Source: a virus. Taken from it: a stretch of DNA of 43,926 nucleotides. This document shows positions 1 to 43,926 of this stretch, in pieces. The notes under the pieces were generated by a model that did not search any database, was not told the DNA's origin, and was given only the letters and a program-made list of their open reading frames with translations. The DNA is taken from the UHGV virus genome UHGV-0164981; one strand, written 5' to 3'. Both the position numbers and the translations under genes were made by a program. How positions within the stretch are numbered: the first letter of the stretch is position 1; every line of letters starts with the position of its first letter.

Positions 1-53
1 AAGTAAGCTCATAGATAAACCCTGTGGCGCTAAAGTTAATAGCATACTATAAG

Positions 54-74
54 AAAGCCCCTTTCGGGGCTATA
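54..74. terminator. GC-rich hairpin (AGCCCC-TTTC-GGGGCT) downstream of the portal gene
   Basis: Inverted repeat read directly from sequence, flanked by A/T runs; lies just past the 3' end of the minus-strand portal ORF. Confidence 0.45.
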
Positions 75-81
75 TGTGAAC

Positions 82-1563
82 TTACTGCTGAGTGACATCT
101 TGTTGCTGCGCCGACTGCGGAATCTCTCCTGCCACCTGAGTAACAGCACCTAACGGCAGAGGTGCGTCCTCAATAGCGTTCTGAATATCCTCGTCGGTCC
201 AGTCAGTCACCCCTGCTTTACGCAACGCGGCGTAGTATGCGGTCGCTGGCAGCAGACCGGCATTAATGTCCGCCATCCACTGAGCGCGGTCCTGAGCGGT
301 CATCGGTTGCAGGAAGAACTCCATATTCAGCTTGAACTCAATCTCAGTACCGTCACTAAGCCCGAGCATCGTGGCTACCCAGCGCAACGCATCGGTATAC
401 GCCATGCTTACGTTACGTGCGATTGTCGCCATAACGGACGTGTCAGCACCACGTTGCAGGCGGGCCGATTCAGCGGTGATTTGCTGCGTCGGGGTAATAA
501 GCTGTGCGCCAATCTGGATGGCCTGATTCTCTTTATCCAGCATATTCTGTTTAGCCAGGTTATTCTCTCCTGCCTGAACAAGAAACGCGTTGCCGCCGTA
601 ACCGATGTTATGGCCCGAACGTGAACCCATTCGCACGCCGTGGGGGTTGACCTCTTTCCACTGCTCCATGCTCATGTTCTCGCCCGGGGCGATGAACAAA
701 GTTGGCTGGCCTACTACGAAGCTGGATTCCTCATTGTCCGCGCTGTTGCGGAAATGCCCGATATTAAGTTCAGCCAACGGCAGCAAAGGTGCGTCATCAA
801 CCGTCGCGTCGTTATTACTCGCACCAATAAACGTGAATGGGATTTTTCCGCGCAACTGTTCGCCCAGTTCCGGGAAGATTTCTTTTACATCACCCTGCGC
901 ACCACCTTCGGCATCGAAACGGTATATGCGCTGGCGATAGCGGCTGTCAATCAGGTCAAGGACACGGTATTGCTCACCGAACTTGGTTTCAAACTCTGCG
1001 CCAGGTTCTGAGTATTCCCACACCTCACGCAGCACGACCATTGTCACACGGTTAACCGAACCGATGCGGGTCAGTCGCCAGTTGATGATGTTCTCTGCGG
1101 TATAGAAAGCGATGACCGGGTTTAATAATCCAGCGTTCTGCTCTGCTGCCGTTGCGGCGGCGGTCTCCGGGGCGTCCACCAGCAACCCGCCACGACCCAC
1201 CGAGTCAATCTCCATTAGCGTATCCTGGGCGTGCTGCCACAGCCCTACACCTGAGCCATCCGCGTTGCGTAGCAGGTACTCTAGTTCAGGAGGGATAATC
1301 TGCTCCGGGTCTTTGCGCATGACACTGCCAACCATCCCCGCCAGAGTGCGCTTGGTGAAGTTGTAGCAGATAGCGCCGTTCTCATATTCTTCCTGGCGCT
1401 GTGCTGCGTAGGCCGGATCCGGTTCGTTCTTCCCTACGTTGCGCAGATAGCGAATAAGGTCACCTTCCAGAGCGTGGCGCACCTTCTGCCATTTATCGAA
1501 GTGATGCAGCCATTCCCGGTGTTTTGTCTTAACACCCTGATTCTGACCGTTCATAGTTAACAT
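82..1563 (-). CDS. putative portal protein
   Basis: 493-aa ORF immediately downstream of and co-oriented with the large terminase gene (12-nt gap); ATG at 1563 preceded by AAGAGGA. Size and position are typical for a portal; no motif-level confirmation by eye. Confidence 0.55.
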   Translation of the reverse strand: MLTMNGQNQGVKTKHREWLHHFDKWQKVRHALEGDLIRYLRNVGKNEPDPAYAAQRQEEYENGAICYNFTKRTLAGMVGSVMRKDPEQIIPPELEYLLRNADGSGVGLWQHAQDTLMEIDSVGRGGLLVDAPETAAATAAEQNAGLLNPVIAFYTAENIINWRLTRIGSVNRVTMVVLREVWEYSEPGAEFETKFGEQYRVLDLIDSRYRQRIYRFDAEGGAQGDVKEIFPELGEQLRGKIPFTFIGASNNDATVDDAPLLPLAELNIGHFRNSADNEESSFVVGQPTLFIAPGENMSMEQWKEVNPHGVRMGSRSGHNIGYGGNAFLVQAGENNLAKQNMLDKENQAIQIGAQLITPTQQITAESARLQRGADTSVMATIARNVSMAYTDALRWVATMLGLSDGTEIEFKLNMEFFLQPMTAQDRAQWMADINAGLLPATAYYAALRKAGVTDWTDEDIQNAIEDAPLPLGAVTQVAGEIPQSAQQQDVTQQ

Positions 1564-1575
1564 TGAATAATCCTC

Positions 1576-2826
1576 TTAAAGTGCGAAAGTCACCGGGATG
1601 TTGATTACTGGTTTAACCACCGGCATCTCGTAAACTACAGGATAGCCGAGAGCATCCGCCATATGGTCAATGATGCCGTCTTTAGCTGGCTCTCCGTTAT
1701 CGTCGTATGCCTGCTGCTCCAGCGTCTTTGCTATCTCAGGGCATAAGTGGTCGTTAACCCACAGCTTACCTTTTTCCAGCGCGGTATTCACGGCTAAAAC
1801 ACGGTCTTTAACCGGTGGGTTGGCGGATTTAGCGCGGACATCAAAACCGGCCTGCTGTAGTAAGGCAATATCGGAGATTGATGCCGAGTTGGTTTTGCGG
1901 TTCTTGCCGCTGGCGTCGGGGTAAACGACGATGCGGTGGCCTTGTGACTTCCACTTCTCAGTAATTACGCGCACGGTGTCTGGTGTATCGAACAAGCCTT
2001 TCAGTTCTGCTACCGCGTGCCAGCCGTCTTTACGTTGCACATACACGGCGCTGGCGTTTTTCGTAACGTTGAAGTCCTGCCCGATGTACAGTGTGTCGCC
2101 TGGCTGAATCGTCTCTTTGCTGCGGTGCTTGCGACGGTCATACGCGTAATACACGCTGCCGGATGTCAGGTTGACGAACTCACCGTTCAGATACGCGTTA
2201 ATCAACTGTGCTGGGTAAGTCTCTGTCAGCGAGCTGATGTAATCCGGTGGCAGGAAACGCGCGTTCTCGTGTGTTGAAGCCTGCACCATCGAGTAACTCG
2301 GTGTCGGATTCTCTTTGAACTTGGCGTAGACGAACTTGAACCCTTCCGGCGTCGTGGTTACGGAGATGTGGTTAATTACACCCGGGATAACCAGACGCAT
2401 ACGGGCTACAATTTTGTTCCACGCCAGTTCCGCCTTCTCGCGGCTCAATACGTCCAGTTCATCCACGACCGCAGCAGCGATTTTGAAACCTACGATAGAG
2501 CCAGGGTTATCCATCGAACGGCAGATAACCGTCCCGAGAACCGTCTTACCGCGAGTAACCACGACTTCTTTGTCACCGGATTTAACCAGCACATCAAGGC
2601 CGAGCAGGTTAGCCGCTTCCTCGAATGTCGGGTAGAAGATGTCGCGGATAGCTGGATATGTGGGGCCGAAGTAACCCAGGCGCGTACCTGGATGCTTGAG
2701 CATAAACGTAAGCAGGTCAAGGCAGCCAACAAATGTCTTTCCGCTGCCGAAGCCTCCGACGTAGGCCTTGTACTTGTTATCGCAATTCAGGAACAGCGCC
2801 TGAGGGGCGGATAGCTGAATACTCAT
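1576..2826 (-). CDS. terminase large subunit
   Basis: 416 aa; N-terminal Walker A-like GGFGSGKT, Walker B-like VVDELD; ATG at 2826 overlaps the stop of the upstream ORF; portal follows. Confidence 0.85.
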   Translation of the reverse strand: MSIQLSAPQALFLNCDNKYKAYVGGFGSGKTFVGCLDLLTFMLKHPGTRLGYFGPTYPAIRDIFYPTFEEAANLLGLDVLVKSGDKEVVVTRGKTVLGTVICRSMDNPGSIVGFKIAAAVVDELDVLSREKAELAWNKIVARMRLVIPGVINHISVTTTPEGFKFVYAKFKENPTPSYSMVQASTHENARFLPPDYISSLTETYPAQLINAYLNGEFVNLTSGSVYYAYDRRKHRSKETIQPGDTLYIGQDFNVTKNASAVYVQRKDGWHAVAELKGLFDTPDTVRVITEKWKSQGHRIVVYPDASGKNRKTNSASISDIALLQQAGFDVRAKSANPPVKDRVLAVNTALEKGKLWVNDHLCPEIAKTLEQQAYDDNGEPAKDGIIDHMADALGYPVVYEMPVVKPVINIPVTFAL

Positions 2827-3368
2827 TCCTCTACCTCGCCCATGTTTGTGGTAACTATTTTGCCTACGGGCTCCGCAACACTGAAAATAATCTCAGTCGG
2901 TGCCGTTTCTTCGGTGGATTCGACCGGTTTCTCTTTGCTAAGGCCTAGCTTCGCGGCAGCAAATGTAGCCGAGATGCCCGCGGCCCCGGTCTCGGTGAAG
3001 TATGCCTCTTCCAGTGCCTGTGCAGTTTCATAGGCTTCTGCAAATGCGGGAATCTCGCGCAGCCATAGCTTAATAATCGGGATAGTGACGCCGATGTGTA
3101 AGGCGAAGCGGGCCAGTGACGGTGGTTTATCCTGAATCAGCGGGCGTTCGTCACCCTTGGACGTAGGTACAAGTTCCCACGACGTGCGGTCGAAGAACTC
3201 GATTAACGCGTCGCAATAGTCCGGGTCCCACAACGCGGCGGAATTACGGGACGATTGATAAAGGCTCTGTTTCCCACGCGGTCGCCTACGGCGGCGGTTT
3301 GCACTAACAGCTTCTTCATGTGCAGCTTGCACCACCTCTGGCGATGGCTGCTTGAGTTTCAGCTTCAT
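2823..3368 (-). CDS. putative terminase small subunit
   Basis: ORF directly upstream of and overlapping TerL (ATGA-type junction). Track ORF extends to 3407 with a non-ATG start; the internal ATG (MKLKLKQ...) at about 3368 has an AAGGGGA RBS. Arg-rich N-terminal stretch; call is by position only. Confidence 0.4.
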   Translation of the reverse strand: MKLKLKQPSPEVVQAAHEEAVSANRRRRRPRGKQSLYQSSRNSAALWDPDYCDALIEFFDRTSWELVPTSKGDERPLIQDKPPSLARFALHIGVTIPIIKLWLREIPAFAEAYETAQALEEAYFTETGAAGISATFAAAKLGLSKEKPVESTEETAPTEIIFSVAEPVGKIVTTNMGEVEE

Positions 3369-3466
3369 AGAATCCCCTTGCATATGCGTCTGACCATCAG
3401 AGCGCACCAGACGCGCCCTACGCGTCTAAAGGGATTATATAAGGGGATTGGGCGGGATGTACAGAA

Positions 3467-3486
3467 AAGCCCTCCGTAGAGGGCTT
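3467..3486 (-). terminator. hairpin GCCCTC-CGTA-GAGGGC followed by a U-run on the minus strand
   Basis: Read from sequence; separates the small-gene block from the packaging genes. Confidence 0.5.
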
Positions 3487-3578
3487 GTATCAGTTATATA
3501 GGCCGTGTCGTGGTGCTCTCTTACCGTCGCCGTCGTAATGGTCATTAGCTACGGCGATAGCCCAGGCGTTAGGGATGA

Positions 3579-3821
3579 TTAGTAACCGCATTCGTTCTCC
3601 TCTTTAGCAATACGTTGTTCAGTTTTAGTGATGCCACGGCGCGTGAATAACACCGGGCTTGTCTTAACGTGCGTCATCAGACGGTTGTTATAGATTACGT
3701 GGCGCTCACATTTCACGTCTTTGCTGTACTTCGCGATCGTCATTTCGTTGAGGCCAGTTTGTCGGCATGTCTCCGCCATCGTGCCGAATTCTTTAATCAG
3801 GTTAGGAATGCTGGTAATCAT
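3579..3821 (-). CDS. small hypothetical protein with possible HTH
   Basis: Track ORF 3579-3845; internal ATG at about 3821 overlaps the upstream stop. Segment ETCRQTGLNEMTIAKY looks HTH-like. Confidence 0.3.
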   Translation of the reverse strand: MITSIPNLIKEFGTMAETCRQTGLNEMTIAKYSKDVKCERHVIYNNRLMTHVKTSPVLFTRRGITKTEQRIAKEENECGY

Positions 3822-4012
3822 CCTAAGAAATTCCTCGTTGTCCACATCGCATTCGGATATTTGTTATCGCGGTCCTGCACTACGGCAATCACGTTACCAC
3901 GTTGCACCAGGCAGAAGTGCCGTTGTTGCTCACCGTTGTAGCGACGCCAGATTGCTTCTTCGATTGCCGCATTAATGTCACTGAACACTGTCTCTACCCC
4001 ACATAAACCCAA
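3818..4012 (-). CDS. hypothetical protein
   Basis: 64-aa ORF in a tightly packed co-directional series of small genes. Confidence 0.3.
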   Translation of the reverse strand: MGLCGVETVFSDINAAIEEAIWRRYNGEQQRHFCLVQRGNVIAVVQDRDNKYPNAMWTTRNFLG

Positions 4013-4181
4013 TCAATACGCCGATAAAATAACCTGCTGCGACAAGGCCAATAACCACCTCAAGACTCATACTCAACCCTCCATACTTAATAGCACGTAT
4101 CCAGGCAGTTCCGCCAGCTTGATTCCTGCCATAACAGGCTCAAAATGCTCAGGTAATATCTTTAGTTCGTGAAACATACTC

Positions 4182-4364
4182 TCACCCAACTATCTCATCA
4201 CCAAGCCACGCCGTTTCTCGTATATCATCGACCACACAGGCGGCGTGCTCACGGCTAATTGCAAAAATGTAGAAACTAAACTTCTTCCCGTCGGCGTCGA
4301 TATGGTTAACCGAGTAGGGTTTCCACAGGACACCATCAATTACTACTGGTTTAGGCGACTTCAT
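4182..4364 (-). CDS. hypothetical protein
   Basis: 60-aa ORF, co-directional small-gene block, overlaps neighbour by 14 nt. Confidence 0.35.
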   Translation of the reverse strand: MKSPKPVVIDGVLWKPYSVNHIDADGKKFSFYIFAISREHAACVVDDIRETAWLGDEIVG

Positions 4365-4599
4365 ACGCTTTACCGCATTTTAAGCATGTGACTCGATGCA
4401 CCCCATCAACTAAATGCAGGCGGTAATCATGCTCGCAGGCGTTCATCTTTTCCCCTTCTCCTCTCAACAACATGAGAAGAACCTTAAATGCGGCTAACTG
4501 GTACTCACCGTTAATCGACAGTTGCCCGCCTAGCGTCTGTTTCTCCGACTCAAGCACCAGAATACGGCGCTCGAGCGATGCGATTGTGATTTTAGGCAT
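4351..4599 (-). CDS. hypothetical protein with C-terminal Cys/His cluster
   Basis: 82-aa ORF; C-terminal CEHDYRL...CLKCG suggests a zinc-ribbon-like element; stop/start overlap with next gene. Confidence 0.35.
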   Translation of the reverse strand: MPKITIASLERRILVLESEKQTLGGQLSINGEYQLAAFKVLLMLLRGEGEKMNACEHDYRLHLVDGVHRVTCLKCGKAYEVA

Positions 4600-4823
4600 T
4601 ATTCTGCTCCCTCATAAAAATAACCATCGAAACTGTCGTTAGTAGGGGAAGGTTTGTTCAGGTTAAAGCGGTTAATCAGTTCGCGGCGTTGCTCCATCAG
4701 ACGGTCTACCTTATTTGCGTAGTACTGAATCATAGTATCCAGGCAAGCAATCTCTGATTCGCCGTTGTCGGCAGGGCGGAGCGCAGCTTCTACACACGCT
4801 TTCTCATATTCACGGTCAGTCAT
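4599..4823 (-). CDS. hypothetical protein
   Basis: 74-aa ORF in the same co-directional series. Confidence 0.35.
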   Translation of the reverse strand: MTDREYEKACVEAALRPADNGESEIACLDTMIQYYANKVDRLMEQRRELINRFNLNKPSPTNDSFDGYFYEGAE

Positions 4824-5381
4824 TTTTACGCTCTCCCCACATGCGATTGAGATACTTGTTCTTGTCCGGCCCAGGGAAACTGTTACGTTTCATCAGTTCC
4901 TCACGTGTCGGGAACGGTGTGTGACTGACTTTACGGCCTACTCGTAATGGTTGGCTTACTTGACCTTGTTCGCTCATCACTTAACCTCAACATAATCGGT
5001 AGTAAGGAATACAATTTCGCCGTTAACAATCAAAAGCGGTGTATCTTCGATGACGCTTTTAACCTCTACAAAATACCCACCGTAACTGTCGTCTATAAAC
5101 AGAACGTCTCCAGGTACTAAATCTGCGGCTAACTTGCTCATTTCTTCTCTCCTGCATAAGCTGCTTTCAGTGTCTGCATCGCGGCGAACCAGAACGCGTC
5201 CGCGGGAATGCTGTTGCTCAGGTTACTAACGGCGATTCGTGCCATCAGTTGTGCGTCTTTGAATGCTTCGATGTCTGTGATTTTCATTTCTCTCTACTCC
5301 GTTCTCGTTGTCGATGGAGTAAATATAATAGGGTCGAGGGTAATAGTCAACTAGTCATTGCAGAAAATAGATAAAAAAAAT

Positions 5382-5402
5382 CCCGGCTAGGTCAGGGCCG
5401 GG
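5382..5402 (-). terminator. rho-independent terminator (stem CCCGGC/GCCGGG followed by U8 on the minus strand)
   Basis: Forward strand shows A8 then the inverted repeat; on the minus strand this is a hairpin plus poly-U, downstream of the lysis cassette. Confidence 0.6.
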
Positions 5403-5585
5403 AGAAACAGAGAGCAGAGGGATGATACAGGAGGTTGGTGAAACCAGTATGAAGCTGCCGTTGTTGGGTGTCAACAGAGATTTCCGGCTCGCGTTACCGC
5501 ACATCGGCCTGACCTTGTCACAGGTCCGCGCGGGGGATGATACCCGGAATGCCCGCAATGTTGTTTATCTTCTGTTGACGAAATA

Positions 5586-5612
5586 AAACCCGGATTCGCG
5601 GTCCGGGTTTCG
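5586..5612 (-). terminator. hairpin CCCGGA-N7-TCCGGG with U-rich tail on the minus strand
   Basis: Immediately downstream of the endolysin stop (5649). Confidence 0.5.
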
Positions 5613-5648
5613 GGGTGGGGCAAGCACAAACAGCGCAGGGTGATTATA

Positions 5649-6137
5649 TCAGCCTTTCACCGCACGTCCAATAGCAACCGCCTCTTGCCACGGTTTACCG
5701 TCGAACAGTGCCAGACGTCCAGCGGTACGGCGGCGCAAGCCAAGTAATGGTTTGCCGTTCTGGTTGATGAACAGCGCCAGCTTGGCCCGCAGTGTCGCAA
5801 CGTCGCCTGAGCGCAGTGCCTTACCGGTACCGGTAGTAGCTGCGATAACGCCAGCACCCGCGTTAAATACCAGGTCGCACACTGCATCGAACTGCGCCTG
5901 TGTCAGCGAATGGTGTGCGGCGGCGTCAACCGCAGCTACGGCCTTAGCCATGTCGCGATTCAGTAACAGGAGGCCTTGGCCTGGTGTGATGGTCTGCCCG
6001 GCCTTAACATGTGGGCCATAGCTTCCGTACCCAATAGTAAGGTACTTCTCATTTGGCGTAGCACGATACGCAGTCCCGCGGAACCCCTCGAACGCGGCGG
6101 TGAAATGCAGTCCATTATCTGAAATATTTCGAGACAC
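5649..6137 (-). CDS. endolysin, GH24 (T4/P22-type) lysozyme
   Basis: Motifs ISDNGLHFTAAFEGFRG...YLTIGYG...QAQFDAVCDLVFNAG...LLGLRRRTAGRLALF match the conserved layout of phage lysozymes. Track ORF starts at a TTG (6188); a GTG at about 6137 with a GGAGGA RBS gives an N-terminus like P22-type lysozymes. Confidence 0.75.
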   Translation of the reverse strand: MSRNISDNGLHFTAAFEGFRGTAYRATPNEKYLTIGYGSYGPHVKAGQTITPGQGLLLLNRDMAKAVAAVDAAAHHSLTQAQFDAVCDLVFNAGAGVIAATTGTGKALRSGDVATLRAKLALFINQNGKPLLGLRRRTAGRLALFDGKPWQEAVAIGRAVKG

Positions 6138-6387
6138 GCTTATGTCCTCCGTATGACAGCCACGCCTGACGAATCTGGCGCAGCGCAACTAATGTGATTA
6201 ATGTCTCAGGCAGCGTTGGTGACACGCTGCCCTGTAACAGGTGGATACATCCGGCGGCGCAGACGATAGCAGTCAGGATATAGAGCACCCGGCCGAACAG
6301 CCCGTCATCAACGCTGGGATGGTACACATTAAACAGCGATGTACCCCCGATTGCCAGCATACCGCCGAACCAGAATAACTCATTCAT
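6115..6387 (-). CDS. holin/antiholin-like small membrane protein
   Basis: About 90 aa from the internal ATG (MNELFWFGGMLAIGG...) with GAGGAGG RBS; two hydrophobic segments; sits between holin and endolysin. Confidence 0.5.
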   Translation of the reverse strand: MNELFWFGGMLAIGGTSLFNVYHPSVDDGLFGRVLYILTAIVCAAGCIHLLQGSVSPTLPETLITLVALRQIRQAWLSYGGHKRVSKYFR

Positions 6388-6688
6388 CCGGGCCTCCTCG
6401 ACGTGAGATGTATTCCCCGGCGACGATACCGGAGAGGCGGGAATAGATAGGCATCCAGAGAATAGCGATGATGAAACCCAGACCAGCGATTTCACGCTCC
6501 CCGGTAATGCCGAACCATTGGGCAGCGAGAGGCGCACCGAATACGGCGCAAGCGAAGCCGGTTACAATAAAGAATAAGCCGTCGATGGGTCCAGAAATAA
6601 CGGACTTATGTTGTCGTAGTCCGATGACCCCTCCGGCGAGTGCGGCAGCGAGAAGCCAGCCTGTCACTGTTTCAGTAAATTTATCCAA
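6380..6688 (-). CDS. holin
   Basis: 102 aa with multiple hydrophobic helices (WLLAAALAGGVIGL, LFFIVTGFACAVFGAPLAA, GLGFIIAILWMPIY) and a charged C-terminus; first gene of the lysis cassette; TTG start with GGAGGA RBS 6 nt upstream. Confidence 0.55.
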   Translation of the reverse strand: MDKFTETVTGWLLAAALAGGVIGLRQHKSVISGPIDGLFFIVTGFACAVFGAPLAAQWFGITGEREIAGLGFIIAILWMPIYSRLSGIVAGEYISRRGGPDE

Positions 6689-6763
6689 GATGAATCCTCC
6701 AGGTGCGTATTAAGTATGCAGTAACTGGAGGATAGCACGGTTAGGAATTATCTTAATAACGGT

Positions 6764-7057
6764 TTATTTATGACGCCAGATGTATTGTCGTCTCTGCGGT
6801 TTCGTCGGAATATCATCGTATCCGAGCGATTTCCAGTAATTAAATAACCGATTAGCGATTGCAGCGCGTTCCTGCGTTTTAAACTCACCGAGATTCACGG
6901 CCTTCCAGTTCTGGAATCCACAGGCGCGGACAGCTTTGCGTCGGGCCTGAATCTCAGGGTACAGCGCGTTACCCCGACGCTTGCATATCTGTGTTTTAGC
7001 TCTCGGTGACAGCGGCGAGAGGCCGCTTCGTTTCAGGATGTCAGTTGCAAGGCTCAT
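6764..7057 (-). CDS. hypothetical protein
   Basis: Track ORF 6764-7102; the internal ATG at about 7057 overlaps the upstream stop. Confidence 0.35.
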   Translation of the reverse strand: MSLATDILKRSGLSPLSPRAKTQICKRRGNALYPEIQARRKAVRACGFQNWKAVNLGEFKTQERAAIANRLFNYWKSLGYDDIPTKPQRRQYIWRHK

Positions 7058-7245
7058 ATACCGAGAATCCCGCTGGCCATTTCTTCGGTAGCTTTCGAAC
7101 ACGGCTCATACATTACCTGTTCAGCGAAGTTACGCAGCTTATGCTCAAGCGCCGCGTAATCATCGTATGTCACATAGTCGCCGTAGTCCCATTTAGCCAT
7201 CTCAGGCTCTTCCCATCTGGTAGATAATTCGTATCTCTGTACCAT
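7054..7245 (-). CDS. small protein, tandem paralog B (MVQRYELS...)
   Basis: Internal ATG of track ORF 7054-7368 with a G-rich RBS; N-terminus MVQRYEL and a W..Y..Y/AxLxxxL pattern shared with the adjacent gene. Confidence 0.4.
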   Translation of the reverse strand: MVQRYELSTRWEEPEMAKWDYGDYVTYDDYAALEHKLRNFAEQVMYEPCSKATEEMASGILGI

Positions 7246-7442
7246 CACTCCACCCCTTCCACATGTGTAACTGACCCACAGTTCGCGCACTCGACGTAAT
7301 CCGGGAACTGGTCTTTGTATTTCTGCAACTCGGCTTTTAGTTTCGCATAGTCCCTGTAGCCAACCCATTCACCGTCTGCGTCTTTCTCTAAATCGATATG
7401 CCCGGTAACCCAGTCTTCTTTTAAATCATATCTCTGCACCAT
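7245..7442 (-). CDS. small protein, tandem paralog A (MVQRYDLK...)
   Basis: Internal ATG of track ORF 7245-7514 with CAGGAGAG RBS; paralogous to the downstream gene. Confidence 0.4.
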   Translation of the reverse strand: MVQRYDLKEDWVTGHIDLEKDADGEWVGYRDYAKLKAELQKYKDQFPDYVECANCGSVTHVEGVE

Positions 7443-7443
7443 G

Positions 7444-7647
7444 TTATCTCTCCTGTTTACCAAGTCGCTTAGGTGAGCAGATAGCGCGTACCTCTGAATC
7501 GTTTGGCTTGTCACCCTGAAACAGGAAGTGCGCGTTCTCTGCGGCGCGTGCCGCTGACTGGCACGCCTCCATCGAATAAAACGTTTCTGATGCAGCGAGT
7601 TGCATCTGGCCTGCGGACAATACCCAGATAAATAAGATGCTGGTCAT
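7444..7647 (-). CDS. small protein with signal-peptide-like N-terminus
   Basis: From internal ATG: MTSILFIWVLSAGQMQLAASETF... (hydrophobic core then AxA-like site). Confidence 0.35.
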   Translation of the reverse strand: MTSILFIWVLSAGQMQLAASETFYSMEACQSAARAAENAHFLFQGDKPNDSEVRAICSPKRLGKQER

Positions 7648-8192
7648 GTCGTCTCTCCACATCTGCGGCACACAAAATAATCCTCGTCGGCATCAAGAAC
7701 CCAATCATGATCACATTCCTGAGTATCGTTTTTCGGTTTATATTCCTTGTCGTCCCACTCACGTTCACCACATTTAGAGCAAAGCTCGCTACCAGGAACG
7801 TTGTTCGGATTGCCTTCGCTGAGAAACAACCCAGGCATAATAATCCAAGAGTGCTCGCATTCCTGGGTATCTTCTTTACGGCAACCAGATTGCTCCGGCG
7901 GTACAGGCGTCTGGGTGCACCGACAATTTACCGTTGGCCCGGGCGCATGTTCGCCAACCACGTAGCTCTGGCCCCTAGAAATGTACCCACCCTTACGCAC
8001 AAGTTTGTAAGCCTCTACATCCCCGGTGGCGGTAGCCAGCGCCATATGTAACTCCTTAATCTGCACCGAAGCATCACGTAACTGATTCTTAAGTGACTGC
8101 ACCTCATGAGCCAGGTCTTCGCTCCGGCTGTTATTTACCTGCTGCCGTAGCTGGTCGATCAGGTACTCGAATATTTCGTTTTTGTTACTCAT
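7644..8192 (-). CDS. hypothetical Cys-rich protein
   Basis: From internal ATG (MSNKNEIF...) with AAGGGGTG RBS; N-terminal coiled-coil-like segment; repeated TQEC(E/D)H(S/D)W and CxxC elements. Confidence 0.4.
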   Translation of the reverse strand: MSNKNEIFEYLIDQLRQQVNNSRSEDLAHEVQSLKNQLRDASVQIKELHMALATATGDVEAYKLVRKGGYISRGQSYVVGEHAPGPTVNCRCTQTPVPPEQSGCRKEDTQECEHSWIIMPGLFLSEGNPNNVPGSELCSKCGEREWDDKEYKPKNDTQECDHDWVLDADEDYFVCRRCGETT

Positions 8193-8349
8193 CAGCTTCA
8201 CCCCTTTTCTCATCCACCCCGACTAGCAGCGATTTAGTGTCGCCGTCACACACCGAAGTGCTACTAATTATTTCGTAAGCGTCTACCAGTTCGCCTAAAG
8301 TCCAGCTACCGTACCAGCCCATCTCTGTCTCTCCTCTCGCTTGTGTAAA

Positions 8350-8381
8350 TGAATAGTAGCCTATTCTATCTTAGCGTGCAA
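8350..8381 (-). promoter_or_regulatory. class A promoter (TTGCAC-17 nt-TACTATTCA) reading leftwards
   Basis: Reverse complement reads TTACTTGCAC gctaagatagaataggc TACTATTCA; lies upstream of a small ORF starting at about 8332. Confidence 0.5.
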
Positions 8382-8538
8382 GTAAATTTTATTGGTGTTT
8401 GTATTGTTGTATCTCCCGCAATAGTCGCTTCGATTGTGGCGTTTGGTGAAAGTGTCGCTTTTTGACGACACTAAGTTAAAGTTGTACGCTGCTGTGTAGC
8501 AGCGTAAGTCACTCAGTAAAATCCCAAACTATTGAACA

Positions 8539-8742
8539 TCACACTTCTGGCGGCTCAGGTAACGGCATCCAGTGAGAAAACACTTCCTGCGCATGTTCCC
8601 CGTAGTCCGCCCGGAAATCACACCAAGTTACCCCATCCCACTCGTACACATTGTTCTGGACAACACCGCCCATACTACTGACGACCAAAACTGGTTGACC
8701 TAGCCCCGGCATCCGCGCACTACACTTAACCCACTCGCCCAT
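8539..8742 (-). CDS. hypothetical protein
   Basis: 67-aa ORF in the early-type minus-strand block. Confidence 0.4.
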   Translation of the reverse strand: MGEWVKCSARMPGLGQPVLVVSSMGGVVQNNVYEWDGVTWCDFRADYGEHAQEVFSHWMPLPEPPEV

Positions 8743-9040
8743 AAATCACCCCTTATTCATCGCAGTTTGCACACCAGCTTTCCACGCCCGCCACGCGAGA
8801 CGCGTCTTAACGTTCAGGTACTCTTTCTTTGAACCCTTGTTAACCGGCAGACCCTCGACCACAGCCCACCGTTCAAATGCTTCTCTCATACCAGAACCTC
8901 ACATTCATCCCGATACACGAACAATAACGACCCTTTGTACTCAATCATAAAACCATAATGGTTGCTGCTGAACGCCAGAAAAACATCACCTACCGAGATA
9001 CCGAAATCTATAAGCCTGCGGTCAGTTATACGGATTCGCA

Positions 9041-9229
9041 TTAACGGCAACCTCCCTCAGAGTCTTCGGCACGAGCATCATGATTCGATGCCGTTCTCTC
9101 CCGCACTTCTACCATCCTTCCTACCACTGCGGCGTAATGCACATACAGCTTTATTGCGTAATCTTTATTACTTGTCGTCTCTGTTATGACTCCGTCGACG
9201 TATACGTCGTAAATTAATTCTTCCATCAC
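9041..9229 (-). CDS. hypothetical protein
   Basis: 62-aa ORF, co-directional, 4-nt overlap with neighbour. Confidence 0.35.
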   Translation of the reverse strand: MMEELIYDVYVDGVITETTSNKDYAIKLYVHYAAVVGRMVEVRERTASNHDARAEDSEGGCR

Positions 9230-9417
9230 TTCGCCCCTTTGAATTTAAAATTGTTGCCGATTAGCTTTAAATTCTCTTCCGCTACGTATACCACCGAATT
9301 TACTCCTCTCACCTTTTGCACAGTAACTCCGTACTCTCCCGGAAATAAAGCGGATTTTAATTCAATCACACCGTATTTACCGTCGGCGCATTTAACCAAC
9401 TGACCCTTCTTAAACAT
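9226..9417 (-). CDS. hypothetical protein
   Basis: Track ORF 9226-9426; ATG at about 9417 (MFKKGQLVK...) has a GAGGAG RBS and lies just downstream of the class A promoter at 9449-9480. Confidence 0.4.
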   Translation of the reverse strand: MFKKGQLVKCADGKYGVIELKSALFPGEYGVTVQKVRGVNSVVYVAEENLKLIGNNFKFKGAK

Positions 9418-9448
9418 AACCACCACTCCTCTGTCTCGTTTCGATAAG

Positions 9449-9480
9449 TGAATAGTATCCTATTATATTGGGGTGTGCAA
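9449..9480 (-). promoter_or_regulatory. class A promoter (TTGCAC-17 nt-TACTATTCA) reading leftwards
   Basis: Reverse complement reads TCTTGCAC accccaatataatagga TACTATTCACTTA, nearly identical to the element at 31631-31670. Confidence 0.55.
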
Positions 9481-9724
9481 GAGAATAGTTACGTTGCCGT
9501 TGTGATTCTTTCGTTTCTTTAAAGAGTACGCAACGCAGTGGGTGGGCGATAGCCCACCCCAGCGGAGTGAAGTACTCTCTACCTTGCTTACGGCAACTAA
9601 AGAAACTTTTAATTATCAAGTACTTATGAATGGAGGTAAAATTTAAATAGACGGGGTCTTTCTTGTCACTTGCTGTTACTTTTAGGAAACTTAGATACTA
9701 ACGTTACCAAGAGTACTGTTTAGC

Positions 9725-9744
9725 GCCCCGCTTTAGGGCGGGGC
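9725..9744. terminator. hairpin GCCCCGC-TTTAGG-GCGGGGC in a 400-nt non-coding divergent region
   Basis: Read from sequence; the same stem recurs at 40836-40855. Confidence 0.4.
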
Positions 9745-9901
9745 TTTAAGTACCCGAGACTTAAGAATAATGTTTCTAAGTAATTCTGAACTAAGGCCCT
9801 TCGATACGTTGATTTTACAGCTACATTTTATTTTGTCAATAGGTTGTGTTTAGTTATTATAGGTGTTATAGTTGTTTAACTTGATAAAGAGGGCGTGTAA
9901 A

Positions 9902-10081
9902 ATGACACAGAAAGAAGTAGCAGACTTAATCGGAGTTTCCACTATGACTCTTAATCGCTGGCTTCGGTCCGGTAAGTTCCCGGAGTGTTGCCGTGTTATT
10001 AACGGCTACCGGCAGCCAGGTACGTTTGACCGCGCTACCGTGGAGGCGTGGATTAAGGAGAACGTGAAAGATGCTAACTAA
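9902..10081 (+). CDS. AlpA/Xis-like HTH DNA-binding protein
   Basis: MTQKEVADLIGVSTMTLNRWLRSGKFPE is a typical AlpA/excisionase-type HTH; ATG at 9902 with AAGAGGG RBS; first gene of the rightward module. Confidence 0.55.
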   Translation: MTQKEVADLIGVSTMTLNRWLRSGKFPECCRVINGYRQPGTFDRATVEAWIKENVKDAN

Positions 10082-10346
10082 ATTCCAGAAACACATATTA
10101 ATGTGTGCGCGCAGACTTACCGAGGCGAACGGTGCTTTTACGGTAGATGGGCTTCGTAGATACCGGTTAGATAATTACGGTGTAAATCCGATTAAACATG
10201 CTTTAAATGTTCTTGAGCAACACGGAGAGGTTCTTAATAAAGGAAAGTTTTATCGGGCAACAAGAGCAACGCCGATTACAGAGAAAGCGAGAAGTATTGG
10301 AAAAGTGTTGGTCCCCGAGGGTAATATCTCCCGCGACCTGGAATAA
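10071..10346 (+). CDS. hypothetical protein
   Basis: 91-aa ORF overlapping the upstream stop. Confidence 0.4.
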   Translation: MLTKFQKHILMCARRLTEANGAFTVDGLRRYRLDNYGVNPIKHALNVLEQHGEVLNKGKFYRATRATPITEKARSIGKVLVPEGNISRDLE

Positions 10347-10404
10347 AAGAAAGCCCCGACGCGGTGAACGCCGAGGCCAAATTACTTACTGAAGGAAATA
10401 CAAC

Positions 10405-12672
10405 ATGTCCGATGTAATTTTATCCTACTCGTGGTCTCGTCGCAACGCGCGGGCAGAGAAAAAGGATATAAACGTCAGAACCACACACACGGCAACACTG
10501 GACGACCTGAAAGAGTTAATCCAGCCGCTTGATGCTGTCCGTGACGGAATTAACCCGAAGACAGCGCCCGGTTATATCACCGCCGCGTGCGACTCAACGC
10601 ACAGCACCGTAAAAGACCCGGAAACCGGTGACTTTAAGCGAGCGCGTAAAGGCTTCTTCTATCGCTGTGACGCGTCTGTAAGCAAATCATCGCTGGCGTA
10701 TCTGGACTTTGACAGCGCAACGCCGGAAGAGTATCAGGAAGCGGTGCGCCTGGTTAAGCGTAGCCGCCAGGCTATGTGTCTCTACACCACGGCATCCCAT
10801 ACCGATGAGTCACCGCGCTTTCGCGTCGTCATGCCGCTGGGCCGCCCGGTCGAAGGGGGCGACATCATCCGCATACGTCATGGATTGCTGGAGCACTTCT
10901 TCAAAGGCATGGGCGCTGACCGTAGCGGGTTCACTTTGTCTCAGCCCATGTACCTTCCTCCGGTAGGCTCTCAGGTTATCTGGTCGCGCCGTAACGACCT
11001 TATTGACCCGGAAGAGTTACTGGAAGGCATCCCCGCCGTTGACGTTAGCAGCGCATCTGACTACCAGATACCGGAAGAACTGCGCACTGCATTTACTGAT
11101 GCGTTCGAGGCACTGGCGTTCGAATACGGCGGCATCATGACGCCGCGTGGCCTTAAGATGCCCGCCACACCGGAACACGCAGAAAACTACAGCGACCCGA
11201 CCCCGCGCCCGGACGACTTCCTGCTGTGCTTCCCGCGCGAGGGATATGAAGCGCCGAACGTAACGATGATTCACGACACCGACATCACGGCAACCGAAGG
11301 CATGTCGCCGAAAGAGGTGTGGAAGTATGCGTGTGATGCGACCGGACTGCCGTTCAGTGAAGTCGCAGAGGCCATCGGATGGGGCGCGCGTGAAGCCGTC
11401 TCATGCAGCCTGGATGACCTTGAAGACGACGAGGACTCAGAGGAGGACGAGTTACCGGAACCGGTAAAGGCTGATTTCGTCGTTGAGGGGTACATGCCGT
11501 CGGATTGTATCTGGGATATTGTTGGGGAGTCTGGCACGTATAAATCATTCTATACGCTGGGGATGATGTACCTGAGCGCCGCCGGATACCGGTTTGCCGG
11601 GGCAGATACCCAGCGTTGCCACCATTTCTATATCGACGGTGAGGGCGGTGCCACTACACGCACCCGTATTGATGCACTCGCGGCTAAATATGGCGAGGAA
11701 GGTAAAGATTATGTACATGTTATCGATATGGGTGAAGTCGGAAAACTGAAAAGCCTGATTAAGTTAATGCGCGAAACTGCGGGTGATGAACCCATCGGCA
11801 TGGTCGCGTTCGACACCCTTAACCAGACGCTGGCCCTGACGATTGATAAGTTCGACGAGAACAGTTCATCAACGGCAATCGGCATGGGTAAAGTTATCGC
11901 CATCCTGAAAGAAGTACGCGACGCAACTAAAGCCGCGGCAGGCGTTGTACACCATACGCCGAAGGGTGGAAAGAAAGCCCGTGGCAGTGGAGCATTGTAT
12001 GCTGGTGTCGACGTGGAACTGACAATCGAACGTGCTACCGACCGTCAGATAAACGTATACCACTCTAAATTTAAGCACGGGCCTCAACAGAAGACGGTTG
12101 GCATGGTACTGGAGTCGGTACAGTTTCGTGAAGCACCGCCGCCGAAAGAGTACCGCGCGGTTGAGTTCCTCGGTAGCACAGAGGAATACGGCACAATAGT
12201 AAACCTCGACCTGCCTGAGCCGCACAAGGCGCTTGTGCTGATGCCGTGGGGCTTCGAGCCGTTCAAGACTGATGAGGAGAAAGAGCGGGAAGAAGGGTTA
12301 ACTAACGAAGGTAAACAAAATGTACGTAAAACCGTAGAGAACGCCGTCAACAGTTCCGAGTCCACTATACTCGCGGCGTTTGAACTGGCGGAGGGGACCT
12401 ACAACGGCAACGAAGGTATCACGGTATCCGCGGCGAATAAGCTCGCACAGTCTGACCCCAACGCAAAGGCGTTTAACTCCAAAGAAGCCATAGAACGCGG
12501 GAAGATTAAGAAAATGGTTGAGGCTGGGTATCTTGTTCCGGGTACTGACGAAAACAATCAGATAATCCCAGGCCGTTACAGACTTAACACCCGGATAACG
12601 GATAACAAGATTCCGAAGACAATATACGAACCCAATGAGATGCTGACAGTGACAGAGGAGGATTTGGAATGA
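10405..12672 (+). CDS. putative primase-helicase fusion (primase-polymerase-like N-terminus, P-loop helicase C-terminus)
   Basis: 755 aa. N-terminal half has LAYLDFD and SHTDESPRFRVVMPL elements suggestive of archaeo-eukaryotic-type primase motifs; C-terminal half has Walker A GESGTYKS and a RecA-like ATPase pattern. Acidic linker (DDLEDDEDSEEDE) between halves. Confidence 0.65.
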   Translation: MSDVILSYSWSRRNARAEKKDINVRTTHTATLDDLKELIQPLDAVRDGINPKTAPGYITAACDSTHSTVKDPETGDFKRARKGFFYRCDASVSKSSLAYLDFDSATPEEYQEAVRLVKRSRQAMCLYTTASHTDESPRFRVVMPLGRPVEGGDIIRIRHGLLEHFFKGMGADRSGFTLSQPMYLPPVGSQVIWSRRNDLIDPEELLEGIPAVDVSSASDYQIPEELRTAFTDAFEALAFEYGGIMTPRGLKMPATPEHAENYSDPTPRPDDFLLCFPREGYEAPNVTMIHDTDITATEGMSPKEVWKYACDATGLPFSEVAEAIGWGAREAVSCSLDDLEDDEDSEEDELPEPVKADFVVEGYMPSDCIWDIVGESGTYKSFYTLGMMYLSAAGYRFAGADTQRCHHFYIDGEGGATTRTRIDALAAKYGEEGKDYVHVIDMGEVGKLKSLIKLMRETAGDEPIGMVAFDTLNQTLALTIDKFDENSSSTAIGMGKVIAILKEVRDATKAAAGVVHHTPKGGKKARGSGALYAGVDVELTIERATDRQINVYHSKFKHGPQQKTVGMVLESVQFREAPPPKEYRAVEFLGSTEEYGTIVNLDLPEPHKALVLMPWGFEPFKTDEEKEREEGLTNEGKQNVRKTVENAVNSSESTILAAFELAEGTYNGNEGITVSAANKLAQSDPNAKAFNSKEAIERGKIKKMVEAGYLVPGTDENNQIIPGRYRLNTRITDNKIPKTIYEPNEMLTVTEEDLE

Positions 12673-12866
12673 GCGGTAAATTTAAAGAAGTAAGCGACGA
12701 ACTGAAAGGCAATAAATACACCAACCACAGAGGCGAAGTAGTTGAAGTTCTTAACGTAGTTCCTTATGGGCGCGGGTATCATGTTGTGTACAGTTACACA
12801 GAGGCTTACAGCGTGTACTGCGGGTTAGGTAAGTTTCGCAAAAGATACCCGATAAAGGTGCAATAA
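12669..12866 (+). CDS. hypothetical protein
   Basis: 65-aa ORF translationally coupled to the upstream gene (GAGGAGG RBS inside the upstream stop region). Confidence 0.45.
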   Translation: MSGKFKEVSDELKGNKYTNHRGEVVEVLNVVPYGRGYHVVYSYTEAYSVYCGLGKFRKRYPIKVQ

Positions 12867-12870
12867 AAAG

Positions 12871-12892
12871 AAAGGGGCATTAAGCCCCTTCA
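12871..12892. terminator. bidirectional hairpin GGGGC-ATTAA-GCCCC between convergent genes
   Basis: Inverted repeat flanked by A-run and T-rich sequence, between the 12669-12866 (+) and 12880-13095 (-) genes. Confidence 0.5.
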
Positions 12893-13095
12893 CCTAACGC
12901 CAGCCACTTGGCGTCTACTTCCAGCACTTCCGCCAGTTTAAACAGCGTTGCCGGGCGGACGTCCTGAGTTACACCGAGAGCCAGCTGGTTAATCGCACCC
13001 TGGGAAACGCCAGTCAGGACAGCCAGCCGGCGCTGGGAGATGCCGAGTTCTTTACGGCGTTGCTCTACACGGATTCCTAGTTCAGATGGTTGCAT
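12880..13095 (-). CDS. XRE-family (Cro/CI-type) HTH transcriptional regulator
   Basis: 71 aa; LGISQRRLAVLTGVSQGAINQLALG is a classical Cro/CI HTH; the only minus-strand gene inside the plus-strand replication module, with its own upstream promoter and AAGGAG RBS. Confidence 0.7.
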   Translation of the reverse strand: MQPSELGIRVEQRRKELGISQRRLAVLTGVSQGAINQLALGVTQDVRPATLFKLAEVLEVDAKWLALGEGA

Positions 13096-13126
13096 GTCAA
13101 TTACTCCTTAGTCAGTTGATATGTGA

Positions 13127-13155
13127 ATAGTACCATATTAATTATTTTAGAAAAG
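13127..13155 (-). promoter_or_regulatory. class A-like promoter (TACTATTCA -10 region) for the XRE regulator gene
   Basis: Reverse complement reads ...TTAATATGG TACTATTCA CATATC followed by AAGGAG and ATG; -35 is weak. Confidence 0.45.
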
Positions 13156-13159
13156 CCCA

Positions 13160-13188
13160 TTGACATGTGAATAGTTCGCTATTATAGT
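13160..13188 (+). promoter_or_regulatory. class B promoter (TTGACA-17 nt-TATAGT) with GAATAG-N4-CTATT inverted repeat in the spacer
   Basis: TTGACA tgtgaatagttcgctat TATAGT; divergent from the XRE gene promoter. Confidence 0.6.
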
Positions 13189-13218
13189 TAGCCCATACCA
13201 AACGAGAGGAGAGACAAA

Positions 13219-13380
13219 ATGAAGTTCAGAGTAGACATGCAACCAACAGAAGAAATGTTAAAAGCCGGCATAGACCAACTGATATACTACATCCCTGGCA
13301 TCGAGGATGAAGTCGATGAAGAGCAACTATCAGACGCCGTTTATTTTATCTGGCAAGCAATGATTCAAGCGTCAAAATAA
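13219..13380 (+). CDS. small hypothetical acidic protein
   Basis: 53-aa ORF (not in track) with GAGAGGAGAG RBS 6 nt upstream of ATG; coordinates approximate. Confidence 0.35.
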   Translation: MKFRVDMQPTEEMLKAGIDQLIYYIPGIEDEVDEEQLSDAVYFIWQAMIQASK

Positions 13381-13395
13381 ACAGGAGAACAAATA

Positions 13396-13917
13396 ATGTT
13401 AGAGAAATTCTTAGTATTACTGGAACGTTTCGTAGTTGCACATGAACTGATTGCTGCGAACAGTGTGAAACAACCGACTAATAAATCTGTAGGTGAATTG
13501 ACTGTTGACGTCGCGGTAACTGGGGTGGAGACAGTTAAAAAAGAACTGGCTAAAGCACTTGAAGAAGTCGAGAAGGCGAAAGAACTCCCAGTCGAAGGTG
13601 AAGACCTCGTTGACACTAAACCGGCGGAAGAAGAGAAGCCGAAACGCAAGCCGCGTAAAGCTAAAGTAGAGGAGCAGACGCCAGAACCGGAAGAAGAGAA
13701 GGAAGAAGTCAATTATCAGTCTCTGCGCGACCAGATTCAGGCTATCGACGATGCGATTAACGAAGGTCCGAGTGACACCGCGTGTGATGATTCCGATGAA
13801 CTGCTGGAAGAGTTCACTGGTAAGAAGATGAAGATTGCTGCTATTAAAGACGAAGACCTCGCCGAGTACCTGGAACGCCTGACAGCAATCAAGAACAAGT
13901 ATTTCGAAGAAGAATAA
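13396..13917 (+). CDS. highly acidic, low-complexity protein of unknown function
   Basis: 173 aa with long E/K/P-rich central region (PAEEEKPKRKPRKAKVEEQTPEPEEEKEEV) and acidic C-terminus; AGGAGA RBS. Confidence 0.5.
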   Translation: MLEKFLVLLERFVVAHELIAANSVKQPTNKSVGELTVDVAVTGVETVKKELAKALEEVEKAKELPVEGEDLVDTKPAEEEKPKRKPRKAKVEEQTPEPEEEKEEVNYQSLRDQIQAIDDAINEGPSDTACDDSDELLEEFTGKKMKIAAIKDEDLAEYLERLTAIKNKYFEEE

Positions 13918-13923
13918 TCATCT

Positions 13924-13945
13924 GGCGGCCTTCGGGCCGCTTTAA
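13924..13945 (+). terminator. hairpin GGCGGCC-TTCG-GGCCGCTTT
   Basis: Directly after the stop of the acidic protein gene. Confidence 0.45.
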
Positions 13946-13960
13946 CTGAGGGTCGGAATT

Positions 13961-14239
13961 ATGATTTACCAACTCTACCGCGCCTTTGACAGGCGGGATA
14001 ACACGGAGGCGTTGTGGTTATTGCGTGCGCCGTCCGGTGCACACCAGATGGAAGAGATGGCGTACTTAGGAAAAGTGCCACGGCCTAAAGATATAGGCCG
14101 CCACGTGTCGCAGATTAAGCGCACGACTTTCGCCAAACCTGACTTTTACGTCTTCGAGTCGATGTATGGCTGGGCCATGCATTGCGACCATAAGACAAGA
14201 CATTTAATTGACCAGTGGGAGAACAGGGTATGTTTGTAA
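13961..14239 (+). CDS. hypothetical protein
   Basis: 92-aa ORF after the terminator-like hairpin. Confidence 0.45.
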   Translation: MIYQLYRAFDRRDNTEALWLLRAPSGAHQMEEMAYLGKVPRPKDIGRHVSQIKRTTFAKPDFYVFESMYGWAMHCDHKTRHLIDQWENRVCL

Positions 14240-14366
14240 TTATGTATTCAATCGGTGAGGAAGAGTACGAACACAGTAGATACCTTACATCCGCAGAGGC
14301 TGAGAATATAATACACGAACTTGACGCTGACAGTTTTGACTACGCATGGATTGAGGAGATTACGGA

Positions 14367-15608
14367 ATGATTCTTAAAGAACGTGGTGGCAATAACGATG
14401 TGCACGCAATACTGTCGCCGTCTGGCGCTAAAAAGTGGTTAAGTTGCGCGGCATCACTGGCATGTGAAAAAGATATTCCTAACACGTCCGGTAAAGACGC
14501 CGTATTAGGCACGGCTATGCACACGATAGCGGAGATGCACCTTAACCAGTACATCAAAGGCACTGCGCTGCCGTTAGAGCGTGAAGTCGGCGCTTACGTG
14601 ATGGATGAGGGTAAAGGTCAGATTAAGGCGCTAATCAGTCCGATGAAAGGCGCGGTGCTTATTACGGCGGACATGATTGAGCAGGTGCGCAAGTACACCG
14701 ACTACTGCAAAGCGATTATCGATGTAGCTACTTACGCCAAACTCGAGATGCGCGTCAATCTTACTGAGGTATTGCACCCCGGTTACGAAGGCGTTGAGAC
14801 ATTCGGAACCGCTGACCTTGTTGCCGTCCAGGAACTGGCGAACATCGACGAGCACATGCTTATCATCGGCGACCTGAAAACTGGACGGCATCGTGTCGAA
14901 GCGAAAGAAAACAAGCAGCTTATGCTATACGCTCTCGGTGTTTATCGCCGACTAAAGAGACGTTATAACATCACAGTTGTTCGTCTGGTCATCTTCCAGC
15001 CGTACGCGGGTGGCGCGTCGGAGTGGGACATCTCGGTCGAAGGTCTGGAACTGTTCGCCAAGTTCGCACAGAAACGCGCACTGTTGGCTCTTGATGCATA
15101 TTTCCGCGGTAAGAAGAACCTGAAAGCGTCTGACTTCAAGCCGTCGGTCGATGGTTGTCAGTGGTGTCGGTTCTCTGAACAATGCGCCGCGCGTACAAAG
15201 ACGGTCAATTCTGTACTGGCGGAAGAACTGGAAGACGACTTTGCACTGGAACTGACGCCAGAGCAACTCGTAGCTGAGTATGAGAAGCTGCCGTTGTTGC
15301 GCCAGCACATCGACAAGGTTGAGAAAGCTATGGTCGCCGCGTTGCATTCTGGTAAGAAAGTGCCGGGGTACAAATTGGTTGAGGGTCGTCCAGGTAATCG
15401 TGCGTGGAAAGATGCCGATGCGGTATTCGAGAAGTACGGTACTATGCTGCAAAAGGTAGTTCTGATGACACCAACCGAAGCGGTTAAAGTAATACCAGAA
15501 GAAGAACTGAAAGACTTCATTACCCGTAAGCCAGGAGCGCCATGCGTCGCAACGGCGGATGACAAGCGTCCTGAGTGGAATCAGGTAACAGAGGAGGATT
15601 TGGAATGA
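14367..15608 (+). CDS. PD-(D/E)xK-family nuclease (Cas4/RecB-like, DUF2800-type) with C-terminal Cys cluster
   Basis: 413 aa; N-terminal ILSPSGAKKWLSC, central DLVAV...IIGDLKTG...EAKENKQLMLYALG resembling a D..(D/E)xK core, and CQWCRFSEQC resembling a Cas4-type Fe-S cysteine cluster. Confidence 0.55.
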   Translation: MILKERGGNNDVHAILSPSGAKKWLSCAASLACEKDIPNTSGKDAVLGTAMHTIAEMHLNQYIKGTALPLEREVGAYVMDEGKGQIKALISPMKGAVLITADMIEQVRKYTDYCKAIIDVATYAKLEMRVNLTEVLHPGYEGVETFGTADLVAVQELANIDEHMLIIGDLKTGRHRVEAKENKQLMLYALGVYRRLKRRYNITVVRLVIFQPYAGGASEWDISVEGLELFAKFAQKRALLALDAYFRGKKNLKASDFKPSVDGCQWCRFSEQCAARTKTVNSVLAEELEDDFALELTPEQLVAEYEKLPLLRQHIDKVEKAMVAALHSGKKVPGYKLVEGRPGNRAWKDADAVFEKYGTMLQKVVLMTPTEAVKVIPEEELKDFITRKPGAPCVATADDKRPEWNQVTEEDLE

Positions 15609-15778
15609 TGGTTTATATTCTCACGCGGTATCACCGCCGATACTCTATTCAAGAACTTGATATTGTTTCTGTCCACGCTAAACGCGCCGACGCCGACAAA
15701 ATTGCAGAAGAGAAGAACTCGAAGCATGAGGCGGTGCAGCCATATATTTATAAGGTGGTTCCGAAGAAACTTAAATAA
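15605..15778 (+). CDS. hypothetical protein
   Basis: ATG at about 15605 overlaps the nuclease stop (ATGA), GAGGAGG RBS; track ORF begins at 15575. Confidence 0.4.
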   Translation: MMVYILTRYHRRYSIQELDIVSVHAKRADADKIAEEKNSKHEAVQPYIYKVVPKKLK

Positions 15779-15782
15779 AGTG

Positions 15783-15811
15783 TTGACACCTGAATAGCAA
15801 GCTATTATAGT
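15783..15811 (+). promoter_or_regulatory. class B promoter (TTGACA-17 nt-TATAGT) with GAATAG-N4-CTATT inverted repeat
   Basis: TTGACA cctgaatagcaagctat TATAGT upstream of the SSB-like gene. Confidence 0.6.
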
Positions 15812-15870
15812 TCTAATCACTGGCCGGGCAGCTTCCCGGAGTAAACGAAACTGAAAAGCGAGAAATCACG

Positions 15871-16503
15871 ATGGGTATTAAACTGAATCTGCGTAAAGTA
15901 AACACTGCTTGGGTTAACGTATTCGAACGCGAAAAAGACCGTGAAAACGATGATGGCTCAATCACTAAAGGCCAGTACAGCGCGACTATCATCCTTCCGT
16001 CTGACCATGCTCAAATCGACGCGCTCTACGACACCGTTTACGCTGTAGTTGAAGAAGCGTTAGGTGCAGCCGCCGCCGAGAAGTGGATGAAGTCCAACTA
16101 CGGCGAAGGTAAGCACATGGATAAATGTGCGATTAAAGATATCGCTGAGCGCGACAATCCGTTTGAAGACTTCCCGGAAGGCTTCTACTTCAAAGCGAAG
16201 GCACAAAAACAGCCGCTGATTGTAACCTCTAAAAAAGGTGAGACTCAGGTAGAGCAGGACTTCAACGTAGACGGCGAACAGATTGAAGGTGAACAGGTTT
16301 ACAGCGGCTGCGTAGCTAACGTAAGCGTTGAAATCTGGTTCAGCCAGAAATACAAAGTTCTCGGTGTTAACCTGCTGGCGATTAAATACGTCGGCGAAGG
16401 TAAGGCGTTCGGTGGTTCTAAAGTCGCCGCAAGCGTCGACGACCTGGAAGACGACCTTGAGGATGATGGGCCAGCACCACGCCGCGAACGTCGTCGCCGC
16501 TAA
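15871..16503 (+). CDS. putative single-stranded DNA-binding protein (DUF2815-like)
   Basis: 210 aa with acidic C-terminal tail (DDLEDDLEDDG) as in SSBs; sits between the nuclease and the DNA polymerase, an arrangement seen in phage replication modules. Family assignment is from memory. Confidence 0.5.
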   Translation: MGIKLNLRKVNTAWVNVFEREKDRENDDGSITKGQYSATIILPSDHAQIDALYDTVYAVVEEALGAAAAEKWMKSNYGEGKHMDKCAIKDIAERDNPFEDFPEGFYFKAKAQKQPLIVTSKKGETQVEQDFNVDGEQIEGEQVYSGCVANVSVEIWFSQKYKVLGVNLLAIKYVGEGKAFGGSKVAASVDDLEDDLEDDGPAPRRERRRR

Positions 16504-16524
16504 TATCTGAATAAATTTAACTAA

Positions 16525-16550
16525 GGCCCTTCATTGGGCCTTTTTACTAA
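16525..16550 (+). terminator. hairpin AAGGCCC-TTCATT-GGGCCTTTTT
   Basis: Directly after the SSB-like gene stop; followed by a T-run. Confidence 0.55.
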
Positions 16551-16562
16551 GGGTCGAAAATA

Positions 16563-18812
16563 ATGAGTTACCTGTTCTTAGACTTTGAAACATTCTCCGA
16601 AGCCGATTTGAAGAAAGTCGGCTCCTATGCTTACGCTGAGCACCCAACTACCGAAGTGCTTATCTGCACATACGCTTTTGACAACGAGCCAGTGCAGATA
16701 TGGGATTGCACCGACGGCAGCGACATGCCTGGCGATTTGCACCGCGCACTACGCCGCCTGGTTAAACCAAACAGTCGCATTAAGATGGTGTGGCATAACG
16801 GTGGACTTTTCGACAGGCTCATCATGAAAAACTGCTGGGACTTTGATATTCCGGTAAGCAACACCATTGATACTATGATTTGGGCGTTTCGCCACGCGCT
16901 GCCGGGTTCGCTAGATGCGCTGTGCGAAGTGCTTGGCGTGTCCGCCGACAACGCGAAAGACAAACGCGGCAAGGCGCTTATTCAGCGTTTCTCTAAACCG
17001 ACACCGAAGAACTACAAAATCCGCCGATACACCGCCGAAACGCACCCGGATGAGTGGGCGCTGTTCATCAAGTACGCCGTGAGCGACATCACTGCGATGC
17101 GTGAAGTCTTCCATAAGCTGCCGCGTTGGGGTAACTCAGAGTTCGAAGACCGTGTACTGGAACTGGACCAGTTAATCAATGACCGCGGGTTTAAGGTCGA
17201 CGTTGCACTGGCGGAAGCCGCGATTGAAGCCGTGGAGAAGCACAAGGCGCAGTTACAGGAAGAAGCCCAACGTAAATACGGCGGGTCGCTTACCGGTAAA
17301 GACTTTCTGCCTATTCTGCGTGAACTCGCTCCTGCGCACAGAATCCACAACGCGCAGAAGTCGACGCTGAATGACCTGCTGGCTGATGATGATTTACCGG
17401 ACGACGCTCGCGCGATTATCGAAATGCGCCTCGGGGCGGCGTCCACTGCGTCAACGAAATATAACCCGCTGCTGCTAGGACGCTCGTCGGACGACCGCCG
17501 TCGTGGTTGTATCCAGTACGGAGGCGCTAAGCGTACATTACGGTTTGCGGGTAAAGGCTTCCAGCCACAGAACCTCGCACGCGGGTACTATCACGACGAC
17601 CCGAAGAATAAAAAGAAGAAAGTACGTTATGACTGGATGTCAGAGAAGGACTGGTGGAGAGTAACGCACCCATTGTCCTACGGAATTGACCTGCTGTTTA
17701 AAGGCCGTGCGCATCGCCGTTTTGATGTGGCAAAACTGACAGCATCTACGGTGCGTAGCTGCATCATACCGGAAGCCGGGCATAAGTTTGTCGTAGCTGA
17801 TTACTCTAACGTTGAAGGTCGCGGGTTGGCATGGCTGGCAGGAGAAGAAACCGCTCTCGATACCTTCCGTGCGGGATTGGATATTTACTGTGTAACCGCG
17901 GGTAAGATGTTCGGCATGGACCCTGATTACATTCTCGAAAGCCGTAGTGACCTACGCCAGATAGGTAAAGCATGTGAATTGGGCCTTGGCTATGCTGGTG
18001 GTGTCGGTGCTTTCGTTCAGTTTGCTAAGAACCTCGGCTTAAACCTGGTCGATATGGCTAAAACAATGGACGGGACTTTCCCCGACCATATATGGGCCGC
18101 TACTGCACGCGGATACGAGTGGGCGCGTATTCAGGAAGCCAAGCGACCGCCACGCCCCGGTGAAAAAGATGACCGGCCATCATATATTCTCGATAAGAAA
18201 GTGTGGCGCACATGTGATGCAATCAAGCGTATGTGGCGCGAGTCTCACCCTGAAACAGTAGCATTCTGGCGTGATATTGAAGACGCAGCTATGGCGGCTA
18301 TCCGCAACCCAGGTAAAGAGTTCACTGCAGGTCCGCGGGGAGTTAAGTTTTCGCGTAACGTAGAAACAGATAACAACGGCAACAAAGTCGCTGGTTGGTG
18401 GTTGCGGATGACGTTGCCGTCGGGTCGCGTTATGTCATACCCCGGCGTCGGGTTAAGTGTATCGAAAGAGACAGACGAAGACGGAAAGGTGTCTACTAAC
18501 GTGCGCATCAAGTACCAGGGGGAAAACCAGTTAACCCGTCAGTGGGGCTTCCAGTACACCTACTCCGGTAAACTGGTGGAAAACTGCACTCAGGCGCTGT
18601 GCCGTGATTTGCTGGCTAACGCCCTGCTGAATGTAGAAGCAAACGGATATCCAATTGTGCTTCATGTTCACGATGAGATTATCTGCGAGACCCCAGATTT
18701 ACCAGAATACAATGTCGCAGAGCTTGGGCGGTTGATGTGCGAATTACCGGAATGGGCCGAAGGGTTCCCTCTTGTAGCGGAAGGTGCGGAGATGATGCGT
18801 TATGCCAAGTAA
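16563..18812 (+). CDS. DNA polymerase, family A (Pol I-like, with 3'-5' exonuclease domain)
   Basis: 749 aa; N-terminal FLDFETFS (Exo I-type DxE), later YAVSDI, and C-terminal HVHDEI resembling the family A motif C; length and layout fit a T7/Pol I-type enzyme. Confidence 0.85.
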   Translation: MSYLFLDFETFSEADLKKVGSYAYAEHPTTEVLICTYAFDNEPVQIWDCTDGSDMPGDLHRALRRLVKPNSRIKMVWHNGGLFDRLIMKNCWDFDIPVSNTIDTMIWAFRHALPGSLDALCEVLGVSADNAKDKRGKALIQRFSKPTPKNYKIRRYTAETHPDEWALFIKYAVSDITAMREVFHKLPRWGNSEFEDRVLELDQLINDRGFKVDVALAEAAIEAVEKHKAQLQEEAQRKYGGSLTGKDFLPILRELAPAHRIHNAQKSTLNDLLADDDLPDDARAIIEMRLGAASTASTKYNPLLLGRSSDDRRRGCIQYGGAKRTLRFAGKGFQPQNLARGYYHDDPKNKKKKVRYDWMSEKDWWRVTHPLSYGIDLLFKGRAHRRFDVAKLTASTVRSCIIPEAGHKFVVADYSNVEGRGLAWLAGEETALDTFRAGLDIYCVTAGKMFGMDPDYILESRSDLRQIGKACELGLGYAGGVGAFVQFAKNLGLNLVDMAKTMDGTFPDHIWAATARGYEWARIQEAKRPPRPGEKDDRPSYILDKKVWRTCDAIKRMWRESHPETVAFWRDIEDAAMAAIRNPGKEFTAGPRGVKFSRNVETDNNGNKVAGWWLRMTLPSGRVMSYPGVGLSVSKETDEDGKVSTNVRIKYQGENQLTRQWGFQYTYSGKLVENCTQALCRDLLANALLNVEANGYPIVLHVHDEIICETPDLPEYNVAELGRLMCELPEWAEGFPLVAEGAEMMRYAK

Positions 18813-19092
18813 ACTTATTATCGCGGTACTGGCGGGATTCGCCGCCGGTGTCTACTGTCACGAGGGCCAATACGGCATGATGGTTGCCGTGTTGGGCATG
18901 TTCATCGCAATTTATCTGTGGGTGCTGGAATGAAAATTTACTGGTTCTACGAAGAAGACTGTCGAATCTGTCCGCGCTGCGGGATTGAACATACGAAACG
19001 TGAGGGGTGTGTATTATGACAATGCTTACCACTATTATGATAATCGTAGCCGTGTTTTTAGGTGTTGCCGTTTTGAGTAAGGTAACGGACTG

Positions 19093-19377
19093 ATGACCCC
19101 GGAAGGCAAAATACAGAAATACGCGAAAGAGCGATTCGAGGCCCTCGGCGGCCTCGTTCGTAAACTTTCCTATGAGGGGCGCTCCGGCGCTCCCGACCTG
19201 CTGGTGATTCTCCCCGGCGGCATCGTCTGGTTCGTCGAGGTTAAGAAAGACGAAAACACGGAACCAGACCCACACCAGTTACGAGAGCATGAGCGGATGC
19301 GTAAACGTGGCGCGAATGTTTTTGTCGTCGGATCGTTTAAACAGGTTGACGACCTAATAGCGAACTATTATAGTTAG
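19093..19377 (+). CDS. VRR-NUC domain nuclease
   Basis: 94 aa; PDLLVILPGGIVWFVEVKKD...QLREHERMRKRGANVFVV matches the VRR-NUC layout (PD...(D/E)xK with trailing Q..E). Confidence 0.6.
   Translation: MTPEGKIQKYAKERFEALGGLVRKLSYEGRSGAPDLLVILPGGIVWFVEVKKDENTEPDPHQLREHERMRKRGANVFVVGSFKQVDDLIANYYS
19346..19374 (+). promoter_or_regulatory. class B promoter (TTGACG-17 nt-TATAGT) with AATAG-N4-CTATT inverted repeat
   Basis: TTGACG acctaatagcgaactat TATAGT, embedded in the 3' end of the VRR-NUC gene, upstream of the 19408 ORF and helicase. Confidence 0.5.
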
Positions 19378-19407
19378 CCCTACACCAACAATATAAGGAA
19401 TTGAGAA

Positions 19408-19599
19408 ATGAAACACGAATATGACCGCAAACCAGCACGTGACATCGTACCTGGTGACATGATTTTCAACGTTAAGACCCGTCGCCCTGTTGCCGTTGAT
19501 ACGGTGTTCGTCGAGTCGAATGGTAAACTGGTTATTGAAGACGTAACCGGTAACGTTACGGCGTTCGGGCGTAAAGAGTTAGTTCTGGTGGCAAAATGA
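19408..19599 (+). CDS. hypothetical protein
   Basis: 63-aa ORF with GGAATTGAG RBS-like sequence; stop overlaps the helicase start (ATGA). Confidence 0.45.
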   Translation: MKHEYDRKPARDIVPGDMIFNVKTRRPVAVDTVFVESNGKLVIEDVTGNVTAFGRKELVLVAK

Positions 19600-21020
19600 G
19601 TAAGTTTCAAAGGCGCGAATACCAGAAGCTCATGACTTCGTTCATGCTGCAACACCCGCGCTGTAATATCTGGTGCGGCATGGGAGGAGGTAAAACCTCC
19701 TCCACTATGTGGGTGCTAAACCGCCTGTTCCGCAACGGGCAGCTTACCGAAGAGGACCGCGTGTTAATCCTCGCCCCGTTGCGCGTTGCGTCCGGTACGT
19801 GGCCTGCAGAACAAGAGAAATGGAACTTTCCTTGTCTGCGTGTCGTAGATGCGACCGGTTCAGAGAAGCGCCGCATCGCGGCGCTGGAGTCTGATGCTAA
19901 CGTGGTGTGCACGAACTACGAAGTTATCGAATGGCTGATTGACTACTACGGCAAAGACGACTGGCCTTTTACGGTTATCGTTGCCGATGAAAGCACGAAG
20001 CTTAAATCATTCCGCAGCCGTTCGGGTGGTAGCAAGCGGGCAAAGGCGCTTAGTAAAGTGGCGTTCGGTAAGGTTAGGCGTTTCATCAACCTGACTGGTA
20101 CGCCGTCACCAAACGGCCTTAAAGACTTGTGGGGTCAGAACTGGTTTATCGACGCGGGCGAGCGCCTTGGCTCATCATACACGGCATTCACCGACCGCTG
20201 GTTTAACTCGGTACAGAAAGGAAAATCTGCGATGGCTCGTGAATATCACGCACGACCGGGTGCGGATAATGAGATTCACCAGAAGATGAAAGACATCAGC
20301 TTGACCATCGACCCCGCCGAGTGGTTTGGTTGCGAAGCTCCTGTTATCGTACCGGTCGAAATAGACCTGCCGAAGAAAGCGCGTCAGGCGTACATAGACA
20401 TGGAGGAGAAGCTATTCGCGGAACTGGAGAGCGGGGAGGTTGAAGCGGCTAACGCCGCGGCGAAGACGTCGAAGTGTTTGCAGATTGCATCCGGTGCCGT
20501 ATATGTGTCGGGGTCAGACGGCGAAGCAACCAAAGAATGGGAGAAAGTGCACGACACGAAACTGGATGCGCTGGAGTCAATTGTTGAGGAGTTACAGGGT
20601 GCACCGTTACTGGTGGCCTATCAGTTTAAGCACGAACTGGAGCGCATCCTTAAGCGATTCCCGCAGGCGCAGGCGTTTGCCAAAGGTGCGAAGGGTAATA
20701 AGCAGATGGAAGCGTGGAACCGAGGTGAAATCGAAATCATGTGCGTGCATCCTGCGTCAGCCGGGCATGGTTTGAATTTACAGGACGGCGGGCATCATCT
20801 TGCGTTCATCTCACAAGGATGGAACCTTGAGCACTATTTGCAGGTCGTTGAGCGCATAGGCCCGGTACGCCAGAAGCAGGCAGGCCACGAGCGCCCGGTG
20901 TTCCTTTATCACATAGTCGCTAAAGACACGCTGGATGAGGTTGTTGCCGCGCGTACAGACGATAAGAAATCGGTACAGGAAGAATTGCTCAATTACATGA
21001 AGAGACGAGGTACGAAATGA
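19596..21020 (+). CDS. SF2 helicase (SNF2/DEAD-like ATPase)
   Basis: 474 aa; Walker A CGMGGGKTSST, DExx-type VIVADESTK, and a C-terminal helicase region (HPASAGHGLNLQ) consistent with SF2 motifs. Confidence 0.7.
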   Translation: MSKFQRREYQKLMTSFMLQHPRCNIWCGMGGGKTSSTMWVLNRLFRNGQLTEEDRVLILAPLRVASGTWPAEQEKWNFPCLRVVDATGSEKRRIAALESDANVVCTNYEVIEWLIDYYGKDDWPFTVIVADESTKLKSFRSRSGGSKRAKALSKVAFGKVRRFINLTGTPSPNGLKDLWGQNWFIDAGERLGSSYTAFTDRWFNSVQKGKSAMAREYHARPGADNEIHQKMKDISLTIDPAEWFGCEAPVIVPVEIDLPKKARQAYIDMEEKLFAELESGEVEAANAAAKTSKCLQIASGAVYVSGSDGEATKEWEKVHDTKLDALESIVEELQGAPLLVAYQFKHELERILKRFPQAQAFAKGAKGNKQMEAWNRGEIEIMCVHPASAGHGLNLQDGGHHLAFISQGWNLEHYLQVVERIGPVRQKQAGHERPVFLYHIVAKDTLDEVVAARTDDKKSVQEELLNYMKRRGTK

Positions 21021-21154
21021 ACATCATAGCCCCGATTCCGGCGTTGCAAAAACGTATCAAGGAACTCGAAGAAGAGGTTCTACGACTACGGCAGCAAAGG
21101 GACGCCGCTAATGCGCAACTGGCGTTTGTACTGGAGAAGTTGTCAGAAGAGTAG
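21017..21154 (+). CDS. small coiled-coil protein
   Basis: About 45-aa ORF (not in track) overlapping the helicase stop: MNIIAPIPALQKRIKELEEEVLRLRQQRDAANAQLAFVLEKLSEE; coordinates approximate. Confidence 0.3.
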   Translation: MNIIAPIPALQKRIKELEEEVLRLRQQRDAANAQLAFVLEKLSEE

Positions 21155-21157
21155 AGA

Positions 21158-21180
21158 AAAGGCCCCGTTTGGGGCCTTAA
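21158..21180. terminator. bidirectional hairpin AAGGCCCC-GTTT-GGGGCCTT between the convergent replication and tail modules
   Basis: Perfect 8-bp GC stem with A-run and T-run flanks, at the strand switch. Confidence 0.65.
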
Positions 21181-21185
21181 GGCTA

Positions 21186-23639
21186 TTACACCTGATATAC
21201 ACCACTGTTTACATAGTTAGCCTGAATTCGTGTACGGAACGTAGAATCAGCAAGCTGATATGAATTTAACTGGACCAGAATCGCGCATCCGGAATATTTA
21301 CCTGTGGCACTATTCGCGGACTCGTTAGCCCCAAAAAGCAGGCCTATTGTTGAGTTAGATGTTTCAGTTACTCCAGTTATGGCTGAAATCCATCCAAACA
21401 CGCAACTGGTAAAATCAAATATCCCGGTCCTGTACCCCCCGCTACTGGACCAACCTAACCCATAGATTCGACAGTTGTTAAAGAAAATTCTGTTGTATGA
21501 AGCGGAAGTGCGAGCGACCGCGCCGTCGATGTAACCCATTGCCATATCCTGGTCAGACACTCTTATTAACATATCATTCCAGGCCCCTACATAAGGCACA
21601 CAGTTAAAGCTATCAGATATAGAAATATCTTGCGGCACACCGTATGTGGTGAATTTAAAAGTTTGCACGTTATATCGCGGGTTGCTTGATGATACGGTGT
21701 TACCTAATCTTGCCAAATCGACGTTCTTAACGGTTAGTTTGTATTTACCGCGACCAACAATCGTTGATAGTTGGGATGCTGTCAGGCTTGAGTAATTCCG
21801 CCGGTTAGAAACCACGTTAGCCGAAAGTGAAGCGCCGTATGACCGTGTCCCTACAACCTTCACATTTTCAATATAATGACTGTTAGGGAGAATCATATAT
21901 TGTTCGTAGTTGCTTCCTGGGGACACCCCGAGGTCAAGAATACGCAAGTCGACAAGGCCAGATGCGTTAGTAAGGTCAAGAGATACATCCTTTATGACTA
22001 CATCCGGGCTTGTAGCTATAAAATTACCGTTATATTTAGGTTCCAGGCTGCTGACGACAAAGTATCCTGTACATGTGGACGGCAGCACCACGCGCAAACC
22101 CTCTACGCGCACCTCACCGTCCCACGACGACATATAATCTCGTTTAACAGAAAAGAACTCCATTACATCTTTGCCGTACAGGCCGAGGTGCTTGCAGTTA
22201 GTGGCAACCCACTCCCCCCATCCTTGCGCCGTGCAATGGTAGCGTACAGTTGTCTCATTCACGTAAATGTCGGAGTTACTGAAATGCCCACCTACCCCCG
22301 CCAGGTCGCAACGGTTTATGTGCACATTACGCGTCATATTCCCGTCATACCCACCCCACCCATTGATGTTTGCGCAATCCTCTACCACTACATCAGAACA
22401 TTTCTCAGCAAGAATAAAATACGCGGCCTCATCCCTTCCCGCTGGTAACGATGGCGCTGTTCCACTAAGGTAGCCAACCGGTGACATATAGATTTTTGAC
22501 GCCTTAACGCGCGAACACCCCTGTAAATTAATAGCCTGTCGTGCGCTCCCATTGTTACTGATAATTACGGTCATACCTTCAATTACGGTATTATTTCTCT
22601 CGCATAGAATAATGTTGTTGATGCGCGCACCATCTAGCGCTACCCGCGGCGGCTTGACTACCATTGTGCCGACAAACGGCTTATATGACACAGTGGGTGT
22701 GGAGCTATAAGTGTAGTAGTTACGGTATCTCAGAGTGCCGTCGGGGTCGATTTCGTGAACCTCTGTTTTTGTTTTACTTTCGCCAGTGTCGCGTAGCATG
22801 ACGACATCTGTAGAATCAAGAATAAGAGACCCCTGTAACCCAGTAACAGGGAAGCTCGTCTGCCCTTTCAGGTAACTTACTGCGGAAAACATCGAAGTTA
22901 CGTCAGTAGTAGATTGAGGTATATGAAAAAGAGTAGTGTCAAGGGACCACACATCGCCGGATTGATAAGTAGAACATGTGACAGTTGCCCCGCTCATATC
23001 CGCAGGCACTTCTATAGATAACGGGTCGCTACTGCTTGCCGTCAAAACATAATCACCATTTGCCAAAAAAGATGAGCCGCGTGATTTAGCTTCCGCCAAC
23101 GCAGCTTTCCACGCAGCGGTGTGGTCTGTCTCCAGCCCTGTCATAAACATCTCTGGTGTCACGGGGGTAGCGGTCTTAATATGGTCAAGTTCTTCTGCAA
23201 TTGTAAGACCGGAAGAGTGTCCAACAAGAGCGCTGCCAGAGGTTGATGCTAATTCTTCACGTAAATCAGGGTCAGTCTGAGACTTCCAGTTAGCGTTACC
23301 AACGGGGTTAAATGCCGCCGGAACCGTAACAGGCAGTGTGCCGGCATACGAGTACCATGTCTTACTTACAGGGTCGTAAACGACTTTGTCGCGGTCATTA
23401 ACTGTTAACGTACCGCCGGTGGAAAAGTCCCATGACACTGGAGAAAAACCAGCGTCACGCAACACGGCAGGAAGCGTCTTCTGAGTCTGCCCAGTAACTG
23501 CGTTGGTCGCGTAATCAATATCCGCACCCGTAGCCACACCGCCCGCTTTACCCGTGATAACCTCGGCTTCGAAGATCTGGTGTTTCTTGGCGGTTTGTAA
23601 ATCCGCCAGGCTTAAAACGTCACCGCATCCGCTTGACAT
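21186..23639 (-). CDS. tailspike / tail fiber protein with probable beta-helix (depolymerase-like) domain
   Basis: 817 aa, last gene of the minus-strand virion module; Ser/Thr/Asn/Gly-rich repetitive central region typical of right-handed beta-helix receptor-binding proteins. Confidence 0.6.
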   Translation of the reverse strand: MSSGCGDVLSLADLQTAKKHQIFEAEVITGKAGGVATGADIDYATNAVTGQTQKTLPAVLRDAGFSPVSWDFSTGGTLTVNDRDKVVYDPVSKTWYSYAGTLPVTVPAAFNPVGNANWKSQTDPDLREELASTSGSALVGHSSGLTIAEELDHIKTATPVTPEMFMTGLETDHTAAWKAALAEAKSRGSSFLANGDYVLTASSSDPLSIEVPADMSGATVTCSTYQSGDVWSLDTTLFHIPQSTTDVTSMFSAVSYLKGQTSFPVTGLQGSLILDSTDVVMLRDTGESKTKTEVHEIDPDGTLRYRNYYTYSSTPTVSYKPFVGTMVVKPPRVALDGARINNIILCERNNTVIEGMTVIISNNGSARQAINLQGCSRVKASKIYMSPVGYLSGTAPSLPAGRDEAAYFILAEKCSDVVVEDCANINGWGGYDGNMTRNVHINRCDLAGVGGHFSNSDIYVNETTVRYHCTAQGWGEWVATNCKHLGLYGKDVMEFFSVKRDYMSSWDGEVRVEGLRVVLPSTCTGYFVVSSLEPKYNGNFIATSPDVVIKDVSLDLTNASGLVDLRILDLGVSPGSNYEQYMILPNSHYIENVKVVGTRSYGASLSANVVSNRRNYSSLTASQLSTIVGRGKYKLTVKNVDLARLGNTVSSSNPRYNVQTFKFTTYGVPQDISISDSFNCVPYVGAWNDMLIRVSDQDMAMGYIDGAVARTSASYNRIFFNNCRIYGLGWSSSGGYRTGIFDFTSCVFGWISAITGVTETSNSTIGLLFGANESANSATGKYSGCAILVQLNSYQLADSTFRTRIQANYVNSGVYQV

Positions 23640-23651
23640 ATAGAGTCCTCT

Positions 23652-26207
23652 TTAATTAAAACCATTGCTGAATCCGTCGGAGAAACCGCTGCCGTATGGC
23701 GCGACGCCGTCGTATTTATAGAATCCGTCGTCATAGTTGTAGCCCGTAATCTTGACCGTGCGGTCGTCGCCGGGGTCGATTGAAGAAACAACTATCTTCT
23801 GAGCATTATGCCTTGCTTCGTTGCCGAATGAAAACTCAGTTTTTAGTGCACTATTCCCCGTGTAGATTGCTTCCTCCGGCGCGGAGAGCATAATCACTTC
23901 GCGGTCATGGCTTCCTTCGATAACGGATATACTCTGCACGGAGCCGTCTCGCTTCTTGAGGATGATGGAGTGGTCATCGCCGGGGGTAAACGTAACAGGT
24001 TGCGATAGCGTCAGCGTAAGCCCATTAACGGCAACAATGTAGCCATCCTGCGGTGCAATACGGGAGCCTTTAACCACGCTGATTATGCCGCCGGGTGTGG
24101 CGAGAGCACCTTCTTCGGTAGCTTCGAACTCTACGACAACTTTACTTAACGCGTTGCGCTGGTAGCGACGCCACGCCAGCCAATATGCCTGCTGATAGTT
24201 ACGTACGCCCTTCGATTCATATTCCTCGGTGTTTGCTCCGAGTTCTTCCGGGATATAAATCGTTTCCTGTACGTTAGTATCCGGGTCGATGTATGAGAAC
24301 GACAGGCTATCGTAGGTTGTAGAATCGTTGAACGTGCGGGTCCATTTCTCCGTACCGGTAGTTTTGCTGCGGTGGGTGAACACCATTTCAGGCCCCGCAA
24401 CCGGACGATCGAATCGCAGCATAATATCCGCACCTTTACGGTACGCAGTACAGAACACGGCTTCCGCTATGGTCTGAACAATGTCCTGCATGGTTGTGTC
24501 GTAATCGTCGAACGTGTAGCAGAACTGACCTGCTAATTCGCTACCGAAATATGACTCAATCTCTTCCTGCACGGCGAGTAACTTGTCCATGTTTGCGGTT
24601 GTCAGTTCCAGATTGCCAACCACCGGGTCGCGCGCCAGTCGGATTAGCGACTGCACAGCCTGGGTATTTGGCGTCATTACTGTATCGAATACGCCGTTGC
24701 CTAAGTATTTGTAGCACATCTCGGTTGCAATCATGCGCAGTTCCGGGTTGTCGATACTGGCGGCCCGCGGCGTCTGTTTACGGGCGCAATGTACTGTTGT
24801 CCTGTTGCCGTAGTGCGGGGTTGTGTCCAGAGACTGCCCGTACAGGTTGATGAACGTTATCTCGTCGCTTACCGTTCCGTCGTAGTCCTTATCGAAATTC
24901 GTTATACGGCGCATACGGGCGCGGAAACGCGATGCAGTAGGCAACTGCCCATAAATGGATGTACCGACGTAATCCGTGCTATTACCGGTAATTGTGGCCT
25001 GTACCGTGTAAATACCGCTCAACGGGTTACGCTGAGAGTCAATCATCTGGTACTGGAGTTCTACGGTTACGCTGGTGCGGTTATAGCCGCCATCGTATTT
25101 GTAGAGGCCGTTCTGCCCGGCAACGTTAGCAAGCACACGGTCAACTTCCCCGCGCACCATGTAATACCAGTCGGTCAGGGATACGTCATAGGTGTTGCTC
25201 GGGCCAATAAACGTATCTGAACGCTCTGTTAGGGTGTACGTCTGCCCGCTGGTCAACGCCGCCCAGTTAGACGCTCCGTTTACCGCTAATCTAACTTCGA
25301 AGTCGTCGACATATAAAACTTCAAACGAGCCGTTCAGGTTAGTGACGTCCGCAACGTCAAAGTTGCTCAGCACCGCTACGTCGCCAACGCTAAGAAACTC
25401 AGAAAAAGCAGAGTCGCCTGACGGGTCATAAATGTAGCCGGTGTTTGAGATACGTTTGGCTGTGCCGTCGGCGCTTGGGTTAGCTCCGATGTCGTTTGGT
25501 GCTTTCAGTACGATACCGTCAACGTCGTCGTTGGAGTATGTCACATAGAGTTTCTGGTCAATGACGTCGCCGATTTGTAGCTGCGGCGATGCGGTGTTGT
25601 TCGGGGAAGTATACGGCGCATACACGGCTACAGAGGAGCCTGTGATGTCGCTTATCAGGGTGTCGCCTTCCGTTACGCCATCAGCCTCAATATGCAGATG
25701 CCCGCGCCCCGCGTCATAATACGAATACTCCAGCAAAGCACCCGTGGAGTTGAACGCTTTATACGTCTGCATCAGGTCGTTAGGGATTGTCTGCACAGTC
25801 CCGCAGATGTCATAGGAGCGCTCGTAAGGACGAGGCTTGTTGGAGCGATCTGTTAGGCTGTTATTCGGTGACGTTGTCTGATTGTTAGTCGCCGTGTAGT
25901 TGGCGTTTGCGGACATGTTCAGACCAAACAACTTGGCAATTGGCTTAAGGATAAAACCAAACACCTTACTAACCGCACCGAGCGCCCCGCTACCCGCACC
26001 CTCAATAATGTGGTACACGGCGTCTTCGTCTTTGAGCGCGTCGAAGTCGTCTGTCACATCAGTATCATCGCCAATCTCACCGAGGTAGACGCGCACAGGC
26101 ACGCCGTCCGGGATACGGTTAACGACAAACTCCATCGGCATCCCGACGTGTTTTGTACGGTCGAAAGCGCCGTCGGCGTTTCGCGTGTAGTGCAGGATTA
26201 TCGCCAA
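23652..26207 (-). CDS. tail fiber / host-specificity (central tail tip) protein
   Basis: 851-aa ORF between minor tail genes and tailspike; TTG start with GGAGAT RBS; Gly/Ser/Phe-rich C-terminus (GSGFSDGFSNGFN). Confidence 0.5.
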   Translation of the reverse strand: MAIILHYTRNADGAFDRTKHVGMPMEFVVNRIPDGVPVRVYLGEIGDDTDVTDDFDALKDEDAVYHIIEGAGSGALGAVSKVFGFILKPIAKLFGLNMSANANYTATNNQTTSPNNSLTDRSNKPRPYERSYDICGTVQTIPNDLMQTYKAFNSTGALLEYSYYDAGRGHLHIEADGVTEGDTLISDITGSSVAVYAPYTSPNNTASPQLQIGDVIDQKLYVTYSNDDVDGIVLKAPNDIGANPSADGTAKRISNTGYIYDPSGDSAFSEFLSVGDVAVLSNFDVADVTNLNGSFEVLYVDDFEVRLAVNGASNWAALTSGQTYTLTERSDTFIGPSNTYDVSLTDWYYMVRGEVDRVLANVAGQNGLYKYDGGYNRTSVTVELQYQMIDSQRNPLSGIYTVQATITGNSTDYVGTSIYGQLPTASRFRARMRRITNFDKDYDGTVSDEITFINLYGQSLDTTPHYGNRTTVHCARKQTPRAASIDNPELRMIATEMCYKYLGNGVFDTVMTPNTQAVQSLIRLARDPVVGNLELTTANMDKLLAVQEEIESYFGSELAGQFCYTFDDYDTTMQDIVQTIAEAVFCTAYRKGADIMLRFDRPVAGPEMVFTHRSKTTGTEKWTRTFNDSTTYDSLSFSYIDPDTNVQETIYIPEELGANTEEYESKGVRNYQQAYWLAWRRYQRNALSKVVVEFEATEEGALATPGGIISVVKGSRIAPQDGYIVAVNGLTLTLSQPVTFTPGDDHSIILKKRDGSVQSISVIEGSHDREVIMLSAPEEAIYTGNSALKTEFSFGNEARHNAQKIVVSSIDPGDDRTVKITGYNYDDGFYKYDGVAPYGSGFSDGFSNGFN

Positions 26208-26563
26208 AATTCAATCTCCGTGTACGTGTCTCTGAGGTCCGCCAGCCTGTCAAGCCGTACCTGACGTGACGCAAGCTCACAATGACTCACCATCCCGTCG
26301 AAGTAAACTCCCGCATGCCACACGATACGACCACCACGGCGATACCCCATAAGAACCGCGCAGAAGTTTTCAGGCGTATCAATTTTCGTAAGCCCCTTCG
26401 TGTCGCGGTGGCCTTCGTCAAACGCTTCGTTAATTGCCGTAGGGCTTGTAACGTCAAACGCCGGGGTCTCTAACCCGGCATCGGCCCGTACAATGCGTAC
26501 GTGATGCCAGCAATTGCGTTTGCGAAAGTCGTAAGGTATGCCCGTGTAGTCGTTAATATTCAT
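26198..26563 (-). CDS. putative tail assembly protein
   Basis: 121 aa with conserved Cys/His residues (NCWHH...HAGVYFDG...HCE); position equivalent to the small tail-tip assembly genes of siphophages. Confidence 0.35.
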   Translation of the reverse strand: MNINDYTGIPYDFRKRNCWHHVRIVRADAGLETPAFDVTSPTAINEAFDEGHRDTKGLTKIDTPENFCAVLMGYRRGGRIVWHAGVYFDGMVSHCELASRQVRLDRLADLRDTYTEIEFWR

Positions 26564-27075
26564 GTGGTCAACAGGCCGCGTAATAACGGTATCTCTTTAG
26601 GTGTCATCAGTATACCAGTGCTTCGTTGATTCAGCATAGGTGTACCGACATCTGCGGAGAACTCGCCCTTCTCCTGGTTGATGGCCTGCAACTCGTACAC
26701 GACCGGGCCGTCAGCCGGGTAAGACAGGTCGGTGCTGACGTAACGGCGGAAGACGAATTTCGGCAACTCGGTATTGCTCATCGGAATTTTATCCATCTCA
26801 TCATCCAGTTGATTGAGAATATCCGGTAAAGTAAACGTCGTCGTCTGGTCCATATCGCTATTATTAGCGGCCCCAGACGCTTCCATAGGGGTGGGTTCGA
26901 ACGTGATTATTTCGCCAGTCTCCAGTGTTGCCGTAAGTTCCTGTAACCCGCGCACAAGATAGTACGTCTTCGACAGCAACGGGTGGCTGATTTGCAACGT
27001 GATGTAATCCATCTCGCCGTCTGGATTTGAGGCCAGCTTACGGCGATAGGCTGCTTCTACTGATTCCTGGCTCAT
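26560..27075 (-). CDS. minor tail protein
   Basis: 171-aa ORF in the tail-tip block, overlapping neighbours. Confidence 0.4.
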   Translation of the reverse strand: MSQESVEAAYRRKLASNPDGEMDYITLQISHPLLSKTYYLVRGLQELTATLETGEIITFEPTPMEASGAANNSDMDQTTTFTLPDILNQLDDEMDKIPMSNTELPKFVFRRYVSTDLSYPADGPVVYELQAINQEKGEFSADVGTPMLNQRSTGILMTPKEIPLLRGLLTT

Positions 27076-27078
27076 AAG

Positions 27079-28479
27079 TTAACCGTCCACATTAAAATCA
27101 ATACGGGTGATATATTTACTACCCCACGCAGAATCGGCCTGAGGGATAGTCGCGTAATCATCTACAGCCTGAACGTTTACCACAGAGCCATCGGAATAGG
27201 TTATGTTGATGCTTGTCGCGCCATTCATGGTTACTTTCGCGGACGCTGTCGAGCGGGTGACAACAACGGCATCGGTTATTACCGGGGATGTTGTATTTTG
27301 GTTTACCTCTACAGTAGCCGCGGATAATTTAACCCCTGAAACGCCATCCCCCGTAAATGACCCGGTAACTCCGTCTGAATATATCCATGCGTCCATCCGT
27401 ATGCTCATTGTTTTATCTTCTGTTGCGGTAATCGTCTCCGATATTCGGAACCACCCTCCGCCTACGTCGGTTACATCTGTACCGCCTGGGCCGGAATAAA
27501 TGCTACCATCCCGCAAATCAACAACTGCTGAGCCTAATACTGTAGGAAGTTCTCGCACGTACATCCGTATGAAATTGTATCCGTTTGCTTTTGCGAAGAA
27601 ACTAAAAGTAACCATGTCGCCAACACCAACGCTAACATCTACAGTCTGGTTTATTAGGTGGTTACCGCTTGTGGCGGTAGCAGTTACGTCGTACGTGCCT
27701 GCGGCTGTTAAAACACCTGTTTCAGATACTGATACACTCACCAAACCTTTGTTCCAGTTTGACGAAGAGAAATTGCTTGAATATAGGAATCTGTTAGTTA
27801 CTGATGCCTCCGGTGGCACACGCCCAACTGCCGAGCCATCGATAAACGTAAGTGGCCATTCACCGGCGGCGGACTGCACAAGATTGCCGTTTCGGTTGAT
27901 GTAATAAACCTGCGGCCCGTCATACACAATGCGGCTATCAAGAGTCGACGCCAGAAGGTTAATCGGCGGGTATCCTGCAGGCCCTTCATTGCTCCAGATG
28001 CGCGGGAACGTCGTCTCGTAGTTCGCATATATTTTCAGGAAACTACCCAGACAGTCCCCGTAACAACCGTACAAATCCGGAAGATTGTTAATCAGGCACT
28101 GGTTCTCAAGGTCCTGGAACGGCGATTTCTCGGCGGTTGCCGTGAAAGTAATCGTCCAGTTAATGCCATCTTCGGTGGACTCAGCGATGGTGGACGTGAT
28201 TGTTACCTGGTAATCCTCAATACCCATGCCGAAGTCGTGCGCCATCCAGAAACTTGACGCACCGCCGTCTACTTTTTCTAGGAACGACAGAAATGCCTGC
28301 CGCCCCAGCGCCGATGTAATCAAGGTTACGCTCACCGGGAACACGTCGTAATATGTGTCGCGTCCCTGACGCACCCCGCCACCGGCTAAATCTACACTCC
28401 AGACGTTGTTGCGTCTGGTCATTGAGTAGCCTTTCGACACAATAGGCTTAAGGCTACGTGGGAAATATAAGTCGGTCAT
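27079..28479 (-). CDS. minor tail protein (distal tail / baseplate hub-like)
   Basis: 466-aa ORF immediately downstream of the tape measure gene (stop/start overlap). Confidence 0.45.
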   Translation of the reverse strand: MTDLYFPRSLKPIVSKGYSMTRRNNVWSVDLAGGGVRQGRDTYYDVFPVSVTLITSALGRQAFLSFLEKVDGGASSFWMAHDFGMGIEDYQVTITSTIAESTEDGINWTITFTATAEKSPFQDLENQCLINNLPDLYGCYGDCLGSFLKIYANYETTFPRIWSNEGPAGYPPINLLASTLDSRIVYDGPQVYYINRNGNLVQSAAGEWPLTFIDGSAVGRVPPEASVTNRFLYSSNFSSSNWNKGLVSVSVSETGVLTAAGTYDVTATATSGNHLINQTVDVSVGVGDMVTFSFFAKANGYNFIRMYVRELPTVLGSAVVDLRDGSIYSGPGGTDVTDVGGGWFRISETITATEDKTMSIRMDAWIYSDGVTGSFTGDGVSGVKLSAATVEVNQNTTSPVITDAVVVTRSTASAKVTMNGATSINITYSDGSVVNVQAVDDYATIPQADSAWGSKYITRIDFNVDG

Positions 28480-30752
28480 TATTTAAACCCCGGCGCGTTT
28501 CTTGTGGCCTTGCGGGCCTTGCTAATCTTACTGTTGCTGTTCTGCAAAGACGCGGCGACTTGCTCCTCTATGATGATACGCAGACGGCCTTCATCATCTT
28601 GTTCTGTGGATACGTTGCCGATTTGAGAACTTGTGTTGTTTACGATAGTAACATTAGACGGGCCGGAAGAAGACCCGTTTTGCCCCATAATTTCTTTCAT
28701 CTGCTGCGCGGTGCGCACGCGTGATGCACCAGCTGGCATGATAACTTCTGGTTTACCACGTTCTGCGATGGTGGAAGCCTGCCCCGCAGATAACTGACCG
28801 CCCTGTTCACGCGCGGACCGGATAGCGGAAACCTGCGCCATACCTGCACCAACGGCAGCGGCAGCGGCTACAGGGGCCAGGAACGGGCCAACTACAGGTA
28901 TAGCTGCCGTTGACTTGTACGCCTCAATAGCTGCGGTGTACGTGGCGATAGTGGCCTGTACGATAGCGAATGCCTTGTACGCGCCAGAAGCCTCACCCAA
29001 CGCAGACCCGATGTTTGAGGCCATGTTACCAAAGGCCGTTGCCGTTGCATCGGCACGTTTGGTTGCGTATTGCTCGTTGATGGCGTTAAGAGCGGCCTGA
29101 TACTGCTTCTCGCTAATCAAACCCTGCTCGCGGTACTTATCCGCTACCGCCAGTTTCTGCTGTTCCTGGATGTCGAGAAGCTCAAGCTCAGTAGCGTTCT
29201 GACCCATAATCTGAGCCATGAAGTCGTCACCTTTCTGCTGCTTTTCCTGGGCTTCTTTCTGGCGTTTATCCAGTTCATCTTGTCGTTTTTGCCCGGCTTC
29301 GAGGACGATAGCTGTTTTAGCTTGTTCATATTCTTTCAGGGACAACGCGCCCTGGCTGTAGAACTCTTTTGCCTTAGCCAGTTTCTGCTGTTCCTGCGCG
29401 TCGATAGCCTTTAACTCGTCGTTGTTCTGACGGGCCAAAGTGTCGAGGTAATCTTGCGCCTGATTCCGCAATTGCTCTGCTTTCTTGGCGGCGGCTTTTG
29501 CTGCTTTATCGTCGGTTGTCCCCACCCCACCAGTTCCGCCCTTTTTATTAACAAGGCTGGCTAAGTCAATTTCTTGCTTCTTACGCTCGTCGTACTGCTT
29601 GCGCTGTTCCTCAATTTCTTTCTTACGCTGTTTCGAGCGGTCAGTTATTGCCTGTGATTCTGCCTCCGCGCGTTTTATGCTAGCGGCGTACGCGGCGTCG
29701 GCCTCTGCGGTCAGGTTTTTAAATGTTAGCGCCGCCGTTTTGCTCGGGTCAAACACGTCGGCAAGGGTCTGCCCTAACGCTACAGCGTAATCGTCGATGC
29801 GCTGGAACCACGCAATAACCTCGTGAAATGTCTGCTGGATGTCCGGCAACCACTCACGGATAGCATCCGGTATAGTCCCCAGCGAGTCAGACATATCAAC
29901 GGATTTGTCCTCGGTATCGAATGCCAGGTCATTCAAGGCGTCGGAAATAAACTTGAATGACTCATTGAACAGCGCCACCCAATCCTGGAGCGTGGCGGCT
30001 ATCTCATTAGACGCGATGGCGTCGGTAAGCGCCGTGATAGCGTCTTCCGCTGTGGCCGCTTGCTCACCTACGGCGTCGCCAAAACCAGACTGCGCCACCG
30101 CAAGAACAAGACCGTCGAAGGAGTCGGCGAGGCTCGATAACTGGCCGTCTAGCGTCTTAGAGCGCGTCTCCATCGCCCCGGCAAAATCGGTGTTGCCGAT
30201 ATTCAGGAGGTATTTCTGAATCTCTTCGGAGTTCTTCTTAACCGTGGTCGTTACGCCGCGGAACGTGAACGAAACTGTATCTGCCTGTTGCGACGACTTG
30301 ATGCCGAACTCTTTTAAGCGCTCAAATTCAAATGTACTGGCGTCGGCAACTGCCTCAATCATCTGATTAAGGTCTTTACCCATAGCCGCCGCGGTGTTGC
30401 CGTAGGAGATTAACGCCTCTTTGCTGGGGTTCAGACCGAGCGCAACGAGCTTGGTAAACCCCTCTACCGCCTGATTGAGACCATACGGGGTCTCTTTTGC
30501 GAACTGTTGCAGGACGCTGAAAGCCTTAGCCGCGTTCTCGGCGCTCCCGGTCATCGTGATGAGGCCGGAGTTCAGCTTATCGAAGTTTCGCTGGGAATCC
30601 ACCAGCGCGCTGAACACCTGCTTAGCGGTTTCCAGACTGACAACGGCGGCGGCGGCGGCCCCCGCCGCCTTGGTAAGCCCGTTCAGTTGTGATGTGGTTT
30701 TATCGACGCCGGTCGATGATACTCGTACTATCAAGCTAGCGGTATCAGCCAT
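28479..30752 (-). CDS. tail tape measure protein
   Basis: About 757 aa from the ATG at 30752 (GAAGGT RBS); Ala/Gln/Glu/Lys-rich with long heptad-like stretches, Gly-rich segment (GGTGGVGTT) and position downstream of the chaperone pair. Confidence 0.7.
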   Translation of the reverse strand: MADTASLIVRVSSTGVDKTTSQLNGLTKAAGAAAAAVVSLETAKQVFSALVDSQRNFDKLNSGLITMTGSAENAAKAFSVLQQFAKETPYGLNQAVEGFTKLVALGLNPSKEALISYGNTAAAMGKDLNQMIEAVADASTFEFERLKEFGIKSSQQADTVSFTFRGVTTTVKKNSEEIQKYLLNIGNTDFAGAMETRSKTLDGQLSSLADSFDGLVLAVAQSGFGDAVGEQAATAEDAITALTDAIASNEIAATLQDWVALFNESFKFISDALNDLAFDTEDKSVDMSDSLGTIPDAIREWLPDIQQTFHEVIAWFQRIDDYAVALGQTLADVFDPSKTAALTFKNLTAEADAAYAASIKRAEAESQAITDRSKQRKKEIEEQRKQYDERKKQEIDLASLVNKKGGTGGVGTTDDKAAKAAAKKAEQLRNQAQDYLDTLARQNNDELKAIDAQEQQKLAKAKEFYSQGALSLKEYEQAKTAIVLEAGQKRQDELDKRQKEAQEKQQKGDDFMAQIMGQNATELELLDIQEQQKLAVADKYREQGLISEKQYQAALNAINEQYATKRADATATAFGNMASNIGSALGEASGAYKAFAIVQATIATYTAAIEAYKSTAAIPVVGPFLAPVAAAAAVGAGMAQVSAIRSAREQGGQLSAGQASTIAERGKPEVIMPAGASRVRTAQQMKEIMGQNGSSSGPSNVTIVNNTSSQIGNVSTEQDDEGRLRIIIEEQVAASLQNSNSKISKARKATRNAPGFK

Positions 30753-31077
30753 GATTTCTACCTTCAAATATTGCTTCTAAGCCCATGATAATGTCTATCT
30801 CGAACAGGCTAAGCTGTTTTTGCGTAACATCGAGATAGGCTTTCAGGTCTTGCCACGTAACAGATTCTCTTGCAAACAATACTACAGCGTCCTCGCGCAC
30901 GTGTCGCGTAAACTTAATGTCGCAATACGTCTCAAAGGTGGATATAAAAAGGGGCGGGCATTCTGGCCCACCCCGTCGCGCTGCACGTTTTTTCTTATCG
31001 ATTACACCCATCGCGATAAGCGCCTGTTCGTGTCCGTCGGCGATAGAATCAAACTCTCTGATTTTATGCTTATCCAC
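30745..31077 (-). CDS. tail assembly chaperone, downstream (T-like) frame, probably expressed as a frameshift fusion
   Basis: ORF has no ATG start in good context; its frame stays open upstream to about 31128 and overlaps the last 6 codons of the upstream chaperone ORF in the -1 frame. Confidence 0.45.
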   Translation of the reverse strand: MDKHKIREFDSIADGHEQALIAMGVIDKKKRAARRGGPECPPLFISTFETYCDIKFTRHVREDAVVLFARESVTWQDLKAYLDVTQKQLSLFEIDIIMGLEAIFEGRNHG

Positions 31078-31109
31078 AAACTCGTAGGTGGCGAACCTGT
31101 ACAGCGCGT

Positions 31110-31526
31110 CTACTTTTCCTGTAATGCTTTACGCTCGGCGTTATGGAACGCCGCCACCTGTGTACCTAATGCCTTGAATTGGTCGAGCAATTTGCTAAAC
31201 GCTTCCTTAGAGAAAGGCTCGTCAAAGCTCCAGCCGTTTACTACTTCTGCCGCAAGTTGCCGGTTGAGGTCTTCTGCCAGTTCGTTAACCGCCATGTTAT
31301 ATTCAGTATAATCACCAGAGTCTTTGGCAGCTTTTTCCAGTTCTTCAAAACGTGCCAGCCCGCGGCGGTACGCAATAATGAAAGCACGCCCCGCTTTAAC
31401 GGCGACATCCGCATCGGGACTTACAACGTTAAGCCATTCACCGGAGTCTTCGCCGTTTGGCAGCAGAATGGGCATCTTCTTGCCTACCAGTGCTTTCTCT
31501 TCGAAATAAAAATCAGAAAGTTTCAT
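31110..31526 (-). CDS. tail assembly chaperone (G-like)
   Basis: 138-aa acidic protein immediately upstream of the tape measure/chaperone pair; ends in GAA AAG TAG where a -1 shift enters the downstream ORF. Confidence 0.5.
   Translation of the reverse strand: MKLSDFYFEEKALVGKKMPILLPNGEDSGEWLNVVSPDADVAVKAGRAFIIAYRRGLARFEELEKAAKDSGDYTEYNMAVNELAEDLNRQLAAEVVNGWSFDEPFSKEAFSKLLDQFKALGTQVAAFHNAERKALQEK
31113..31120 (-). other. candidate -1 programmed ribosomal frameshift site (GAAAAG at the stop codon of the G-like chaperone)
   Basis: Minus-strand sequence ...CAG GAA AAG TAG...; slipping back one base at AAG gives AAA GTA GAC... which is the open frame of the 30745-31077 ORF. Confidence 0.4.
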
Positions 31527-31634
31527 TCTTTAATCCTTTGGTTAAGAGGTTACAGGTTAACGATAAATGCGCCAGACGGGAACCACCCGCTTTTCGTGTG
31601 CGACACTAGGCGCAAACTTATTCTATCACATTAC

Positions 31635-31663
31635 TTGCACACCCCAATATAATAGGGTACTAT
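31635..31663 (+). promoter_or_regulatory. class A promoter (TTGCAC-17 nt-TACTAT) driving the plus-strand cassette
   Basis: TTACTTGCAC accccaatataataggg TACTATTCACTTA; same element as at 9449-9480, 8350-8381 and 41133-41161. Confidence 0.6.
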
Positions 31664-31693
31664 TCACTTACACCAACAATGAAGGGGTTTAAA

Positions 31694-31885
31694 ATGTCCA
31701 GTTTACCAGTTTCCTTAATTCTGTTTGCACTGCTCGCTTATTTCGCGCCTTTCCTGGTTGCGTACTTCCGTAACCATAAAGCGAAGTTAGCGATATTCAT
31801 GGCTAATCTGTTTCTTGGTTGGGTTCTGCTGCCGTGGGTATTTATCTTAATCTGGGCGTGCAACTCGAATGTCAAAGAGAAGTGA
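31694..31885 (+). CDS. small two-TM membrane protein, superinfection-immunity-like
   Basis: About 63 aa from the second ATG (AAGGGG RBS): MSSLPVSLILFALLAYFAPFLVAYFRNHKAKLAIFMANLFLGWVLLPWVFILIWA; the YF.P..VA..R.H....I...N.FLGW pattern matches my recollection of the small Imm-type superinfection immunity family. Confidence 0.5.
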   Translation: MSSLPVSLILFALLAYFAPFLVAYFRNHKAKLAIFMANLFLGWVLLPWVFILIWACNSNVKEK

Positions 31886-31923
31886 GCTAGTATAGGACAA
31901 ATCCTAAACACGAGGAAGTAAGC

Positions 31924-33054
31924 ATGGCCCAGAAGAAAATAACCGACGAACAGTTACAGGAAGAATTGAACGCCGGGATGAAGAATGTAGACATCGCCCG
32001 TAAATACGGCATCTCAGACCGCGTTATTCGTATCCGTAAAGCGAAGCTGGCTAAGAAAGGCGTAGGTCACGGGCGAGACGTTAGTCACCTTGTGCCCGAT
32101 GGCTACAAGATTAAGGGTACATCGTCTCTGGTGGACGAGTTCGGCAACACTAAGTTGCAATGGGTTAAGACCGACACCGATGCCGAACGTCAGGTAGAGT
32201 TGATGAAAGCCGTAATCGAAGGAATGAAATCAGAGATTACGCCAGTCGCCCCTGTTAAAGCGGCACGCGCCAAACGTGACGATAAACTACTCAATCTTTA
32301 CACTGTGTCTGATTTTCATCTCGGTATGCTGGCATGGGCCGATGAGAGCGGCGACGACTGGGATATGAAGATTGCAGAAGACCTGTTCTCTCGATGGTTC
32401 GACGCGGCGTTTCAGAAAGCACCGGACGCGGGAACAGGAGTTATTAACCTTCTGGGCGACCTCGCTCACTTCGATAGTCTGGATGCAGTTACACCTGCAA
32501 GCGGGCATGTTCTTGATGCGGACACGCGCTATCAGAAACTTGTACGCTATATGATTCGGATGGTCCGCCGTGTCATTGATATGGCGCTGGTTAAGCATAA
32601 AAATGTTCGCTTGCTTATCGTGCAAGGGAACCACGACGAAAGCGGAATGATTTGGTTGGCTGAGATGTTCAGTACGCTGTATGACAACGAGCCGCGGGTG
32701 TTCGTCGATACGTCGCCGGATGTTTACAAGATGGTGCAACACGGCAAAACGACGCTGTTCTTTCATCACGGTCACAAAGCACGCTTCGACGCTATCGAAC
32801 CAGTTATGATTGCCAAGTTCCGCAAAGCGTTCGGCGAGAGTATTTACAGCTACGCCCACGTAGGCCATCTGCACCACCAGAAGATTGTAGAAAGCCGTAA
32901 CATGATTGTTGAGCAACACCGCACCTTAGCGGCTAAAGACGCCTACGCCTCTCGCGGCGGATGGATGTCGGGCCGCAGTGCAAATGTAATTACTTATAGC
33001 GCCGAATATGGCGAGGTCGCACGTTTAACTATTTCACCGGAGATGCTGGGATGA
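31924..33054 (+). CDS. HTH domain fused to calcineurin-like metallophosphoesterase (SbcD/Mre11-type motifs)
   Basis: 376 aa; N-terminal NVDIARKYGISDRVIRIRKAKL (HTH-like), then SDFHLG, GDLAHFD, QGNHDE, FFHHGH and GHLHHQ in the canonical order of binuclear metallophosphoesterase motifs. Confidence 0.7.
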   Translation: MAQKKITDEQLQEELNAGMKNVDIARKYGISDRVIRIRKAKLAKKGVGHGRDVSHLVPDGYKIKGTSSLVDEFGNTKLQWVKTDTDAERQVELMKAVIEGMKSEITPVAPVKAARAKRDDKLLNLYTVSDFHLGMLAWADESGDDWDMKIAEDLFSRWFDAAFQKAPDAGTGVINLLGDLAHFDSLDAVTPASGHVLDADTRYQKLVRYMIRMVRRVIDMALVKHKNVRLLIVQGNHDESGMIWLAEMFSTLYDNEPRVFVDTSPDVYKMVQHGKTTLFFHHGHKARFDAIEPVMIAKFRKAFGESIYSYAHVGHLHHQKIVESRNMIVEQHRTLAAKDAYASRGGWMSGRSANVITYSAEYGEVARLTISPEMLG

Positions 33055-33539
33055 AAGATATTGTAATTTTCGATTTAGACGGGACATTGGCCGACGGTAC
33101 CCATCGCTTACACCTGTTACCAAAAGATAACTACGGAGAAACGTGGGCGTGGAAGCCATTTAACATGGCCTGCAAAGATGACGCTCCGATATACGACAAT
33201 ATCCATTTGTGTAGCGTACTGTGGCATTCCGGACTTACTATAATTATCCTTACCGGGCGAAGTGATGACGCTGAGGAGGAGACTCGCGAATGGTTACGAG
33301 AGAATAACGTTAGGTTTGACACGCTAATCATGCGCAGCAAACACGACAACAGAAAAGACATCGTAATTAAAGAAGAGGTGTTGCGTGCTTTCGGACTGGA
33401 AAGAATCTTGTGTGCGTTCGACGACTCTCCAGCGGTAATAAAGCATTTCCGTGACCTCGGCATAACCGCACACGCAGTTACCGAATACGACTGTAACGGG
33501 AACTCTACACACTTAAAACCACACGGGAGCGATAAATAA
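33051..33539 (+). CDS. HAD-superfamily phosphatase (polynucleotide 3'-phosphatase / nucleotidase-like)
   Basis: 162 aa; motif I VIFDLDGTLA, motif II IILTGR, Lys-containing KHDNRKD, motif IV CAFDDS. Layout resembles the phosphatase half of T4 polynucleotide kinase as I recall it. ATGA overlap with the upstream gene. Confidence 0.7.
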   Translation: MKDIVIFDLDGTLADGTHRLHLLPKDNYGETWAWKPFNMACKDDAPIYDNIHLCSVLWHSGLTIIILTGRSDDAEEETREWLRENNVRFDTLIMRSKHDNRKDIVIKEEVLRAFGLERILCAFDDSPAVIKHFRDLGITAHAVTEYDCNGNSTHLKPHGSDK

Positions 33540-34093
33540 TGGCTAAGGTAATTATTCTTAATGGCCCTGCGGGTTGCGGGAAAGACACGCTTGCTATGGC
33601 GCTGGTAGAAATGGGCTTTGCGAAAGGAACTACCAGTTTCAAGAATCCAATGTTCAATATTGCTTTGGCAGCGTTAGGCCAGGATGCTTACCACGAATTT
33701 CTCGACGGCTACGACGACCGGGCGCGGAAAGAAAAACCCGAGGGTTTTCTTAATGGGTTGTCCCGCCGCCAGTTAATGATTGCCATTTCTGAGCAATTCA
33801 TTAAACCGGTATTCGGCGATGATTATTTCGGTAAGTATCTTGCTGAAAACTTGCCTGACGGCGACGAAGTTTTTGTAGTGTCCGACGGTGGATTCGCCAG
33901 TGAAGTTGCCCCTATCGTCGCCGCGGGGCATGACGTGCGAATCGTCCGCCTCCATCGTGACGGCTATACGTTCATCGGCGATAGCCGTGGCTATCTGTAC
34001 GATGTTAGTGGTGTAAAAGATTACGACACCTACATCATACCGGGTGACGTTAAATCGAACGTTATAGACATTGCTTTAAAATTAGGTTTGTAA
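33539..34093 (+). CDS. P-loop kinase (dNMP kinase-like / polynucleotide kinase-like)
   Basis: 184 aa; Walker A ILNGPAGCGKDT at the N-terminus (GKDT as in T4-type dNMP kinase), later Arg-rich lid-like segments; start overlaps the upstream stop (TAATG). Confidence 0.65.
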   Translation: MAKVIILNGPAGCGKDTLAMALVEMGFAKGTTSFKNPMFNIALAALGQDAYHEFLDGYDDRARKEKPEGFLNGLSRRQLMIAISEQFIKPVFGDDYFGKYLAENLPDGDEVFVVSDGGFASEVAPIVAAGHDVRIVRLHRDGYTFIGDSRGYLYDVSGVKDYDTYIIPGDVKSNVIDIALKLGL

Positions 34094-34096
34094 GAA

Positions 34097-34124
34097 AAAG
34101 GCCCCGAAAGGGGCCTTAGTTTTA
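34097..34124. terminator. bidirectional hairpin AAGGCCCC-GAAA-GGGGCCTT
   Basis: Perfect GC stem between the convergent kinase gene (+) and major tail gene (-), with A-run and T-run flanks. Confidence 0.65.
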
Positions 34125-35288
34125 TGCGTAGGTGATACGCTGGATAACAATAGACGACTGGTACTGGTTGCCAGTAGCCTGGCCTTCAATGGACTGAGTG
34201 ATTGACTCGGGTCCGCCAATCTCTGGTGTTACTGCTGTAAGCTCTGCGCGTTTCAAACTGAAAGACATCGCCCCGTTTACCCCAGCCAGAATAGAGTTAA
34301 TCTCTACCTGCTGTTCGTTGATAAACTTCTGGATCATCGCCATGTCGTACAGCTTGCCAGAGATAGAGAATGTGTTAGCTGCGCGTCCACGTTCGACGAA
34401 CGCCACGCTACTGTTACCGAGTTCGAACTGCGCGGAAGCTCCGTTGTCGTTGGTGATGGTGAGAGTATCGCAACGCAACGGCGTGGAGCCATCGAACACC
34501 GACACATCTACCGACGAGAACGGCTCATCGGTGAACGTAACCTGAGAGAAATCAGAGCCAGACGGCGGCGCGGTAAGAATCTCCTGACTCAGGCCGATGA
34601 ACGGGAAGCTGCCGGTGACCATGGCGTTAACCGCCTGCTCTACGGTAAAGCCAGAGATTTCCACACCTTTGGTCAGCATGTACGCGTCCGGGTTACCACA
34701 CTGGCCCTTGAACCACGTCAGGATGGAGAACGTCTTACACGCGTTACCGGTTTCCAGCTTGTCGCCAGTTTTTGCGTCAGTGGTTACTGTCTCTGCTGTC
34801 AGCGTGTGCTGAATACCTGCGCCCGTAACTACCAGAGCGGAAACCGCGGTCACGATAAACGGTTTTGCGTTGTCGCCGGTTAAGTCGGTGAACGCAATCA
34901 GGTCGCCAACTTCTACACCGTCAGTAATGAAGCTACCGGCAGCGCGGGTGAATGTTTTACCTGCTGGGGCGACCGTAATTTCGGCGCCAGTAATCTCTAC
35001 CCCAGCTTGCCACGTAGAAGTCATCGCTCCCGCAAGGAAATCATCCTGGCTACGAGAGCTAAGTTCGATGGCGTACTCCCCGCTAACCTGTTTGTTACCG
35101 GTTCGGATGGATGTAGTTTCACGGCTGCCGTCTAGTTCGTTGGAAGTCAGCGCATCGCGGGTTACGGCAGGAACACCGCCAGTGTTACGCAACGGCGACC
35201 AGACAGGGTTAGCCGGTGTTACGCCCGGGGTAGTTTCCGCCACATAGAATTGCGCGGTATTCGCGCCCTTAAAAGGAGTTGTAGCCAT
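34122..35288 (-). CDS. major tail protein (putative)
   Basis: About 388 aa from the ATG at about 35288 (AAGAGG RBS); track ORF begins at a GTG at 35294. Position between connector genes and chaperones. Confidence 0.5.
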   Translation of the reverse strand: MATTPFKGANTAQFYVAETTPGVTPANPVWSPLRNTGGVPAVTRDALTSNELDGSRETTSIRTGNKQVSGEYAIELSSRSQDDFLAGAMTSTWQAGVEITGAEITVAPAGKTFTRAAGSFITDGVEVGDLIAFTDLTGDNAKPFIVTAVSALVVTGAGIQHTLTAETVTTDAKTGDKLETGNACKTFSILTWFKGQCGNPDAYMLTKGVEISGFTVEQAVNAMVTGSFPFIGLSQEILTAPPSGSDFSQVTFTDEPFSSVDVSVFDGSTPLRCDTLTITNDNGASAQFELGNSSVAFVERGRAANTFSISGKLYDMAMIQKFINEQQVEINSILAGVNGAMSFSLKRAELTAVTPEIGGPESITQSIEGQATGNQYQSSIVIQRITYA

Positions 35289-35290
35289 AT

Positions 35291-35707
35291 TCACAGCCTC
35301 TTGGTGAATGCAATAAAGTTAATTGACAATGGTCTTTTGGCCCATCCGTTTTCTACAATCAGCGGCCCCAGGCTAACCGATTGAACCTCGGCGCAGATGT
35401 CGTTACGTGAAAATGACTTACCTGCTTTAAACGCCGTGTTAAGTAAGTCTGCCATTTTATTGATTGGCGCGCTACCTTTCACCGATGCGCAGTTAATGTC
35501 TACCTGATAAACACCTGAGCGTTGTTCAGTGAAGAACAAGTCTGCCTGTTCCGTATCTGCCAGCAACATGTAACTTGCCAGATACGGCGTATCGGTTGAC
35601 GTCGGCGCGTCGATGTTTTCAAGCGCGACCTTGATGCCGTTGGTTGTCCCGAAGGCTACCAGCGGCACGTCGAACGCTTTGGTTAAGTCCTCAAAGTAGC
35701 CCATCAT
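35291..35707 (-). CDS. tail/neck protein (tail terminator-like position)
   Basis: 138-aa ORF immediately upstream of the major tail gene; call by position. Confidence 0.35.
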   Translation of the reverse strand: MMGYFEDLTKAFDVPLVAFGTTNGIKVALENIDAPTSTDTPYLASYMLLADTEQADLFFTEQRSGVYQVDINCASVKGSAPINKMADLLNTAFKAGKSFSRNDICAEVQSVSLGPLIVENGWAKRPLSINFIAFTKRL

Positions 35708-36099
35708 TTCACCTTATTGGCTTCTTCATTAATTAGTTGCTGGAAGCGTGACACGTTAGTCCTGACCATGCCTTGCGGGGCCTGTTGCGACCAACCGTAC
35801 TCAAGAGGTTGGGCGTACGGCAGGTTATTAGTCAGCGTGAACTCGTGCCAGTCTGCGGCTTTCAGCACAAAACTAGTGGCGTTTCCTATTGCGATGTTAC
35901 CAGACTTGTCGGTAGCGTCTGTAGTTCCTGAAGCGGGGGTTCCTCCCGACGCCATCCAGTTCATACGAAAACGCCCTTTGTCTACCGGACTCGCCTTTAT
36001 AATAGCGGAAAACAGCTTGATAGACACCTGACGCATCACCGTTTCAGGATTCTTCTTCGCCTTCTCGACGAACTTAGAGACATCAAGCGCGAAACTCAT
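35704..36099 (-). CDS. head-tail connector / neck protein
   Basis: 131-aa ORF, ATGA-type overlap with neighbours; position between capsid and tail genes. Confidence 0.35.
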   Translation of the reverse strand: MSFALDVSKFVEKAKKNPETVMRQVSIKLFSAIIKASPVDKGRFRMNWMASGGTPASGTTDATDKSGNIAIGNATSFVLKAADWHEFTLTNNLPYAQPLEYGWSQQAPQGMVRTNVSRFQQLINEEANKVK

Positions 36100-36455
36100 T
36101 TTCTCACCTGAATGAAGTAGGCCACAACATCATCGTTAACCATCTTCTTCTCGATGGCTACTACTGACCATTGCTCGCCGCCGAATTGCACCTTGTCTTC
36201 CATTTTCGGAACGACGCTGTAATCGGCTTTAACAATCATGTCTCCGGCCTGAATGGTTGTACCGTTAACTAAACCTGCGTTAACCGGAACAGGCGCGGCT
36301 TTCAACGGCAGCACTTCATCCGCAGACCAGACGTATTCACCGAGAACCTCATCCCACACTTTCGAGCCAGCGCGAACCAGAGATACCGCGCTGCCGAATT
36401 TGGTTAGCAGGCGTGTACCCACGCCCTGCATACGTTTACTAAAGGCGGTGCTCAT
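36096..36455 (-). CDS. head-tail connector protein
   Basis: Track ORF 36096-36509; the internal ATG at about 36455 abuts the upstream stop, giving about 119 aa. Confidence 0.35.
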   Translation of the reverse strand: MSTAFSKRMQGVGTRLLTKFGSAVSLVRAGSKVWDEVLGEYVWSADEVLPLKAAPVPVNAGLVNGTTIQAGDMIVKADYSVVPKMEDKVQFGGEQWSVVAIEKKMVNDDVVAYFIQVRK

Positions 36456-37069
36456 TACGCAGCCTCCAGTCTCGAGATAACCAGTAACGCAGAAGGTGCT
36501 GTACCCCACGCGGTTACGGTCGCGGCCTGTGGGTATACACCGCCGAAGTTCGTCCCGGCACTGTCACGCATAATCTGAACGGCAAATGTTTGCCCGGCGG
36601 TTGGATTAATCACCACACGGGATTCAATAGGGATGGTGGTTTCCGCGCTAACCAGTTTCGTAGCTGCCGGTGAGCCGTATTGCGTGCCGTTAACCAGAAT
36701 GCGTGACAACAAGATAGACGTACCACTGGCTCCGGTGCGCCCGGCCTGTAACTTGATGCGAACGGCATAGTTACCGGCTGTGTTGAAAGTTACCAGACCT
36801 GCGGCGTTAATCATAACCGGGTCGGAGGCGCTACCTTGCGCGGCACCGAAGGTTAGCTGCAACGCGGTATCGACCGCGGACGGAGCCTGGACGACAGTAG
36901 ACGCAGCGCGAAGCACCTCAACCTCTTTCACGCCAGGAGTGGCATAAATAGGCGAGTCAGCCATTTGAGTGAGAACACCGCGTAACTTCTCCGGGGGGAT
37001 TAACCCGGTTGTGTTATCTGGCAATTCAGACCCGATTAGCGCAAATATCTCTGTTTTAGTCTTCGCCAT
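36455..37069 (-). CDS. virion structural protein
   Basis: 204-aa ORF in the head-tail joining block. Confidence 0.35.
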   Translation of the reverse strand: MAKTKTEIFALIGSELPDNTTGLIPPEKLRGVLTQMADSPIYATPGVKEVEVLRAASTVVQAPSAVDTALQLTFGAAQGSASDPVMINAAGLVTFNTAGNYAVRIKLQAGRTGASGTSILLSRILVNGTQYGSPAATKLVSAETTIPIESRVVINPTAGQTFAVQIMRDSAGTNFGGVYPQAATVTAWGTAPSALLVISRLEAA

Positions 37070-37071
37070 TT

Positions 37072-37584
37072 TTAACCCCGGTACACGTTAAACGAGAAGC
37101 CATTGTTAAGGCCGCCGCAAAGAAGCGGGCGCAAGGCATCATCCGCTGCGGTGATTGATGTAGTAGCGCCAGAGCTGCCGTTGTTGAAGTAGGTGACTGT
37201 TACCGCGCCCTCTACGCGCTCGGTCTGTACTGAACGCCCGTCTGAGTTGGCACGTACCTCTGTGCCAGAACCGTATGTTACAGAGGCGATTACCTGAGCA
37301 AGAATTACCTGCTTAGGAATTACATTATTAGCCACAGGGAAGCCGTTCAGCGTTACCCCGGTTCGCGGGTACGCCAGTGACTGCTCGGCGGACACACGGC
37401 GACCACACATCTGCGGTTCAGACAGGCCAACATAAGTAGCGCCGTTGCGCAGGGCCACCTCTGCGGCAGTATCGTCCGCAGGCAACTCCAGACCGTAATT
37501 AGCCGCTAACGCGCGGGCGTCAGCCAGACTAACGTAACTGTCAGCGTCAGGTACTATCGACCCGTCTTCCACGATTAGCGGCAT
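37072..37584 (-). CDS. virion structural protein
   Basis: 170-aa ORF in the head-tail joining block. Confidence 0.35.
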   Translation of the reverse strand: MPLIVEDGSIVPDADSYVSLADARALAANYGLELPADDTAAEVALRNGATYVGLSEPQMCGRRVSAEQSLAYPRTGVTLNGFPVANNVIPKQVILAQVIASVTYGSGTEVRANSDGRSVQTERVEGAVTVTYFNNGSSGATTSITAADDALRPLLCGGLNNGFSFNVYRG

Positions 37585-37803
37585 AAATTATTCCTCTGAC
37601 TTACGGCGACGACGCTTGGCACCACCGCCGTTGTTGTGCGCTTCTTCGTTGTCCGGTTGAGCTGCGACCAGTTCATCAGCTTCTACCACACCGCGAACAG
37701 GCATCACCTGACCGTCAACAACATCAACGTGGGTGTACTTTTCGCGGATTACATAATTATCTGCCATGGCCTTTCCTTATTACGGCCCCGAAGGGCCGTT
37801 GCA

Positions 37804-38157
37804 TTAAGATACAGTTACTACGGAGCTACTGGAGATAATATTACCATATACATCCTGAACAACCACTTTATACGTACCGGAATCGGTAGACGCGACGGTG
37901 GTTGATTTGGTGTACGTAGCTGCTGTAGCGCCTGCGATGGCGTTATTATCCTTGAACCACTGATAGGAATAAGGAGCCAGCCCACCGGTCGCCACAACGG
38001 TAAGGGTTAACGCGTTAGGTGCGGTAACCGCGGTAGTAGCCGCAAGCGGGGTAGAAAAAGATGCTGGTGAGATATTTGCCATGTCGATTTCAACCTGACC
38101 GTCGGCAGGAGAATCATCAGAAACACCGGTAATACGACGCTTGATTACATCAACCAT
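37804..38157 (-). CDS. Ig-like domain protein (possible capsid decoration)
   Basis: 117 aa; C-terminal APYSYQWFKDNNAIAGATAATYT...DSGTYKVVVQDVYGN fits an Ig-like beta-sandwich signature (Y.W.KD...Y.....D.G.Y.C/V). Confidence 0.5.
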   Translation of the reverse strand: MVDVIKRRITGVSDDSPADGQVEIDMANISPASFSTPLAATTAVTAPNALTLTVVATGGLAPYSYQWFKDNNAIAGATAATYTKSTTVASTDSGTYKVVVQDVYGNIISSSSVVTVS

Positions 38158-38168
38158 TTTTAATCTCC

Positions 38169-38423
38169 TTATGATTCGATTACACCGGCGGCGCGTAGTT
38201 GCGCCAGAAGTGCATTTAGTTTAGTGCCTACGGCGTTAACCGCGGTCTGTGCGGACGTAGCAACCGCGGCGACATCCCCACCAGTAACGGTTTGCGTACC
38301 GATGTTCGCTACCGCAGCACCCTTCTTAACCAGTCCGGCGGTTTCTGCCGTTGCTTCTGGCACAACATTACTGAAATCGGTGTTCTCAAGGCTGCGAGGC
38401 AAGCCTTTTCCGGTCTTAGCCAT
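38169..38423 (-). CDS. small virion protein
   Basis: 84-aa Ala/Thr/Val-rich ORF immediately downstream of the capsid gene terminator hairpin; AAGAGG RBS. Confidence 0.4.
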   Translation of the reverse strand: MAKTGKGLPRSLENTDFSNVVPEATAETAGLVKKGAAVANIGTQTVTGGDVAAVATSAQTAVNAVGTKLNALLAQLRAAGVIES

Positions 38424-38440
38424 AATTTACCTCTTAGTAA

Positions 38441-38464
38441 AAGAAAAGGGGACCGAAGTCCCCT
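38441..38464 (-). terminator. hairpin GGGGAC-CGAA-GTCCCC with U-rich tail, right after the major capsid gene
   Basis: Read from sequence; a strong stem-loop immediately after the capsid gene is a common attenuator position. Confidence 0.55.
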
Positions 38465-38481
38465 TAGATTATACATACAAA

Positions 38482-39531
38482 TTAAGCACCAACACCAGTT
38501 ACCAGGAAGGCAATAGGTACATGCTTACGGTCAACAACACGGTTCCAGTTGGAGGCGTTCGCCAGGTCCTGCCAGGAAGCAGAGCGGGCGATAGTCTCGG
38601 TCCCGTTGCCAGTGATTACCGCGCTGGTGAAGCTGTAACCAAACGGATGCAGCAACCAGGTCTTACGGGTCCACAGGGTTTCAACGCCACCACCGTTACC
38701 ACGAGACGCTTCGCGTTCGTATTCCAGCGGGTTAGACGGGTTGCCCTCGCCGTAACCGATAGCACCGTTACCGAAGATGATGGAGATGAACTTACGGCTC
38801 GGGCCGGTGCCGACTACGGTCATGCTGTCGTCAACAATCACGCGGTAGCCCTGGTAAGTAGCAAACATGGTGTTGTTATCGGCGTCGCGGATGAAGTCGA
38901 TAAGCTGCTGTTTACGTGCCTGCGCATATACGAAGCTGTGCATCGCGATAGCGCCCAACACTTCACCGCCGTTGCCCATCAGCGCATCACCCATAGTCTG
39001 GGTAGCGTCGATGAACGCGCCCGAGTCGAAGCCCAGGGTGGCGGACACGTCCACTACCATGTCGTTCTGCTCGTGGTATGCGTCGGTAGCGGCTACGTTG
39101 TCGTTGTACAGACCGAGCGCGGTAGCAATCAGACGGCGTTGTGCCTGACGCTGCCAGAAGTTATCCAGACGGGACGCTACGGATTGCAGCGGGTTCTGGC
39201 TGGTCAGTTCAACAGTCAAATCCGCCTGGCCGAAACCTTCGTTCAGATAAGCCACGCGAACATCCATCTCACCGGTTTGCACGTTACGTGGGGTGGCGAC
39301 ATCCTGATACACATCGTTCGAGTAGTTCGGTTCGATAGAGGTATCAATCGCTTTCCAGTACGGCAGAACAGCTTTGTTGGACGGGCCGTTTGCGATAGCG
39401 GCGGCGTACGGAGTCGAGGTAAGGATACCGGACTGGAAGAACGCGGTTTTCTCTACCGGGTCCTCTGTCATGTAGGACAGGATTACCGATTCTTTACCAG
39501 TTACGATATCGCCGATAGTAGTAATTGCCAT
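38482..39531 (-). CDS. major capsid protein (putative)
   Basis: 349-aa ORF immediately downstream of the scaffold gene (start overlaps scaffold stop, GAGGAA RBS) and followed by a terminator hairpin. Confidence 0.6.
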   Translation of the reverse strand: MAITTIGDIVTGKESVILSYMTEDPVEKTAFFQSGILTSTPYAAAIANGPSNKAVLPYWKAIDTSIEPNYSNDVYQDVATPRNVQTGEMDVRVAYLNEGFGQADLTVELTSQNPLQSVASRLDNFWQRQAQRRLIATALGLYNDNVAATDAYHEQNDMVVDVSATLGFDSGAFIDATQTMGDALMGNGGEVLGAIAMHSFVYAQARKQQLIDFIRDADNNTMFATYQGYRVIVDDSMTVVGTGPSRKFISIIFGNGAIGYGEGNPSNPLEYEREASRGNGGGVETLWTRKTWLLHPFGYSFTSAVITGNGTETIARSASWQDLANASNWNRVVDRKHVPIAFLVTGVGA

Positions 39532-40235
39532 TATTTTTTCCTCAGGGCTTTAAGTTGCCGTTCAAATTCGGCAGGGTTCGATTCGTACAGAGCGATACGC
39601 TCCGCTTCACTCATGTCTTTAAACGCTGGTGCGGCCCCGCCGCCTTTGCTACCGGAAGCCCCGCCGCCGGAAGCTGCATTTGCTTTAATCAAATGCGAAA
39701 ACGCTTTGTGTTCGCGCAGGTATTTGCGGAACTGTTCCGGGTCAGTCGTGATTACGTTGCCATCTGCACCGACAAACTTAGTAACCACGTCATCACCCTC
39801 GAACTCAGTCTTAACGAACGGAGCAAGAATGTCTACTGCTTCCGGGGTAATAAAATCACCTGCGAAAGAGCCTAACACCGCTTTACGTTCGCTGCCGAGG
39901 ATGCGCTCTGCCATTTTGGAGATGCGACCATCTTTCTCGGCTAACACCGGGTCATACTGGCTACGAATCGTCTTTTCGAACTCGTCCATCTTACCGGCGG
40001 CTTTTAGCGCCTCCTGGTGCGCGCGCTGACGTTCCTCTTCGGCCTCTTTTGCTTTACGGGCGGCTTCTTTCTTCTCCGCCAGCAATGCTTCCTGATTGGC
40101 CTTAAGTCCGGCAACTTCTTTCTCAATCATCGCCTGAACTTCTTCAGCGGTGAACATTTTTGGAGCGTCGCCACCGCCAGATTTATCTTCTGCCCCAGCT
40201 TCTTCCTGGAACGGATAGTGTAAAAAACGATTCAT
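39531..40235 (-). CDS. scaffolding protein
   Basis: About 234 aa from the internal ATG (MNRFLHYPF...); highly charged, Ala/Glu/Lys-rich coiled-coil-like sequence (KEAARKAKEAEEERQRAHQEALKAAGK) directly upstream of the capsid gene. Confidence 0.6.
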   Translation of the reverse strand: MNRFLHYPFQEEAGAEDKSGGGDAPKMFTAEEVQAMIEKEVAGLKANQEALLAEKKEAARKAKEAEEERQRAHQEALKAAGKMDEFEKTIRSQYDPVLAEKDGRISKMAERILGSERKAVLGSFAGDFITPEAVDILAPFVKTEFEGDDVVTKFVGADGNVITTDPEQFRKYLREHKAFSHLIKANAASGGGASGSKGGGAAPAFKDMSEAERIALYESNPAEFERQLKALRKK

Positions 40236-40317
40236 AGTCAGTATGTCCCCTGGACGTTGGAATCCGGGCCTCCCGGATTTACATGTCAAGAATAAATTAT
40301 TCCAACATACAAGGCAA

Positions 40318-40581
40318 CTATTCCAGAATATTCCTCACGTAATCCTGCAACATGAACACTTTCAGTCTCAGTTGCCGTGTGCATTCGGCGTTCTGAACGT
40401 CGATGGCTAAATCCTCGTCAGCGTCGCTACTTGGCGGTGCCAGTTTGCACGGTGGTTGCATCATCGTCGTATCCGGGGATGGAATTGGCGTTTGCAACGG
40501 CGCGGGACTTGAGCAGGACGCGAGCATCATCGAAAGTGCACACGCTGCGACCAGGCGTTTTAATGTACTTAACGACTTCAC
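40318..40581 (-). CDS. o-spanin (Rz1-like outer-membrane lipoprotein)
   Basis: 87 aa; signal peptide with lipobox (LAACALSMMLASC), Pro-rich mature part (PAPLQTPIPSPD...PPCKLAPP); starts inside and in a different frame from the Rz-like gene. Confidence 0.55.
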   Translation of the reverse strand: MKSLSTLKRLVAACALSMMLASCSSPAPLQTPIPSPDTTMMQPPCKLAPPSSDADEDLAIDVQNAECTRQLRLKVFMLQDYVRNILE

Positions 40582-40813
40582 GTGTAATTACCTCTGATTT
40601 CGTCTTACCTTCGTTGTCAGCGGCTGCGGCCTTTGATTCATCCTGCTGCTGCCGTTGTGTTTTCTTCGCTAGCTCAGCCTGTGCTTTCTGCTGTTGCTGC
40701 GAAACGAGATTAGCACGGCCTTCACCCCAGCCGCTGCGGTATTGATAGATGCCGTGTGCGTAGGCCAGGACGACGAAACATGCTCCGGCTACGACAGTTG
40801 CTTTAAGATTCAT
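40427..40813 (-). CDS. i-spanin (Rz-like)
   Basis: 128 aa; N-terminal TM (VVAGACFVVLAYAHGIYQY) followed by Gln/Ala/Lys-rich coiled-coil-like periplasmic region; overlapped by the lipoprotein ORF. Confidence 0.55.
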   Translation of the reverse strand: MNLKATVVAGACFVVLAYAHGIYQYRSGWGEGRANLVSQQQQKAQAELAKKTQRQQQDESKAAAADNEGKTKSEVITREVVKYIKTPGRSVCTFDDARVLLKSRAVANANSIPGYDDDATTVQTGTAK

Positions 40814-40835
40814 GTTTCCCCTTTCTCGATAAGTA

Positions 40836-40855
40836 AAGCCCCGCCTTAAAGCGGG
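40836..40855 (-). terminator. hairpin GCCCCGC-CTTAAA-GCGGGGC just upstream of the Rz-like gene
   Basis: Same stem as at 9725-9744; on the minus strand it is followed by a U-rich tract. Confidence 0.4.
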
Positions 40856-41064
40856 GCGCTAGTCCTTATCATTTAAACATAGAAACGGCGTAATCTCAGT
40901 AAACCAGTTACTTTTTACACAAGCAATAGAGTATGGCCCTTCCGAACGCGTCAGCGTAACTACACTCAGGACTTACGTCCCGCTCCGTTACCTGCCCGCG
41001 CCGCGGTCGCTTGTTCATACTTCACAAGCTCAGGTGGAGCTTATCATATTTTCAGTGAAAAGTC

Positions 41065-41080
41065 AACTATTCGAATAGTT
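41065..41080. promoter_or_regulatory. perfect 16-bp palindrome AACTATTCGAATAGTT (candidate operator)
   Basis: Read directly; uses the same CTATTC/GAATAG half-sites as the spacer repeats of the class B promoters. Confidence 0.5.
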
Positions 41081-41132
41081 TATTCCAACGTTTACAATTG
41101 AGTGGAATAACTGGAATACGTAAATAAATAGT

Positions 41133-41161
41133 TTGCGCACACCAACATAATAGGGTACTAT
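41133..41161 (+). promoter_or_regulatory. class A promoter (TTGCGC-17 nt-TACTAT) driving the 41189 ORF
   Basis: GTTTGCGCAC accaacataataggg TACTATTCAG, then CAGGAG RBS and ATG. Confidence 0.55.
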
Positions 41162-41188
41162 TCAGTTAACTTAAACAGGAGATGAGAA

Positions 41189-41710
41189 ATGGTTACTACA
41201 GTAATTACTTTCCCTGCGTATGTAGGGGCAAAAATCTGCAGGGCTAAAAATGATGTGCGCTACTATTTGAACGCTTTTTACATAGACCCTGAAGGATTGA
41301 TAGTGTCTACGGACGGTCATAGATTGTTCTGCGACAATGTGAAGACCAATGTTGAGAAAGGGACTCTCATAGACATCAAAGGGAGAGAGCCTTCTAAATT
41401 TAACTACGCAGAGGTAAACCACGACAACGGCAGTGTAACTTTCTATGACGATAATCGTGCGCTTATATGCACGCTTCCGGTAGATGTTGTAGAAGGAAAC
41501 TTTCCTGACTGGAGACGCGTGGCGAACATCACACCGGGTGTTGTCGATAGTATAGGGTTCACTCTGCGCTATTTGGCAGACGCGTACAAGATTTCTAAGG
41601 CATACAAAAATGAAATTGCTCGTTTCGATTTCCAGGACCAAACCAGAGGATGTAAAATACTATTTTCAAACACGGCCTTTATGGTGTTAATGCCTGCGCG
41701 ATTTAAATAA
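41189..41710 (+). CDS. hypothetical protein encoded by a plus-strand moron inside the head module
   Basis: 173-aa ORF with AGGAG RBS, own promoter and terminator; no recognisable motifs, no TM segment or signal peptide. Confidence 0.55.
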   Translation: MVTTVITFPAYVGAKICRAKNDVRYYLNAFYIDPEGLIVSTDGHRLFCDNVKTNVEKGTLIDIKGREPSKFNYAEVNHDNGSVTFYDDNRALICTLPVDVVEGNFPDWRRVANITPGVVDSIGFTLRYLADAYKISKAYKNEIARFDFQDQTRGCKILFSNTAFMVLMPARFK

Positions 41711-41714
41711 AACT

Positions 41715-41737
41715 AAGGCCCCATAATGGGGCCTTTT
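41715..41737. terminator. bidirectional hairpin AGGCCCC-ATAAT-GGGGCCTTTT
   Basis: Between the convergent 41189-41710 (+) and 41739-42197 (-) genes. Confidence 0.6.
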
Positions 41738-41738
41738 A

Positions 41739-42197
41739 TCATTCTGTCTTAGAGACCTTCGCCGCTTTGCTTACGGCCTCTGCACCATCGGCATCAGTAA
41801 CTTTAACGAAGTATTCACCAGCCGCATTAACAGTCAGAGACAGAGCCTCTTCCGGGGCGTTCACCACTTCCTTCCCGTCTTTGTACCAGGTCAGTACATA
41901 CGGCGCTTTACCCGCCTTAACTTCGACGGTGATGGTGGCGCTACCGTCGACCAGCTCGGTGTCTTTCGGTTGCACAGAGAAATACACATCACCAGCATCT
42001 GCCAGATACGGAATCTCATAAAGCATACCAGCAGCAGAGAGTGCGATACCGGTCTTGTCCGCATACGGCATCTCGTCTACAGGTGTACCTAGTACACTTT
42101 CATCTTCAACGTAGGTTACGTTCTCACCAGAACCGGATACACGGGCGTACTGGACTACGCGACGCGACGGCACATCAGTTACTTTAAAAAAGCCCAT
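41739..42197 (-). CDS. Ig-like domain protein (possible capsid decoration)
   Basis: 152 aa; C-terminal APYVLTWYKDGKEV...AGEYFVKVTDADGAEA fits an Ig-like signature; second such protein in the virion module. Confidence 0.5.
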   Translation of the reverse strand: MGFFKVTDVPSRRVVQYARVSGSGENVTYVEDESVLGTPVDEMPYADKTGIALSAAGMLYEIPYLADAGDVYFSVQPKDTELVDGSATITVEVKAGKAPYVLTWYKDGKEVVNAPEEALSLTVNAAGEYFVKVTDADGAEAVSKAAKVSKTE

Positions 42198-42200
42198 AAA

Positions 42201-42824
42201 CTAAACCTCTTTCATTGAGTTAATCTTACGTAAGACGCCTTCGAAAAGGCGTGGGTCTATGCTATCGCAAAGACCTTTGTATTCATATGCTAATTCAATT
42301 TTTCTATGAAACCATGCTACGTGTGCCTCTTGAGCGGTTTCGTAAGCGCCTATTTGTTCAGATACGCCATCCACGGATACTTGAGCGATGAATCTTTTCT
42401 TTTGTTTATGGAAATGTACGCCGAGTGGGTGTTCGCCTCGAAGAGCGTCGTGGGCTGTTAGGAAAGTATTGAGGGATTTAGGGATGAAAACACAGTTAGA
42501 AGCATCGTAAACCTTATTTCCCGGGTTAAGTAAATCCTTATCTATCTGCCACCCAGGTACATAAAAATCATCAAACCAGACCTTGAAATTACTGAACACC
42601 AACCAATCGTCCGACACGCGGCAACCTATATAAGTTCTGTTTCTTTGCTGCCATTTCTTGTCGTAGCACCTCTTTAACATGTTCTTCCATACGGCGTAGG
42701 ACGCTATATGCACCCCTCCGCAACTTATTGGTGAAACATCGTTAATACCCACACCAAAAACAATTCCCATATTAAACCCTATAAGAAAACCCCATGAAGA
42801 TTGGTCGATGCCAGAGATAGGCAT
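42201..42824 (-). CDS. putative homing endonuclease-like DNA-binding protein with AP2-type domain
   Basis: 207 aa; C-terminal KKRFIAQVSVDGVSEQIGAYETAQEAHVAW resembles an AP2 DNA-binding domain; N-terminal half with conserved aromatic/Cys pattern; free-standing between two structural genes. Confidence 0.4.
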   Translation of the reverse strand: MPISGIDQSSWGFLIGFNMGIVFGVGINDVSPISCGGVHIASYAVWKNMLKRCYDKKWQQRNRTYIGCRVSDDWLVFSNFKVWFDDFYVPGWQIDKDLLNPGNKVYDASNCVFIPKSLNTFLTAHDALRGEHPLGVHFHKQKKRFIAQVSVDGVSEQIGAYETAQEAHVAWFHRKIELAYEYKGLCDSIDPRLFEGVLRKINSMKEV

Positions 42825-42894
42825 ACCTTCATGGGGTTATATTCTTTCTCTATTTTTAGTAGTTCACCGACCAAAGCTAGCTACTAGATATACT

Positions 42895-43875
42895 TTATAC
42901 CGACCTAAGATATTCAGCAACCCTGTTATCTAACGCCGCCATCTCCTTCAAGGTTAAAGGTCTACCAAAAGCGTCGACGGATATTACCCGGAATTCCTCT
43001 GGGGATATCCCACTATTCCTGAATATAGCACCGCGGGTAGGTCCGAGTGCTTCATCCACGAACCATGCCGGTTGCTGTTTCAGGAACTCGTAATAGGTGG
43101 TGTCTGCGCTTACCTGCATACCGCCGTCCGCACCCTTAGCCGCGCGTTTTGCACCTTTATCTAGGAAGTCGAACTCCGAACTGATTACCGGTGCAGTGGT
43201 ACTTCGACATCCAAAATGGGCGGGGGGCATCGGACCTTTACCGATTTCCCACGTCATCCCGTCTCTGGCCCTGCAAATCGTACTGGTACGACTGTCCAGC
43301 GTTGACACCCATTCGTATTTCTCGATGATGTCGTCGTTCTGGCGGTATGTCTCGTTGCGGGCTTCGTTGGATACGTGAGACAGCGCGGTGCGGATTACCG
43401 TAGCCGCGTTGCGTTCAGAGATGTCCGCCAGCCCACCAGCGCCTACGACATTTTTAACAATCTGCCGTGTGGTTTGGCCCTGAACAAACCCCATCTTAAC
43501 GCCGGTTACGAGGCGCGCGGCCTCCGTTTCACCCCAGCCTGCCATCAGCTTAGTGAAATCGACGGGCTTGTCGCTTAATGATAAGGGTTGAAACTCGGCA
43601 GCGGACCACACCTGTTCGGCGGTAGGCGTAACAAATTCCGCGTCAACGTTGGCGGTCAGTGTTTTTACGTTCCACTCAGCCTCATATGCGGCCAGTTCCT
43701 TAAGGTCTTCTGCCAGTTTTGTTTGCCAGTCACCTGTAAGCCCGGTTAATGCTTCTTCGAGGTCGCGTAACAGTTTATTCAGTCGCGCAGTGCTTCGCCC
43801 GTCATCGCCGAAAAGCAGCACCTGCCGTTTGATTTCGTCCCGCATCTCCTGAATAAACGGTGCGAGGTCTTTCAC
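42895..43875 (-). CDS. head morphogenesis protein (MuF / SPP1 gp7-like minor head protein)
   Basis: 326 aa; C-terminal region (WVSTLDSRTSTICRARDGMTW...PPAHFGCRS) resembles the conserved C-terminal motif of MuF-family proteins. Track start is a GTG; true start uncertain (possible internal ATG 10 codons downstream). Confidence 0.55.
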   Translation of the reverse strand: MKDLAPFIQEMRDEIKRQVLLFGDDGRSTARLNKLLRDLEEALTGLTGDWQTKLAEDLKELAAYEAEWNVKTLTANVDAEFVTPTAEQVWSAAEFQPLSLSDKPVDFTKLMAGWGETEAARLVTGVKMGFVQGQTTRQIVKNVVGAGGLADISERNAATVIRTALSHVSNEARNETYRQNDDIIEKYEWVSTLDSRTSTICRARDGMTWEIGKGPMPPAHFGCRSTTAPVISSEFDFLDKGAKRAAKGADGGMQVSADTTYYEFLKQQPAWFVDEALGPTRGAIFRNSGISPEEFRVISVDAFGRPLTLKEMAALDNRVAEYLRSV

Positions 43876-43926
43876 TTCGCCGGATGCGGCGCGTTGCAGC
43901 CATATCTGGTGGCTGATTAGAGATGT

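Follow-up and report, generated by a model that had tools for sequence, protein, structure and literature searches.

A stand-alone Cro-like protein and its probable operators dispersed over the promoters of a Kagunavirus genome

The DNA analysed here, from a virulent E. coli phage (a stretch of 43.9 kb, called the window below), probably codes for a dimeric Cro-like repressor whose operators are dispersed over about nine sigma-70 promoters. The protein, named XRE here after its family, would shut off the non-structural promoters of the phage and regulate its own synthesis. We give this reading, which is built on sequence comparison and structure prediction, a probability of about 0.6.

The window is a Kagunavirus genome (subfamily Guernseyvirinae), apparently a whole one. 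A 2.5-kb query around the XRE region matched 446 phage records, the best being Escherichia phages K1G, phiEc3 and Ivi (92-95% identity), all of them Kagunavirus members of the Guernseyvirinae; K1G is 92% identical to the window over the compared region. In the plus-strand block 9872-21154 the XRE gene is preceded by a helicase-primase gene and followed by genes for an exonuclease, SSB, DNA polymerase A and an SNF2 helicase. XRE is the sole real minus-strand gene of this replication block, as had been predicted; a second minus-strand ORF, 15581-15820, overlaps a promoter and has no annotation in K1G. Its divergent plus-strand partner is a 53-aa ORF without family, next to which the replication genes follow. 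Elsewhere in the window, the 601-aa ORF 38224-40029 (plus strand) was discarded as spurious because it runs antisense to the genes for capsid and scaffold. Rfam and tRNA scans of the window gave no matches.

The regulatory gene had been correctly placed and assigned to the XRE/Cro-CI type:

12880-13095, minus strand: XRE gene, coding a 71-aa stand-alone HTH_3 protein similar to Cro or to the N-terminal domain of CI

Residues 11-65 match Pfam HTH_3 (PF01381) with E 2.3e-12 and 47.2 bits (curated cut-off 23), and the protein also matches PHROG repressor and regulator families. Its recognition helix spans approximately residues 31-39 (SQGAINQLA). A sequence search of the PDB retrieves 434 Cro (71 aa, E 8e-6), the N-terminal domain of the 434 repressor and P22 C2. 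The AF2 model, built from the single sequence, has five helices with a mean pLDDT of 85. Foldseek aligns it to 2cro (434 Cro) with TM 0.77/0.83 and to 434 Cro, P22 C2, SinR, HipB and controller proteins of restriction-modification systems (C.AhdI among them) with TM 0.73-0.81. The predicted structure is the five-helix DNA-binding fold of lambda repressor and 434 Cro. This DNA-binding domain makes up the entire protein, which has neither an oligomerisation domain nor an S24 cleavage domain. Kagunavirus orthologs share 93-100% identity with it, those of Jerseyvirus about 48%.

The candidate target of this protein is the palindrome AATAG-N4-CTATT, found in 7 exact copies in the window against 0.04 expected, and in 11 copies when up to one mismatch is allowed (0.76 expected). 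No shuffled sequence reached either count. In an assumption-free ranking of all 5-N(0-10)-5 palindromes it comes first in the window (7 copies), in K1G (6) and in Jersey (4), the other top-ranked palindromes being GC-rich terminator hairpins. The repeat had been described as GAATAG-N4-CTATT in the spacers of one promoter class, class B; it is present in every class B spacer, but the G in front of it is not constant (TAATAG at 19355), so that the symmetric part is AATAG-N4-CTATT, 5+5 bp. Exact copies lie in class B spacers at 13170, 15793 and 19356, and cover the -10 box of a second promoter class, class A, at 8352, 9451, 31651 and 41149. Three copies with one mismatch are found near the XRE gene (13126) and on -35 boxes (5342 and 41058). 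All these sites are intergenic or at gene ends, within promoter-like elements facing downstream genes. The exception is the one-mismatch site 38-51, which has no promoter context, is absent from K1G and is treated as chance. The genome thus carries two-fold symmetric sites overlapping core promoter elements, seven exact and three conserved with one mismatch.

Class B promoters have the form TTGACA-17-TATAGT. This sequence is exact at 13160-13188, as originally reported; of the two further occurrences proposed, 15783-15811 is exact as well and 19346-19374 has one mismatch (TTGACG). Class A promoters read TTGCAC-17-TACTAT and follow the pattern TTGCAC-N10-[AATAGnnTACTATT], with the right arm of the operator inside the -10 box TACTAT. 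The target set had been expected to consist of the class B spacers and the 41065-41080 palindrome. The three spacer sites are real, but the probable set is wider: four exact class A sites, the imperfect site beside the XRE gene (13126-13139) and the -35 site 5342-5355 had been overlooked. The operator-bearing promoters outside the XRE region's minus strand are the following; one further candidate, at 41038-41066, is given below.

13160-13188, plus strand: P_B1, TTGACA-17-TATAGT, 11 of 12 positions, driving the genes from 13219 onwards
13170-13183, no strand assigned: O_B1, exact operator AATAG-TTCG-CTATT, at about -25 to -12 of P_B1
15783-15811, plus strand: P_B2, with operator 15793-15806 (AATAG-CAAG-CTATT), driving the SSB and DNA polymerase genes
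19346-19374, plus strand: P_B3 (TTGACG), with operator 19356-19369 (AATAG-CGAA-CTATT), driving the SNF2 helicase operon
9452-9480, minus strand: class A promoter TTGCAC-17-TACTAT, with operator 9451-9464 over its -10, driving small leftward genes from 9426
8353-8381, minus strand: class A promoter TTGCAC-17-TACTAT, with operator 8352-8365, driving leftward genes from 8322
31635-31663, plus strand: class A promoter with operator 31651-31664, driving a non-structural island within the tail module
41133-41161, plus strand: class A promoter TTGCGC-17-TACTAT, with operator 41149-41162, driving a single RusA-like gene (41189-41710) in the head module
5350-5322, minus strand: -35-type promoter TTGACT-17-TATATT, with a one-mismatch operator 5342-5355 (ACTAG-TTGA-CTATT) centred on its -35

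The promoters at 13160, 15783 and 19346 lead into replication and recombination operons; P_B3 overlaps the 3' end of ORF 19093-19377. The genes leftward of 8322 include, further on, those for holin and endolysin. The island behind the operator at 31651 codes for superinfection immunity, a repair exonuclease, a polynucleotide kinase and an ATP-binding protein, and K1G has an equivalent of this promoter and island. Both islands within structural modules (operators 31651 and 41149) end at bidirectional terminators, and the structural modules show few promoter-like elements. The strongest promoters free of operators are a divergent pair at 9812-9860, whose rightward member leads into an HTH_17 gene and the helicase-primase gene.

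Relative to a transcription start taken as 7 nt past the -10 box, the operator occupies about -25 to -12 in class B promoters (in the spacer, touching the -10), about -19 to -6 in class A promoters and about -40 to -27 when it lies on a -35 box. Since the operator overlaps core promoter elements in each of these registers and the spacers measure 17 bp, the geometry is sensibly read as steric repression rather than activation. MerR-like activation from within the spacer was rejected: the spacers already have the optimal length of 17 bp and XRE lacks a MerR-type dimerisation helix. A role of the repeat in RNA was also discarded because the class B sites precede the inferred start and the arms are short (5 bp) and AU-rich.

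The promoter of the XRE gene had been described as back-to-back with P_B1. Two candidates are found in the divergent region 13096-13218, and the -35 box of the one that adjoins P_B1 varies among relatives. The minus-strand elements around the gene are:

13171-13144, minus strand: candidate XRE promoter TTCACA-16-TAAAAT, 10 of 12 positions, its -35 adjoining the -35 of P_B1
13133-13128, minus strand: second candidate XRE promoter core, a class-A-type -10 TACTAT with a poor -35
13126-13139, minus strand: O_xre, imperfect operator AATAT-GGTA-CTATT with one mismatch
12871-12891, minus strand: intrinsic terminator of the XRE gene, a GC hairpin of 8 pairs (5 GC) followed by CTTTTTATT on the minus strand

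O_xre covers the class-A-type TACTAT and spans about -3 to +11 with respect to the alternative XRE promoter, so that it falls on the start region or on the -10 whichever candidate is used. It is present with the same mismatch at -44 from the XRE start codon in 36 of 36 Kagunavirus loci. At this position Jersey has ATTAC-TGTA-CTATT within a complete TTGCAC-17-TACTAT promoter. An operator at the gene's own promoter points to autoregulation. Downstream of the gene, the plus-strand side of the terminator hairpin has no T-run, and rightward transcription from upstream may therefore read through it, antisense to XRE.

The original prediction would have failed had the inverted repeats not been conserved in related genomes; their arms are near-invariant across Kagunavirus, and the same sites are found in Jerseyvirus. 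Searching IMG/VR with the XRE protein yielded 58 loci, 36 of them from Kagunavirus. All 36 carry exact sites at matching relative positions, O_B1 being exact at -88/-89 from the XRE start. Column variation was scored at seven sets of orthologous sites, each represented by 25-33 unique sequences. Only 7 of 70 arm columns vary (mean divergence 0.4%), against 15 of 28 columns of the central 4 bp (13%) and 254 of 560 flank columns (11%). Among 38 Kagunavirus sequences, 131 of the 133 unique site contexts are in a class A or class B setting. In Jerseyvirus the same sites lie in the same promoters and are extended to TAATAG-N4-CTATTA. The SE1-like Guernseyvirinae have an XRE protein 41% identical to that of the window, coded in the same orientation as the helicase-primase gene, and relaxed AWTAS-N4-STAWT sites only (5 against 0.48 expected), all of them in promoters. 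The counterpart of the site at 5342 is AATAG-TTGA-CTAGT in Jersey, with the mismatch in the other arm, and AATAC-TTGA-CTAAT in SE1. Beside the XRE gene and on -35 boxes the sites are thus conserved in their imperfect form, with one mismatch, which suggests graded affinity.

More distant homologs connect the site to the recognition helix of the protein. In six loci (L054, L055, L057-L059 and L061) the N-terminus of the homolog is 36-43% identical to XRE and retains the motif GV[ST]QGxIxQ. The two such proteins examined are CI-like, with 150 aa (L059) and 230 aa (L054), and are coded divergently from a small Cro-like gene; the L054 protein is 39% identical to D3 cI, and its C-terminal domain, read from the sequence and not by family search, resembles an S24 peptidase. 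In these six temperate loci (9-20 kb each) exact or near copies of AWTAG-N4-CTAWT are restricted to the immunity region, and one to three of them lie just upstream of the CI-like gene in all six. L054, L057, L058 and L059 have in addition a downstream pair of sites 25 bp apart, a layout like that of OR and OL. As controls served 26 bacterial homologs with other recognition helices (32-46% identity), retrieved through helices 4-5 in a scan of bacterial genomes that otherwise gave one likely phage contaminant; none has an exact site within 300 bp. Operator type thus follows the XRE recognition helix, though in a loose covariation. A strict correspondence between helix and half-site across Kagunavirus, Jerseyvirus and SE1-like phages was considered and rejected: the Jersey helix reads SQSLITH and that of Kagunavirus SQGAINQ, yet the half-site core is identical (AATAG), extended in Jersey, and the SE1-like helix is close to that of Jersey, but the sites are of the relaxed AWTAS type.

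A single dimeric XRE protein had been proposed to bind the repeat in every class B spacer, and this part of the prediction gains indirect support. Conservation is confined to the arms and does not extend to the centre; among solved structures, the closest are 434 Cro and 434 repressor, both of which act as dimers on operators of 14 bp; and the loci of temperate phages sharing the helix carry AWTAG-N4-CTAWT near the gene, whereas homologs with different helices have none nearby.

The sites suggest the following course of events. At infection XRE would be absent and the host polymerase would fire all operator-bearing promoters; XRE itself would come from a weak promoter within the divergent region. 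The accumulating protein would fill the exact operators first and turn down the non-structural promoters; a higher level would fill the imperfect site 13126-13139 and limit XRE synthesis. At each site the bound dimer would block RNA polymerase at the core promoter elements. We infer all of these steps: binding, dimerisation, repression, the order of site filling and the timing. RNA-seq of a Kagunavirus places an HTH-domain gene (_008) among only four early-peaking genes, the replication genes being of the middle class (PMC12645636); the early-peaking gene is probably the XRE ortholog. A simple shut-off of early genes alone fits poorly, since the promoters with the sites 5342 and 41058 lead to genes for packaging and the head. 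The operator-free pair 9812-9860, moreover, drives the helicase-primase gene, which would leave part of the replication module uncontrolled.

The genetic switch that the original prediction saw in this region, if understood as a bistable CI/Cro switch, is not borne out: neither a second repressor nor clustered operators were seen. Among 40 other ORFs of the window no second XRE/CI-type repressor was found, the HTH_17 protein being the sole other DNA binder recognised. An S24 peptidase was found neither among the best 25 of 35 Pfam families nor in the K1G annotation, and integrase and partition or maintenance genes are equally absent from that annotation and from the best 25 Pfam or PHROG families listed for the 40 window ORFs. 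Clusters of operators like OR or OL do not occur in the window; each promoter has a single site, and the XRE region alone has two, 44 bp apart.

The same protein could be an immunity or maintenance repressor, in the manner of P1 C1, that holds the phage as an unintegrated episome in some cells (a carrier state or unstable lysogeny) and confers superinfection immunity. We consider this unlikely. Single operators on almost every independent non-structural promoter are the layout expected for silencing of a whole genome, and the closest relatives with the same helix are the CI repressors of temperate phages. Against this, a 71-aa domain alone, without oligomerisation or S24 domain, offers no means for cooperativity or induction, no integrase or partition genes are found in K1G or among the best 25 of 35 Pfam families, the strong operator-free promoters at 9812-9860 would stay on, and the Guernseyvirinae are generally treated as virulent. 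Temperate behaviour has been claimed for a SETP3-like Jerseyvirus, SGP-C, from turbid plaques, immune 'lysogens' and a possible episome (PMC8790156), evidence that is weak; its authors pointed to the same HTH gene, which they name "Cro", and to the HTH_17 gene, named "cI-like". The corresponding wider conjecture is that Guernseyvirinae are cryptically temperate like P1, with XRE holding a repressed, unintegrated carrier state and immunity through its approximately nine operators. It appears to us slightly less probable still.

The palindrome could instead be bound by another protein, a host factor or the HTH_17 protein of the phage (9902-10081), and the role of XRE would then be local or unrelated. 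The HTH_17 protein, a second DNA-binding protein (E 2e-8), is coded at the head of the rightward operon and has conserved counterparts in K1G (98%) and Jersey (71%), and the tie of XRE to the sites is indirect. The HTH_17 protein is disfavoured by its distribution: SE1-like phages and the temperate relatives lack it although they have sites of this kind, the type of which follows the XRE recognition helix. Proteins of the excisionase/AlpA type, moreover, usually act as monomers on direct or asymmetric sites. On the host side, no enterobacterial factor is known to us whose consensus is AATAG-N4-CTATT. Binding by either candidate thus seems improbable.

The palindrome might finally be an intrinsic promoter feature without dedicated binder, such as an extended -10 context or the remnant of a duplicated promoter. 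In class A promoters the right arm overlaps the -10 box, in class B promoters it abuts it, and promoter 5322-5350 keeps CTATTATATT without a matching left arm, so that conservation of CTATT is due in part to promoter function; the segment 13116-13145, in addition, resembles a duplicated promoter core. This last reading is nevertheless very improbable, as the left arm is invariant though it has no known promoter role, the palindrome occurs in three different registers relative to -35 and -10, and the same type of site forms operator clusters around cI in unrelated temperate phages.

The dispersed-repressor reading was originally extended to the palindrome at 41065-41080. This 16-bp sequence, AACTATTCGAATAGTT, is real and conserved, but its geometry differs from that of the operator: the arms are in reverse order with a 2-bp gap (CTATT-CG-AATAG), and a dimer fitted to AATAG-N4-CTATT cannot sit on it likewise. 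It was rejected as the same operator on this geometric argument, which sets AACTATTCGAATAGTT apart from AATAGTTCGCTATT. The sequence is exact in 33 related contigs and three unrelated ones; its conservation is uninformative, since the whole region is conserved. It overlaps an operator-like site in a promoter-like element:

41066-41038, minus strand: candidate leftward promoter, TTGACT (41066-41061)-17-TAAGCT (41043-41038)
41058-41071, minus strand: operator-like site AATAG-TTGA-CTTTT, one mismatch, centred on the -35 and overlapping AACTATTCGAATAGTT

Whether this last site belongs to the XRE target set is uncertain.

Among known systems, XRE is closest to 434 Cro, its best sequence match among solved structures (E 8e-6). 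Both proteins have 71 aa, and both systems feature a 14-bp symmetric site in which the outer bases are contacted and the centre varies, placed over the -10 and -35 of sigma-70 promoters. In 434, Gln28 reads the outermost adenine, and its position aligns with an invariant Q. The half-site is ACAA(G/T) in 434 and AATAG here, and the triple clusters OR1-3 and OL1-3 contrast with single sites over about nine promoters. In the window, moreover, neither a CI partner nor lysogeny genes were recognised, and the subfamily is virulent. The CI repressors of temperate phages related to Pseudomonas phage D3 (loci L054-L059) share with XRE a homologous DNA-binding domain, the motif GV[ST]QGxIxQ and the site AWTAG-N4-CTAWT, but the two examined are longer (150 and 230 aa), and these repressors have a divergent Cro-like gene and act in loci with operators clustered 24-25 bp apart. 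The dispersed layout can be compared to that of P1 C1, one repressor with many single scattered operators, each at a separate promoter. C1 differs in its unrelated fold, its asymmetric operators and its antirepressor circuitry, and P1 is a true plasmid prophage. The controller proteins C.AhdI and C.BclI, high among the fold matches, are likewise small stand-alone dimers of the XRE fold, and the strong and weak sites at their own promoter, by which they time gene expression, resemble the exact O_B1 and the imperfect O_xre. They control their own operon only and activate before repressing, whereas about nine promoters are concerned here and activation is only geometrically possible.

XRE would thus be an ordinary kind of phage regulator, and no new mechanism is revealed, but earlier descriptions of its target sites seem to be lacking. 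Full-text literature searches returned no description of these operators, only mentions of a "Cro" or "repressor" gene at annotation level, and gene regulation in Kagunavirus and Jerseyvirus is essentially undescribed. Phages of these two genera are common candidates for therapy and food safety. The findings are relevant to the safety question raised by turbid plaques and "lysogens" reported in the group; Guernseyvirinae find wide use as strictly virulent phages in therapy and biocontrol. The compact set of repressor and operators is usable in phage engineering. For the biology of these phages, the map of operators and promoters provides a testable model of the temporal programme and would explain why the non-structural islands inside the structural module have promoters of their own.

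The RefSeq record of the Kagunavirus K1G (NC_027993.1) leaves unannotated an XRE gene at positions 33428-33643. An intact ortholog of the putative repressor, 94% identical, is encoded there, together with a ribosome-binding site and both operators, the palindromes predicted to bind the XRE protein. In the SE1-like Guernseyvirinae (Salmonella phage SE1, region 4112-7148, and its four counterparts L050-L053) the XRE gene shares one strand with the helicase-primase gene and appears to head its operon. Operator-like sites of these phages are relaxed and in part asymmetric, with half-sites ATTAG, AATAC or AATAG. A Jerseyvirus-type XRE gene is also held by scaffold22 of 'Taishania pollutisoli' (NZ_JACVEL010000022.1), an assembly assigned to Bacteroidota, and the operator layout of this scaffold is typical, with sites at -97, -42 and -2326. 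The assembly was probably contaminated by phage.

The rightward operon of the window opens with a second small DNA-binding gene, which is missing from the SE1-like Guernseyvirinae. Upstream of it lie two overlapping divergent promoters, both near consensus and both without operator:

9902-10081, plus strand: HTH_17 gene, 59 aa, excisionase/AlpA-like domain (E 2e-8)
within 9812-9860, plus strand: promoter TTGTCA-16-TATTAT
within 9812-9860, minus strand: promoter TTGACA-16-TAAAAT

From the leftward class A promoter (TTGCAC-17-TACTAT, operator on the -10) to these divergent early promoters extends a stretch of ~390 bp (9480-9870) devoid of a convincing gene, which could represent an origin, small RNAs or terminators. 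Two GC-rich hairpins are found within it:

9541-9560: GGGTGGGCGATAGCCCACCC
9724-9745: GCGCCCCGCTTTAGGGCGGGGC

The structural modules are interrupted by two islands of non-structural genes on the opposite strand (31635-34117 and 41133-41735). Each has its own class A promoter with operator and its own bidirectional terminator:

34098-34117: bidirectional terminator of island 31635-34117
41715-41735: bidirectional terminator of island 41133-41735

The place in K1G equivalent to the RusA-like island (41189-41710) has no exact operator site.

An ORF of unusual length among antisense ORFs is also present in the structural region:

38224-40029, plus strand: 601-aa ORF with a GTG start, on the strand opposite the genes for major capsid (38482-39531, minus strand) and scaffold (39531-40289, minus strand), which it overlaps

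This ORF almost certainly does not represent a real gene.

The minus strand carries a 375 bp non-coding region (40814-41188) that is highly conserved across ~33 contigs of Kagunavirus and Jerseyvirus, and that gave no match in Rfam. A promoter-like element is followed on this strand by a conserved leader of ~200 nt (fold z = -2.3) and, past the leader, by a terminator-like hairpin:

within 40814-41188, minus strand: promoter-like element TTGACT-17-TAAGCT
40857-40838, minus strand: terminator-like hairpin plus TTTACTTATC, directly ahead of the spanin, scaffold and capsid genes

The region could code for a non-coding RNA or be a late leader under antitermination control, a reading for which lambda PR'-6S provides the model.

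Follow-up and report, generated by a model that had tools for sequence, protein, structure and literature searches.

The 43,926-nucleotide window analyzed here, from UHGV virus genome UHGV-0164981, is a Kagunavirus (K1G-like). A 4-kb region around the gene of interest shares ∼91% identity with Escherichia phage K1G and with many further Kagunavirus genomes, and it matched 451 phage records, nearly all of them Escherichia or Salmonella phages. The locus begins with a helicase-primase gene (positions 10405 to 12672) and a small ORF, followed by a divergent HTH repressor gene on the minus strand (12880 to 13095; HTH_3, E = 2e-12) and a promoter. Beyond the promoter lie a 53-amino-acid (aa) ORF, the 173-aa target, a 92-aa ORF, and a 51-aa ORF. 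These lead into the genes for a DUF2800 PD-(D/E)XK exonuclease (DUF2800, E = 3e-67) and a 67-aa product, a second promoter, and genes encoding a gp2.5/Enc34-type SSB-annealase (Enc34_ssDNA-bd; phrog_112) and a family A DNA polymerase (PolA). The 92-aa ORF (13961 to 14239, plus strand) is a homolog of gp43 of phage HK578 (31% identity, E = 2e-9; phrog_4965).

The promoter upstream of the target, termed class B in a preliminary description of this DNA, is real. It is a sigma-70 sequence on the plus strand (13160 to 13188; TTGACA-17-TATAGT) that agrees with the consensus at 11 of 12 positions and contains an internal palindrome, AATAG-N4-CTATT. A second copy of this operator-bearing promoter (15783 to 15811, plus strand) stands ahead of the SSB-PolA unit. 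The 29-nt pattern of promoter plus palindrome occurs exactly twice in the window, at 13160 and 15783, with zero occurrences expected by chance. The divergent repressor probably uses the palindrome as its operator. Between the first promoter and the target lies an acidic ORF of 53 aa (13219 to 13380, plus strand; pI 4.06, net charge −7), which the preliminary description had placed in the target's immediate setting. The ORF exists but is not a regular neighbor: it was found in none of the 71 related IMG/VR loci, only 3 of the 40 phage records that contain it exceed 80% identity, and Bas70 carries an unrelated ORF in the same slot. Judged from this distribution, it is a sporadic accessory insert, and in most relatives the promoter is thus followed immediately by the target.

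Directly after the stop codon of the target, we identified a GC-rich hairpin, GGCGGCC-TTCG-GGCCGCT, with a short T run (13924 to 13943, plus strand). Almost every clade has a hairpin in this position, and no fewer than five different stems are represented (e.g., GCCCCGG/CCGGGGC, GCCCTGG/CCAGGGC, and GGTGCCCTC/GAGGGCACC), so that the structure is kept and the sequence is not. A simple terminator scan did not call the hairpin after the target. Its presence in all but a few clades, with differing stems, argues for a conserved leaky terminator or 3′ stabilizer, which it probably is, and the target product could in this way accumulate above the enzymes encoded downstream.

The target ORF (13396 to 13917, plus strand) is present as previously described, with an ATG start at 13396, an AGGAG sequence 8 nt upstream, and a length of 173 aa. 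The predicted 19.6-kDa protein has a pI of 4.55 and a net charge of −19, and its composition is dominated by Glu (33 residues, 19%), Lys (21), Asp (12), and Pro (8). Tandem Repeats Finder detected no tandem DNA repeat behind this compositional bias in the target region, nor does the region match any Rfam family. In 61 distinct sequences of the first 25 codons, the amino acids are kept and the synonymous positions are free, with Ala15 and Ala20 using all four codons; the constraint thus acts on the protein, which supports coding.

The target is an ortholog of K1G ORF38 (96% identity), Bas70_0047, and HK578_044, and the phrog_3127 profile, whose function is unannotated, matches it end to end (residues 1 to 173 of 173, E = 8.3e-68). 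It was found by tblastn in 484 phage records, and 2,408 database proteins match it. The family is nevertheless narrow, as it accounts for no more than 27 clusters at 50% identity in a set of 1.84 billion representatives. Orthologs occur throughout Guernseyvirinae and Dhillonvirus; a clear Dhillonvirus homolog (EC115; HK578_044) occupies the same slot and was missed by tblastn with the Kagunavirus protein. In K1B4, for which a transcriptome has been published, the probable ortholog is gene 003. Searches of Pfam, NCBIfam, and PDB sequences with the target returned no match to anything characterized, PADLOC defense and anti-defense profiles gave zero families at E values up to 1, and fold searches with the target model yielded only generic helical-bundle matches. 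Foldseek against BFVD recovered family members only, including proteins of Cornellvirus St162 and Edwardsiella phage eiAU (Gp46). Neither sequence nor fold searches, then, detected a relative of known function for this family. The top BFVD match, a fragment of 123 aa from Salmonella phage MB78, bears the name “13.88 kDa late protein,” which was evidently copied from there into many records. This name is misleading, as it does not fit a 19.6-kDa product with an early promoter. We conclude that the target is a real, strongly conserved acidic protein whose family is catalogued, but as hypothetical only.

Two family alignments and an AlphaFold2 model (17-sequence alignment) agree in dividing the protein into three modules, namely, an N-terminal helix, a variable linker, and an acidic three-helix bundle, with mean pairwise identities of 0.74, 0.20, and 0.40, respectively. 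The N-terminal helix (residues 1 to 23, MLEKFLVLLERFVVAHELIAANS; 13396 to 13464, plus strand), modeled as helical from residue 2 to 23 with a pLDDT of ∼80, is amphipathic and near-invariant. No variation is seen at R11, A15, E17, or A20, and the helix, which has five charged residues in addition to His16, carries a net charge of about −1. We propose that it is an anchoring or oligomerization module. The linker (residues 24 to 106; 13465 to 13713, plus strand) is a polyampholyte that is variable in sequence, 57 to 101 aa long across the family, and largely disordered (pLDDT mostly 45 to 67). Two conserved features lie within it on the plus strand: an acidic island, PVEGEDLVDT (residues 65 to 74; 13588 to 13617), and, in otherwise acidic surroundings, a basic block, KPKRKPRKAK (residues 81 to 90; 13636 to 13665; consensus EEKPKxKPR), in which K85 is at least 90% conserved. 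The central E/K/P-rich, disordered-looking stretch of the preliminary description is borne out by residues 62 to 106, of which 58% are charged, and by residues 68 to 102, which look disordered based on pLDDT values below 50.

The C-terminal module is an acidic three-helix bundle (residues 107 to 173; 13714 to 13914, plus strand) with modeled helices at residues 107 to 123, 127 to 141, and 152 to 170. The C-terminal half had been described as strongly acidic, and it is: the last 67 to 68 residues carry a net charge of −11 in the target and of −7 to −21 across the family, or about −0.16 per residue of the domain. The confident fold (pLDDT 85 to 92 over residues 107 to 170, ∼90 overall), however, makes this half a domain rather than a low-complexity region. 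R111 is invariant, D127, D134, L136, and D152 are nearly so, the C terminus is aromatic-acidic (KYFEEE), and the bundle is duplicated in some family members. All members have a pI of 4.4 to 4.9, indicating that acidity is a selected property. The earlier label of a low-complexity protein is therefore imprecise, given that two of the three segments are both folded and conserved.

Judged from gene order, the target is a core gene and almost always the first in an operon that runs into the DUF2800 exonuclease. Helicase-primase, repressor, target, exonuclease, SSB, and PolA genes are essentially always present in the 71 related IMG/VR loci, and the small ORFs vary. The position at the head of the exonuclease operon, with the SSB-PolA unit next, is conserved in Kagunavirus, in Dhillonvirus, and in the 71 loci; in Jerseyvirus-type loci, no other gene separates the target from that of the exonuclease. 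The N-terminal helix is more conserved than every replication enzyme, keeping 19 to 22 of its 23 residues where PolA is ∼65%, the exonuclease ∼54%, the SSB 40 to 50%, and the helicase-primase 26% identical. A distant metagenomic phage (L073), whose PolA and exonuclease are 31% and 22% identical to those of the window, encodes a version of the helix with 15 of 23 identical residues fused to an unrelated, Q/P-rich body of 294 aa. This orphan protein has one database relative only, and its gene is followed immediately by those for a DUF2800 exonuclease and an Enc34-type SSB. The occurrence of the helix on another body beside the same gene set suggests that it behaves as an independent anchoring module tied to those genes.

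The replication proteins of the window share a short acidic motif. Among all six-frame ORFs, [ED][ED]DL[ED] occurs in only three places, all on the plus strand: at the C termini of the helicase-primase (12649 to 12669) and the exonuclease (15585 to 15605), both of which read VTEEDLE before the stop codon, and in the tail of the gp2.5-like SSB/annealase (16432 to 16500), which reads SVDDLEDDLEDD, then GPAP, then a terminal basic tip, RRERRRR. The helicase-primase and exonuclease end in [ST][DE][DE/G]DL plus 0 to 3 residues in all related loci, including those of Dhillonvirus, and the tail motif is kept even where the helicase-primase is of a different type and 26% identical. In the SSB, [ST]x[DN]DL[EDG]D is always present immediately behind the OB core, and beyond it comes a tail of acidic and basic blocks with arginines at its end. 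This motif, common to helicase-primase, exonuclease, and SSB, is a more striking result than the target itself.

The target linker carries a [DEG][DE]D[LIV] island in 48 of 67 unique family members, compared with 3.3 expected from shuffled linkers, and the other 19 lack it. It takes the form PVEGED[LIV]VDT or EDDL[AD]DE, and in some clades it is close to the phage's own helicase tail (EEDDLADDE versus a terminal AEDDDLAD). The Kagunavirus island PVEGEDLVDT is similar to [ST][DE][DE]DL but not the same. We considered whether the shared tails merely reflect a cassette for Shine-Dalgarno coupling, because in the window the helicase-primase and exonuclease tails hardly differ at the nucleotide level and each runs into the start codon that follows (ATGA). 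Such a cassette was ruled out as the sole explanation: the peptide motif is retained through changes of codon and stop codon in sets of 48 and 38 distinct tail sequences at the DNA level, and no gene directly follows several of the tails in Dhillonvirus and Chivirus. A different tail, D/E-D/E-V, terminates four proteins of Chivirus BP12C: the primase, the exonuclease, the SSB, and gp72, which occupies the position of the target. Alignment by hhalign gave no support for homology of gp72 to the target (probability, 0.3%), and we therefore treat gp72 as a positional analog only. Shared tails that differ between lineages are, as a sequence pattern, what would be expected of a coevolving, lineage-specific docking code. 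We also compared the basicity of the SSB tail with the negative charge of the target C-domain; the correlation was weak and phylogenetically non-independent.

The phage encodes a T7-like set of replication and recombination proteins, comprising a family A polymerase, a gp2.5-like SSB/annealase, a DUF2800 exonuclease, and a helicase-primase. Based on these observations, the target may well serve this machinery as a core, stoichiometric accessory subunit (an adaptor or hub), a reading that we favor tentatively. The preliminary description had offered a DNA mimic or a replisome scaffold; core status, fixed synteny, anchor-linker-domain anatomy, and the linker motif make the scaffold the better fit. 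The conserved acidity and the hairpin structure fit a product needed in stoichiometric amounts. We infer the scaffold role and each of the physical interactions that it would involve. The protein would be made from the first repressor-controlled early promoter and, owing to the conserved hairpin after its stop codon, in excess over the downstream enzymes. Its N-terminal helix would serve as the anchor, whether by associating with itself or by attaching to a single, highly conserved partner. The linker, with its acidic [DE][DE]D[LIV] island and basic KPKRKPR block, would together with the acidic bundle make multivalent, largely electrostatic contacts, possibly with the same surfaces that read the [ST][DE][DE]DL motif of the helicase-primase, exonuclease, and SSB. 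Candidates for these surfaces are the polymerase and/or the arginine-rich SSB tip.

Several points count against a hub. No homology or specific fold match ties the target to a replisome component, and acidic tails would hardly be expected to dock on an acidic domain. The mere similarity of the Kagunavirus island to the tail motif, its lack in 19 of 67 members, the weak charge correlation with the SSB tail, and the lack of demonstrable homology to Chivirus gp72 all weigh the same way. In addition, conservation of the N-terminal helix far beyond that of the phage enzymes could equally point to a conserved host target.

We weighed the hub against functions directed at the host. An early, acidic product had suggested a DNA mimic of the Ocr/ArdA type, directed against type I or other restriction enzymes, and the plating behavior of relatives contradicts this. 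Kagunaviruses in the completed BASEL collection are highly sensitive to restriction-modification systems and variably sensitive to P2 Old (PMC11990801). Bas70, whose ortholog Bas70_0047 is 80% identical to the target with an identical N-terminal helix and C-domain, has 5 EcoKI sites and plates on EcoKI with efficiencies (EOP) of 1.3e-5 and 5e-6, on EcoCFT_I at ∼1e-3, and on EcoRI, EcoRV, EcoCFT_II, and EcoP1 at 1e-5 to 1e-6 (PMC11990801 S1 Data). Restriction despite such an ortholog effectively excludes an Ocr-like role in natural infection. Structure prediction points in the same direction, since the modeled protein, in which a disordered linker containing a basic block joins a helix to a small three-helix bundle, is unlike a rigid elongated dimer. 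Searches of Pfam, PDB sequences, and folds retrieved neither Ocr nor ArdA. We therefore regard this function as extremely improbable. An unlikely candidate is an inhibitor or hijacker of a host DNA-end-processing enzyme, like the RecBCD inhibitors lambda Gam, T7 gp5.9, and P22 Abc2. The bundle and linker would mimic nucleic acid and the N-terminal helix would bind a conserved host protein, so that linear phage DNA would be protected and the phage's own exonuclease/annealase pair favored. Lambda gam is encoded beside an exonuclease-annealase pair, and the target likewise lies just upstream of one. Its conserved C-domain acidity and the conservation of its helix beyond that of the phage enzymes, which an invariant target in the host would explain, are also consistent with such a role, as is the sensitivity of Kagunaviruses and Dhillonviruses to P2 Old, a system linked to RecBCD inhibition (PMC11990801; 10.64898/2026.07.10.737580). 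However, Old sensitivity is variable among Kagunaviruses although the target is core (Bas70 EOP, 1.2 and 0.2; PMC11990801). Three HK578 escapers of P2 OLD map to gp43 (a frameshift), gp46, and the gp45 promoter (10.64898/2026.07.10.737580). By the GenBank numbering of HK578, gp46 is the helicase-primase, gp44 is the target homolog, and gp43 is the homolog of the 92-aa ORF. None of the three escapers is thus mutated in gp44, and the one operon gene hit, gp43, implicates the neighbor, not the target, in triggering the RecBCD-linked sentinel; with only three escapers, this weakens the case for a Gam-like role. The target also lacks sequence or fold similarity to Gam, gp5.9, and Abc2, its conserved KPKRKPR block and disordered center are atypical of rigid DNA mimics, and it is fixed, whereas anti-defense genes are usually variable. 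The 92-aa ORF is of interest in its own right for the question of which operon gene interferes with host DNA-end metabolism. Other reported defense interactions, namely, the KpAvs2 trigger Ksap1, the RAZR trigger, and the Retron-Eco8 and Borvo escapers in SECphi18, all involve other genes. Genome reduction by CiPGr, considered as a further source of evidence on the target, was uninformative, the phage seszw being a Skatevirus.

A host partner for the helix could also imply a host-takeover or regulatory factor. The helix would then sit on a conserved host machine (e.g., RNA polymerase, DnaB, SSB, or the beta clamp), which would be redirected to phage DNA, or the protein would time an early-to-late switch. 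The target is the first core product of an early, repressor-controlled promoter, its helix is extremely conserved across phages of different Enterobacterales, and the ORF list of the window appears to include no phage RNA polymerase, all of which would suit such a factor. We nevertheless find it doubtful, given that the target has no similarity to known phage proteins that bind RNA polymerase, clamp, or helicase and that its linkage, in L073 as well, is tight to exonuclease and SSB genes rather than to regulatory genes. A more specific and, in our estimate, rather improbable elaboration of the hub would place the target at the center of a lineage-specific docking code, written as [ST][DE][DE]DL in Guernseyvirinae and Dhillonvirus and as D/E-D/E-V-COOH in Chivirus, with the target as its multivalent polyampholyte hub. 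Oligomerization would be the task of the N-terminal helix; the linker, the bundle, and the blocky acidic/basic SSB tail would together seed a focus or condensate of replication in which polymerase, helicase-primase, and exonuclease are concentrated on phage DNA.

Several hundred sequenced phages of Salmonella and E. coli (Guernseyvirinae and Dhillonvirus) carry a member of the target family as a fixed part of their core genome. Many of these phages have been proposed for therapy or biocontrol, and yet the gene is annotated only as “hypothetical” or “13.88 kDa late protein.” Ruling out an Ocr-like factor removes an attractive but wrong annotation. If the target is indeed the hub of a T7-like replisome that works through the shared acidic motif, these phages would offer a compact, genetically tractable system for learning how short linear motifs organize a viral replisome, and the target would supply a missing component for in vitro reconstitution of their polymerases. 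The shared, putative docking motif makes its role directly testable in phages that plate on laboratory E. coli, which include Bas70 to Bas76, HK578, and the SECphi phages; Bas70 to Bas76 need K-12 with restored O16 O-antigen.

Among known systems, T7 Ocr (gp0.3) and ArdA resemble the target in early expression, strong acidity, and comparable charge density. They share no sequence or fold with it, however, Ocr/ArdA being a rigid elongated dimer, and phages that carry a target ortholog are fully restricted by type I, II, and III systems. Gam, gp5.9, and Abc2 are, like the target, small, helical or acidic, and adjacent to a phage exonuclease/annealase module. The target differs from them in belonging to the fixed core rather than to the accessory genes; it shows neither homology nor a fold match to them, and the OLD-escape mutation in the HK578 operon implicates the adjacent gp43, not the target family. 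The C-terminal domain of lambda Red-beta, a three-helix bundle that binds lambda Exo and the tail of host SSB, is among the closest known systems. Another is phi29 p16.7, an early organizer of phage DNA replication that consists of an N-terminal anchoring helix, a linker, and a small helical C-terminal domain. From general knowledge of p16.7, the two proteins appear alike in overall architecture and in their place among early replication genes. In contrast to p16.7, which has a true transmembrane anchor and a DNA-binding C-domain, the target has a charged N-terminal helix and a strongly acidic C-domain, so neither membrane insertion nor DNA binding is expected of it.

The T7 replisome shares the toolkit found here, with a family A polymerase, a gp2.5-like SSB/annealase, a fused helicase-primase, and a phage exonuclease. 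In T7, the acidic C-terminal tails of gp2.5 and gp4 bind gp5-thioredoxin, and here, too, short conserved acidic motifs occur on several replisome proteins, with an island of similar type in the target linker. The T7 motif is an acidic run ending in Phe, whereas the motif in these phages is [ST][DE][DE]DL and is also found on the exonuclease. Unlike T7 gp2.5, the SSB ends in a basic RRERRRR tip, which is one of the candidate receptors, and T7 has no counterpart of the 173-aa target. The mechanism proposed here would thus be a variant of acidic-motif replisome assembly, with an extra, dedicated component that is absent from T7.

The helicase-primase (10405-12672) and the DUF2800 exonuclease end in the same acidic tail, VTEEDLE (12649-12669 and 15585-15605, respectively), and a related acidic motif, SVDDLEDDLEDD, occurs in the gp2.5-like SSB (16432-16467). 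Across Guernseyvirinae and Dhillonvirus (the window plus related loci L001-L078), all three proteins carry the pattern [ST][DE][DE]DL, and the codons and stop codons beneath it differ between loci. The shared tails look like a lineage-specific docking code for the replisome. The helicase-primases of L006, L020, L024, L033, and L050-L072 are only 27 to 33% identical to that of the window, and close relatives with such divergent helicase-primases have an exonuclease and SSB that are >90% identical. The helicase-primase gene was evidently exchanged between types, with retention of the acidic DL tail.

Both tail-bearing genes are terminated by GAGGAGGATTTGGAATGA (12666-12672 and 15602-15608); within this sequence, the small downstream ORF begins at an overlapping ATGA. 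The ORF following the helicase-primase begins at 12669, and the one following the exonuclease probably starts at 15605 rather than at the GTG at 15575. This overlap, together with a Shine-Dalgarno sequence within the tail codons, points to translational coupling of each tail gene to the next small ORF. Two near-identical sigma-70 promoters have an internal palindrome, AATAG-N4-CTATT, one before the unit encoding the 173-aa acidic protein and the exonuclease (13160-13188) and one before the SSB-PolA unit (15783-15811). A third, incomplete occurrence of the TGTGAATAGT half-site was found at 13122 (within 13116-13145), and these copies are probably operators for the divergent helix-turn-helix repressor.

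Directly downstream of the first promoter is a variable slot, occupied here by a 53-aa acidic ORF (13219-13380; pI 4.06) and elsewhere by an unrelated 75-aa ORF (Bas70), an HNH endonuclease (phiEap-2), or nothing, making it a candidate accessory or antidefense slot. The gene for the 173-aa protein (13396-13917) is followed immediately after its stop codon by a hairpin (13924-13943) with a counterpart at the same position in ∼60 loci. The structure is kept with at least five different stem sequences between clades, and its likely role is leaky intrinsic termination or stabilization of the mRNA 3′ end. The next ORF (13961-14239; 92 aa, phrog_4965) is a homolog of gp43 of the Dhillonvirus HK578, in which a frameshift leads to escape from P2 OLD (2026 preprint, 10.64898/2026.07.10.737580). 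Of the 71 related loci, 49 contain this ORF; the Jerseyvirus-type loci lack it. As a factor sensed by RecBCD-linked defenses, the 92-aa protein is a better candidate than the 173-aa protein.

Many public records (e.g., H36, H39, and H44) label homologs of the 173-aa protein “13.88 kDa late protein.” This name, which fits neither the 19.6-kDa size nor the early-promoter position, goes back to a Salmonella phage MB78 fragment of 123 aa (UniProt Q9T1Z8). The N-terminal helix of the 173-aa protein recurs in a 294-aa orphan protein of a metagenomic phage (L073:7001-7885), joined to an unrelated Q/P-rich body. That gene lies upstream of DUF2800 and Enc34-type SSB genes, and the protein has only one database relative.

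SSB tips are normally acidic, and the gp2.5-like SSB is unusual in ending with a basic tip, RRERRRR (16480-16500), preceded by an acidic run. The SSB tails of other clades (L001-L072) are long and alternate acidic blocks with Arg/Lys blocks. In Chivirus, the tail shared among the replication proteins is D/E-D/E-V, unlike the [ST][DE][DE]DL of Guernseyvirinae and Dhillonvirus.

What the first reader, a model, noticed from the sequence alone, without database searches (positions are those of the whole stretch)
31105..31130. Candidate -1 programmed frameshift joining the two tail assembly chaperone ORFs
The upstream chaperone ORF ends ...CAG GAA AAG TAG. The downstream ORF (30745-31077) has no good ATG start, but its reading frame is open back to about 31128 and overlaps the last six codons of the upstream ORF in the -1 frame. 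Slippage at A AAG next to the stop codon would produce a fusion protein, as in the conserved G/GT mechanism of long-tailed phages.
Basis: partly seen in the sequence, partly recalled or inferred. Interest (0 to 1): 0.4.

Follow-up and report, generated by a model that had tools for sequence, protein, structure and literature searches.

The report
Tail chaperone G/GT -1 frameshift site
This is the expected ribosomal frameshift that makes the fused tail-assembly chaperone of a K1G-like E. coli phage; relatives already annotate it, but it uses a minimal A_AAG-plus-stop slip site with a conserved RNA helix just downstream that I found no paper describing.

Summary
On the minus strand the G-like chaperone ORF (31526-31110) ends CAG GAA AAG TAG. 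The -1 frame is open from 31128 and runs to 30745 with no conserved start. It encodes a Phage_TAC_18 domain directly upstream of the tape measure gene. The window is a Kagunavirus about 98% identical to K1ind2, and RefSeq and GenBank records of relatives already annotate a joined 'frameshift product'. The frameshift as such is therefore known by annotation, though not by experiment.

New here: across about 130 related loci the only invariant junction nucleotides are A_AAG plus an adjacent stop. The preceding codon varies (GAA, GCA, GTA, TCA, CAA, AAA, GGA). In five loci a -1-frame stop leaves only A_AAG as a possible slip site. Some lineages carry canonical A_AAA_AAG or G_GGA_AAG at the same spot.

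A helix starts 4-5 nt after AAG. Its 5' arm (GCGCUGUA) is frozen at synonymous sites. It pairs with a 3' arm that lies at +50, +81, +135 or +209 depending on lineage, with compensatory changes. In the window it pairs 31108-31099 with 30986-30977.

Most likely mechanism: tRNA-Lys slips -1 on A_AAG, helped by the helix and the stop, giving ...LQEK-VDALY....

The parts
31110..31526 (-). G-like tail assembly chaperone ORF (138 aa plus TAG stop). This is the 0-frame product.
   Evidence: ORF list. Pfam PF08748 Phage_TAC_4 at 26.9 bits, above the 21.1 cut-off. PHROG 15027 positions 1-138. Annotated 'tail assembly chaperone' in K1ind2, Bas74 and fTaEco01.
31113..31119 (-). Slip site G_GAA_AAG. The essential part is the tetramer A_AAG (31116-31113). 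tRNA-Lys re-pairs from AAG to AAA in the -1 frame.
   Evidence: Sequence. A_AAG is present in all 87 intact loci and 45 of 46 (the other has A_AAA_AAA). The preceding codon varies but always ends in A. The -1-frame window is pinned to this tetramer in L044, L046, L136, L139 and L161. A_AAG is the most shift-prone tetramer in E. coli (PMC4066793).
31110..31112 (-). 0-frame stop TAG, directly 3' of the slip codon. It lies in the spacer between the slip site and the helix.
   Evidence: A stop (TAG, TAA, rarely TGA) is directly adjacent in 86/87 loci and 45/46 loci. The T-frame Val codon is GTA in 27/28 representatives and the next codon always starts with A or G, which preserves the stop.
31129..31131 (-). 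TAA in the -1 frame. It is the upstream limit of the window in which the shift can occur.
30745..31113 (-). T-like -1-frame extension (122 codons from GTA at 31113-31111, plus TGA stop at 30747-30745). The predicted GT fusion is join(31526..31113, 31113..30745), 260 aa, with junction ...ALQEK-VDALYRF...
   Evidence: Pfam PF23812 Phage_TAC_18 at 1.1e-18. PHROG 15027 positions 137-259. tblastn homology in 494 phage records begins at residues 1-4 of the open frame. No conserved start codon.
31099..31108 (-). 5' arm of the candidate stimulatory helix (CGCGCUGUAC). It starts 4 nt after AAG.
   Evidence: GCG YTG is invariant at synonymous sites in 28/28 representatives. It is paired in the MFE with P=0.99 and in both the MFE and the centroid.
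30977..30986 (-). 3' arm of the helix (GUGCAGCGCG), 112 nt downstream of the 5' arm, in the variable linker of T (KRAARR).
   Evidence: 10 bp including one G-U, duplex -17.4 kcal/mol. The same alignment columns pair in the whole site-A clade, with CG-to-UA and other double changes.
28479..30752 (-). Tape measure protein gene. The ATG at 30752 overlaps the T stop (ATGGCTGA).
   Evidence: Annotation in relatives. Pfam TMP_3 at 38.8 bits, just under its 41-bit cut-off.

Best explanation
Most ribosomes translating the tail assembly chaperone gene stop at TAG 31112-31110 and release the 138-aa G-like protein.

A minority slip back one nucleotide at A_AAG (31116-31113). The single E. coli tRNA-Lys, reading AAG, re-pairs with the overlapping AAA. 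Translation then continues with GUA (Val) in the -1 frame. The product is a 260-aa G-T fusion (...ALQEK-VDALYRF...) that ends 8 nt inside the tape measure gene.

Two conserved features probably promote the slip:
- An RNA helix whose 5' arm begins 4-5 nt after AAG. In this phage 31108-31099 pairs with 30986-30977. This places the helix at the ribosome's mRNA entrance when AAG is in the A site.
- The 0-frame stop codon directly after AAG, which gives a slow-to-decode A site after translocation.

By analogy with lambda, G and the G part of GT would coat the tape measure protein, and the T part would recruit the tube protein.

What is shown:
- the frames;
- the protein families;
- conservation of A_AAG plus the stop;
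- the lack of any conserved start;
- conservation of the helix, with covariation.

What is inferred:
- that the fusion is actually made, and at what rate;
- that the helix and the stop stimulate the shift;
- the roles of G and GT in assembly.

The confidence of 0.8 is for the -1 shift at A_AAG producing the fusion. For the helix acting as a stimulator my confidence is about 0.6.
For: Context:
- The window is a Kagunavirus, about 98% identical to K1ind2, K1ind3 and phage P AB-2017 over this region.
- RefSeq K1ind2, GenBank fTaEco01 and RefSeq fFiEco02 (NC_073316) carry a two-piece joined CDS here; fFiEco02's is labelled 'frameshift product'.
- Pfam gives TAC_4 for G and TAC_18 for T. Both halves fit one 259-position PHROG built from fused proteins.

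Slip site:
- A_AAG with an adjacent stop is found in 86/87 loci and 44/46 loci.
- The preceding codon is GAA, GCA, GTA, TCA, CAA, AAA or GGA, but always NNA.
- The same position holds canonical G_GGA_AAG (L020, L131, L158) or A_AAA_AAG (L074, L143, L150-154) in some lineages.
- A -1-frame stop two codons upstream pins the slip to A_AAG in L044, L046, L136, L139 and L161.
- Synonymous freezing covers A AAG GTA Rnn GCG YTG, whereas other conserved residues vary freely at third positions.

No independent start:
- There is no conserved start codon.

Helix:
- In all 28 representatives the best Watson-Crick partner of +4..+22 ends at +135/136 or +204 to +211, mostly +209. The MFE partner is at one of these two sites in most representatives.
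- Site A is 86% paired against 19-52% when slid, with five pairs changed on both sides, including CG:25/UA:16 with none unpaired.
- Site B is 91% paired against 24-49% when slid, with four pairs showing compensatory changes.
- Distant relatives have a plain local stem-loop at the same start (L143: A_AAA_AAG, 5-nt spacer, 10-bp stem; L150-154).

Literature:
- A_AAG is the best tetramer in E. coli, giving 5.6% with a downstream pseudoknot and near background without one (PMC4066793).
- A_AAG single-tRNA slippage is used in B. subtilis cdd and in IS1222 (PMC5009743).
Against: - There is no experimental evidence for the fusion protein in any Guernseyvirinae phage in the searchable literature.
- The site is not a canonical heptamer. 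After a -1 shift, the P-site tRNA-Glu would face GGA. The announcement of the related phage Shashou states there is 'no canonical slippery sequence' (PMC6776780).
- In the window itself the helix is only 10 bp (7 contiguous Watson-Crick pairs) across a 112-nt loop. 12.5% of control 19-nt windows in the same gene find a complement at least as long.
- The fold of 30965-31119 is no more stable than shuffles (z = -0.30).
- CAGCGC-type hexamers are common in Ala/Arg/Gln coding sequence, so some complementarity is expected by chance.
- Covariation counts are per sequence, not per independent event.
- The 4-nt spacer is at the short end of known -1 frameshift cassettes.
Confidence: 0.8

Rival explanations
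1. The frameshift at A_AAG is real but is driven only by the adjacent stop codon (a 'shifty stop', where P-site tRNA-Lys slips while the A site waits for a release factor). On this view the conserved helix serves another purpose, such as mRNA stability, RNase III processing, occlusion of internal starts, or control of expression of the downstream tape measure gene.
For: - The stop is directly adjacent in about 130 of 133 loci.
- The Val codon GTA and the following R are frozen so as to keep the stop.
- The window's helix is modest and long-range.
- A terminator-like hairpin sits 2 nt after the 3' arm. This hints at a transcriptional role for structure in this region.
Against: - The helix start is fixed at +5/+6 from the slip site in every lineage, while its 3' partner moves. 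That pattern is what one expects of a frameshift stimulator.
- In L083 and L122 the stop has moved one codon downstream, yet the spacing from A_AAG to the helix is unchanged.
- A_AAG alone is near background without a downstream stimulator in E. coli reporters (PMC4066793).
Confidence: 0.2
2. There is no frameshift. The T-like protein is made on its own, either from the GTG at 31077 or by termination-reinitiation at the CTG at 31104-31102, a few nucleotides after the G stop.
For: - ORF listing finds a GTG-initiated 110-aa ORF.
- Several GenBank records annotate a separate downstream CDS, for example Bas74 from the CTG, UTI-CM001 and Jersey.
- Codon 3 of the T frame is always CTG or TTG.
- AGGA lies 12 nt upstream of it in some lineages.
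Against: - GTG 31077 is GTC in Bas74 and is absent in most lineages.
- Seventeen of 28 representatives have no ATG, GTG or TTG in the first 25 codons, and none has an ATG.
- CTG is a very poor initiator in E. coli (general knowledge).
- The YTG codon is explained by its place in the helix arm.
- Val and Ala upstream of it are 100% conserved in the T frame.
- This rival does not explain the invariant A before AAG, nor the canonical heptamers at the same site in relatives.
Confidence: 0.06
3. The frame change arises at the RNA level. RNA polymerase slips on the A run and drops one A in a fraction of transcripts.
For: The junction contains AAAA (31117-31114).
Against: - By general knowledge, productive transcriptional slippage in bacteria needs runs of about 8-9 or more identical bases (reviewed in PMC5009743). 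Here there are four, and only three in the GCA AAG lineages.
- It would not explain the fixed downstream helix or the adjacent stop.
Confidence: 0.02

Closest known systems
Phage lambda G/GT tail assembly chaperone frameshift (Levin, Hendrix and Casjens 1993; Xu, Hendrix and Duda 2004, 2013, 2014; cited through PMC5009743)
   Same: - Two ORFs directly upstream of the tape measure gene.
- The second ORF is in the -1 frame with no start of its own.
- The shift occurs near the end of G and gives a G-T fusion.
- The A-site codon is AAG, read by tRNA-Lys.
   Different: - Lambda uses the canonical heptamer G_GGA_AAG. Here the site is G_GAA_AAG, and in relatives any NNA_AAG.
- Here the 0-frame stop is directly adjacent to the slip codon, and a conserved helix starts 4-5 nt downstream.
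- The chaperones belong to different Pfam families (TAC_4 and TAC_18).
- The tube gene is separated from G by about 2.6 kb of opposite-strand genes.
A_AAG single-tRNA -1 slippage: Bacillus subtilis cdd (A_CGA_AAG) and IS1222 (G_CGA_AAG) (PMC5009743); systematic tetramer study in E. coli (PMC4066793)
   Same: - The minimal Z_ZZN motif is A_AAG with a non-slippery P-site codon ending in A.
- Efficiency is low without a stimulator.
- Efficiency depends on the preceding codon and on flanking elements.
   Different: - By recollection, not checked in the papers read here, cdd relies on an upstream Shine-Dalgarno-like element. No conserved one is present here (by inspection).
- The product here is a structural assembly chaperone.
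IS3 / IS911 / dnaX type bacterial -1 frameshift cassettes (slip site, 5-9 nt spacer, then a stem-loop or pseudoknot)
   Same: - Slip site ending in AAG.
- A short spacer.
- A G+C-rich helix at the mRNA entrance.
- Distant relatives (L143, L150-154) have exactly A_AAA_AAG, a 5-nt spacer and a stem-loop.
   Different: - In the window's lineage the helix closes a 112-nt loop, and about 185 nt in the site-B lineage, rather than a compact hairpin or pseudoknot.
- The 3' arm sits at different places in different lineages.
Long-distance frameshift stimulators of plant RNA viruses (for example umbravirus-like RNAs, PMC10602861; by recollection also barley yellow dwarf virus)
   Same: The sequence adjacent to the slip site pairs with a distant downstream partner.
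   Different: - Those are eukaryotic systems.
- They span kilobase distances.
- They usually pair a bulge or loop of a local element with the 3' end.
- There is no homology.

Membership tests
Lambda-type G/GT tail assembly chaperone pair expressed by -1 programmed frameshifting | Two overlapping ORFs located directly upstream of the tape measure gene, classically downstream of the major tail/tube gene. | tested here: met
   G is 31526-31110, T is 31113-30745 and the tape measure gene starts at 30752. The tube gene (Phage_tube_2, 34125-35294) is upstream but is separated by four opposite-strand genes.
Lambda-type G/GT tail assembly chaperone pair expressed by -1 programmed frameshifting | The upstream ORF and the extension belong to tail assembly chaperone families. 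| tested here: met
   PF08748 Phage_TAC_4 (26.9 bits, above cut-off) and PF23812 Phage_TAC_18 (67.6 bits). PHROG 15027 'tail assembly chaperone' covers both halves.
Lambda-type G/GT tail assembly chaperone pair expressed by -1 programmed frameshifting | The downstream ORF is in the -1 frame, overlaps the end of the upstream ORF, and has no start codon or ribosome binding site of its own. | tested here: met
   The -1 frame is open from 31128. GTG 31077 is not conserved. Seventeen of 28 representatives have no ATG, GTG or TTG in the first 25 codons.
Lambda-type G/GT tail assembly chaperone pair expressed by -1 programmed frameshifting | A canonical X_XXY_YYZ slippery heptamer within the overlap. 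| tested here: not met
   The window has G_GAA_AAG, and GAA is not XXY relative to the preceding G. Only the tetramer A_AAG is conserved. Canonical heptamers occur at this position in some relatives (L020, L074, L143, L150-154).
Lambda-type G/GT tail assembly chaperone pair expressed by -1 programmed frameshifting | The fusion protein is actually produced at a low, fixed ratio to G and is required for tail assembly. | not testable with these tools
   No proteomic or genetic data for this phage group were found.
Bacterial -1 frameshift cassette (slip motif, spacer, downstream RNA structure) | [quoted passage not shown] | tested here: met
   A_AAG shifts to AAA with the single tRNA-Lys. This is the top-ranked tetramer in E. 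coli (PMC4066793). It is present in all but one of the related loci, where the motif is A_AAA_AAA.
Bacterial -1 frameshift cassette (slip motif, spacer, downstream RNA structure) | A stable structure beginning about 5-9 nt 3' of the slip site. | tested here: inconclusive
   The helix start at +5/+6 is conserved and covarying across the family. In the window the helix is 10 bp across a 112-nt loop with a 4-nt spacer. On its own it is not statistically exceptional. Its function was not tested.
'Shifty stop' frameshifting (slippage of P-site tRNA next to a slowly decoded stop) | A stop codon directly 3' of the slippery codon. | tested here: met
   TAG 31112-31110 abuts AAG. The stop is adjacent in about 130 of 133 loci, with synonymous freezing that preserves it. 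Whether it contributes to the shift was not tested.

The most novel reading that the evidence does not exclude
The stimulator is a long-range helix with a fixed 5' arm at the slip site and a 3' arm that has moved at least four times during evolution of this chaperone family (+50, +81, +135, +209).

In the long-range versions the helix encloses 110-190 nt of the T coding region. A ribosome that has just shifted would then hold the helix open while it crosses that stretch. Following ribosomes would not see the stimulator and would terminate. The G:GT ratio would thus limit itself and be buffered against translation rate.

The terminator-like hairpin directly after the 3' arm could additionally tie transcription into the tape measure gene to whether T is being translated.
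Probability: 0.15. Interest if true: 0.7.

Novelty: new variant of a known kind. Interest (0 to 1): 0.4.

Why it matters
The frameshift itself is routine and already annotated in near-identical genomes, so it adds nothing as a discovery. The follow-up has practical and modest conceptual value.

- Annotation: records of this large phage subfamily (Guernseyvirinae, widely used in phage therapy work) are inconsistent. Some join the two ORFs. Many call a separate 'hypothetical protein' from CTG or TTG. One paper states there is no slippery sequence. The comparative data give a precise junction rule (NNA_AAG-stop, fusion ...K-V...) that can be applied across the subfamily.
- Natural example: the site appears to be a conserved natural case of the minimal A_AAG tetramer used productively. 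The same position alternates with canonical heptamers in relatives.
- Candidate stimulator: the downstream helix has a partner arm that has moved while the 5' arm stayed fixed. This is a tractable system for asking how loop size and partner position tune frameshift rate.
- Experimental design: a reporter must include sequence down to about 30970.

Tried and rejected
- Searching the large protein database with the predicted 260-aa fusion returned only four partial hits and no full-length fusions. I could not read the junction that annotators chose. The PHROG profile match served instead.
- RNAalifold over all 28 representatives found only a trivial 3-bp hairpin, because the 3' partner differs between clades. 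Local folds of +1..+70 were unremarkable for the window (z = 0.51). Only folding +1..+220 and splitting by clade revealed the helix.
- The overall fold energy of 30965-31119 is not better than shuffles (z = -0.30). Support for the helix is comparative, not thermodynamic.
- I looked for a conserved upstream Shine-Dalgarno-like stimulator as in dnaX or cdd. AAGGAG occurs 11 nt upstream in Jersey only and is not conserved.
- A stem seen in several +1..+70 folds (GCUGU with ACAGC of the FDSI motif at about +63) is absent from the window and is outcompeted in longer folds. I set it aside.
- The genome-contig scan gave a single locus.
- Literature searches for Kagunavirus or K1-ind together with frameshift found nothing on mechanism.
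- Independent initiation, transcriptional slippage and a non-coding T region were considered and rejected, as set out under the rivals. The T region shows free synonymous variation at conserved residues and a strong Pfam match.

Full report
**What is there.**
- On the minus strand a 138-aa ORF runs from ATG 31526 and ends ...AAA GCA TTA CAG GAA AAG TAG, with the stop at 31112-31110.
- The -1 frame has a TAA at 31131-31129. It is then open from 31128 to the TGA at 30747-30745.
- The only start-to-stop ORF in that frame begins at GTG 31077.
- The tape measure gene follows. Its ATG at 30752 overlaps the -1-frame stop (ATGGCTGA).

**What the proteins are.**
- The upstream ORF matches Pfam Phage_TAC_4 at 26.9 bits, above its cut-off.
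- The -1-frame product matches Phage_TAC_18 at 1.1e-18.
- In PHROGs both hit the same family, 15027 'tail assembly chaperone'. The upstream ORF covers profile positions 1-138 and the -1-frame product covers positions 137-259. The profile was therefore built from fused proteins with the junction at the lysine.
- The tube protein (Phage_tube_2) is at 34125-35294. It is separated from the chaperone gene by four opposite-strand genes.

**Where the window comes from, and what is already known.**
- The region is 96-98% identical to the Kagunavirus phages K1ind2, K1ind3, K1G and P AB-2017.
- RefSeq K1ind2 (ORF21A/21B), GenBank fTaEco01 and RefSeq fFiEco02 (NC_073316) annotate a two-piece joined CDS here. 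fFiEco02's is labelled 'frameshift product'.
- Other records instead call a separate downstream CDS (Bas74, UTI-CM001, Jersey).
- The announcement of the related phage Shashou says there is 'no canonical slippery sequence' between chaperone and tape measure (PMC6776780).
- I found no paper with experimental evidence or a mechanism for this phage group.
- The frameshift is therefore known by annotation, annotated inconsistently, and untested.

**Locating the slip site by comparison.**
- I collected 8 annotated phage loci, 80 IMG/VR loci and 72 metagenome or genome loci encoding relatives down to about 35% identity.
- Among the first 87 intact junctions, all have A_AAG, and 86 have a stop directly after it.
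- Among 46 more divergent junctions, 44 have A_AAG with an adjacent stop. One has A_AAG with the stop one codon later (L122), and one has A_AAA_AAA with an adjacent stop (L152).
- The codon before AAG is GAA, GCA, GTA, TCA, CAA, AAA or GGA. The amino acid is free but the third base is always A.
- In L044, L046, L136, L139 and L161 a -1-frame stop lies two codons upstream. The only possible slip is then on (C_GC)A_AAG.
- In some lineages the same position holds the classical heptamers G_GGA_AAG (L020, L131, L158) or A_AAA_AAG (L074, L143, L150-154).
- In 28 representatives below 90% nucleotide identity, the block A AAG GTA Rnn GCG YTG is frozen. AAG is 28/28, GTA is 27/28, the next codon always starts with a purine (which keeps TAR in frame 0), GCG is 28/28 and YTG is 28/28. 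Other fully conserved residues (L120, F159, D160, I162) use all their synonymous codons.
- This is the signature of a recoding signal, not of protein constraint.

**No independent start.**
- GTG 31077 is GTC in Bas74.
- Seventeen of 28 representatives have no ATG, GTG or TTG in the first 25 T-frame codons, and none has an ATG.
- tblastn homology in 494 phage records begins at residues 1-4 of the open frame, upstream of any candidate start.

**A conserved helix next to the slip site.**
- The frozen GCG YTG suggested an RNA element.
- Folding +1..+220 pairs the segment starting at +5/+6 with a distant complement in most representatives, at about +127-136 or about +197-209.
- The best Watson-Crick complement of +4..+22 within +30..+260 ends at +135/136 or at +204 to +211 (mostly +209) in all 28.
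- In the +209 group the helices are 10-16 bp, and in most of that group they exceed every control window of the same gene. In the +135 group, which includes the window, they are 7-10 bp and individually less exceptional. For the window, 12.5% of controls do as well.
- Site A pair counts: 86% of cells are paired against 19-52% when the partner is slid. Five pairs change on both sides, including one with CG in 25 sequences, UA in 16 and none unpaired (GCGCUG/CAGCGC against GCGUUG/CAACGC).
- Site B pair counts: 91% of cells are paired against 24-49% when slid. Four pairs show compensatory changes (L027, L074, L083, L087).
- Seven sequences carry both 3' arms.
- In more distant relatives the same 5' position opens a compact stem-loop. 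L143 has A_AAA_AAG, a 5-nt spacer and a 10-bp stem with its partner at +50. L150-154 have a different arm sequence (GCCCUGCU) with the partner at +81.
- The constant features are thus the slip site and the helix start. The 3' arm has moved.
- In the window the helix is CGCGCUGUAC (31108-31099) paired with GUGCAGCGCG (30986-30977). It is 10 bp with one G-U and has a duplex energy of -17.4 kcal/mol.
- It is present in both the MFE and the centroid fold, although the total fold energy is no better than shuffles.

**Mechanism.**
- With GAA in the P site and AAG in the A site, the first helix pair lies at about +11 from the first P-site nucleotide. From general knowledge of -1 frameshift cassettes, this is where downstream stimulators act.
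- E. coli has one tRNA-Lys. It pairs weakly with AAG and re-pairs cognately with AAA.
- A_AAG is the most shift-prone tetramer in E. coli. It gives 5.6% with a pseudoknot and near background alone (PMC4066793).
- A_AAG is used naturally in B. subtilis cdd and in IS1222 (PMC5009743).
- After translocation the stop in the A site gives a second opportunity for P-site slippage. In L083 and L122 the stop has moved one codon while the A_AAG-to-helix spacing is kept, so the stop may be secondary.
- Either route gives the same protein, ...ALQEK-VDALYRF... (260 aa).
- The slip-site assignment is well supported. The stimulatory roles of the helix and the stop are inferred.

**Limits.**
- Nothing here shows that the fusion is made, or at what rate.
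- Covariation counts are per sequence, not per evolutionary event.
- CAGCGC-like words are common in this coding sequence, so chance partners exist. A further candidate lies near +94 in the EAAL motif.
- The window's own helix would not stand on its own statistics.

**Verdict.**
- The frameshift is an ordinary, already annotated G/GT case.
- The details form a variant of the known kind and are worth a reporter experiment: a tetramer with an adjacent stop, canonical heptamers alternating at the same site in relatives, and a fixed-start helix with a movable partner.

Noticed in passing
window 30951-30974 (minus strand), followed by TTTTTATAT at 30950-30942: An intrinsic-terminator-like hairpin (GGGGUGGGC CAGAAU GCCCGCCCC plus a U run) lies inside the T coding region, 2 nt after the helix 3' arm. 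It encodes the conserved GPECPPLFI motif. Many relatives show a shorter GGGGCC...GCCCC hairpin with a U-rich tail, but Jersey lacks it. Most ribosomes stop at the G stop, so this stretch is mostly untranslated. The hairpin might therefore attenuate transcription into the tape measure gene.
   Followed up: partly
window 31552-31616 (minus strand); also L004 411-475: The 5' leader of the chaperone gene matches the Rfam int-alpA RNA motif (RF02996). The score is 31.8 bits in the window, below the 35.8 gathering score (E = 2e-4). It is 36.9 bits, above gathering, in the related phage UTI-CM001. I recall the motif as one of unknown function described upstream of integrase and alpA genes. Here it precedes a tail operon of a phage group generally regarded as lytic.
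   Followed up: partly
window 31679-34093 (plus strand): Four opposite-strand genes sit between the tube gene (34125-35294) and the chaperone gene, splitting the tail module. They are a superinfection immunity protein (Imm_superinfect), a metallophosphoesterase-like protein, a PNKP-type HAD phosphatase and an unassigned 184-aa protein. The chaperone-tape measure operon must therefore have its own promoter in 31527-31680. The simple sigma-70 scan found no minus-strand candidate there.
   Followed up: partly
L032, L044, L046, L050-L052, L064 (site-A region about +120-142 and site-B region about +190-216 from the slip site): Seven sequences carry the complementary hexamer at both the +135 and the +209 partner positions. 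They may be evolutionary intermediates in the relocation of the 3' arm, or they may use alternative pairings.
   Followed up: no
L005 and L023 (Salmonella phage SS3e, NC_006940.2): In this older RefSeq record the G-like ORF is broken across three frames and annotated as a truncated 85-aa CDS. The junction CAG GAA AAG TAG and the T frame are intact. The breaks are probably sequencing errors in the record.
   Followed up: no
L090 (NZ_JACVEL010000023.1, labelled Taishania pollutisoli, 13-kb contig): The only hit in the 185,579-species genome collection is a Jerseyvirus-type GT locus. It has the junction CAG GAA AAG TAG ACGCGTTGTTTC and a 10-bp site-A helix. It sits on a short contig of an assembly of an organism that I believe is not an enterobacterium (taxonomy not looked up). 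It looks like phage contamination rather than a prophage.
   Followed up: no
window 30752 versus 30767 (minus strand): The mechanical ORF list starts the tape measure ORF at TTG 30767. The ATG at 30752, which overlaps the T stop as ATGGCTGA and follows AAGG, matches the start used in annotated relatives.
   Followed up: yes

Follow-up and report, generated by a model that had tools for sequence, protein, structure and literature searches.

A recurrent promoter-like element with an embedded dyad in a Kagunavirus genome, and its candidate 434 Cro-like regulator

Positions 31635-31663 of a viral genome of 43,926 nucleotides (UHGV-0164981; this whole stretch is termed the window below) hold a promoter-like element that recurs in near-identical form elsewhere in the genome, raising the question of which polymerase reads it and whether the near-palindrome around its -10 region is bound by a regulator. 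A sequence-only reading had proposed one family of such promoters, shared by an early gene block and two accessory cassettes, with the -10 region embedded in a putative operator and with expression beginning immediately after infection. We identify the window as a complete or near-complete Kagunavirus genome (Guernseyvirinae, K1G/K1H-like) with ~93% identity to phages K1ind, K1G and K1H; the K1H record runs in the reverse direction. Guernseyvirinae, such as Kagunavirus and Jerseyvirus, rank with the phages most frequently isolated on E. coli and Salmonella and have been proposed for therapy and as synthetic-biology chassis; a literature search found no experimental study of transcription for any of them. 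Gene blocks were assigned from synteny and Pfam (Table 1). The coding fraction of the window is 0.91, with ~9% non-coding, and an Rfam scan of the window detected no known RNA family. Among the window genes no integrase was seen by gene content and Pfam, nor was a CI-like repressor with a C-terminal domain.

Table 1. Gene blocks and predicted regulatory features of the window, with coordinates on the given strand
Feature	Coordinates	Strand	Basis or remarks
Portal, terminase, lysis genes, many small ORFs	82-9426	minus	synteny/Pfam
HTH_17 protein and helicase-primase block	9902-12866	plus	synteny/Pfam
HTH_17 (excisionase-like) protein, 59 aa	9902-10081	plus	Pfam HTH_17; alternative candidate regulator
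XRE/HTH_3 protein, 71 aa	12880-13095	minus	synteny/Pfam HTH_3; candidate operator-binding repressor
Replication genes	13219-21154	plus	synteny/Pfam
Tail genes	21186-31526	minus	synteny/Pfam
Imm, exonuclease, PNK, kinase	31694-34093	plus	synteny/Pfam
Tail and head genes	34122-40813	minus	synteny/Pfam
173-aa cargo gene	41189-41710	plus	synteny/Pfam
Head genes	41739 to window end	minus	synteny/Pfam
Class A promoter 1 (predicted)	31634-31670	plus	-35 TTGCAC 31635-31640, 17-nt spacer, -10 TACTAT 31658-31663, predicted +1 A at 31670
Dyad of class A promoter 1, AATAGGGTACTATT	31651-31664	plus	contains the -10 hexamer
Class A promoter 2 (predicted)	41132-41168	plus	-35 TTGCGC 41133-41138, dyad 41149-41162, -10 41156-41161, predicted +1 41168
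Class A promoter 3 (predicted)	9445-9481	minus	-35 9480-9475, dyad 9464-9451, -10 9457-9452, predicted +1 9445
Class A promoter 4 (predicted)	8346-8382	minus	-35 8381-8376, dyad 8365-8352, -10 8358-8353, predicted +1 8346
Class B promoter (predicted)	13159-13189	plus	TTGACA-17-TATAGT, perfect dyad 13170-13183 in spacer; for 13219 onward, divergent from XRE
Class B promoter (predicted)	15782-15812	plus	TTGACA-17-TATAGT, dyad 15793-15806; upstream of 210-aa gene 15871-16503
Class B promoter (predicted)	19345-19375	plus	TTGACG-17-TATAGT, dyad 19356-19369
Class C promoter (predicted)	5322-5355	minus	TTGACT (5350-5345)-17-TATATT (5327-5322); dyad ACTAG-TTGA-CTATT 5355-5342
Class C promoter (predicted)	41038-41071	minus	TTGACT (41066-41061)-17-TAAGCT; one-mismatch dyad AATAG-TTGA-CTTTT 41071-41058
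One-mismatch dyad, AATATGGTACTATT	13126-13139	minus	30 nt upstream of XRE start codon
One-mismatch dyad, TATAGTATGCTATT	38-51	minus	directly after portal-gene terminator
Bidirectional terminator	34096-34118	both	closes Imm-exonuclease-PNK-kinase cassette
Bidirectional terminator	41704-41738	both	closes 173-aa cargo cassette

Class A elements and their promoter-like layout

Four full copies of the element, here termed class A, match CTTGCAC-N10-AATAGGnTACTATTCA, each located just upstream of a co-oriented gene. In their layout (TTGCAC-N10-AATAGGnTACTATT) the dyad reaches from about -19 to -6 and encloses the -10 hexamer TACTAT. All of the class A copies reported by the sequence-only reading were found where it had placed them, and a position weight matrix built from relatives only recovered exactly these four, at 41-60 bits, against a best match of <5 bits across 20 shuffles. 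The core copies (31634-31667 and 41132-41165 on the plus strand, 9481-9448 and 8382-8349 on the minus strand) share 23-33 of 34 nt in pairwise comparison, and the pair 9445-9481/31634-31670 forms the longest inverted repeat of the window (37 nt, 97%). Searches with AATAGGNTACTATTCA at up to 3 mismatches gave 9 matches compared with 0.75 expected, whereas the bare hexamers TTGCAC-N17-TACTAT, also at up to 3 mismatches, showed no enrichment in the window (29 matches vs 33 expected). The bare hexamers are thus not the signal, which belongs to the element in its entirety and most of all to its palindrome.

The placement of class A is that of promoters: the copies are non-coding and co-oriented with their genes, and a short leader separates each from an RBS and start codon 25-35 nt downstream in the same orientation. 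The orientation originally described thus holds throughout, for the leftward small-gene block as well as for both plus-strand cassettes, where a promoter is required because the upstream genes lie on the other strand. Promoter 1 is predicted to drive Imm (31694-31885) together with the exonuclease, PNK and kinase genes, promoter 2 the 173-aa cargo gene, and promoter 3 the leftward small-gene block. Also conserved, in 72 class A instances, is TACTATTCAnTTA, whose 'TTA' puts an A at +1, seven bases past the -10 hexamer; as a putative transcription start this conserved A is only suggestive. With respect to strength, class A has the optimal 17-bp spacing and the A2/T6 of the -10 region, and matches the sigma-70 consensus at 7/12 positions, below the 9/12 threshold of the promoter scanner. 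At 7/12, class A is not obviously a strong constitutive early promoter. The proposal of expression immediately after infection found nothing in the sequence to support it, and the leftward class A units run into holin and endolysin genes.

Three other readings of the element were considered and set aside. A TATAAT within the class A spacer was rejected as the true -10, since in the other copies no conserved -35 precedes it by 17 nt. Bidirectional promoter activity was likewise discarded, as a reverse match is fair at 9441-9469 only (TCGATA-17-TATATT) and is lost in K1H where homology breaks. On reasoning alone, a cruciform or RNA structure was rejected given that the 5-bp arms are too short and that the dyad lies upstream of the predicted start.

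A dyad occurring in several promoter registers

The AATAG-N4-CTATT dyad was found to be the most over-represented 5-Nk-5 palindrome in the window, with 7 exact copies vs 0.03 expected. It is also the top palindrome in K1H and phiEc3 (7 exact copies each vs 0.03 expected) and again in Jersey. At up to one mismatch, the window contains 11 dyads (7 perfect and 4 with one mismatch) compared with 0.76 expected, all at promoter-like positions. Ten of the 11 sites are non-coding and the eleventh lies within the last 22 nt of a gene.

The equation of the family with class A captured its four full copies and missed the dyad's wider distribution, as it occurs also in three class B promoters, two class C promoters and one site following the portal gene. 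Class B, TTGACA-N4-AATAG-N4-CTATT-ATAGT, comprises three near-consensus plus-strand promoters of replication genes which match the sigma-70 consensus at 10-11/12; here the dyad sits at about -25 to -12, and its flanks are inverted relative to transcription in comparison with class A. Jersey sites orthologous to class B are annotated in GenBank as host promoters. The class B promoter at 15782-15812 precedes a gene syntenic with the K1H 'DUF2815 family protein' (a name taken from the K1H annotation), and that at 19345-19375 falls within the final codons of gene 19093-19377 and precedes 19408 and the helicase. Class C consists of two minus-strand sites in which a one-mismatch dyad covers a TTGACT -35 region. 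The partial class A copy reported at 5325-5334 (ATAATAGGGT) is real, and is the minus-strand -10 region of a different promoter (TTGACT-17-TATATT, 5350-5322), this being the first class C site; that site also carries an orphan half-site, CCCTATTAT, at its -10, has a terminator upstream on the minus strand, and is represented by 27 orthologous instances. The second class C site and class A promoter 2 are arranged back to back, the class C site being directed towards the minus-strand genes from 40813 down; the equivalent of this class C site is listed as host promoter HP1 in the description of phage fBC-Eco01 (PMC9825357). The post-portal dyad is conserved in K1H, phiEc3 and Golestan.

Class A has 10 nt between its -35 region and the dyad, class B has 4 nt, and the class C dyad overlaps the -35; a spacing of 7 nt was found for the Jersey promoter orthologous to that at 31651, as well as for early-type promoters of three further lineages (L052, L056 and L067). 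The dyad is therefore not fixed in register with the RNA polymerase hexamers, which suggests a separate module, namely an operator. In class B both dyad arms fall within the spacer, where sigma-70 reads no bases. Among 89 instances from 39 Kagunavirus genomes the arms are near-constant and the central N4 takes 17 forms, with the caveat that these instances were selected for matching arms; at the 15783 site, query-anchored alignments involving no arm selection also displayed conserved arms, with two centre bases replaced in nearly all relatives. Kagunavirus genomes are >90% identical to one another, such that footprinting among them reveals little beyond the variable N4 and does not provide independent evidence. 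The resulting picture, in which a 14-bp dyad overlaps promoter elements and keeps its outer bases while its central 4 bp vary, is that of a 434-type operator, and the near-palindrome enclosing the -10 region is operator-like, as had been proposed. Perfect dyads are found on classes A and B, and conserved one-mismatch dyads on the XRE promoter, class C and the post-portal site; such differences could give graded shut-off.

These observations bear on a simpler account, in which the elements are plain promoters lacking an operator, their core having spread by duplication or gene conversion, and the palindrome is incidental to an AT-rich, -10-like sequence. Consistent with copying, three class A copies share the spacer bases ACACCCCAAYAT, which neither sigma-70 nor a 14-bp operator needs, and the 37-nt, 97% repeat resembles recent homogenisation; moreover, a repeat finder placed the reverse complement of class A 9441-9470, the three class B promoters and the XRE-proximal site in one direct-repeat family. 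However, copying does not shift a dyad to three or four registers or invert it relative to the -35, centre and flanks diverge freely with both arms fixed, and other lineages possess different yet dyad-symmetric cores at the same places (see below). We regard plain promoters without an operator as improbable.

Candidate binders and comparison across lineages

Both regulatory genes named by the sequence-only reading were recovered, the XRE gene as Pfam HTH_3 and the AlpA-like gene as HTH_17. The XRE protein is a single-domain protein (PF01381, E=2.3e-12, residues 11-65 of 71), and its best PDB matches are 434 Cro, also of 71 aa, and the DNA-binding domain of the 434 repressor (E ~1e-5). Phage 434 operators have the same 5-N4-5 geometry as the dyad described here, being 14 bp long with outer bases that are conserved and a 4-bp centre that is free to vary. 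Within the 123-bp divergent region between the XRE start and gene 13219, two dyads (13126-13139 and 13170-13183) lie 44 bp apart; the first coincides with the XRE -10/start and the second overlaps a candidate XRE -35, with the -35 region of the class B promoter at 13159-13189 overlapping the candidate XRE promoter. The site at 13127-13155, described as a weaker copy of the element, retains only the -10/palindrome part (AATATGGTACTATTCA) at 13126-13139, with a class A-type -10 and discriminator, and lacks TTGCAC. A triple operator array of the OR1-3 type is absent at the XRE gene, which has two sites only. Given its likeness to 434 Cro, the shared 14-bp operator layout and the two dyads flanking its gene, XRE appears to be the best candidate for the dyad-binding protein.

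With moderate confidence, we interpret class A elements as host sigma-70 promoters carrying a 14-bp dyad operator bound by a phage helix-turn-helix dimer, of which XRE is the likeliest. Under this model, host sigma-70 RNA polymerase would read class A through its -35 TTGCAC, 17-bp spacer and -10 TACTAT, and the dyad would serve as operator for a phage-encoded dimeric helix-turn-helix protein, most likely the 71-aa, 434 Cro-like XRE. As XRE accumulates it would fill the dyads and exclude RNA polymerase, thus turning down the dyad-bearing promoters together with its own, and the promoter-plus-operator unit would also mark the invariant 5' boundary of two cargo slots whose contents vary. What the sequence shows is the family itself, with its enrichment, placement, registers and conservation, and the fold of XRE; that the promoters are active, that a protein binds the dyads, and in which direction and when regulation would act are inferred. 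Against this model, a repressor that also shut the units running into lysis genes would be awkward for a lytic cycle.

For comparison across phages, 80 viral loci were fetched by XRE alignment. An automated search for XRE-proximal dyads in these loci was swamped in distant phages by GC-rich chance palindromes, and the results below are restricted to lineages checked by hand; lineage-specific dyads were picked post hoc, so that the shuffle statistics given for them are optimistic. No sampled Guernseyvirinae-like lineage lacks an XRE homologue or the syntenic divergent region. AATAG-N4-CTATT is common to Kagunavirus, L041 and Jerseyvirus. Among lineages with a diverged XRE, L056 possesses AATAC-N4-GTATT, a symmetric change in both arms (4 sites vs 0.3 expected), L067 and L074 share TTAGC-N2-GCTAA (5 sites vs 0.45 expected in L067), and Cornellvirus VSiP has an ATTAn-N4-nTAAT-like dyad; the dyads of L056, L067 and VSiP occupy the same promoter positions. 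That diverged XRE proteins are accompanied by dyads of their own is indirect evidence for XRE as the binder. More distant phages, among them L072, L076 and L082, likewise have their own dyads adjoining the XRE gene. The dyad sites of Otaku and VSiP are poorly symmetric.

These comparisons also inform a competing account that we consider unlikely, in which the promoters do bear operators and the binder is not XRE, being instead HTH_17, another small phage protein or a host factor, perhaps an activator of weak class A promoters. The XRE proteins of Kagunavirus and Jerseyvirus are 48% identical and differ in their recognition helices (SQGAINQL vs SQSLITHL), yet the two genera share the same dyad core, and an HTH_17 homologue accompanies that exact AATAG-N4-CTATT core in Kagunavirus, L041 and Jersey, tblastn having detected HTH_17 homologues in Jersey and L041 only. 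Conversely, Otaku, L052 and L056, in which tblastn found no HTH_17, still have AATA-N6-TATT dyads, and there is no dyad in the promoter region of the HTH_17 gene itself, in contrast to the two at the XRE gene. Proteins of the HTH_17/excisionase type usually bind direct repeats as monomers, and the site here is a 5-N4-5 dyad. HTH_17 thus appears to be a weaker alternative to XRE. Activation would accord with the weak class A hexamers (7/12), but the dyad centre near -12.5 is not a known activator position. Jerseyvirus and Cornellvirus both infect Salmonella yet carry different dyads, and such variation among phages that share a host speaks against a host factor.

Prior genome reports raise a further possibility regarding the polymerase. 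A PHIRE 20-mer (TGAATAGTAcCCTATTATaT / TAATAGGGTACTATTCA), the same motif as the element described here, is listed as a phage-specific promoter/regulatory element for Kagunavirus Golestan (PMC7203180), for Kagunavirus fBC-Eco01, where it is assigned to a phage RNA polymerase (PMC9825357), and for Jerseyvirus SGP-C (PMC8790156); the Golestan and fBC-Eco01 lists comprise 7 copies per genome at orthologous positions. The motif is therefore not new, being already present in all three genome papers. These papers list the motif only, and differ from the present analysis in describing no promoter classes, dyad, variable register or XRE link. Apart from the 'phage RNAP promoter' label of the fBC-Eco01 paper (PMC9825357), a related suggestion would make the elements loading sites for an antiterminator of the Q/AlpA type, the AlpA and Q binding elements lying between -35 and -10 as does the class B dyad. 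Pfam searches detected no RNA polymerase domain in any of the 10 large ORFs tested, and the three without a Pfam match are located in the tail module; on this basis the published label cannot be right. The 'AlpA-like' protein has only 59 aa; in P. aeruginosa AlpA the residues contacting DNA are at 128-142, behind an N-terminal ring domain, and no -10-like pause element was apparent by eye just downstream of the predicted starts. Both variants, to which we attach almost no credence, were rejected on gene content.

Cargo cassettes and relation to known systems

Each of the two plus-strand cassettes opens with a class A promoter and closes with a bidirectional terminator from a repeated family. 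Imm, which heads the 31694 cassette, encodes a superinfection-immunity protein (PF14373), and the 173-aa cargo protein corresponds to phrog_3007, present at >=80% identity in only ~23 phage records. K1H carries other genes in both slots, with homology to the window breaking 1-3 nt after CTATT(C)A; in phiEc3 homology breaks after the RBS at the 41149 slot, which holds different cargo in K1H, phiEc3 and Jersey. With homology breaking just past the promoter and the cargo varying, these findings suggest that promoter and terminator are backbone 'sockets' between which cargo is exchanged.

The same breakpoints could be read as evidence that the primary role of the element is recombinational, with the 35-bp units acting as homology anchors for cargo swapping between phages or slots, a role likened to that of the promoter-early stem-loop cassettes of T4-type phages. 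The variable cargo and the repeated terminators that end the cassettes are in keeping with such a role. Against it, 35 bp is short for efficient homologous exchange, class B and C sites precede genes that are present in all relatives examined, and both the dyad symmetry and the copies at the XRE gene would be left unexplained. As a primary function we consider recombination very improbable; it is nevertheless compatible with the operator-promoter interpretation as a side effect, and is thus not a true rival to it.

If the dyad is the XRE operator, the regulatory wiring of about 11 promoters would become readable from sequence, the published 'phage RNA polymerase promoter' label would be corrected, and an altered dyad or XRE supplied in trans would offer a handle for expression engineering. 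An XRE operator would also provide a candidate mechanism for immunity and turbid plaques, which have been reported within a group otherwise regarded as virulent: SGP-C is reported to produce turbid plaques and immune, possibly episomal lysogens, and the authors of that report speculate on a switch made up of the XRE and HTH_17 genes (PMC8790156). The conserved promoter/terminator sockets, for their part, indicate the places of accessory-gene exchange. More broadly, a single Cro-like protein might control almost every promoter of a 'strictly virulent' phage by way of one dyad set at different registers, with dyad quality encoding the programme, an extension that we hold to be doubtful. In this scheme perfect dyads would mark class A and the replication promoters, and conserved one-mismatch dyads the protein's own promoter and those facing packaging and head genes. 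If true, such a genome-wide Cro-like brake could silence the whole genome, explaining the SGP-C 'lysogens' (PMC8790156), and this silencing would matter for therapy phages.

Several known systems share parts of this arrangement. The stoperators of mycobacteriophage L5, at which the gp71 repressor acts on many sites genome-wide to effect global silencing, similarly involve one phage repressor and scattered sites. L5 sites are asymmetric, orientation-dependent 13-mers lying mostly inside transcription units, where they halt elongation, whereas the sites described here are dyads inside core promoters, which sets them apart from stoperators of the L5 type. In phi29, p4 is a small DNA-binding protein of a virulent phage whose sites overlap promoters of the host polymerase and which turns down early promoters; it has a second role as activator of the late promoter, and its action is confined to one control region. 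The likeness is that of a small protein at host-promoter sites, but the fold and site of p4 are unrelated to XRE and the dyad.

With respect to the cargo slots, the morons of lambdoid phages (HK97/HK022) are genes with their own promoter and terminator, inserted in opposite orientation within a late operon and present in some relatives, and resemble the present cassettes in gene layout and patchy presence. The 41189-41710 gene has the properties of a moron, with its own promoter and terminator, a strand opposite to that of its neighbours and variable presence among relatives. The difference is that here the promoter and terminator are part of the conserved backbone, the promoter being one of a genome-wide standard family and not imported together with the gene, and it is the cargo that changes.

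The closest parallel is with the Cro and repressor proteins of phage 434. Shared features include a ~70-aa single-domain HTH_3 protein, a 14-bp dyad with a variable 4-bp centre that overlaps sigma-70 promoter elements, and the location of operators in a divergent region adjoining the regulator gene. Unlike 434, the present system has no OR1-3 array, no CI partner and no integrase; its half-site is AATAG rather than the ACAAn of 434; and its dyads extend over about 11 promoters of a virulent-type genome, compared with two control regions in 434. Taken together, we propose that the mechanism is an ordinary repressor-operator-promoter layout of the 434 Cro type, unusual only in its spread over nearly all promoters and in its variable registers.

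Repeated regulatory elements

Near-identical terminator hairpins, AAAAGGCCCC-N4-GGGGCCTTA, were identified at five positions in the window, with the coding strand switching at 3 of the 5 copies and terminator scores on both strands for those at 34098-34117 and 41715-41735. The promoter classes and this hairpin family together constitute a standard set of regulatory parts.

A gene junction is also repeated. The two copies of a 24-nt direct repeat are located at the 3' ends of plus-strand genes 10405-12672 and 14367-15608, each covering an RBS together with an ATG overlapping the stop codon of the upstream gene; a translational-coupling junction has therefore been duplicated. Separately, each copy of a GC-rich hairpin was found to share its intergenic region with a class A promoter.

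Coordinates of repeated elements and predicted sites in the window
Feature	Position	Strand	Details
Terminator hairpin family	52-74, 16512-16546, 21157-21179, 34096-34118, 41704-41738		AAAAGGCCCC-N4-GGGGCCTTA
Direct repeat, 24 nt	12649-12672, 15585-15608		GTrACAGAGGAGGATTTGGAATGA; 96%
GC-rich hairpin, 28 nt	9721-9748, 40834-40861	inverted relative to each other	TAGCGCCCCGCTTTAGGGCGGGGCTTTA; 96% repeat
Sigma-70 site	9839..9812	minus	TTGACA-16-TAAAAT; near-consensus, no dyad
Sigma-70 site	9833..9860	plus	TTGTCA-16-TATTAT; near-consensus, no dyad
Class C site	5342-5355		ACTAG-TTGA-CTATT

The non-coding region at 9427-9871

This 445 bp non-coding region is flanked on one side by a leftward class A promoter, and on the other by the rightward operon encoding HTH_17 (a 59-aa protein) and the helicase-primase. 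Within it lie several hairpins and two back-to-back sigma-70 sites, both lacking the AATAG-N4-CTATT dyad of the promoter classes. No Rfam match was returned for 9427-9871; the region may represent a leader RNA or an origin.

Putative operator sites and gene order compared with known systems

The class C site at 5342-5355 is two bases away from ACTAGTTAACTAGT, the E. coli trp operator core, a resemblance that is probably coincidental. Some Kagunavirus genomes (L007 (13351), L009, L010, L017, L026, L027 and L033) possess, within the leftward block of small genes, an extra dyad site, GTCAATAGgTTACTATTT, that the window lacks.

In the helicase-primase/XRE module, the two genes are convergent on opposite strands in Kagunavirus and Jerseyvirus, whereas in the Cornellvirus VSiP (34477-37128) the helicase-primase gene lies downstream of XRE on the same strand; the module has therefore been inverted between genera. 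In Salmonella phage Jersey, the counterpart of the window's 41189 cassette is the slot of cargo gene Jersey_05, upstream of which (~5585-5615) lies a perfect 10-N4-10 palindrome, AATGGTATAT-ATAG-ATATACCATT, which suggests a different operator at this slot.

Follow-up and report, generated by a model that had tools for sequence, protein, structure and literature searches.

We propose, with a probability of roughly 60%, that the spanin locus of this virus genome (UHGV-0164981; the whole 43,926-nt stretch that was analysed is called the window below) forms the control region and the promoter-proximal section of the Guernseyvirinae head operon, with the spanin genes embedded in it and with moron sites on its flanks. 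The placement of the spanins is ordinary for Guernseyvirinae and has been published previously. The features that seem to be undescribed are a conserved predicted promoter accompanied by operator-like repeats, a structured leader RNA and an accessory-gene hotspot, and a literature search for the control elements found no published description. A first-pass annotation of the same DNA had listed an overlapping spanin pair, flanking repeats and palindromes and a GCCCCGC hairpin; all of these features are present, either exactly where it had put them or within 1-3 nt.

The spanin pair and its place in a circular genome

Two overlapping genes were assigned as spanins:

40427..40813, minus strand: Rz, i-spanin, 128 aa (PHROG 2536 'Rz-like spanin', E 5e-55)
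40318..40581, minus strand: Rz1, o-spanin, 87 aa, GTG start (PHROG 1267 and PHROG 5672)

Judged from its sequence, Rz/Rz1 is a canonical overlapped two-component spanin. Rz has a single N-terminal transmembrane helix (maximum 19-residue hydropathy 1.69, residues 5-23), as a type II inner-membrane i-spanin does, and Rz1, which matches PHROG 1267 over residues 8-86 (E 4e-18), begins with the signal peptide MKSLSTLKRLVAACALSMMLAS followed by CSS, with the lipobox LASC and Ser, not Asp, at position +2, as in o-spanin lipoproteins. The overlapped architecture is also in place, with Rz1 in the +1 frame, overlapping Rz by 155 nt and running 109 nt past the Rz stop. Rz1 is the sole credible lipobox ORF in the window; a 49-aa lipobox ORF on the plus strand (30938-31087) was judged spurious, and a second spanin candidate sought across the window was not found. 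The PHROG matches, the transmembrane domain and the lipobox therefore support a genuine spanin pair, the only one in the genome. The same 264-nt Rz1 ORF is annotated in the K1ind3 record, and it corrects a common annotation error in which the o-spanin is truncated and has no signal peptide.

K1G, K1H and K1ind1-3 are listed in the 'Jersey' family of overlapped two-component spanins (Kongari et al., 2018, PMC6139136). The window's pair has the same N-terminal-TMD i-spanin, +1-frame lipoprotein o-spanin and 155-bp overlap as phage Jersey, and no protein-level difference sets it apart from that family; Rz identity is 91-97% among Kagunavirus loci and 62-65% against Jerseyvirus. The functional prototype is lambda Rz/Rz1, although, unlike in lambda, the window's pair lies away from the holin and endolysin genes. 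In one Kagunavirus, vB_VIPECOMC04, an HNH endonuclease gene sits between Rz and Rz1, so that the overlapped pair is now separated. T5-like phages Shivani and phiR201 also carry a homing endonuclease between their spanin genes (Kongari et al., 2018, PMC6139136), but theirs is of the GIY-YIG type, and the literature searched held no mention of the vB_VIPECOMC04 insertion. A single weak PADLOC match for the spanins (Rz against the PtuA ATPase model, E 0.0028) was disregarded.

The spanins had initially been placed about 34 kb from the holin and endolysin genes, a distance that has to be revised. The window is a complete circular Kagunavirus genome, linearised inside a MuF-like head gene, and its two ends are colinear across the junction with phage Schulenburg. 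Since the circular genome was cut, the 34-kb gap is a linearisation artefact, and the true gap is about 8.8 kb, the Rz start lying 8,762 nt past the endolysin stop along the direction of transcription. A separate spanin location is already in print for a 97%-identical relative, phage Schulenberg (Schulenburg in records; PMC6763661). Rz/Rz1 lie between a Hoc-like decoration gene and the scaffold gene, a position that is fixed across Guernseyvirinae and an arrangement that is kept in about 490 genomes of the subfamily; the synteny comparison suggested by the first-pass annotation thus returned the same placement subfamily-wide.

A conserved putative promoter, operator-like repeats and an insertion hotspot

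The DNA on either side of the spanin pair holds the following features:

41038..41066, minus strand: P_B, predicted promoter for the leader, Rz/Rz1, scaffold and capsid genes (sigma-70 scan and conservation)
41073..41118, no strand assigned: O2, operator-like cluster upstream of P_B (conserved palindrome and tandem repeat)
40284..40334, no strand assigned: site A, O2 cluster upstream of the scaffold gene (conserved across lineages)
41119..41738, plus strand: variable moron cassette (presence/absence and replacement at a fixed junction)
41133-41138 and 41156-41161, plus strand: early-type promoter of the cassette, -35 TTGCGC, 17 nt, -10 TACTAT (motif ATAATAGGGTACTATTCA at 41147-41164)
41189-41710, plus strand: truncated beta-clamp-like gene, 173 aa (aligns to DnaN 144-252 and 312-365, E ~1e-4)
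41715-41735: bidirectional terminator of the moron cassette (terminator prediction)

A terminator 3' of the Hoc-like gene is followed by the conserved putative promoter P_B, and this places the spanins in a predicted transcription unit separate from that of the holins and endolysin, in agreement with the separate control that had been suggested. P_B is composed of a -35 hexamer TTGACT (41066-41061), a 17-nt spacer, TG (41046-41045), A, and a -10 hexamer TAAGCT (41043-41038), and so has the -35-like hexamer, 17±1 spacer, TGn and TAnnnT of a sigma-70 extended -10 promoter. A stringent sigma-70 scan of the window left just 10 sites, P_B among them, and P_B lies 224 nt 5' of the Rz start codon. 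In 50 unique sequences from Kagunavirus and Jerseyvirus the TG, TA and GCT positions are invariant while the spacer varies; phiEap-2, SP-031 and TS33 have the same geometry, and the site overlaps an in silico promoter in the record of phage PVP-SE2. Other lineages have TAGACT, TGGACT or TGGATT as the -35 and TACGCT or TAACCT as the -10. One RNA-seq paper on a Kagunavirus (infection by phage K1B4; PMC12645636), checked for transcript ends, gave no positional information; by its name this phage may correspond to vB_EcoS-K1_SXAU_B4 (OQ696342), whose identity to the window in this region is about 92-93%.

The GGAATA/TATTCC repeats that flank the spanins are not due to chance. TATTCCA occurs on the plus strand at 40298-40304, 40319-40325 and 41081-41087, and TGGAATA at 41103-41109 and 41112-41118, while the copy near 40330 reads TATTCCT, a one-mismatch version of the 7-mer whose minus strand still contains GGAATA exactly. 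These two short segments hold five of the seven TATTCCA copies of the whole window, and clusters as dense as theirs (three GGAATA/TATTCC hexamers within 105 nt, and three within 61 nt) arose in no more than 1 of 10,000 local shuffles of matched composition. A perfect 6+1+6 palindrome, GAATAAATTATTC, lies at 40290-40302. The perfect 16-mer palindrome AACTATTCGAATAGTT (41065-41080) is at chance level in 44 kb (0.67 expected) and is not kept in Jerseyvirus. The exact sequence GGAATANNNTATTC is found in the window only at 41073-41086 and 40290-40303, and GGAATA-N3-TATTC with at most one mismatch has seven matches against 0.67 expected, exact only at these two sites. In six complete genomes, the window and five relatives, exact copies of the palindrome are confined to the region from the Hoc-like gene through Rz to the scaffold gene. 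A third near-palindrome (37581-37594) is not kept in Schulenburg or other genomes and was taken as chance.

Within O2, the palindrome GGAATAAACTATTC (41086-41073, minus strand) stands 6 nt upstream of the P_B -35, together with the tandem repeat TATTCCAGTTATTCC (41118-41104). The cluster is kept in Kagunavirus and Jerseyvirus and, with a shuffled arrangement, in phiEap-2, SP-031 and TS33; AH01 has a different inverted repeat, TTGATAG, at the corresponding position. Minus-strand reading of site A gives GGAATATTCTGGAATAG (final Rz1 codons plus stop), then TTGCCTT, N6, TGGAATAATTTATTC (40304-40290) and TTGACA (40289-40284); the site is nearly invariant in Kagunavirus, Jerseyvirus, Cornellvirus, phiEap-2 and TS6. 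Because Cornellvirus keeps site A with the end of Rz1 about 400 nt away, Rz1 coding is not the reason for this conservation. The TTGACA is TTGTTA in Jerseyvirus, and the aligned sequences, read by eye, contain neither a sigma-70 -10 element 3' of it (at 16-18 nt or longer spacings) nor sigma-54, sigma-E or sigma-28 elements downstream. Taken together, the repeats on both flanks are conserved and operator-like, and they accompany a promoter whose hexamers are weak in several lineages, a pattern that fits activator dependence.

A short AT-rich motif that recurs in non-coding DNA, in several direct and inverted copies, could also be read as iterons of a replication origin or as a packaging site. 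We rejected the origin idea on GC skew, which, when cumulated, turns at ~9-11 kb and ~21 kb and not near 40-41 kb. In addition, no DnaA-box match was seen on reading the sequence, the replication genes are 20 kb away, one copy of the motif stands directly before the scaffold gene and its spacing to the promoter is conserved, so that this reading is hardly tenable.

The suggestion of a recombination-prone insertion hotspot is well supported. The Hoc-Rz gap ranges from 316 to 1117 nt and accommodates 11 unrelated cargo families, the window's included, each of which joins the core at one and the same base, immediately upstream of 41118 and beside the O2 cluster. The window's cassette has its own promoter and its own terminator between late-operon genes, as expected of a moron; it is lacking in 22 loci and is replaced by other genes in 19. 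All Hoc-Rz cargoes lie on the strand opposite to the spanins and share one promoter and 5'UTR module of the early type, whose motif ATAATAGGGTACTATTCA occurs seven times in the window against 0.01 expected. Furthermore, the Rz1-scaffold gap is also an insertion hotspot in other genera, and an identical cargo gene can be found at different moron sites in different phages. PADLOC gave no match for the moron protein. The cassette is like the lambdoid morons in having its own promoter, a single cargo and a terminator, and in its presence/absence and replacement at a fixed junction. It differs from them in that a single promoter/5'UTR module, drawn from the phage's 7-member early-promoter family, is common to all cargoes and in that the same cargo may occupy another such site in a related phage.

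These exchanges bear on whether the flanking repeats are mainly recombination linkers, that is, module boundaries homogenised by homologous exchange and not sites for a regulator, which we consider unlikely if by no means negligible. All cassette junctions are at the edge of the conserved block, cargo genes recur at different moron sites, and in six loci the junction of an alternative scaffold/capsid module coincides with the scaffold start codon; moreover, the spanins are 62-65% identical compared with 87-92% for scaffold and major capsid protein (MCP), and the flanking DNA is also less diverged. However, the palindrome persists while its spacer (AAC, CTT, AAT, ATT) and surroundings change, its copy number and arrangement are reshuffled in TS33, and its distance to the -35 is fixed at 6 nt in four lineages. 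A palindrome kept amid changing spacers and arrangements is the pattern of a recognised motif and not of simple identity by descent. The two roles are compatible with each other.

Structured RNAs before the spanin and scaffold genes

Two RNA elements were delimited in the predicted transcript:

40814..41031, minus strand: structured leader RNA, ~200 nt (covariation; 5' end inferred)
40261..40279, minus strand: inter-cistronic RNA hairpin, AAUCCGGG-AGG-CCCGGAUU (covariation)

The 5' domain of the leader (~41007-40933) ends in the invariant segment GGAAGGGCC, and its 3' stem-loop (40870-40828), with the GCCCCGC/GCGGGGC hairpin (40857-40838) at the tip, is followed by the Rz Shine-Dalgarno (40825-40818). 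RNAalifold gave 32 pairs, nine of them with compensatory changes, which come mainly from two large clades and a few outliers and so represent few independent events. The leader has an MFE z-score of -2.88, 93% of cells in its alignment are paired (matched by 0 of 500 shuffles), and its covariation score is 0.237 compared with at most 0.052 when the partners were slid. For example, the 3' stem is GAUAAG/CUUAUC in Kagunavirus and UAUACG/CGUAUA in Jerseyvirus, and in other genera GNRA and UNCG tetraloops interchange. The leader is mosaic between lineages, and its 3' segment has two mutually exclusive pairings, both apparently supported. Rfam 15 gave no match for the whole window at the gathering threshold and no credible match for the region and nine diverse related loci at a permissive threshold, and an IMG/VR scan with a gapped pattern that combined two invariant segments of the leader returned mostly chance matches. 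A 36-aa ORF (40908-41018, minus strand) that is annotated in several records was rejected as a gene, being broken in six Kagunavirus loci (frameshifted or truncated in five, without a start codon in the other) and missing from Jerseyvirus; the annotation is thereby corrected, this "hypothetical protein" being part of the non-coding leader.

At the tip of the 3' stem-loop, GCCCCGC (40838-40844) pairs with GCGGGGC (40851-40857) in a hairpin of eight pairs, seven of them G-C, with a loop of 4, and two of the pairs covary. This is the GC-rich stem-loop of a terminator, but a conserved U run does not follow it: the tail is TTTACTTATC in the window, where the U-tract is weak, whereas TTAGCGTATA in Jerseyvirus and TGTTACG in phiEap-2 and Cornellvirus contain none. 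Because the U-tract is missing in other genera, the hairpin is not a conserved intrinsic terminator, and the Schulenburg record, which annotates other terminators, has none here. A promoter-like site, a structured non-coding RNA and a GC-rich hairpin followed by TTTACTTATC would also suit a free-standing small RNA gene at 41031-40830, with Rz/Rz1, scaffold and MCP transcribed from elsewhere. This we regard as highly unlikely, given that the stretches from the hairpin to Rz and from Rz1 to scaffold hold no further promoter-like site, that most other lineages have no U-tract at the hairpin, and that the 3' flank of the hairpin pairs with the upstream leader up to the ribosome-binding site.

The order of elements is the same as in the late-operon leader of lambda (pR' - 6S RNA - tR' - S R Rz/Rz1 - head genes), both having a promoter, a ~200-nt non-coding leader with a terminal hairpin, lysis genes and head genes in succession. 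In contrast to lambda, neither a Q homologue nor a Q-binding element was found, the holin and endolysin genes are in another unit, and the leader is strongly structured and covarying, with a terminal hairpin that is not a conserved intrinsic terminator. The shared order would fit a leader that is part of a processive antitermination device, either lambda pR'-6S-tR'-like with a Q-like factor at P_B or an HK022 put-like RNA, which would carry polymerase past the leader stem-loop and downstream terminators into the late genes. Also in keeping with such a device, Cornellvirus has a strong terminator and an antisense gene between Rz1 and scaffold with no recognisable promoter after them, and the Schulenburg annotation places terminators after MCP as well. 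Even so, no antiterminator was found in three annotated genomes or in Pfam/PHROG scans of 20 window proteins, many small ORFs having no assigned function, and both the weak or missing U-tract and the mosaic leader count against the device, making it decidedly unlikely.

The inter-cistronic hairpin lies between Rz1 and the scaffold Shine-Dalgarno GGGGA (40250-40246) and has no U-tract. It covaries in six lineages, one pair appearing as AU, GC, UA, UG and GU, with a covariation score that 0 of 500 shuffles reach, and its G.U pairs are valid in the minus-strand transcript only. Synthesis of the P22 scaffolding protein is subject to post-transcriptional autoregulation, and a conserved RNA hairpin just 5' of the scaffold ribosome-binding site in a polycistronic late mRNA is reminiscent of that system. 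The likeness is pure analogy and involves no sequence relationship.

A proposed head-operon model and its candidate regulators

Between Rz1 and the scaffold/capsid genes the window contains neither a terminator nor a recognisable promoter, so the spanins appear to open the head operon. The proposal that the spanins are controlled on their own is consequently not supported.

In the head-operon model that we favor, a dimeric DNA-binding protein would recognise the palindromes and turn on or modulate P_B after the early phase, and the spanins, scaffold and major capsid protein would be co-transcribed. The leader and the inter-cistronic hairpin would act at the RNA level, by stabilising or processing the mRNA, by partial attenuation of transcription, or by limiting Rz translation, and any of these roles would allow a single transcript to yield little spanin but abundant scaffold and capsid protein. 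The conserved flanks may double as homologous anchors for the swapping of moron cassettes and of spanin or capsid alleles. In Cornellvirus, where Rz1 is separated from scaffold by a bidirectional terminator and by a gene on the opposite strand, simple co-transcription fails without read-through.

Candidates for the regulator are a conserved NinH/Fis-like protein (window 3579-3845) and host Fis, and a Cro-like ORF (12880-13095) is a further candidate. The NinH-like protein matches Pfam NinH at E 5e-4, under the curated cut-off; it is ~70% conserved in four other lineages and is also present in phages whose Rz promoter is without the motif. The site preferred by lambda NinH is 15 bp long, of the form G-N13-C, and AT-rich in its core (PMC7166090); GGAATAAATTATTCC of phiEap-2 and SP-031 fits this form, and the two window copies are without the outer C on one side. 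When all window ORFs were profiled against two genomes with the Rz-promoter motif and two without it, no ORF tracked the motif, and an informal comparison with consensuses for the host regulators ArgR, MetR, Lrp, IHF, CpxR, RcsAB and DnaA gave no convincing match. Annotations, family scans and profiling identified no late activator of the kind proposed in the first-pass annotation. It is conceivable, though quite unlikely, that the ~200-nt leader represents a cis-acting phage regulatory RNA of a new class and that, with the NinH homologue at the palindromes and the scaffold hairpin, it sets the timing and the ratio of spanin to scaffold/capsid across Guernseyvirinae. Variants of such a leader would be a put-like antiterminator, an attenuator, or a translational operator responding to a phage protein.

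Many Kagunavirus and Jerseyvirus phages have been isolated for therapeutic use against E. coli K1 and Salmonella, and their regulation is essentially unmapped. The present analysis provides a map of the head/spanin control region, with one predicted promoter, a locus-confined palindromic operator-like site and two structured RNAs. Additionally, the docking site, where 11 or more families of accessory genes replace one another under a common early promoter, could serve cargo engineering and the mining of anti-defence or exclusion genes.

Spanin genes on a circular genome

The 2.8 kb around the spanin locus is 96-97% identical to Escherichia phage Schulenburg (also Schulenberg) and other Kagunavirus (Guernseyvirinae) genomes, and this region matched 483 phage records in total, the majority of them from Salmonella Jerseyvirus. 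The window ends abut without a gap, with a 600-nt junction colinear with Schulenburg 3120-3719 and a MuF-like head morphogenesis gene on the minus strand bridging them (1-45 and 42895-43926). As judged from this colinear junction and the gene lying across it, the window is a complete circular or circularly permuted genome, cut inside a gene. The distance of about 34 kb that the first-pass annotation gave between the spanins and the holin and endolysin genes is thus a product of where the circle was cut; along the direction of transcription, 8,762 nt separate the endolysin stop from the Rz start. The lysis genes, assigned by PHROG and Pfam, are:

6688-6380, minus strand, holin
6537-6115, minus strand, holin
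6188-5649, minus strand, endolysin

The identity of the overlapping Rz/Rz1-like pair as spanins was supported by a transmembrane domain at the N-terminus of Rz (128 aa), its match to PHROG 2536 (5e-55) and a lipobox in Rz1. The latter (87 aa, start GTG at 40581) begins with a signal peptide of lipoprotein type that runs to LAS/C with Ser at +2, is read in frame +1 relative to Rz, has 155 nt in common with it and extends 109 nt beyond the Rz stop. The same 155-nt overlap characterizes the single overlapped spanin family of Jersey, K1G, K1H and K1ind1-3 (Kongari et al., 2018; PMC6139136). No spanin-like gene was found downstream of the endolysin among the window ORFs checked, and the sole further lipobox-bearing ORF in the window (30938-31087, plus strand) is short and was judged spurious. 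The order Hoc-like, Rz/Rz1, scaffold, major capsid protein (MCP) was kept in 50 of 50 loci with both flanking genes captured, as well as in AH01, phiEap-2, Cornellvirus SP-031, Shemara, TS6, SE1, St162 and Hafnia TS33; placement of the spanins away from the lysis cassette is already published for phage Schulenberg (PMC6763661).

In several public records, among them Schulenburg (3819-3965) and Bas73 (5861-6004), the o-spanin is given as 47-48 aa from an internal Met, without the signal peptide and lipobox; the 87-aa ORF from GTG, as annotated in K1ind3, is the plausible o-spanin gene. Additionally, in vB_VIPECOMC04 (PQ423993, region 2319-3383) an HNH endonuclease gene lies within the Rz/Rz1 overlap and has converted the overlapped pair into a separated one: Rz ends in a new C-terminus, a 48-aa leftover of its former end persists, and the signal peptide of Rz1, MRLPILLLVIGC, is new. 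Apparently the same insertion is present in fEg-Eco19. One further locus (L040, 2736-3086) carries a longer, different Rz1 allele (41% identity) with a partner Rz that is 70% identical, amid neighboring genes of 96-99% identity to the window, a pattern which indicates from sequence comparison that the spanin module was exchanged.

Insertion of genes at the spanin flanks

The gap between the Hoc-like gene and Rz varies from 316 to 1117 nt among 51 loci. When 13 cassette-bearing length classes were compared with the empty K1ind3 site as reference, all 13 proved homologous over the final 305 nt (293 nt in L029), and the extra DNA enters at a single point that, read in the direction of Rz, directly precedes TATTCCAGTTATTCC (window base 41118). 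The 29 cassette-bearing loci hold cargo of 11 unrelated families, invariably encoded opposite to Rz; among them are a lipoprotein, small membrane proteins, the window's 173-aa protein and a 242-aa protein that, to judge by its sequence motifs, may be a DNA methyltransferase. The window's moron protein (41189-41710, plus strand) aligns to residues 144-252 and 312-365 of the E. coli beta clamp DnaN (E ~1e-4), and by this alignment we regard it as a truncated clamp-like protein; public records name it 'sliding clamp' or, through PHROG 3007, 'RusA-like resolvase'.

All cargoes have in common a promoter and 5'UTR module of ~70 nt, and within it lies ATAATAGGGTACTATTCA, a near-palindrome (AATAG-N4-CTATT) that the window contains seven times where 0.01 would be expected:

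8350-8367, minus strand, copy of ATAATAGGGTACTATTCA
9449-9466, minus strand, copy of ATAATAGGGTACTATTCA
13124-13141, minus strand, copy of ATAATAGGGTACTATTCA
13168-13185, minus strand, copy of ATAATAGGGTACTATTCA
15791-15808, minus strand, copy of ATAATAGGGTACTATTCA
31649-31666, plus strand, copy of ATAATAGGGTACTATTCA
41147-41164, plus strand, copy of ATAATAGGGTACTATTCA, in the cassette

Copies outside the cassette lie near predicted or plausible early promoters in both orientations, and several of the seven share bases with the spacer or -10 of a promoter predicted to be of early or moron type. The motif equals the PHIRE repeat "tgAATAGTa-ccTATTat-T" of Kagunavirus fBC-Eco01, attributed there to a phage RNA polymerase (PMC9825357). 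No such polymerase is listed in the annotated records of the group examined, and the motif more probably represents a family of operators or promoters, perhaps serving the Cro-like protein (12880-13095).

Site A, the block between Rz1 and the scaffold gene, contains CCAACATACAAGGCAACTATTC, a degenerate copy of the cargo promoter module, and relatives do have a gene inserted here on the opposite strand (Cornellvirus, TS6, SE1, St162, AH01). The phosphoesterase gene of a second opposite-strand island in the tail region (31924-33054, plus strand) has a Shemara homologue at the Hoc-Rz site (5670-6803); identity to the window copy is 85% in Shemara and 79% in St162. The window copy lies downstream of the ATAATAGGGTACTATTCA-bearing promoter at 31649-31666. 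Taken together, cargo turnover at the Hoc-Rz gap and the site A inserts of relatives show both spanin flanks to be real exchange points; the proposed insertion hotspot is the best-supported part of the original interpretation, which as a whole is partly supported.

A predicted promoter, palindromes and a structured leader

Upstream of Rz, site B comprises, in minus-strand order, TATTCCAGTTATTCC, ~16 nt, TGGAATAAACTATTC, GAATAG, TTGACT, 17 nt, TGATAAGCT and 224 nt to the Rz ATG. Its predicted promoter, P_B (41066-41038), is among only ten genome sites passing a stringent sigma-70 scan, and an in silico promoter in the PVP-SE2 record overlaps it. Among 50 unique sequences from Kagunavirus and Jerseyvirus the spacer was variable, and these elements were (near-)invariant: the TATTCC repeats, GGAATA, TATTC, most of the -35, and the TG, TA and GCT of the extended -10. 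phiEap-2 and SP-031 conserve the geometry (palindrome, 6 nt, -35, 17 nt, TGATAACCT) with weaker -35 hexamers, and TS33 keeps the motifs in an altered arrangement. TS6, Shemara, SE1, St162 and AH01 have another promoter region before Rz that is without the palindrome motif, replaced in AH01 by the inverted repeat TTGATAG.

The repeats, both palindromes and the GCCCCGC hairpin reported earlier are all present at the positions given. Five of the seven TATTCCA/TGGAATA copies in the window fall inside 40298-40325 and 41081-41118, and three GGAATA/TATTCC hexamers per segment were matched by at most 1 in 10,000 composition-matched local shuffles. The 16-bp perfect palindrome is confined to Kagunavirus and within chance alone (1 observed, 0.67 expected in the window). 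GGAATANNNTATTC, allowing up to one mismatch, has 7 matches against 0.67 expected, with exact copies only at 41073-41086 and 40290-40303. Among six complete genomes of at least four lineages, exact copies are restricted to the Hoc-like-to-scaffold interval: each genome has one directly before the scaffold gene, and further copies stand before Rz (some lineages) or where Rz meets Rz1 (Cornellvirus-type phages). The block GGAATAGTTGCCTT-N6-TGGAATAATTTATTC-TTGACA is retained in Cornellvirus, TS6 and SE1 where the Rz1 end is ~400 nt away, so that its conservation in Kagunavirus is not due to overlap with the last Rz1 codons. The palindrome is best explained as a putative binding site of a dimeric protein, because it is short, has a variable spacer, is confined to one regulatory locus and keeps a constant distance to the promoter. 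That the flanking repeats are instead pure recombination linkers at these exchange points seems rather improbable, and a role as part of a replication origin is very improbable indeed.

The separate, possibly late-activator-dependent spanin control that accompanied the hotspot proposal fared less well: for a regulator of the palindromes, annotations name just Cro-like, small HTH and NinH-like proteins, and phylogenetic profiling found no window ORF that tracks the motif. The NinH/Fis-like HTH gene (3579-3845, minus strand; PHROG 268; Pfam NinH E 5e-4, below the cut-off) lies directly upstream of the small terminase gene, and four other Guernseyvirinae lineages encode its product with ~70% conservation. 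In lambda, NinH is a dimer of the Fis type whose preferred site is 15 bp long and has the form G-N13-C around an AT-rich core (PMC7166090). GGAATAAATTATTCC fits this form, the two window copies of the palindrome lack the outer C on one side, and the NinH-like protein is offered as a lead, a candidate binder of GGAATA-N3-TATTCC sites. Separately, an 82-aa protein (4351-4599, minus strand; PHROG 9023), found only in phiEap-2 among four other genomes compared, has a small-zinc-ribbon-like C-terminal Cys/His cluster (C-x16-C-x2-C and several His).

From its predicted start at ~41031 to the Rz ribosome-binding site, the leader RNA folds better than 200 of 200 shuffles (z = -2.88). RNAalifold on 35 sequences gave 32 pairs, 9 with compensatory double changes; in a provisional five-helix model 93% of cells were paired, and 0 of 500 shuffles reached that or the covariation score (0.237, versus at most 0.052 with partners slid 1-3 columns), a covariation that mostly divides two big clades; two alternative 3'-segment pairings both look supported. 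Conserved G.U pairs assign the structure to the minus-strand transcript. The GCCCCGC hairpin caps a longer stem, the lower helix of which reads GAUAAG/CUUAUC in Kagunavirus and UAUACG/CGUAUA in Jerseyvirus. With a U-tract that is weak in the window and missing elsewhere, the hairpin is unlikely to be a conserved intrinsic terminator. Distant phages have leaders of 230-300 nt with many GNRA- and UNCG-capped hairpins, mosaic across lineages. Several records place a 36-aa ORF in this segment; it does not occur in Jerseyvirus, and in six Kagunavirus loci it has a frameshift, is cut short or lacks a start codon. The structured leader might belong to an antitermination device, which we consider unlikely; that this segment is a free-standing sRNA appears more doubtful still. 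No Rfam match was found for the window, the region or nine diverse related loci.

The scaffold junction and a probable head operon

Site A, between Rz1 and the scaffold gene, is organized as follows:

Rz1 stop to scaffold Shine-Dalgarno, minus strand, palindrome, TTGACA (TTGTTA in Jerseyvirus) and hairpin 40279-40261

No -10 element follows the TTGACA at usual spacings, and site A was therefore not called as a promoter. The hairpin has no U-tract and covaries in six lineages (one pair is AU, GC, UA, UG or GU), with 0 of 500 shuffles attaining the observed score. The simplest reading is that it would be an mRNA element within a putative Rz-Rz1-scaffold-MCP transcript, possibly a stabilizer, processing site or protein-binding site. 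In six Kagunavirus-like contigs (L012, L017, L018, L022, L032, L034), MuF, Hoc, Rz/Rz1 and site A are as in the window and the breakpoint falls precisely on the scaffold start codon; their scaffold protein is just 66% identical, and nothing downstream of their Rz1 was found to match MCP.

We found no published description of these control elements, which are of familiar kinds. We give a probability of roughly 60% to their joint operation, in which P_B would be a regulated, probably activator-assisted, head-operon promoter, the palindromes its operators, and the spanins the first two cistrons of that operon, while the opposite-strand cassette would be a moron, expressed early and docked at the border of this control region. 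The leader and inter-cistronic hairpin would work on RNA, and the latter may help to separate the output of spanins, of which little is needed, from that of scaffold and capsid protein, for which the demand is very high.

What the first reader, a model, noticed from the sequence alone, without database searches (positions are those of the whole stretch)
41131..41745. Second plus-strand moron in the head module: 173-aa protein of unknown function with its own promoter and terminator
A single plus-strand ORF (41189-41710) sits among minus-strand head genes, with a class A promoter 27 nt upstream of a CAGGAG RBS and a bidirectional terminator immediately after its stop. The protein has no TM segment, no signal peptide and no motif I can place in a known family. 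Independently transcribed ORFs in late operons are the classic location of host-interaction, exclusion or anti-defence genes.
Basis: partly seen in the sequence, partly recalled or inferred. Interest (0 to 1): 0.6.

Follow-up and report, generated by a model that had tools for sequence, protein, structure and literature searches.

The report
Phage pocket-only mini sliding clamp
The "unknown" 173-aa gene is a cut-down copy of the bacterial DNA sliding clamp that keeps almost only the clamp's protein-docking pocket. It sits in a swappable, self-transcribed gene slot of a Kagunavirus phage, so it most likely binds host replication or repair proteins away from the real clamp.

Summary
There is a lone plus-strand ORF (41189-41710) among minus-strand head genes. 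It has a conserved sigma-70-type promoter (one of six copies in the window), a CAGGAG RBS and a bidirectional terminator.

It comprises domain II plus the C-terminal half of domain III. Domain I and the dimer-interface half of domain III are missing. It keeps 15 of the 18 residues of the clamp-binding-motif pocket, and family conservation is concentrated on that pocket (p~1e-9).

The slot is a swap cassette. Relatives with the same promoter and terminator carry a 67-aa, 94-aa or 52-aa ORF, an endonuclease VII, an adenine methyltransferase, or nothing. Phage Bas73 has no mini-clamp anywhere in its genome.

Best explanation (inferred, not shown): a soluble pocket module that binds clamp-binding-motif proteins off the ring, acting as a competitor or decoy. 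The main rival is an adaptor role in phage replication. The short-clamp family is large and I found no experimental study of it.

The parts
41133..41164 (+). Conserved sigma-70-type promoter motif: -35 TTGCGC at 41133-41138, a 17-nt spacer containing CATAATAGGG, -10 TACTAT at 41156-41161, then TCA.
   Evidence: The 19-mer occurs 6 times in the window against 0 expected. Aligned copies all precede an RBS and start codon. The same motif precedes other cargo in Bas73, SETP13 and S102. Promoter activity was not tested.
41176..41181 (+). Ribosome-binding site CAGGAG, 7 nt upstream of the ATG.
   Evidence: Read directly from the sequence. Annotated as an RBS in Schulenburg. The 5' UTR AACTTAAACAG(G/A)AG is conserved even in the distant Salmonella phage SaI_NFG_5577.
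41189..41710 (+). CDS for a 173-aa (19.6 kDa, pI 8.3) truncated beta-sliding-clamp homologue, the 'mini-clamp'. Residues 1-116 correspond to E. coli beta 129-252 (domain II, lacking helix ~197-209). Residues 117-173 correspond to beta ~312-366 (C-terminal half of domain III).
41715..41735 (.). Bidirectional intrinsic terminator hairpin AAGGCCCCATAATGGGGCCTT. It closes the mini-clamp unit on the + strand and the upstream head-gene block (Hoc-like gene) on the - strand.
   Evidence: 9 pairs, 6 GC, on both strands. Annotated on both strands in Schulenburg. A hairpin is retained behind every alternative cargo and behind the mini-clamp genes of Dhillonvirus and Skatevirus.

Best explanation
The ORF encodes a pocket-only derivative of the bacterial beta sliding clamp (DnaN).

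Shown:
- It is homologous to DnaN.
- Its predicted fold superposes on beta over 160 of 173 residues.
- It consists of domain II (minus one channel-lining helix) fused to the C-terminal half of domain III.
- Domain I and residues ~254-310 are absent. The latter segment carries the I272/L273 dimer interface.
- 15 of the 18 residues that form the canonical clamp-binding-motif (CBM) pocket of E. coli beta are identical. Across the family, conservation is concentrated on those residues.

Inferred from sequence:
- It is transcribed on its own from a conserved host-type promoter. The same promoter type also precedes a Cro-like regulator gene and operons of small early-type genes, so expression is probably early.
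- Transcription ends at a bidirectional terminator.
- It is an accessory cassette that related phages can lack or replace.

Inferred mechanism:
- Because it cannot form the beta2 ring in the canonical way but keeps the docking pocket, it binds QL[SD]LF-type motifs of clamp clients in solution. It thereby competes with the DNA-loaded host clamp as a hub decoy.
- Single-motif, low-avidity clients should be hit first: Hda, translesion polymerases, MutS/MutL and RecB. This would re-tune host replication control and repair in the phage's favour.
- The phage's own family-A polymerase replisome, in which I found no CBM, would be unaffected.
For: Homology and fold:
- PHROG 3007 E=1e-35, and PF02767 (DnaN central domain) below threshold.
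- Profile of 46 family members vs PDB: E=3e-26 to E. coli beta, domain II, plus a second segment matching beta 313-366.
- AF2 pLDDT 94.9, pTM 0.90.
- Foldseek PDB top 50 hits are all beta clamps.

Pocket:
- I used the pocket definition from the review PMC11139829.
- 15 of 18 residues are identical to E. coli beta.
- 12 of the 19 family columns with at least 90% conservation are pocket residues (Fisher p=7e-10).
- This was repeated on 138 independent representatives, each from a different 50%-identity cluster, found without word seeding. Pocket mean conservation was 0.81 against 0.36 elsewhere (Mann-Whitney p=6e-9).

Accessory status:
- Cassette exchange runs exactly from the ATG to the stop codon.
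- There are at least six alternative slot states.
- Bas73 has no homologue genome-wide.
- Of 181 records that share the slot's left flank, only 23 carry this allele by blastn, and 27 records hold a homologue of at least 60% aa identity by tblastn.

Other:
- No CBM-like motif in the phage PolA.
- Precedent that upsetting the clamp-client balance selectively disturbs Hda/RIDA: MuC (PMC12867686).
- RecB uses a CBM in the same pocket, and losing that contact impairs RecBCD DNA degradation (10.1101/2025.08.20.671105).
Against: - No binding, expression or phenotype data exist; the mechanism is inference.
- Pocket residues also lie at the domain II/III junction, so part of their conservation could be structural.
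- Three pocket positions differ from E. coli beta: N320T, V344T and M364A.
- Homologues occur in Skatevirus genomes that encode no DNA polymerase. Those phages need host Pol III, and indiscriminate sequestration of Pol III would hurt them.
- In 5-8 of 29 lineages the gene lies within 8 genes of primase-helicase, PolA, exonuclease or SSB genes. This fits a replication role at least as well as a decoy role.
- Oligomeric state is unknown. The model is a monomer prediction only.
Confidence: 0.45

Rival explanations
1. Replication adaptor or non-ring processivity factor. The mini-clamp uses its pocket to hold a CBM-bearing polymerase or other replisome protein (host Pol III alpha/epsilon, the clamp loader delta subunit, or a phage protein). 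It tethers that protein to phage DNA or to the phage helicase-primase, as HSV UL42 or PhiKZ Rhc do for their own polymerases without forming a ring.
For: - Distant homologues sit in or next to replication modules: Prim-Pol/DUF5906 helicase-primase, PolA, DUF2800 exonuclease and Enc34-type SSB.
- Homologues occur in Skatevirus, which lacks its own polymerase and must use host Pol III.
- The protein is mildly basic (pI 8.3, against 5.25 for beta).
- There is a precedent for a single clamp-derived subunit boosting a phage polymerase (PMC13648687).
Against: - The gene is dispensable and replaceable in near-identical Kagunavirus genomes.
- No family-wide conserved surface was found other than the pocket.
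- No CBM-like motif was found in the phage PolA, and only weak, unconserved candidates in the helicases.
- Two of the channel-lining helices are deleted.
Confidence: 0.3
2. Genuine ring-forming sliding clamp built from more, smaller subunits. For example, four protomers of three half-domains would give the 12 half-domains of a beta2 ring. Such a ring would be loaded on DNA and act as a classical processivity clamp. This is how current GenBank annotations ('DNA polymerase III sliding clamp') read it.
For: - Clamp fold.
- The arithmetic of half-domains works.
- From my own memory, not retrieved here: E. coli beta*, a C-terminal two-thirds form of beta, was reported to be active as an oligomer (Skaliter et al. 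1996).
Against: - Domain I and beta residues 254-310, including the I272/L273 interface, are absent (interface per PMC11139829).
- The domain II helix equivalent to beta ~197-209 is deleted.
- Curated DnaN models are far below threshold: TIGR00663 18.5 vs 137.65 bits, PF02767 17.5 vs 27.
- The phage encodes no clamp loader (annotation).
- The gene is dispensable.
Confidence: 0.07
3. RusA-like Holliday junction resolvase, as PHROG 3007 and several recent GenBank records label it.
For: Only the family label of phrog_3007 and phrog_12598, copied into records such as PQ423993 and Bas81.
Against: - No RusA or other resolvase hit in Pfam or NCBIfam.
- Sequence and fold are unambiguously DnaN-like.
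- Kagunavirus genomes have separately annotated resolvases: a VRR-NUC endonuclease in Schulenburg, and a Holliday junction resolvase plus endonuclease VII in Bas73.
Confidence: 0.01

Closest known systems
E. coli beta sliding clamp DnaN (e.g. PDB 1MMI, 2POL, 1JQJ)
   Same: - Homologous sequence (29% identity over 156 aligned residues).
- Near-identical CBM pocket: TDGHRL, FPDxRRV, Y323 and a C-terminal MPxR.
- The protein ends where beta ends, extended by a single residue (window MPARFK vs beta MPMRL); Dhillonvirus and Skatevirus homologues end exactly ...MPMRL.
   Different: - 173 aa instead of 366 aa.
- Lacks domain I, the first half of domain III (the dimer interface) and one inner helix of domain II.
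- Basic rather than acidic.
- Phage-encoded, dispensable, and transcribed as a stand-alone cassette.
E. coli beta* (UV-induced internal-start product of dnaN, the C-terminal two-thirds of beta). Cited from my own memory; I could not retrieve it in the library.
   Same: It starts at about the same place, the beginning of domain II, and keeps the pocket.
   Different: Beta* keeps all of domain III and was reported to oligomerise and to stimulate Pol III. The phage protein has a further ~57-residue deletion that removes the interface.
Non-ring clamp-fold polymerase accessory subunits: HSV-1 UL42, HCMV UL44 and PhiKZ Rhc (PMC13648687)
   Same: These are clamp-derived proteins encoded by viruses that act without closing a ring.
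   Different: They bind their own viral polymerase through virus-specific surfaces. The mini-clamp instead preserves the host clamp's generic client pocket, and no polymerase partner is evident.
Phage proteins that target the host clamp hub from the other side: Mu MuC (two CBMs, PMC12867686), Twort gp168 (PDB 7EVP). Also N4 gp8, which binds the clamp loader delta subunit (cited from memory).
   Same: They manipulate the same interaction network, the clamp pocket versus its CBM clients.
   Different: Those proteins bind the host clamp or its loader. The mini-clamp imitates the clamp itself and would bind the clients. There is no sequence relationship.
Lambdoid-type morons and accessory-gene hot spots
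   Same: Own promoter, own terminator, orientation opposite to the surrounding late operon, and presence/absence or replacement polymorphism among close relatives.
   Different: The occupant is ancient in this position. Homologues of 40-43% identity sit in the same place in other genera. The phage is virulent-type rather than a prophage expressing lysogenic conversion genes.

Membership tests
Beta sliding clamp DnaN (TIGR00663; Pfam PF00712/PF02767/PF02768) | Sequence and fold homology to DnaN | tested here: met
Beta sliding clamp DnaN (TIGR00663; Pfam PF00712/PF02767/PF02768) | Three-domain architecture of ~366 aa that passes the curated model cut-offs | tested here: not met
   The protein is 173 aa. 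TIGR00663 scores 18.5 bits against a cut-off of 137.65. PF02767 scores 17.5 against 27, and there is no PF00712 or PF02768 hit. The alignment covers only beta 129-253 and ~312-366.
Beta sliding clamp DnaN (TIGR00663; Pfam PF00712/PF02767/PF02768) | Head-to-tail dimer interface (domain I against the domain III segment carrying I272/L273) | tested here: not met
   Both partners of the interface are absent from the sequence. The interface residues are taken from PMC11139829.
Beta sliding clamp DnaN (TIGR00663; Pfam PF00712/PF02767/PF02768) | Canonical clamp-binding-motif pocket (subsites I and II) | tested here: met
   15 of 18 residues are identical to E. coli beta. Family conservation is concentrated on the pocket. 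Met at the sequence level only; no ligand binding was measured.
Beta sliding clamp DnaN (TIGR00663; Pfam PF00712/PF02767/PF02768) | Closed ring that encircles DNA and is loaded by a clamp loader | not testable with these tools
   Only a monomer could be modelled. It needs SEC-MALS or cryo-EM and loading assays.
RusA-like Holliday junction resolvase (label of PHROG 3007) | RusA fold or family signature | tested here: not met
   No RusA or resolvase hit in Pfam or NCBIfam. The fold is a DNA clamp. The label is an annotation error.
Moron / exchangeable accessory cassette | Own promoter and own terminator flanking a single ORF, oriented against the surrounding late operon | tested here: met
   The same architecture surrounds the homologues in Dhillonvirus and a Salmonella Guernseyvirinae-like phage. 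Met at the sequence level.
Moron / exchangeable accessory cassette | Presence/absence or replacement among otherwise collinear close relatives | tested here: met
   Homology breaks exactly at the ATG and at the stop codon against Bas73. Alternative cargo: 67-aa, 94-aa and 52-aa ORFs, endonuclease VII, adenine methyltransferase, or empty.
Moron / exchangeable accessory cassette | Independent transcription during infection | not testable with these tools
   Needs RNA-seq or 5'-end mapping.
Non-ring clamp-fold processivity factor (UL42 / Rhc type) | Direct binding to a cognate polymerase and to duplex DNA | not testable with these tools
   Only indirect hints are available: pI 8.3 and no CBM in the phage PolA.

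The most novel reading that the evidence does not exclude
The mini-clamp is a hub mimic. It is a soluble copy of the host clamp's docking pocket that soaks up clamp-binding motifs. Its selected target is a host nuclease or defence factor that needs the clamp. The obvious candidate is RecB, whose QVEMEF motif binds this pocket and is needed for full RecBCD DNA degradation. A CBM-bearing toxin is another possibility. That would make it an anti-defence protein of a new kind, working by imitating the replisome hub rather than by binding the hub. It would also assign a function to a very large unstudied family of short phage 'Pol III beta' genes.
Probability: 0.2. Interest if true: 0.8.

Novelty: new variant of a known kind. 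Interest (0 to 1): 0.55.

Why it matters
Short 'DNA polymerase III beta' genes are scattered through many phage genomes, and annotators either take them at face value as sliding clamps or mislabel them as RusA. A profile search gave 30,049 cluster representatives at E<=1e-3, a count that also takes in bacterial full-length dnaN genes. The best 150 were all 141-302 aa.

This analysis shows that the Kagunavirus member cannot be a conventional clamp. What selection preserves is the client-docking pocket. If the protein really binds clamp-binding motifs in solution, phages would have a simple way to rewire the whole clamp interaction network: replication initiation control, mismatch repair, translesion synthesis and RecBCD.

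Such a protein could also serve as a small, monomeric tool for probing or blocking clamp clients. The idea is directly testable with peptides and pocket mutants.

The locus also documents a cleanly delimited cassette-exchange slot in Guernseyvirinae, which could be used to insert payloads into phages.

Tried and rejected
1. Structural virion protein: rejected. The protein is a clamp homologue, and it is absent from Bas73.

2. RusA resolvase label: rejected.

3. Defence-system relative: no PADLOC hit.

4. Phage-encoded ligand:
- PolA has no Q-x-x-[LIVM]-[F..] motif, and the helicases and exonuclease have only weak ones.
- The only perfect QLSLF in the six-frame proteome lies in the tail-assembly-chaperone T-part ORF. 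One hit is about what chance predicts.

5. Conserved neighbour or partner gene:
- I analysed the neighbourhoods of 72 IMG/VR loci in 29 lineages.
- This found replication genes and a small acidic protein next to the mini-clamp gene in 6 lineages. None has a homologue in this window.

6. Strict linkage to a phage PolA: rejected. Skatevirus VSt472 has a homologue but no polymerase.

7. Rfam and tRNA scans of the window and of the upstream conserved element found nothing.

8. The afdb50 fold library was unavailable.

9. The genome-contig scan was uninformative. Its single pattern mostly retrieved what appear to be the hosts' own dnaN genes in Aeromonas: three matches lie within ~2.4 kb of the chromosome start, and I did not check the rest.

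10. Eight literature searches found no functional study of truncated phage clamps.

11. I did not use the second structure-prediction job. The tool cannot model oligomers or peptide complexes and returns no coordinates.

Full report
**What the window is.** The window is a complete or nearly complete genome of a Kagunavirus (Guernseyvirinae), an E. coli siphophage. It is 97.5% identical to phage Schulenburg over the 1.5 kb around the finding. The annotated Schulenburg and Bas73 genomes give the gene map.

**Observation.**
- ORF 41189-41710 (+), 173 aa, is the only plus-strand gene between the minus-strand spanins (40427-40813) and the Hoc-like decoration gene (41739-42197).
- A CAGGAG RBS lies 7 nt before the ATG.
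- Upstream are -35 TTGCGC (41133-41138), a 17-nt spacer and -10 TACTAT (41156-41161).
- The generic promoter scan missed this site. However, the core 19-mer is present six times in the window against none expected. Every copy sits 25-35 nt ahead of an RBS and start codon.
- The genes behind the other copies are a Cro-like HTH regulator, two operons of small ORFs, and an Imm-like/phosphoesterase operon embedded in the tail module (compare).
- I therefore infer a class of host-RNAP, probably early, promoters. Timing was not measured.
- The hairpin at 41715-41735 scores as a terminator on both strands.

**Identity of the protein.**
- PHROG 3007 matches at E=1e-35. That family is mislabelled 'RusA-like'. 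PHROG 947, a 'processivity factor' family, matches at 5e-9.
- PF02767 (DnaN central domain) and TIGR00663 match below threshold.
- A single-sequence search of PDB hits E. coli beta at 1e-4.
- A profile of 46 homologues hits E. coli beta at E=3e-26. Family positions 10-148 align to beta 138-281, and positions 120-177 align again to beta 313-366.
- AlphaFold2 gives a very confident model: pLDDT 94.9, pTM 0.90.
- Foldseek's best 50 PDB matches are all beta clamps.
- GenBank relatives already call the gene 'DNA polymerase III sliding clamp' or 'beta clamp domain-containing protein'. One genome paper takes that at face value (PMC9825357).

**What is kept and what is lost.** The alignment and predicted secondary structure give this layout.
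- Residues 1-116 are domain II of beta (129-252). The second channel-lining helix (beta ~197-209) is replaced by a short loop.
- Residues 117-173 are the last alpha-beta-beta-beta unit of domain III (beta ~312-366).
- The protein ends ...MPARFK, one residue beyond where beta's ...MPMRL ends. Dhillonvirus and Skatevirus homologues end exactly ...MPMRL.
- Domain I and beta 254-310 are missing. The review PMC11139829 places the I272/L273 dimer interface in the latter segment.
- The protein therefore cannot make the canonical head-to-tail beta2 ring, and the phage has no clamp loader.

**The pocket.** The same review lists the 18 residues of the clamp-binding-motif pocket.
- Fifteen are identical in the window protein: R152, L155, T172, G174, H175, R176, L177, P242, R246, V247, Y323, V360, M362, P363 and R365.
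- Three differ: N320T, V344T and M364A.
- Overall identity to beta is only 29%.
- In the 46-sequence family alignment, 12 of the 19 columns with at least 90% conservation are pocket residues, and the other seven are mostly their immediate neighbours (Fisher p=7e-10).
- That homologue set was collected through shared 5-mers, which could inflate motif conservation. I therefore repeated the test on 138 further representatives, each from a different 50%-identity cluster, returned by an exhaustive HMMER scan. Pocket columns averaged 0.81 conservation against 0.36 for the rest (p=6e-9).
- So selection in this family acts chiefly on the docking pocket.
- I found no second family-wide conserved surface.

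**Genomic behaviour.**
- Against Bas73, homology runs through the promoter, RBS and ATG. It stops there and resumes at the stop codon and terminator. In between, Bas73 has an unrelated 67-aa acidic ORF.
- IMG/VR contigs with the identical promoter/RBS carry the mini-clamp, the 67-aa ORF, a 94-aa ORF (phrog_1273, unknown function) or a 52-aa ORF.
- Among Jerseyviruses, SETP13 carries an endonuclease VII, S102 an adenine methyltransferase, and FSL SP-101 nothing.
- Bas73 has no mini-clamp anywhere in its genome.
- Of 181 phage records that share the slot's left flank, 23 carry this allele by blastn. By tblastn, 27 records hold a homologue of at least 60% aa identity.
- The gene is nevertheless not a recent arrival. 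A 43%-identical homologue sits in the same slot of Salmonella phage SaI_NFG_5577. A 40%-identical one sits reversed between head genes in Dhillonvirus TheodorHerzl. Each has its own promoter-like sequence and hairpin.

**The wider family.**
- tblastn finds homologues in 235 phage records. Hosts include Salmonella, Escherichia, Klebsiella, Vibrio, Proteus, Acinetobacter and Burkholderia.
- The BFVD viral structure library contains many 163-266-aa phage 'Pol III beta' proteins with the same truncated fold, at TM 0.8-0.87.
- The exhaustive profile search returned 30,049 cluster representatives at E<=1e-3, which certainly includes bacterial full-length dnaN genes. The best 150 are all 141-302 aa.
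- In IMG/VR, 71 of 72 called genes are short.
- Contexts vary. Some genes lie in early or replication operons with Prim-Pol/DUF5906 helicase-primase, PolA, DUF2800 exonuclease and SSB. Others lie in short reverse-oriented operons among structural genes.
- Skatevirus VSt472 has a homologue with an intact pocket but no DNA polymerase gene.

**Mechanism.**
- The steps shown are homology, truncation, pocket retention and cassette behaviour. Everything beyond that is inference.
- The simplest reading is that a clamp fragment that cannot encircle DNA, but keeps the host clamp's generic docking site almost unchanged, binds the same ligands, namely clamp-binding motifs. A phage-specific partner would be expected to let the pocket drift, and it has not.
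- I favour a soluble competitor or decoy (0.45) for three reasons. The gene is dispensable and swappable. It shares its slot with other DNA-metabolism or anti-restriction-type cargo. The Kagunavirus replisome (PolA, helicase-primase, gp2.5-like SSB) shows no CBM.
- Work on MuC shows that disturbing the clamp-client balance hits Hda-dependent RIDA before elongation. Work on RecB shows that RecBCD's DNA degradation depends on a CBM contact with this very pocket. Both give concrete, testable targets.
- The main rival (0.3) is an adaptor or non-ring processivity role in replication. It is supported by the replication-module contexts and by the polymerase-less Skatevirus. PhiKZ Rhc is a precedent.
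- A true multi-subunit ring (0.07) and the RusA label (0.01) are poorly supported.

**Novelty and score.**
- The gene itself is already in databases and is recognised as clamp-like. What appears new is the recognition that it is a pocket-only derivative with pocket-focused selection, and that it occupies a defined exchange slot.
- I found no experimental or analytical paper on such proteins.
- I rate it a new variant of a known kind, with interest 0.55.

**Side observation.**
- The 259 nt to the left of the slot (40860-41118) are 96-97% identical between this Kagunavirus and Jerseyviruses. The flanking scaffold, spanin and Hoc-like genes are only 75-85% identical.
- The 36-aa ORF annotated there shows no third-position bias and carries an indel, so it is probably not coding.
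- On the head-gene (minus) strand the element contains two palindromes, a TTGACT-17-TAAGCT promoter-like site, a GC-rich leader of about 190 nt and a strong terminator just before the spanin RBS.
- This resembles a lambda pR'-6S-tR' late control region. It deserves its own study.

Noticed in passing
window 40860-41118 (functional strand probably minus): Ultraconserved 259-nt non-coding element between the spanin start and the slot promoter.
- It is 96-97% identical to Jerseyvirus phages, whereas the flanking scaffold, spanin and Hoc-like genes are 75-85% identical.
- It is present in 181 phage records, 163 of them at 95% identity or more.
- On the minus strand it has the inverted repeat TTATTCCA..TGGAATAA, the 16-bp palindrome AACTATTCGAATAGTT, a TTGACT-17-TAAGCT promoter-like site, a GC-rich leader of about 190 nt, and a terminator hairpin at 40857-40838 just before the spanin RBS.
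- It is possibly a late-operon control region of the lambda pR'/6S/tR' type, or an sRNA.
- Fold z-scores are -2.5 and -2.3. There are a few compensatory pairs, each seen in one sequence only. There is no Rfam match.
   Followed up: partly
window 40906-41016 (-): The 36-aa 'hypothetical protein' annotated at this position in Schulenburg and Bas73 is probably not a gene. Substitutions among 14 distinct sequences fall 5/11/7 on codon positions 1/2/3, and one alignment column carries an indel.
   Followed up: partly
window 8350-8368(-), 9449-9467(-), 13124-13142(-), 13168-13186(-), 31648-31666(+), 41146-41164(+): There are six copies of one promoter motif, cTTGCAcaccccaatATAATAGGgTACTATTCAcTTA, whose unusually conserved spacer contains a second TATAAT. 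They precede a Cro-like regulator (two copies in tandem), two operons of small ORFs, an Imm-like/phosphoesterase operon reversed inside the tail module, and the mini-clamp. The conserved spacer suggests that a factor besides sigma-70 recognises it.
   Followed up: partly
same slot in related phages: L002/L014, L008/L012, L007, L104, L106, L105: The slot is a cassette-exchange hot spot with at least seven states: mini-clamp, a 67-aa acidic ORF, a 94-aa ORF (phrog_1273), a 52-aa ORF, endonuclease VII (SETP13), adenine methyltransferase (S102) and empty (FSL SP-101). Most cassettes share the promoter/RBS on the left and a GC hairpin on the right; the hairpin varies slightly in sequence, and behind the L007 cargo it has a different sequence.
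   Followed up: yes
homologues P0043-P0207 (not in the window): Long-form mini-clamps (about 190-230 aa) extend past the MPxR end with a tail. The tail carries a recurrent [LAV]-P-x-W motif 8-15 residues downstream. Very often the protein ends in -AA, which resembles an ssrA/ClpX-type C-terminal degron. The window protein lacks this tail.
   Followed up: no
window ~30802-30816 (-), in the ORF just upstream of the tape measure gene: A perfect consensus clamp-binding motif, QLSLF, occurs in the tail-assembly-chaperone T-part ORF (...DVTQKQLSLFEIDII...). It is the only such hit in the six-frame proteome, where about one is expected by chance.
   Followed up: partly
window 42201-42824 (-): A 207-aa HNH-type homing endonuclease gene is inserted between the head-morphogenesis gene and the Hoc-like gene. 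The insertion is also present in Schulenburg but absent from Bas73 and Ivi, where the two head genes abut.
   Followed up: no
IMG/VR loci L055, L062, L084, L094, L100-L103: In six lineages of environmental phage contigs, a small acidic protein of about 90-135 aa (motif YNGWTNYATWRVNLEIFDG...AFLSDVNW.EIA) lies immediately next to the mini-clamp gene. It could be a partner. It has no homologue in this window.
   Followed up: partly
L010 and L013 (IMG/VR Kagunavirus contigs): Otherwise near-identical mini-clamp alleles carry substitutions inside the invariant TDGHR pocket motif: D42N in L010 and G43S in L013. These may be sequencing errors or natural pocket variants.
   Followed up: no
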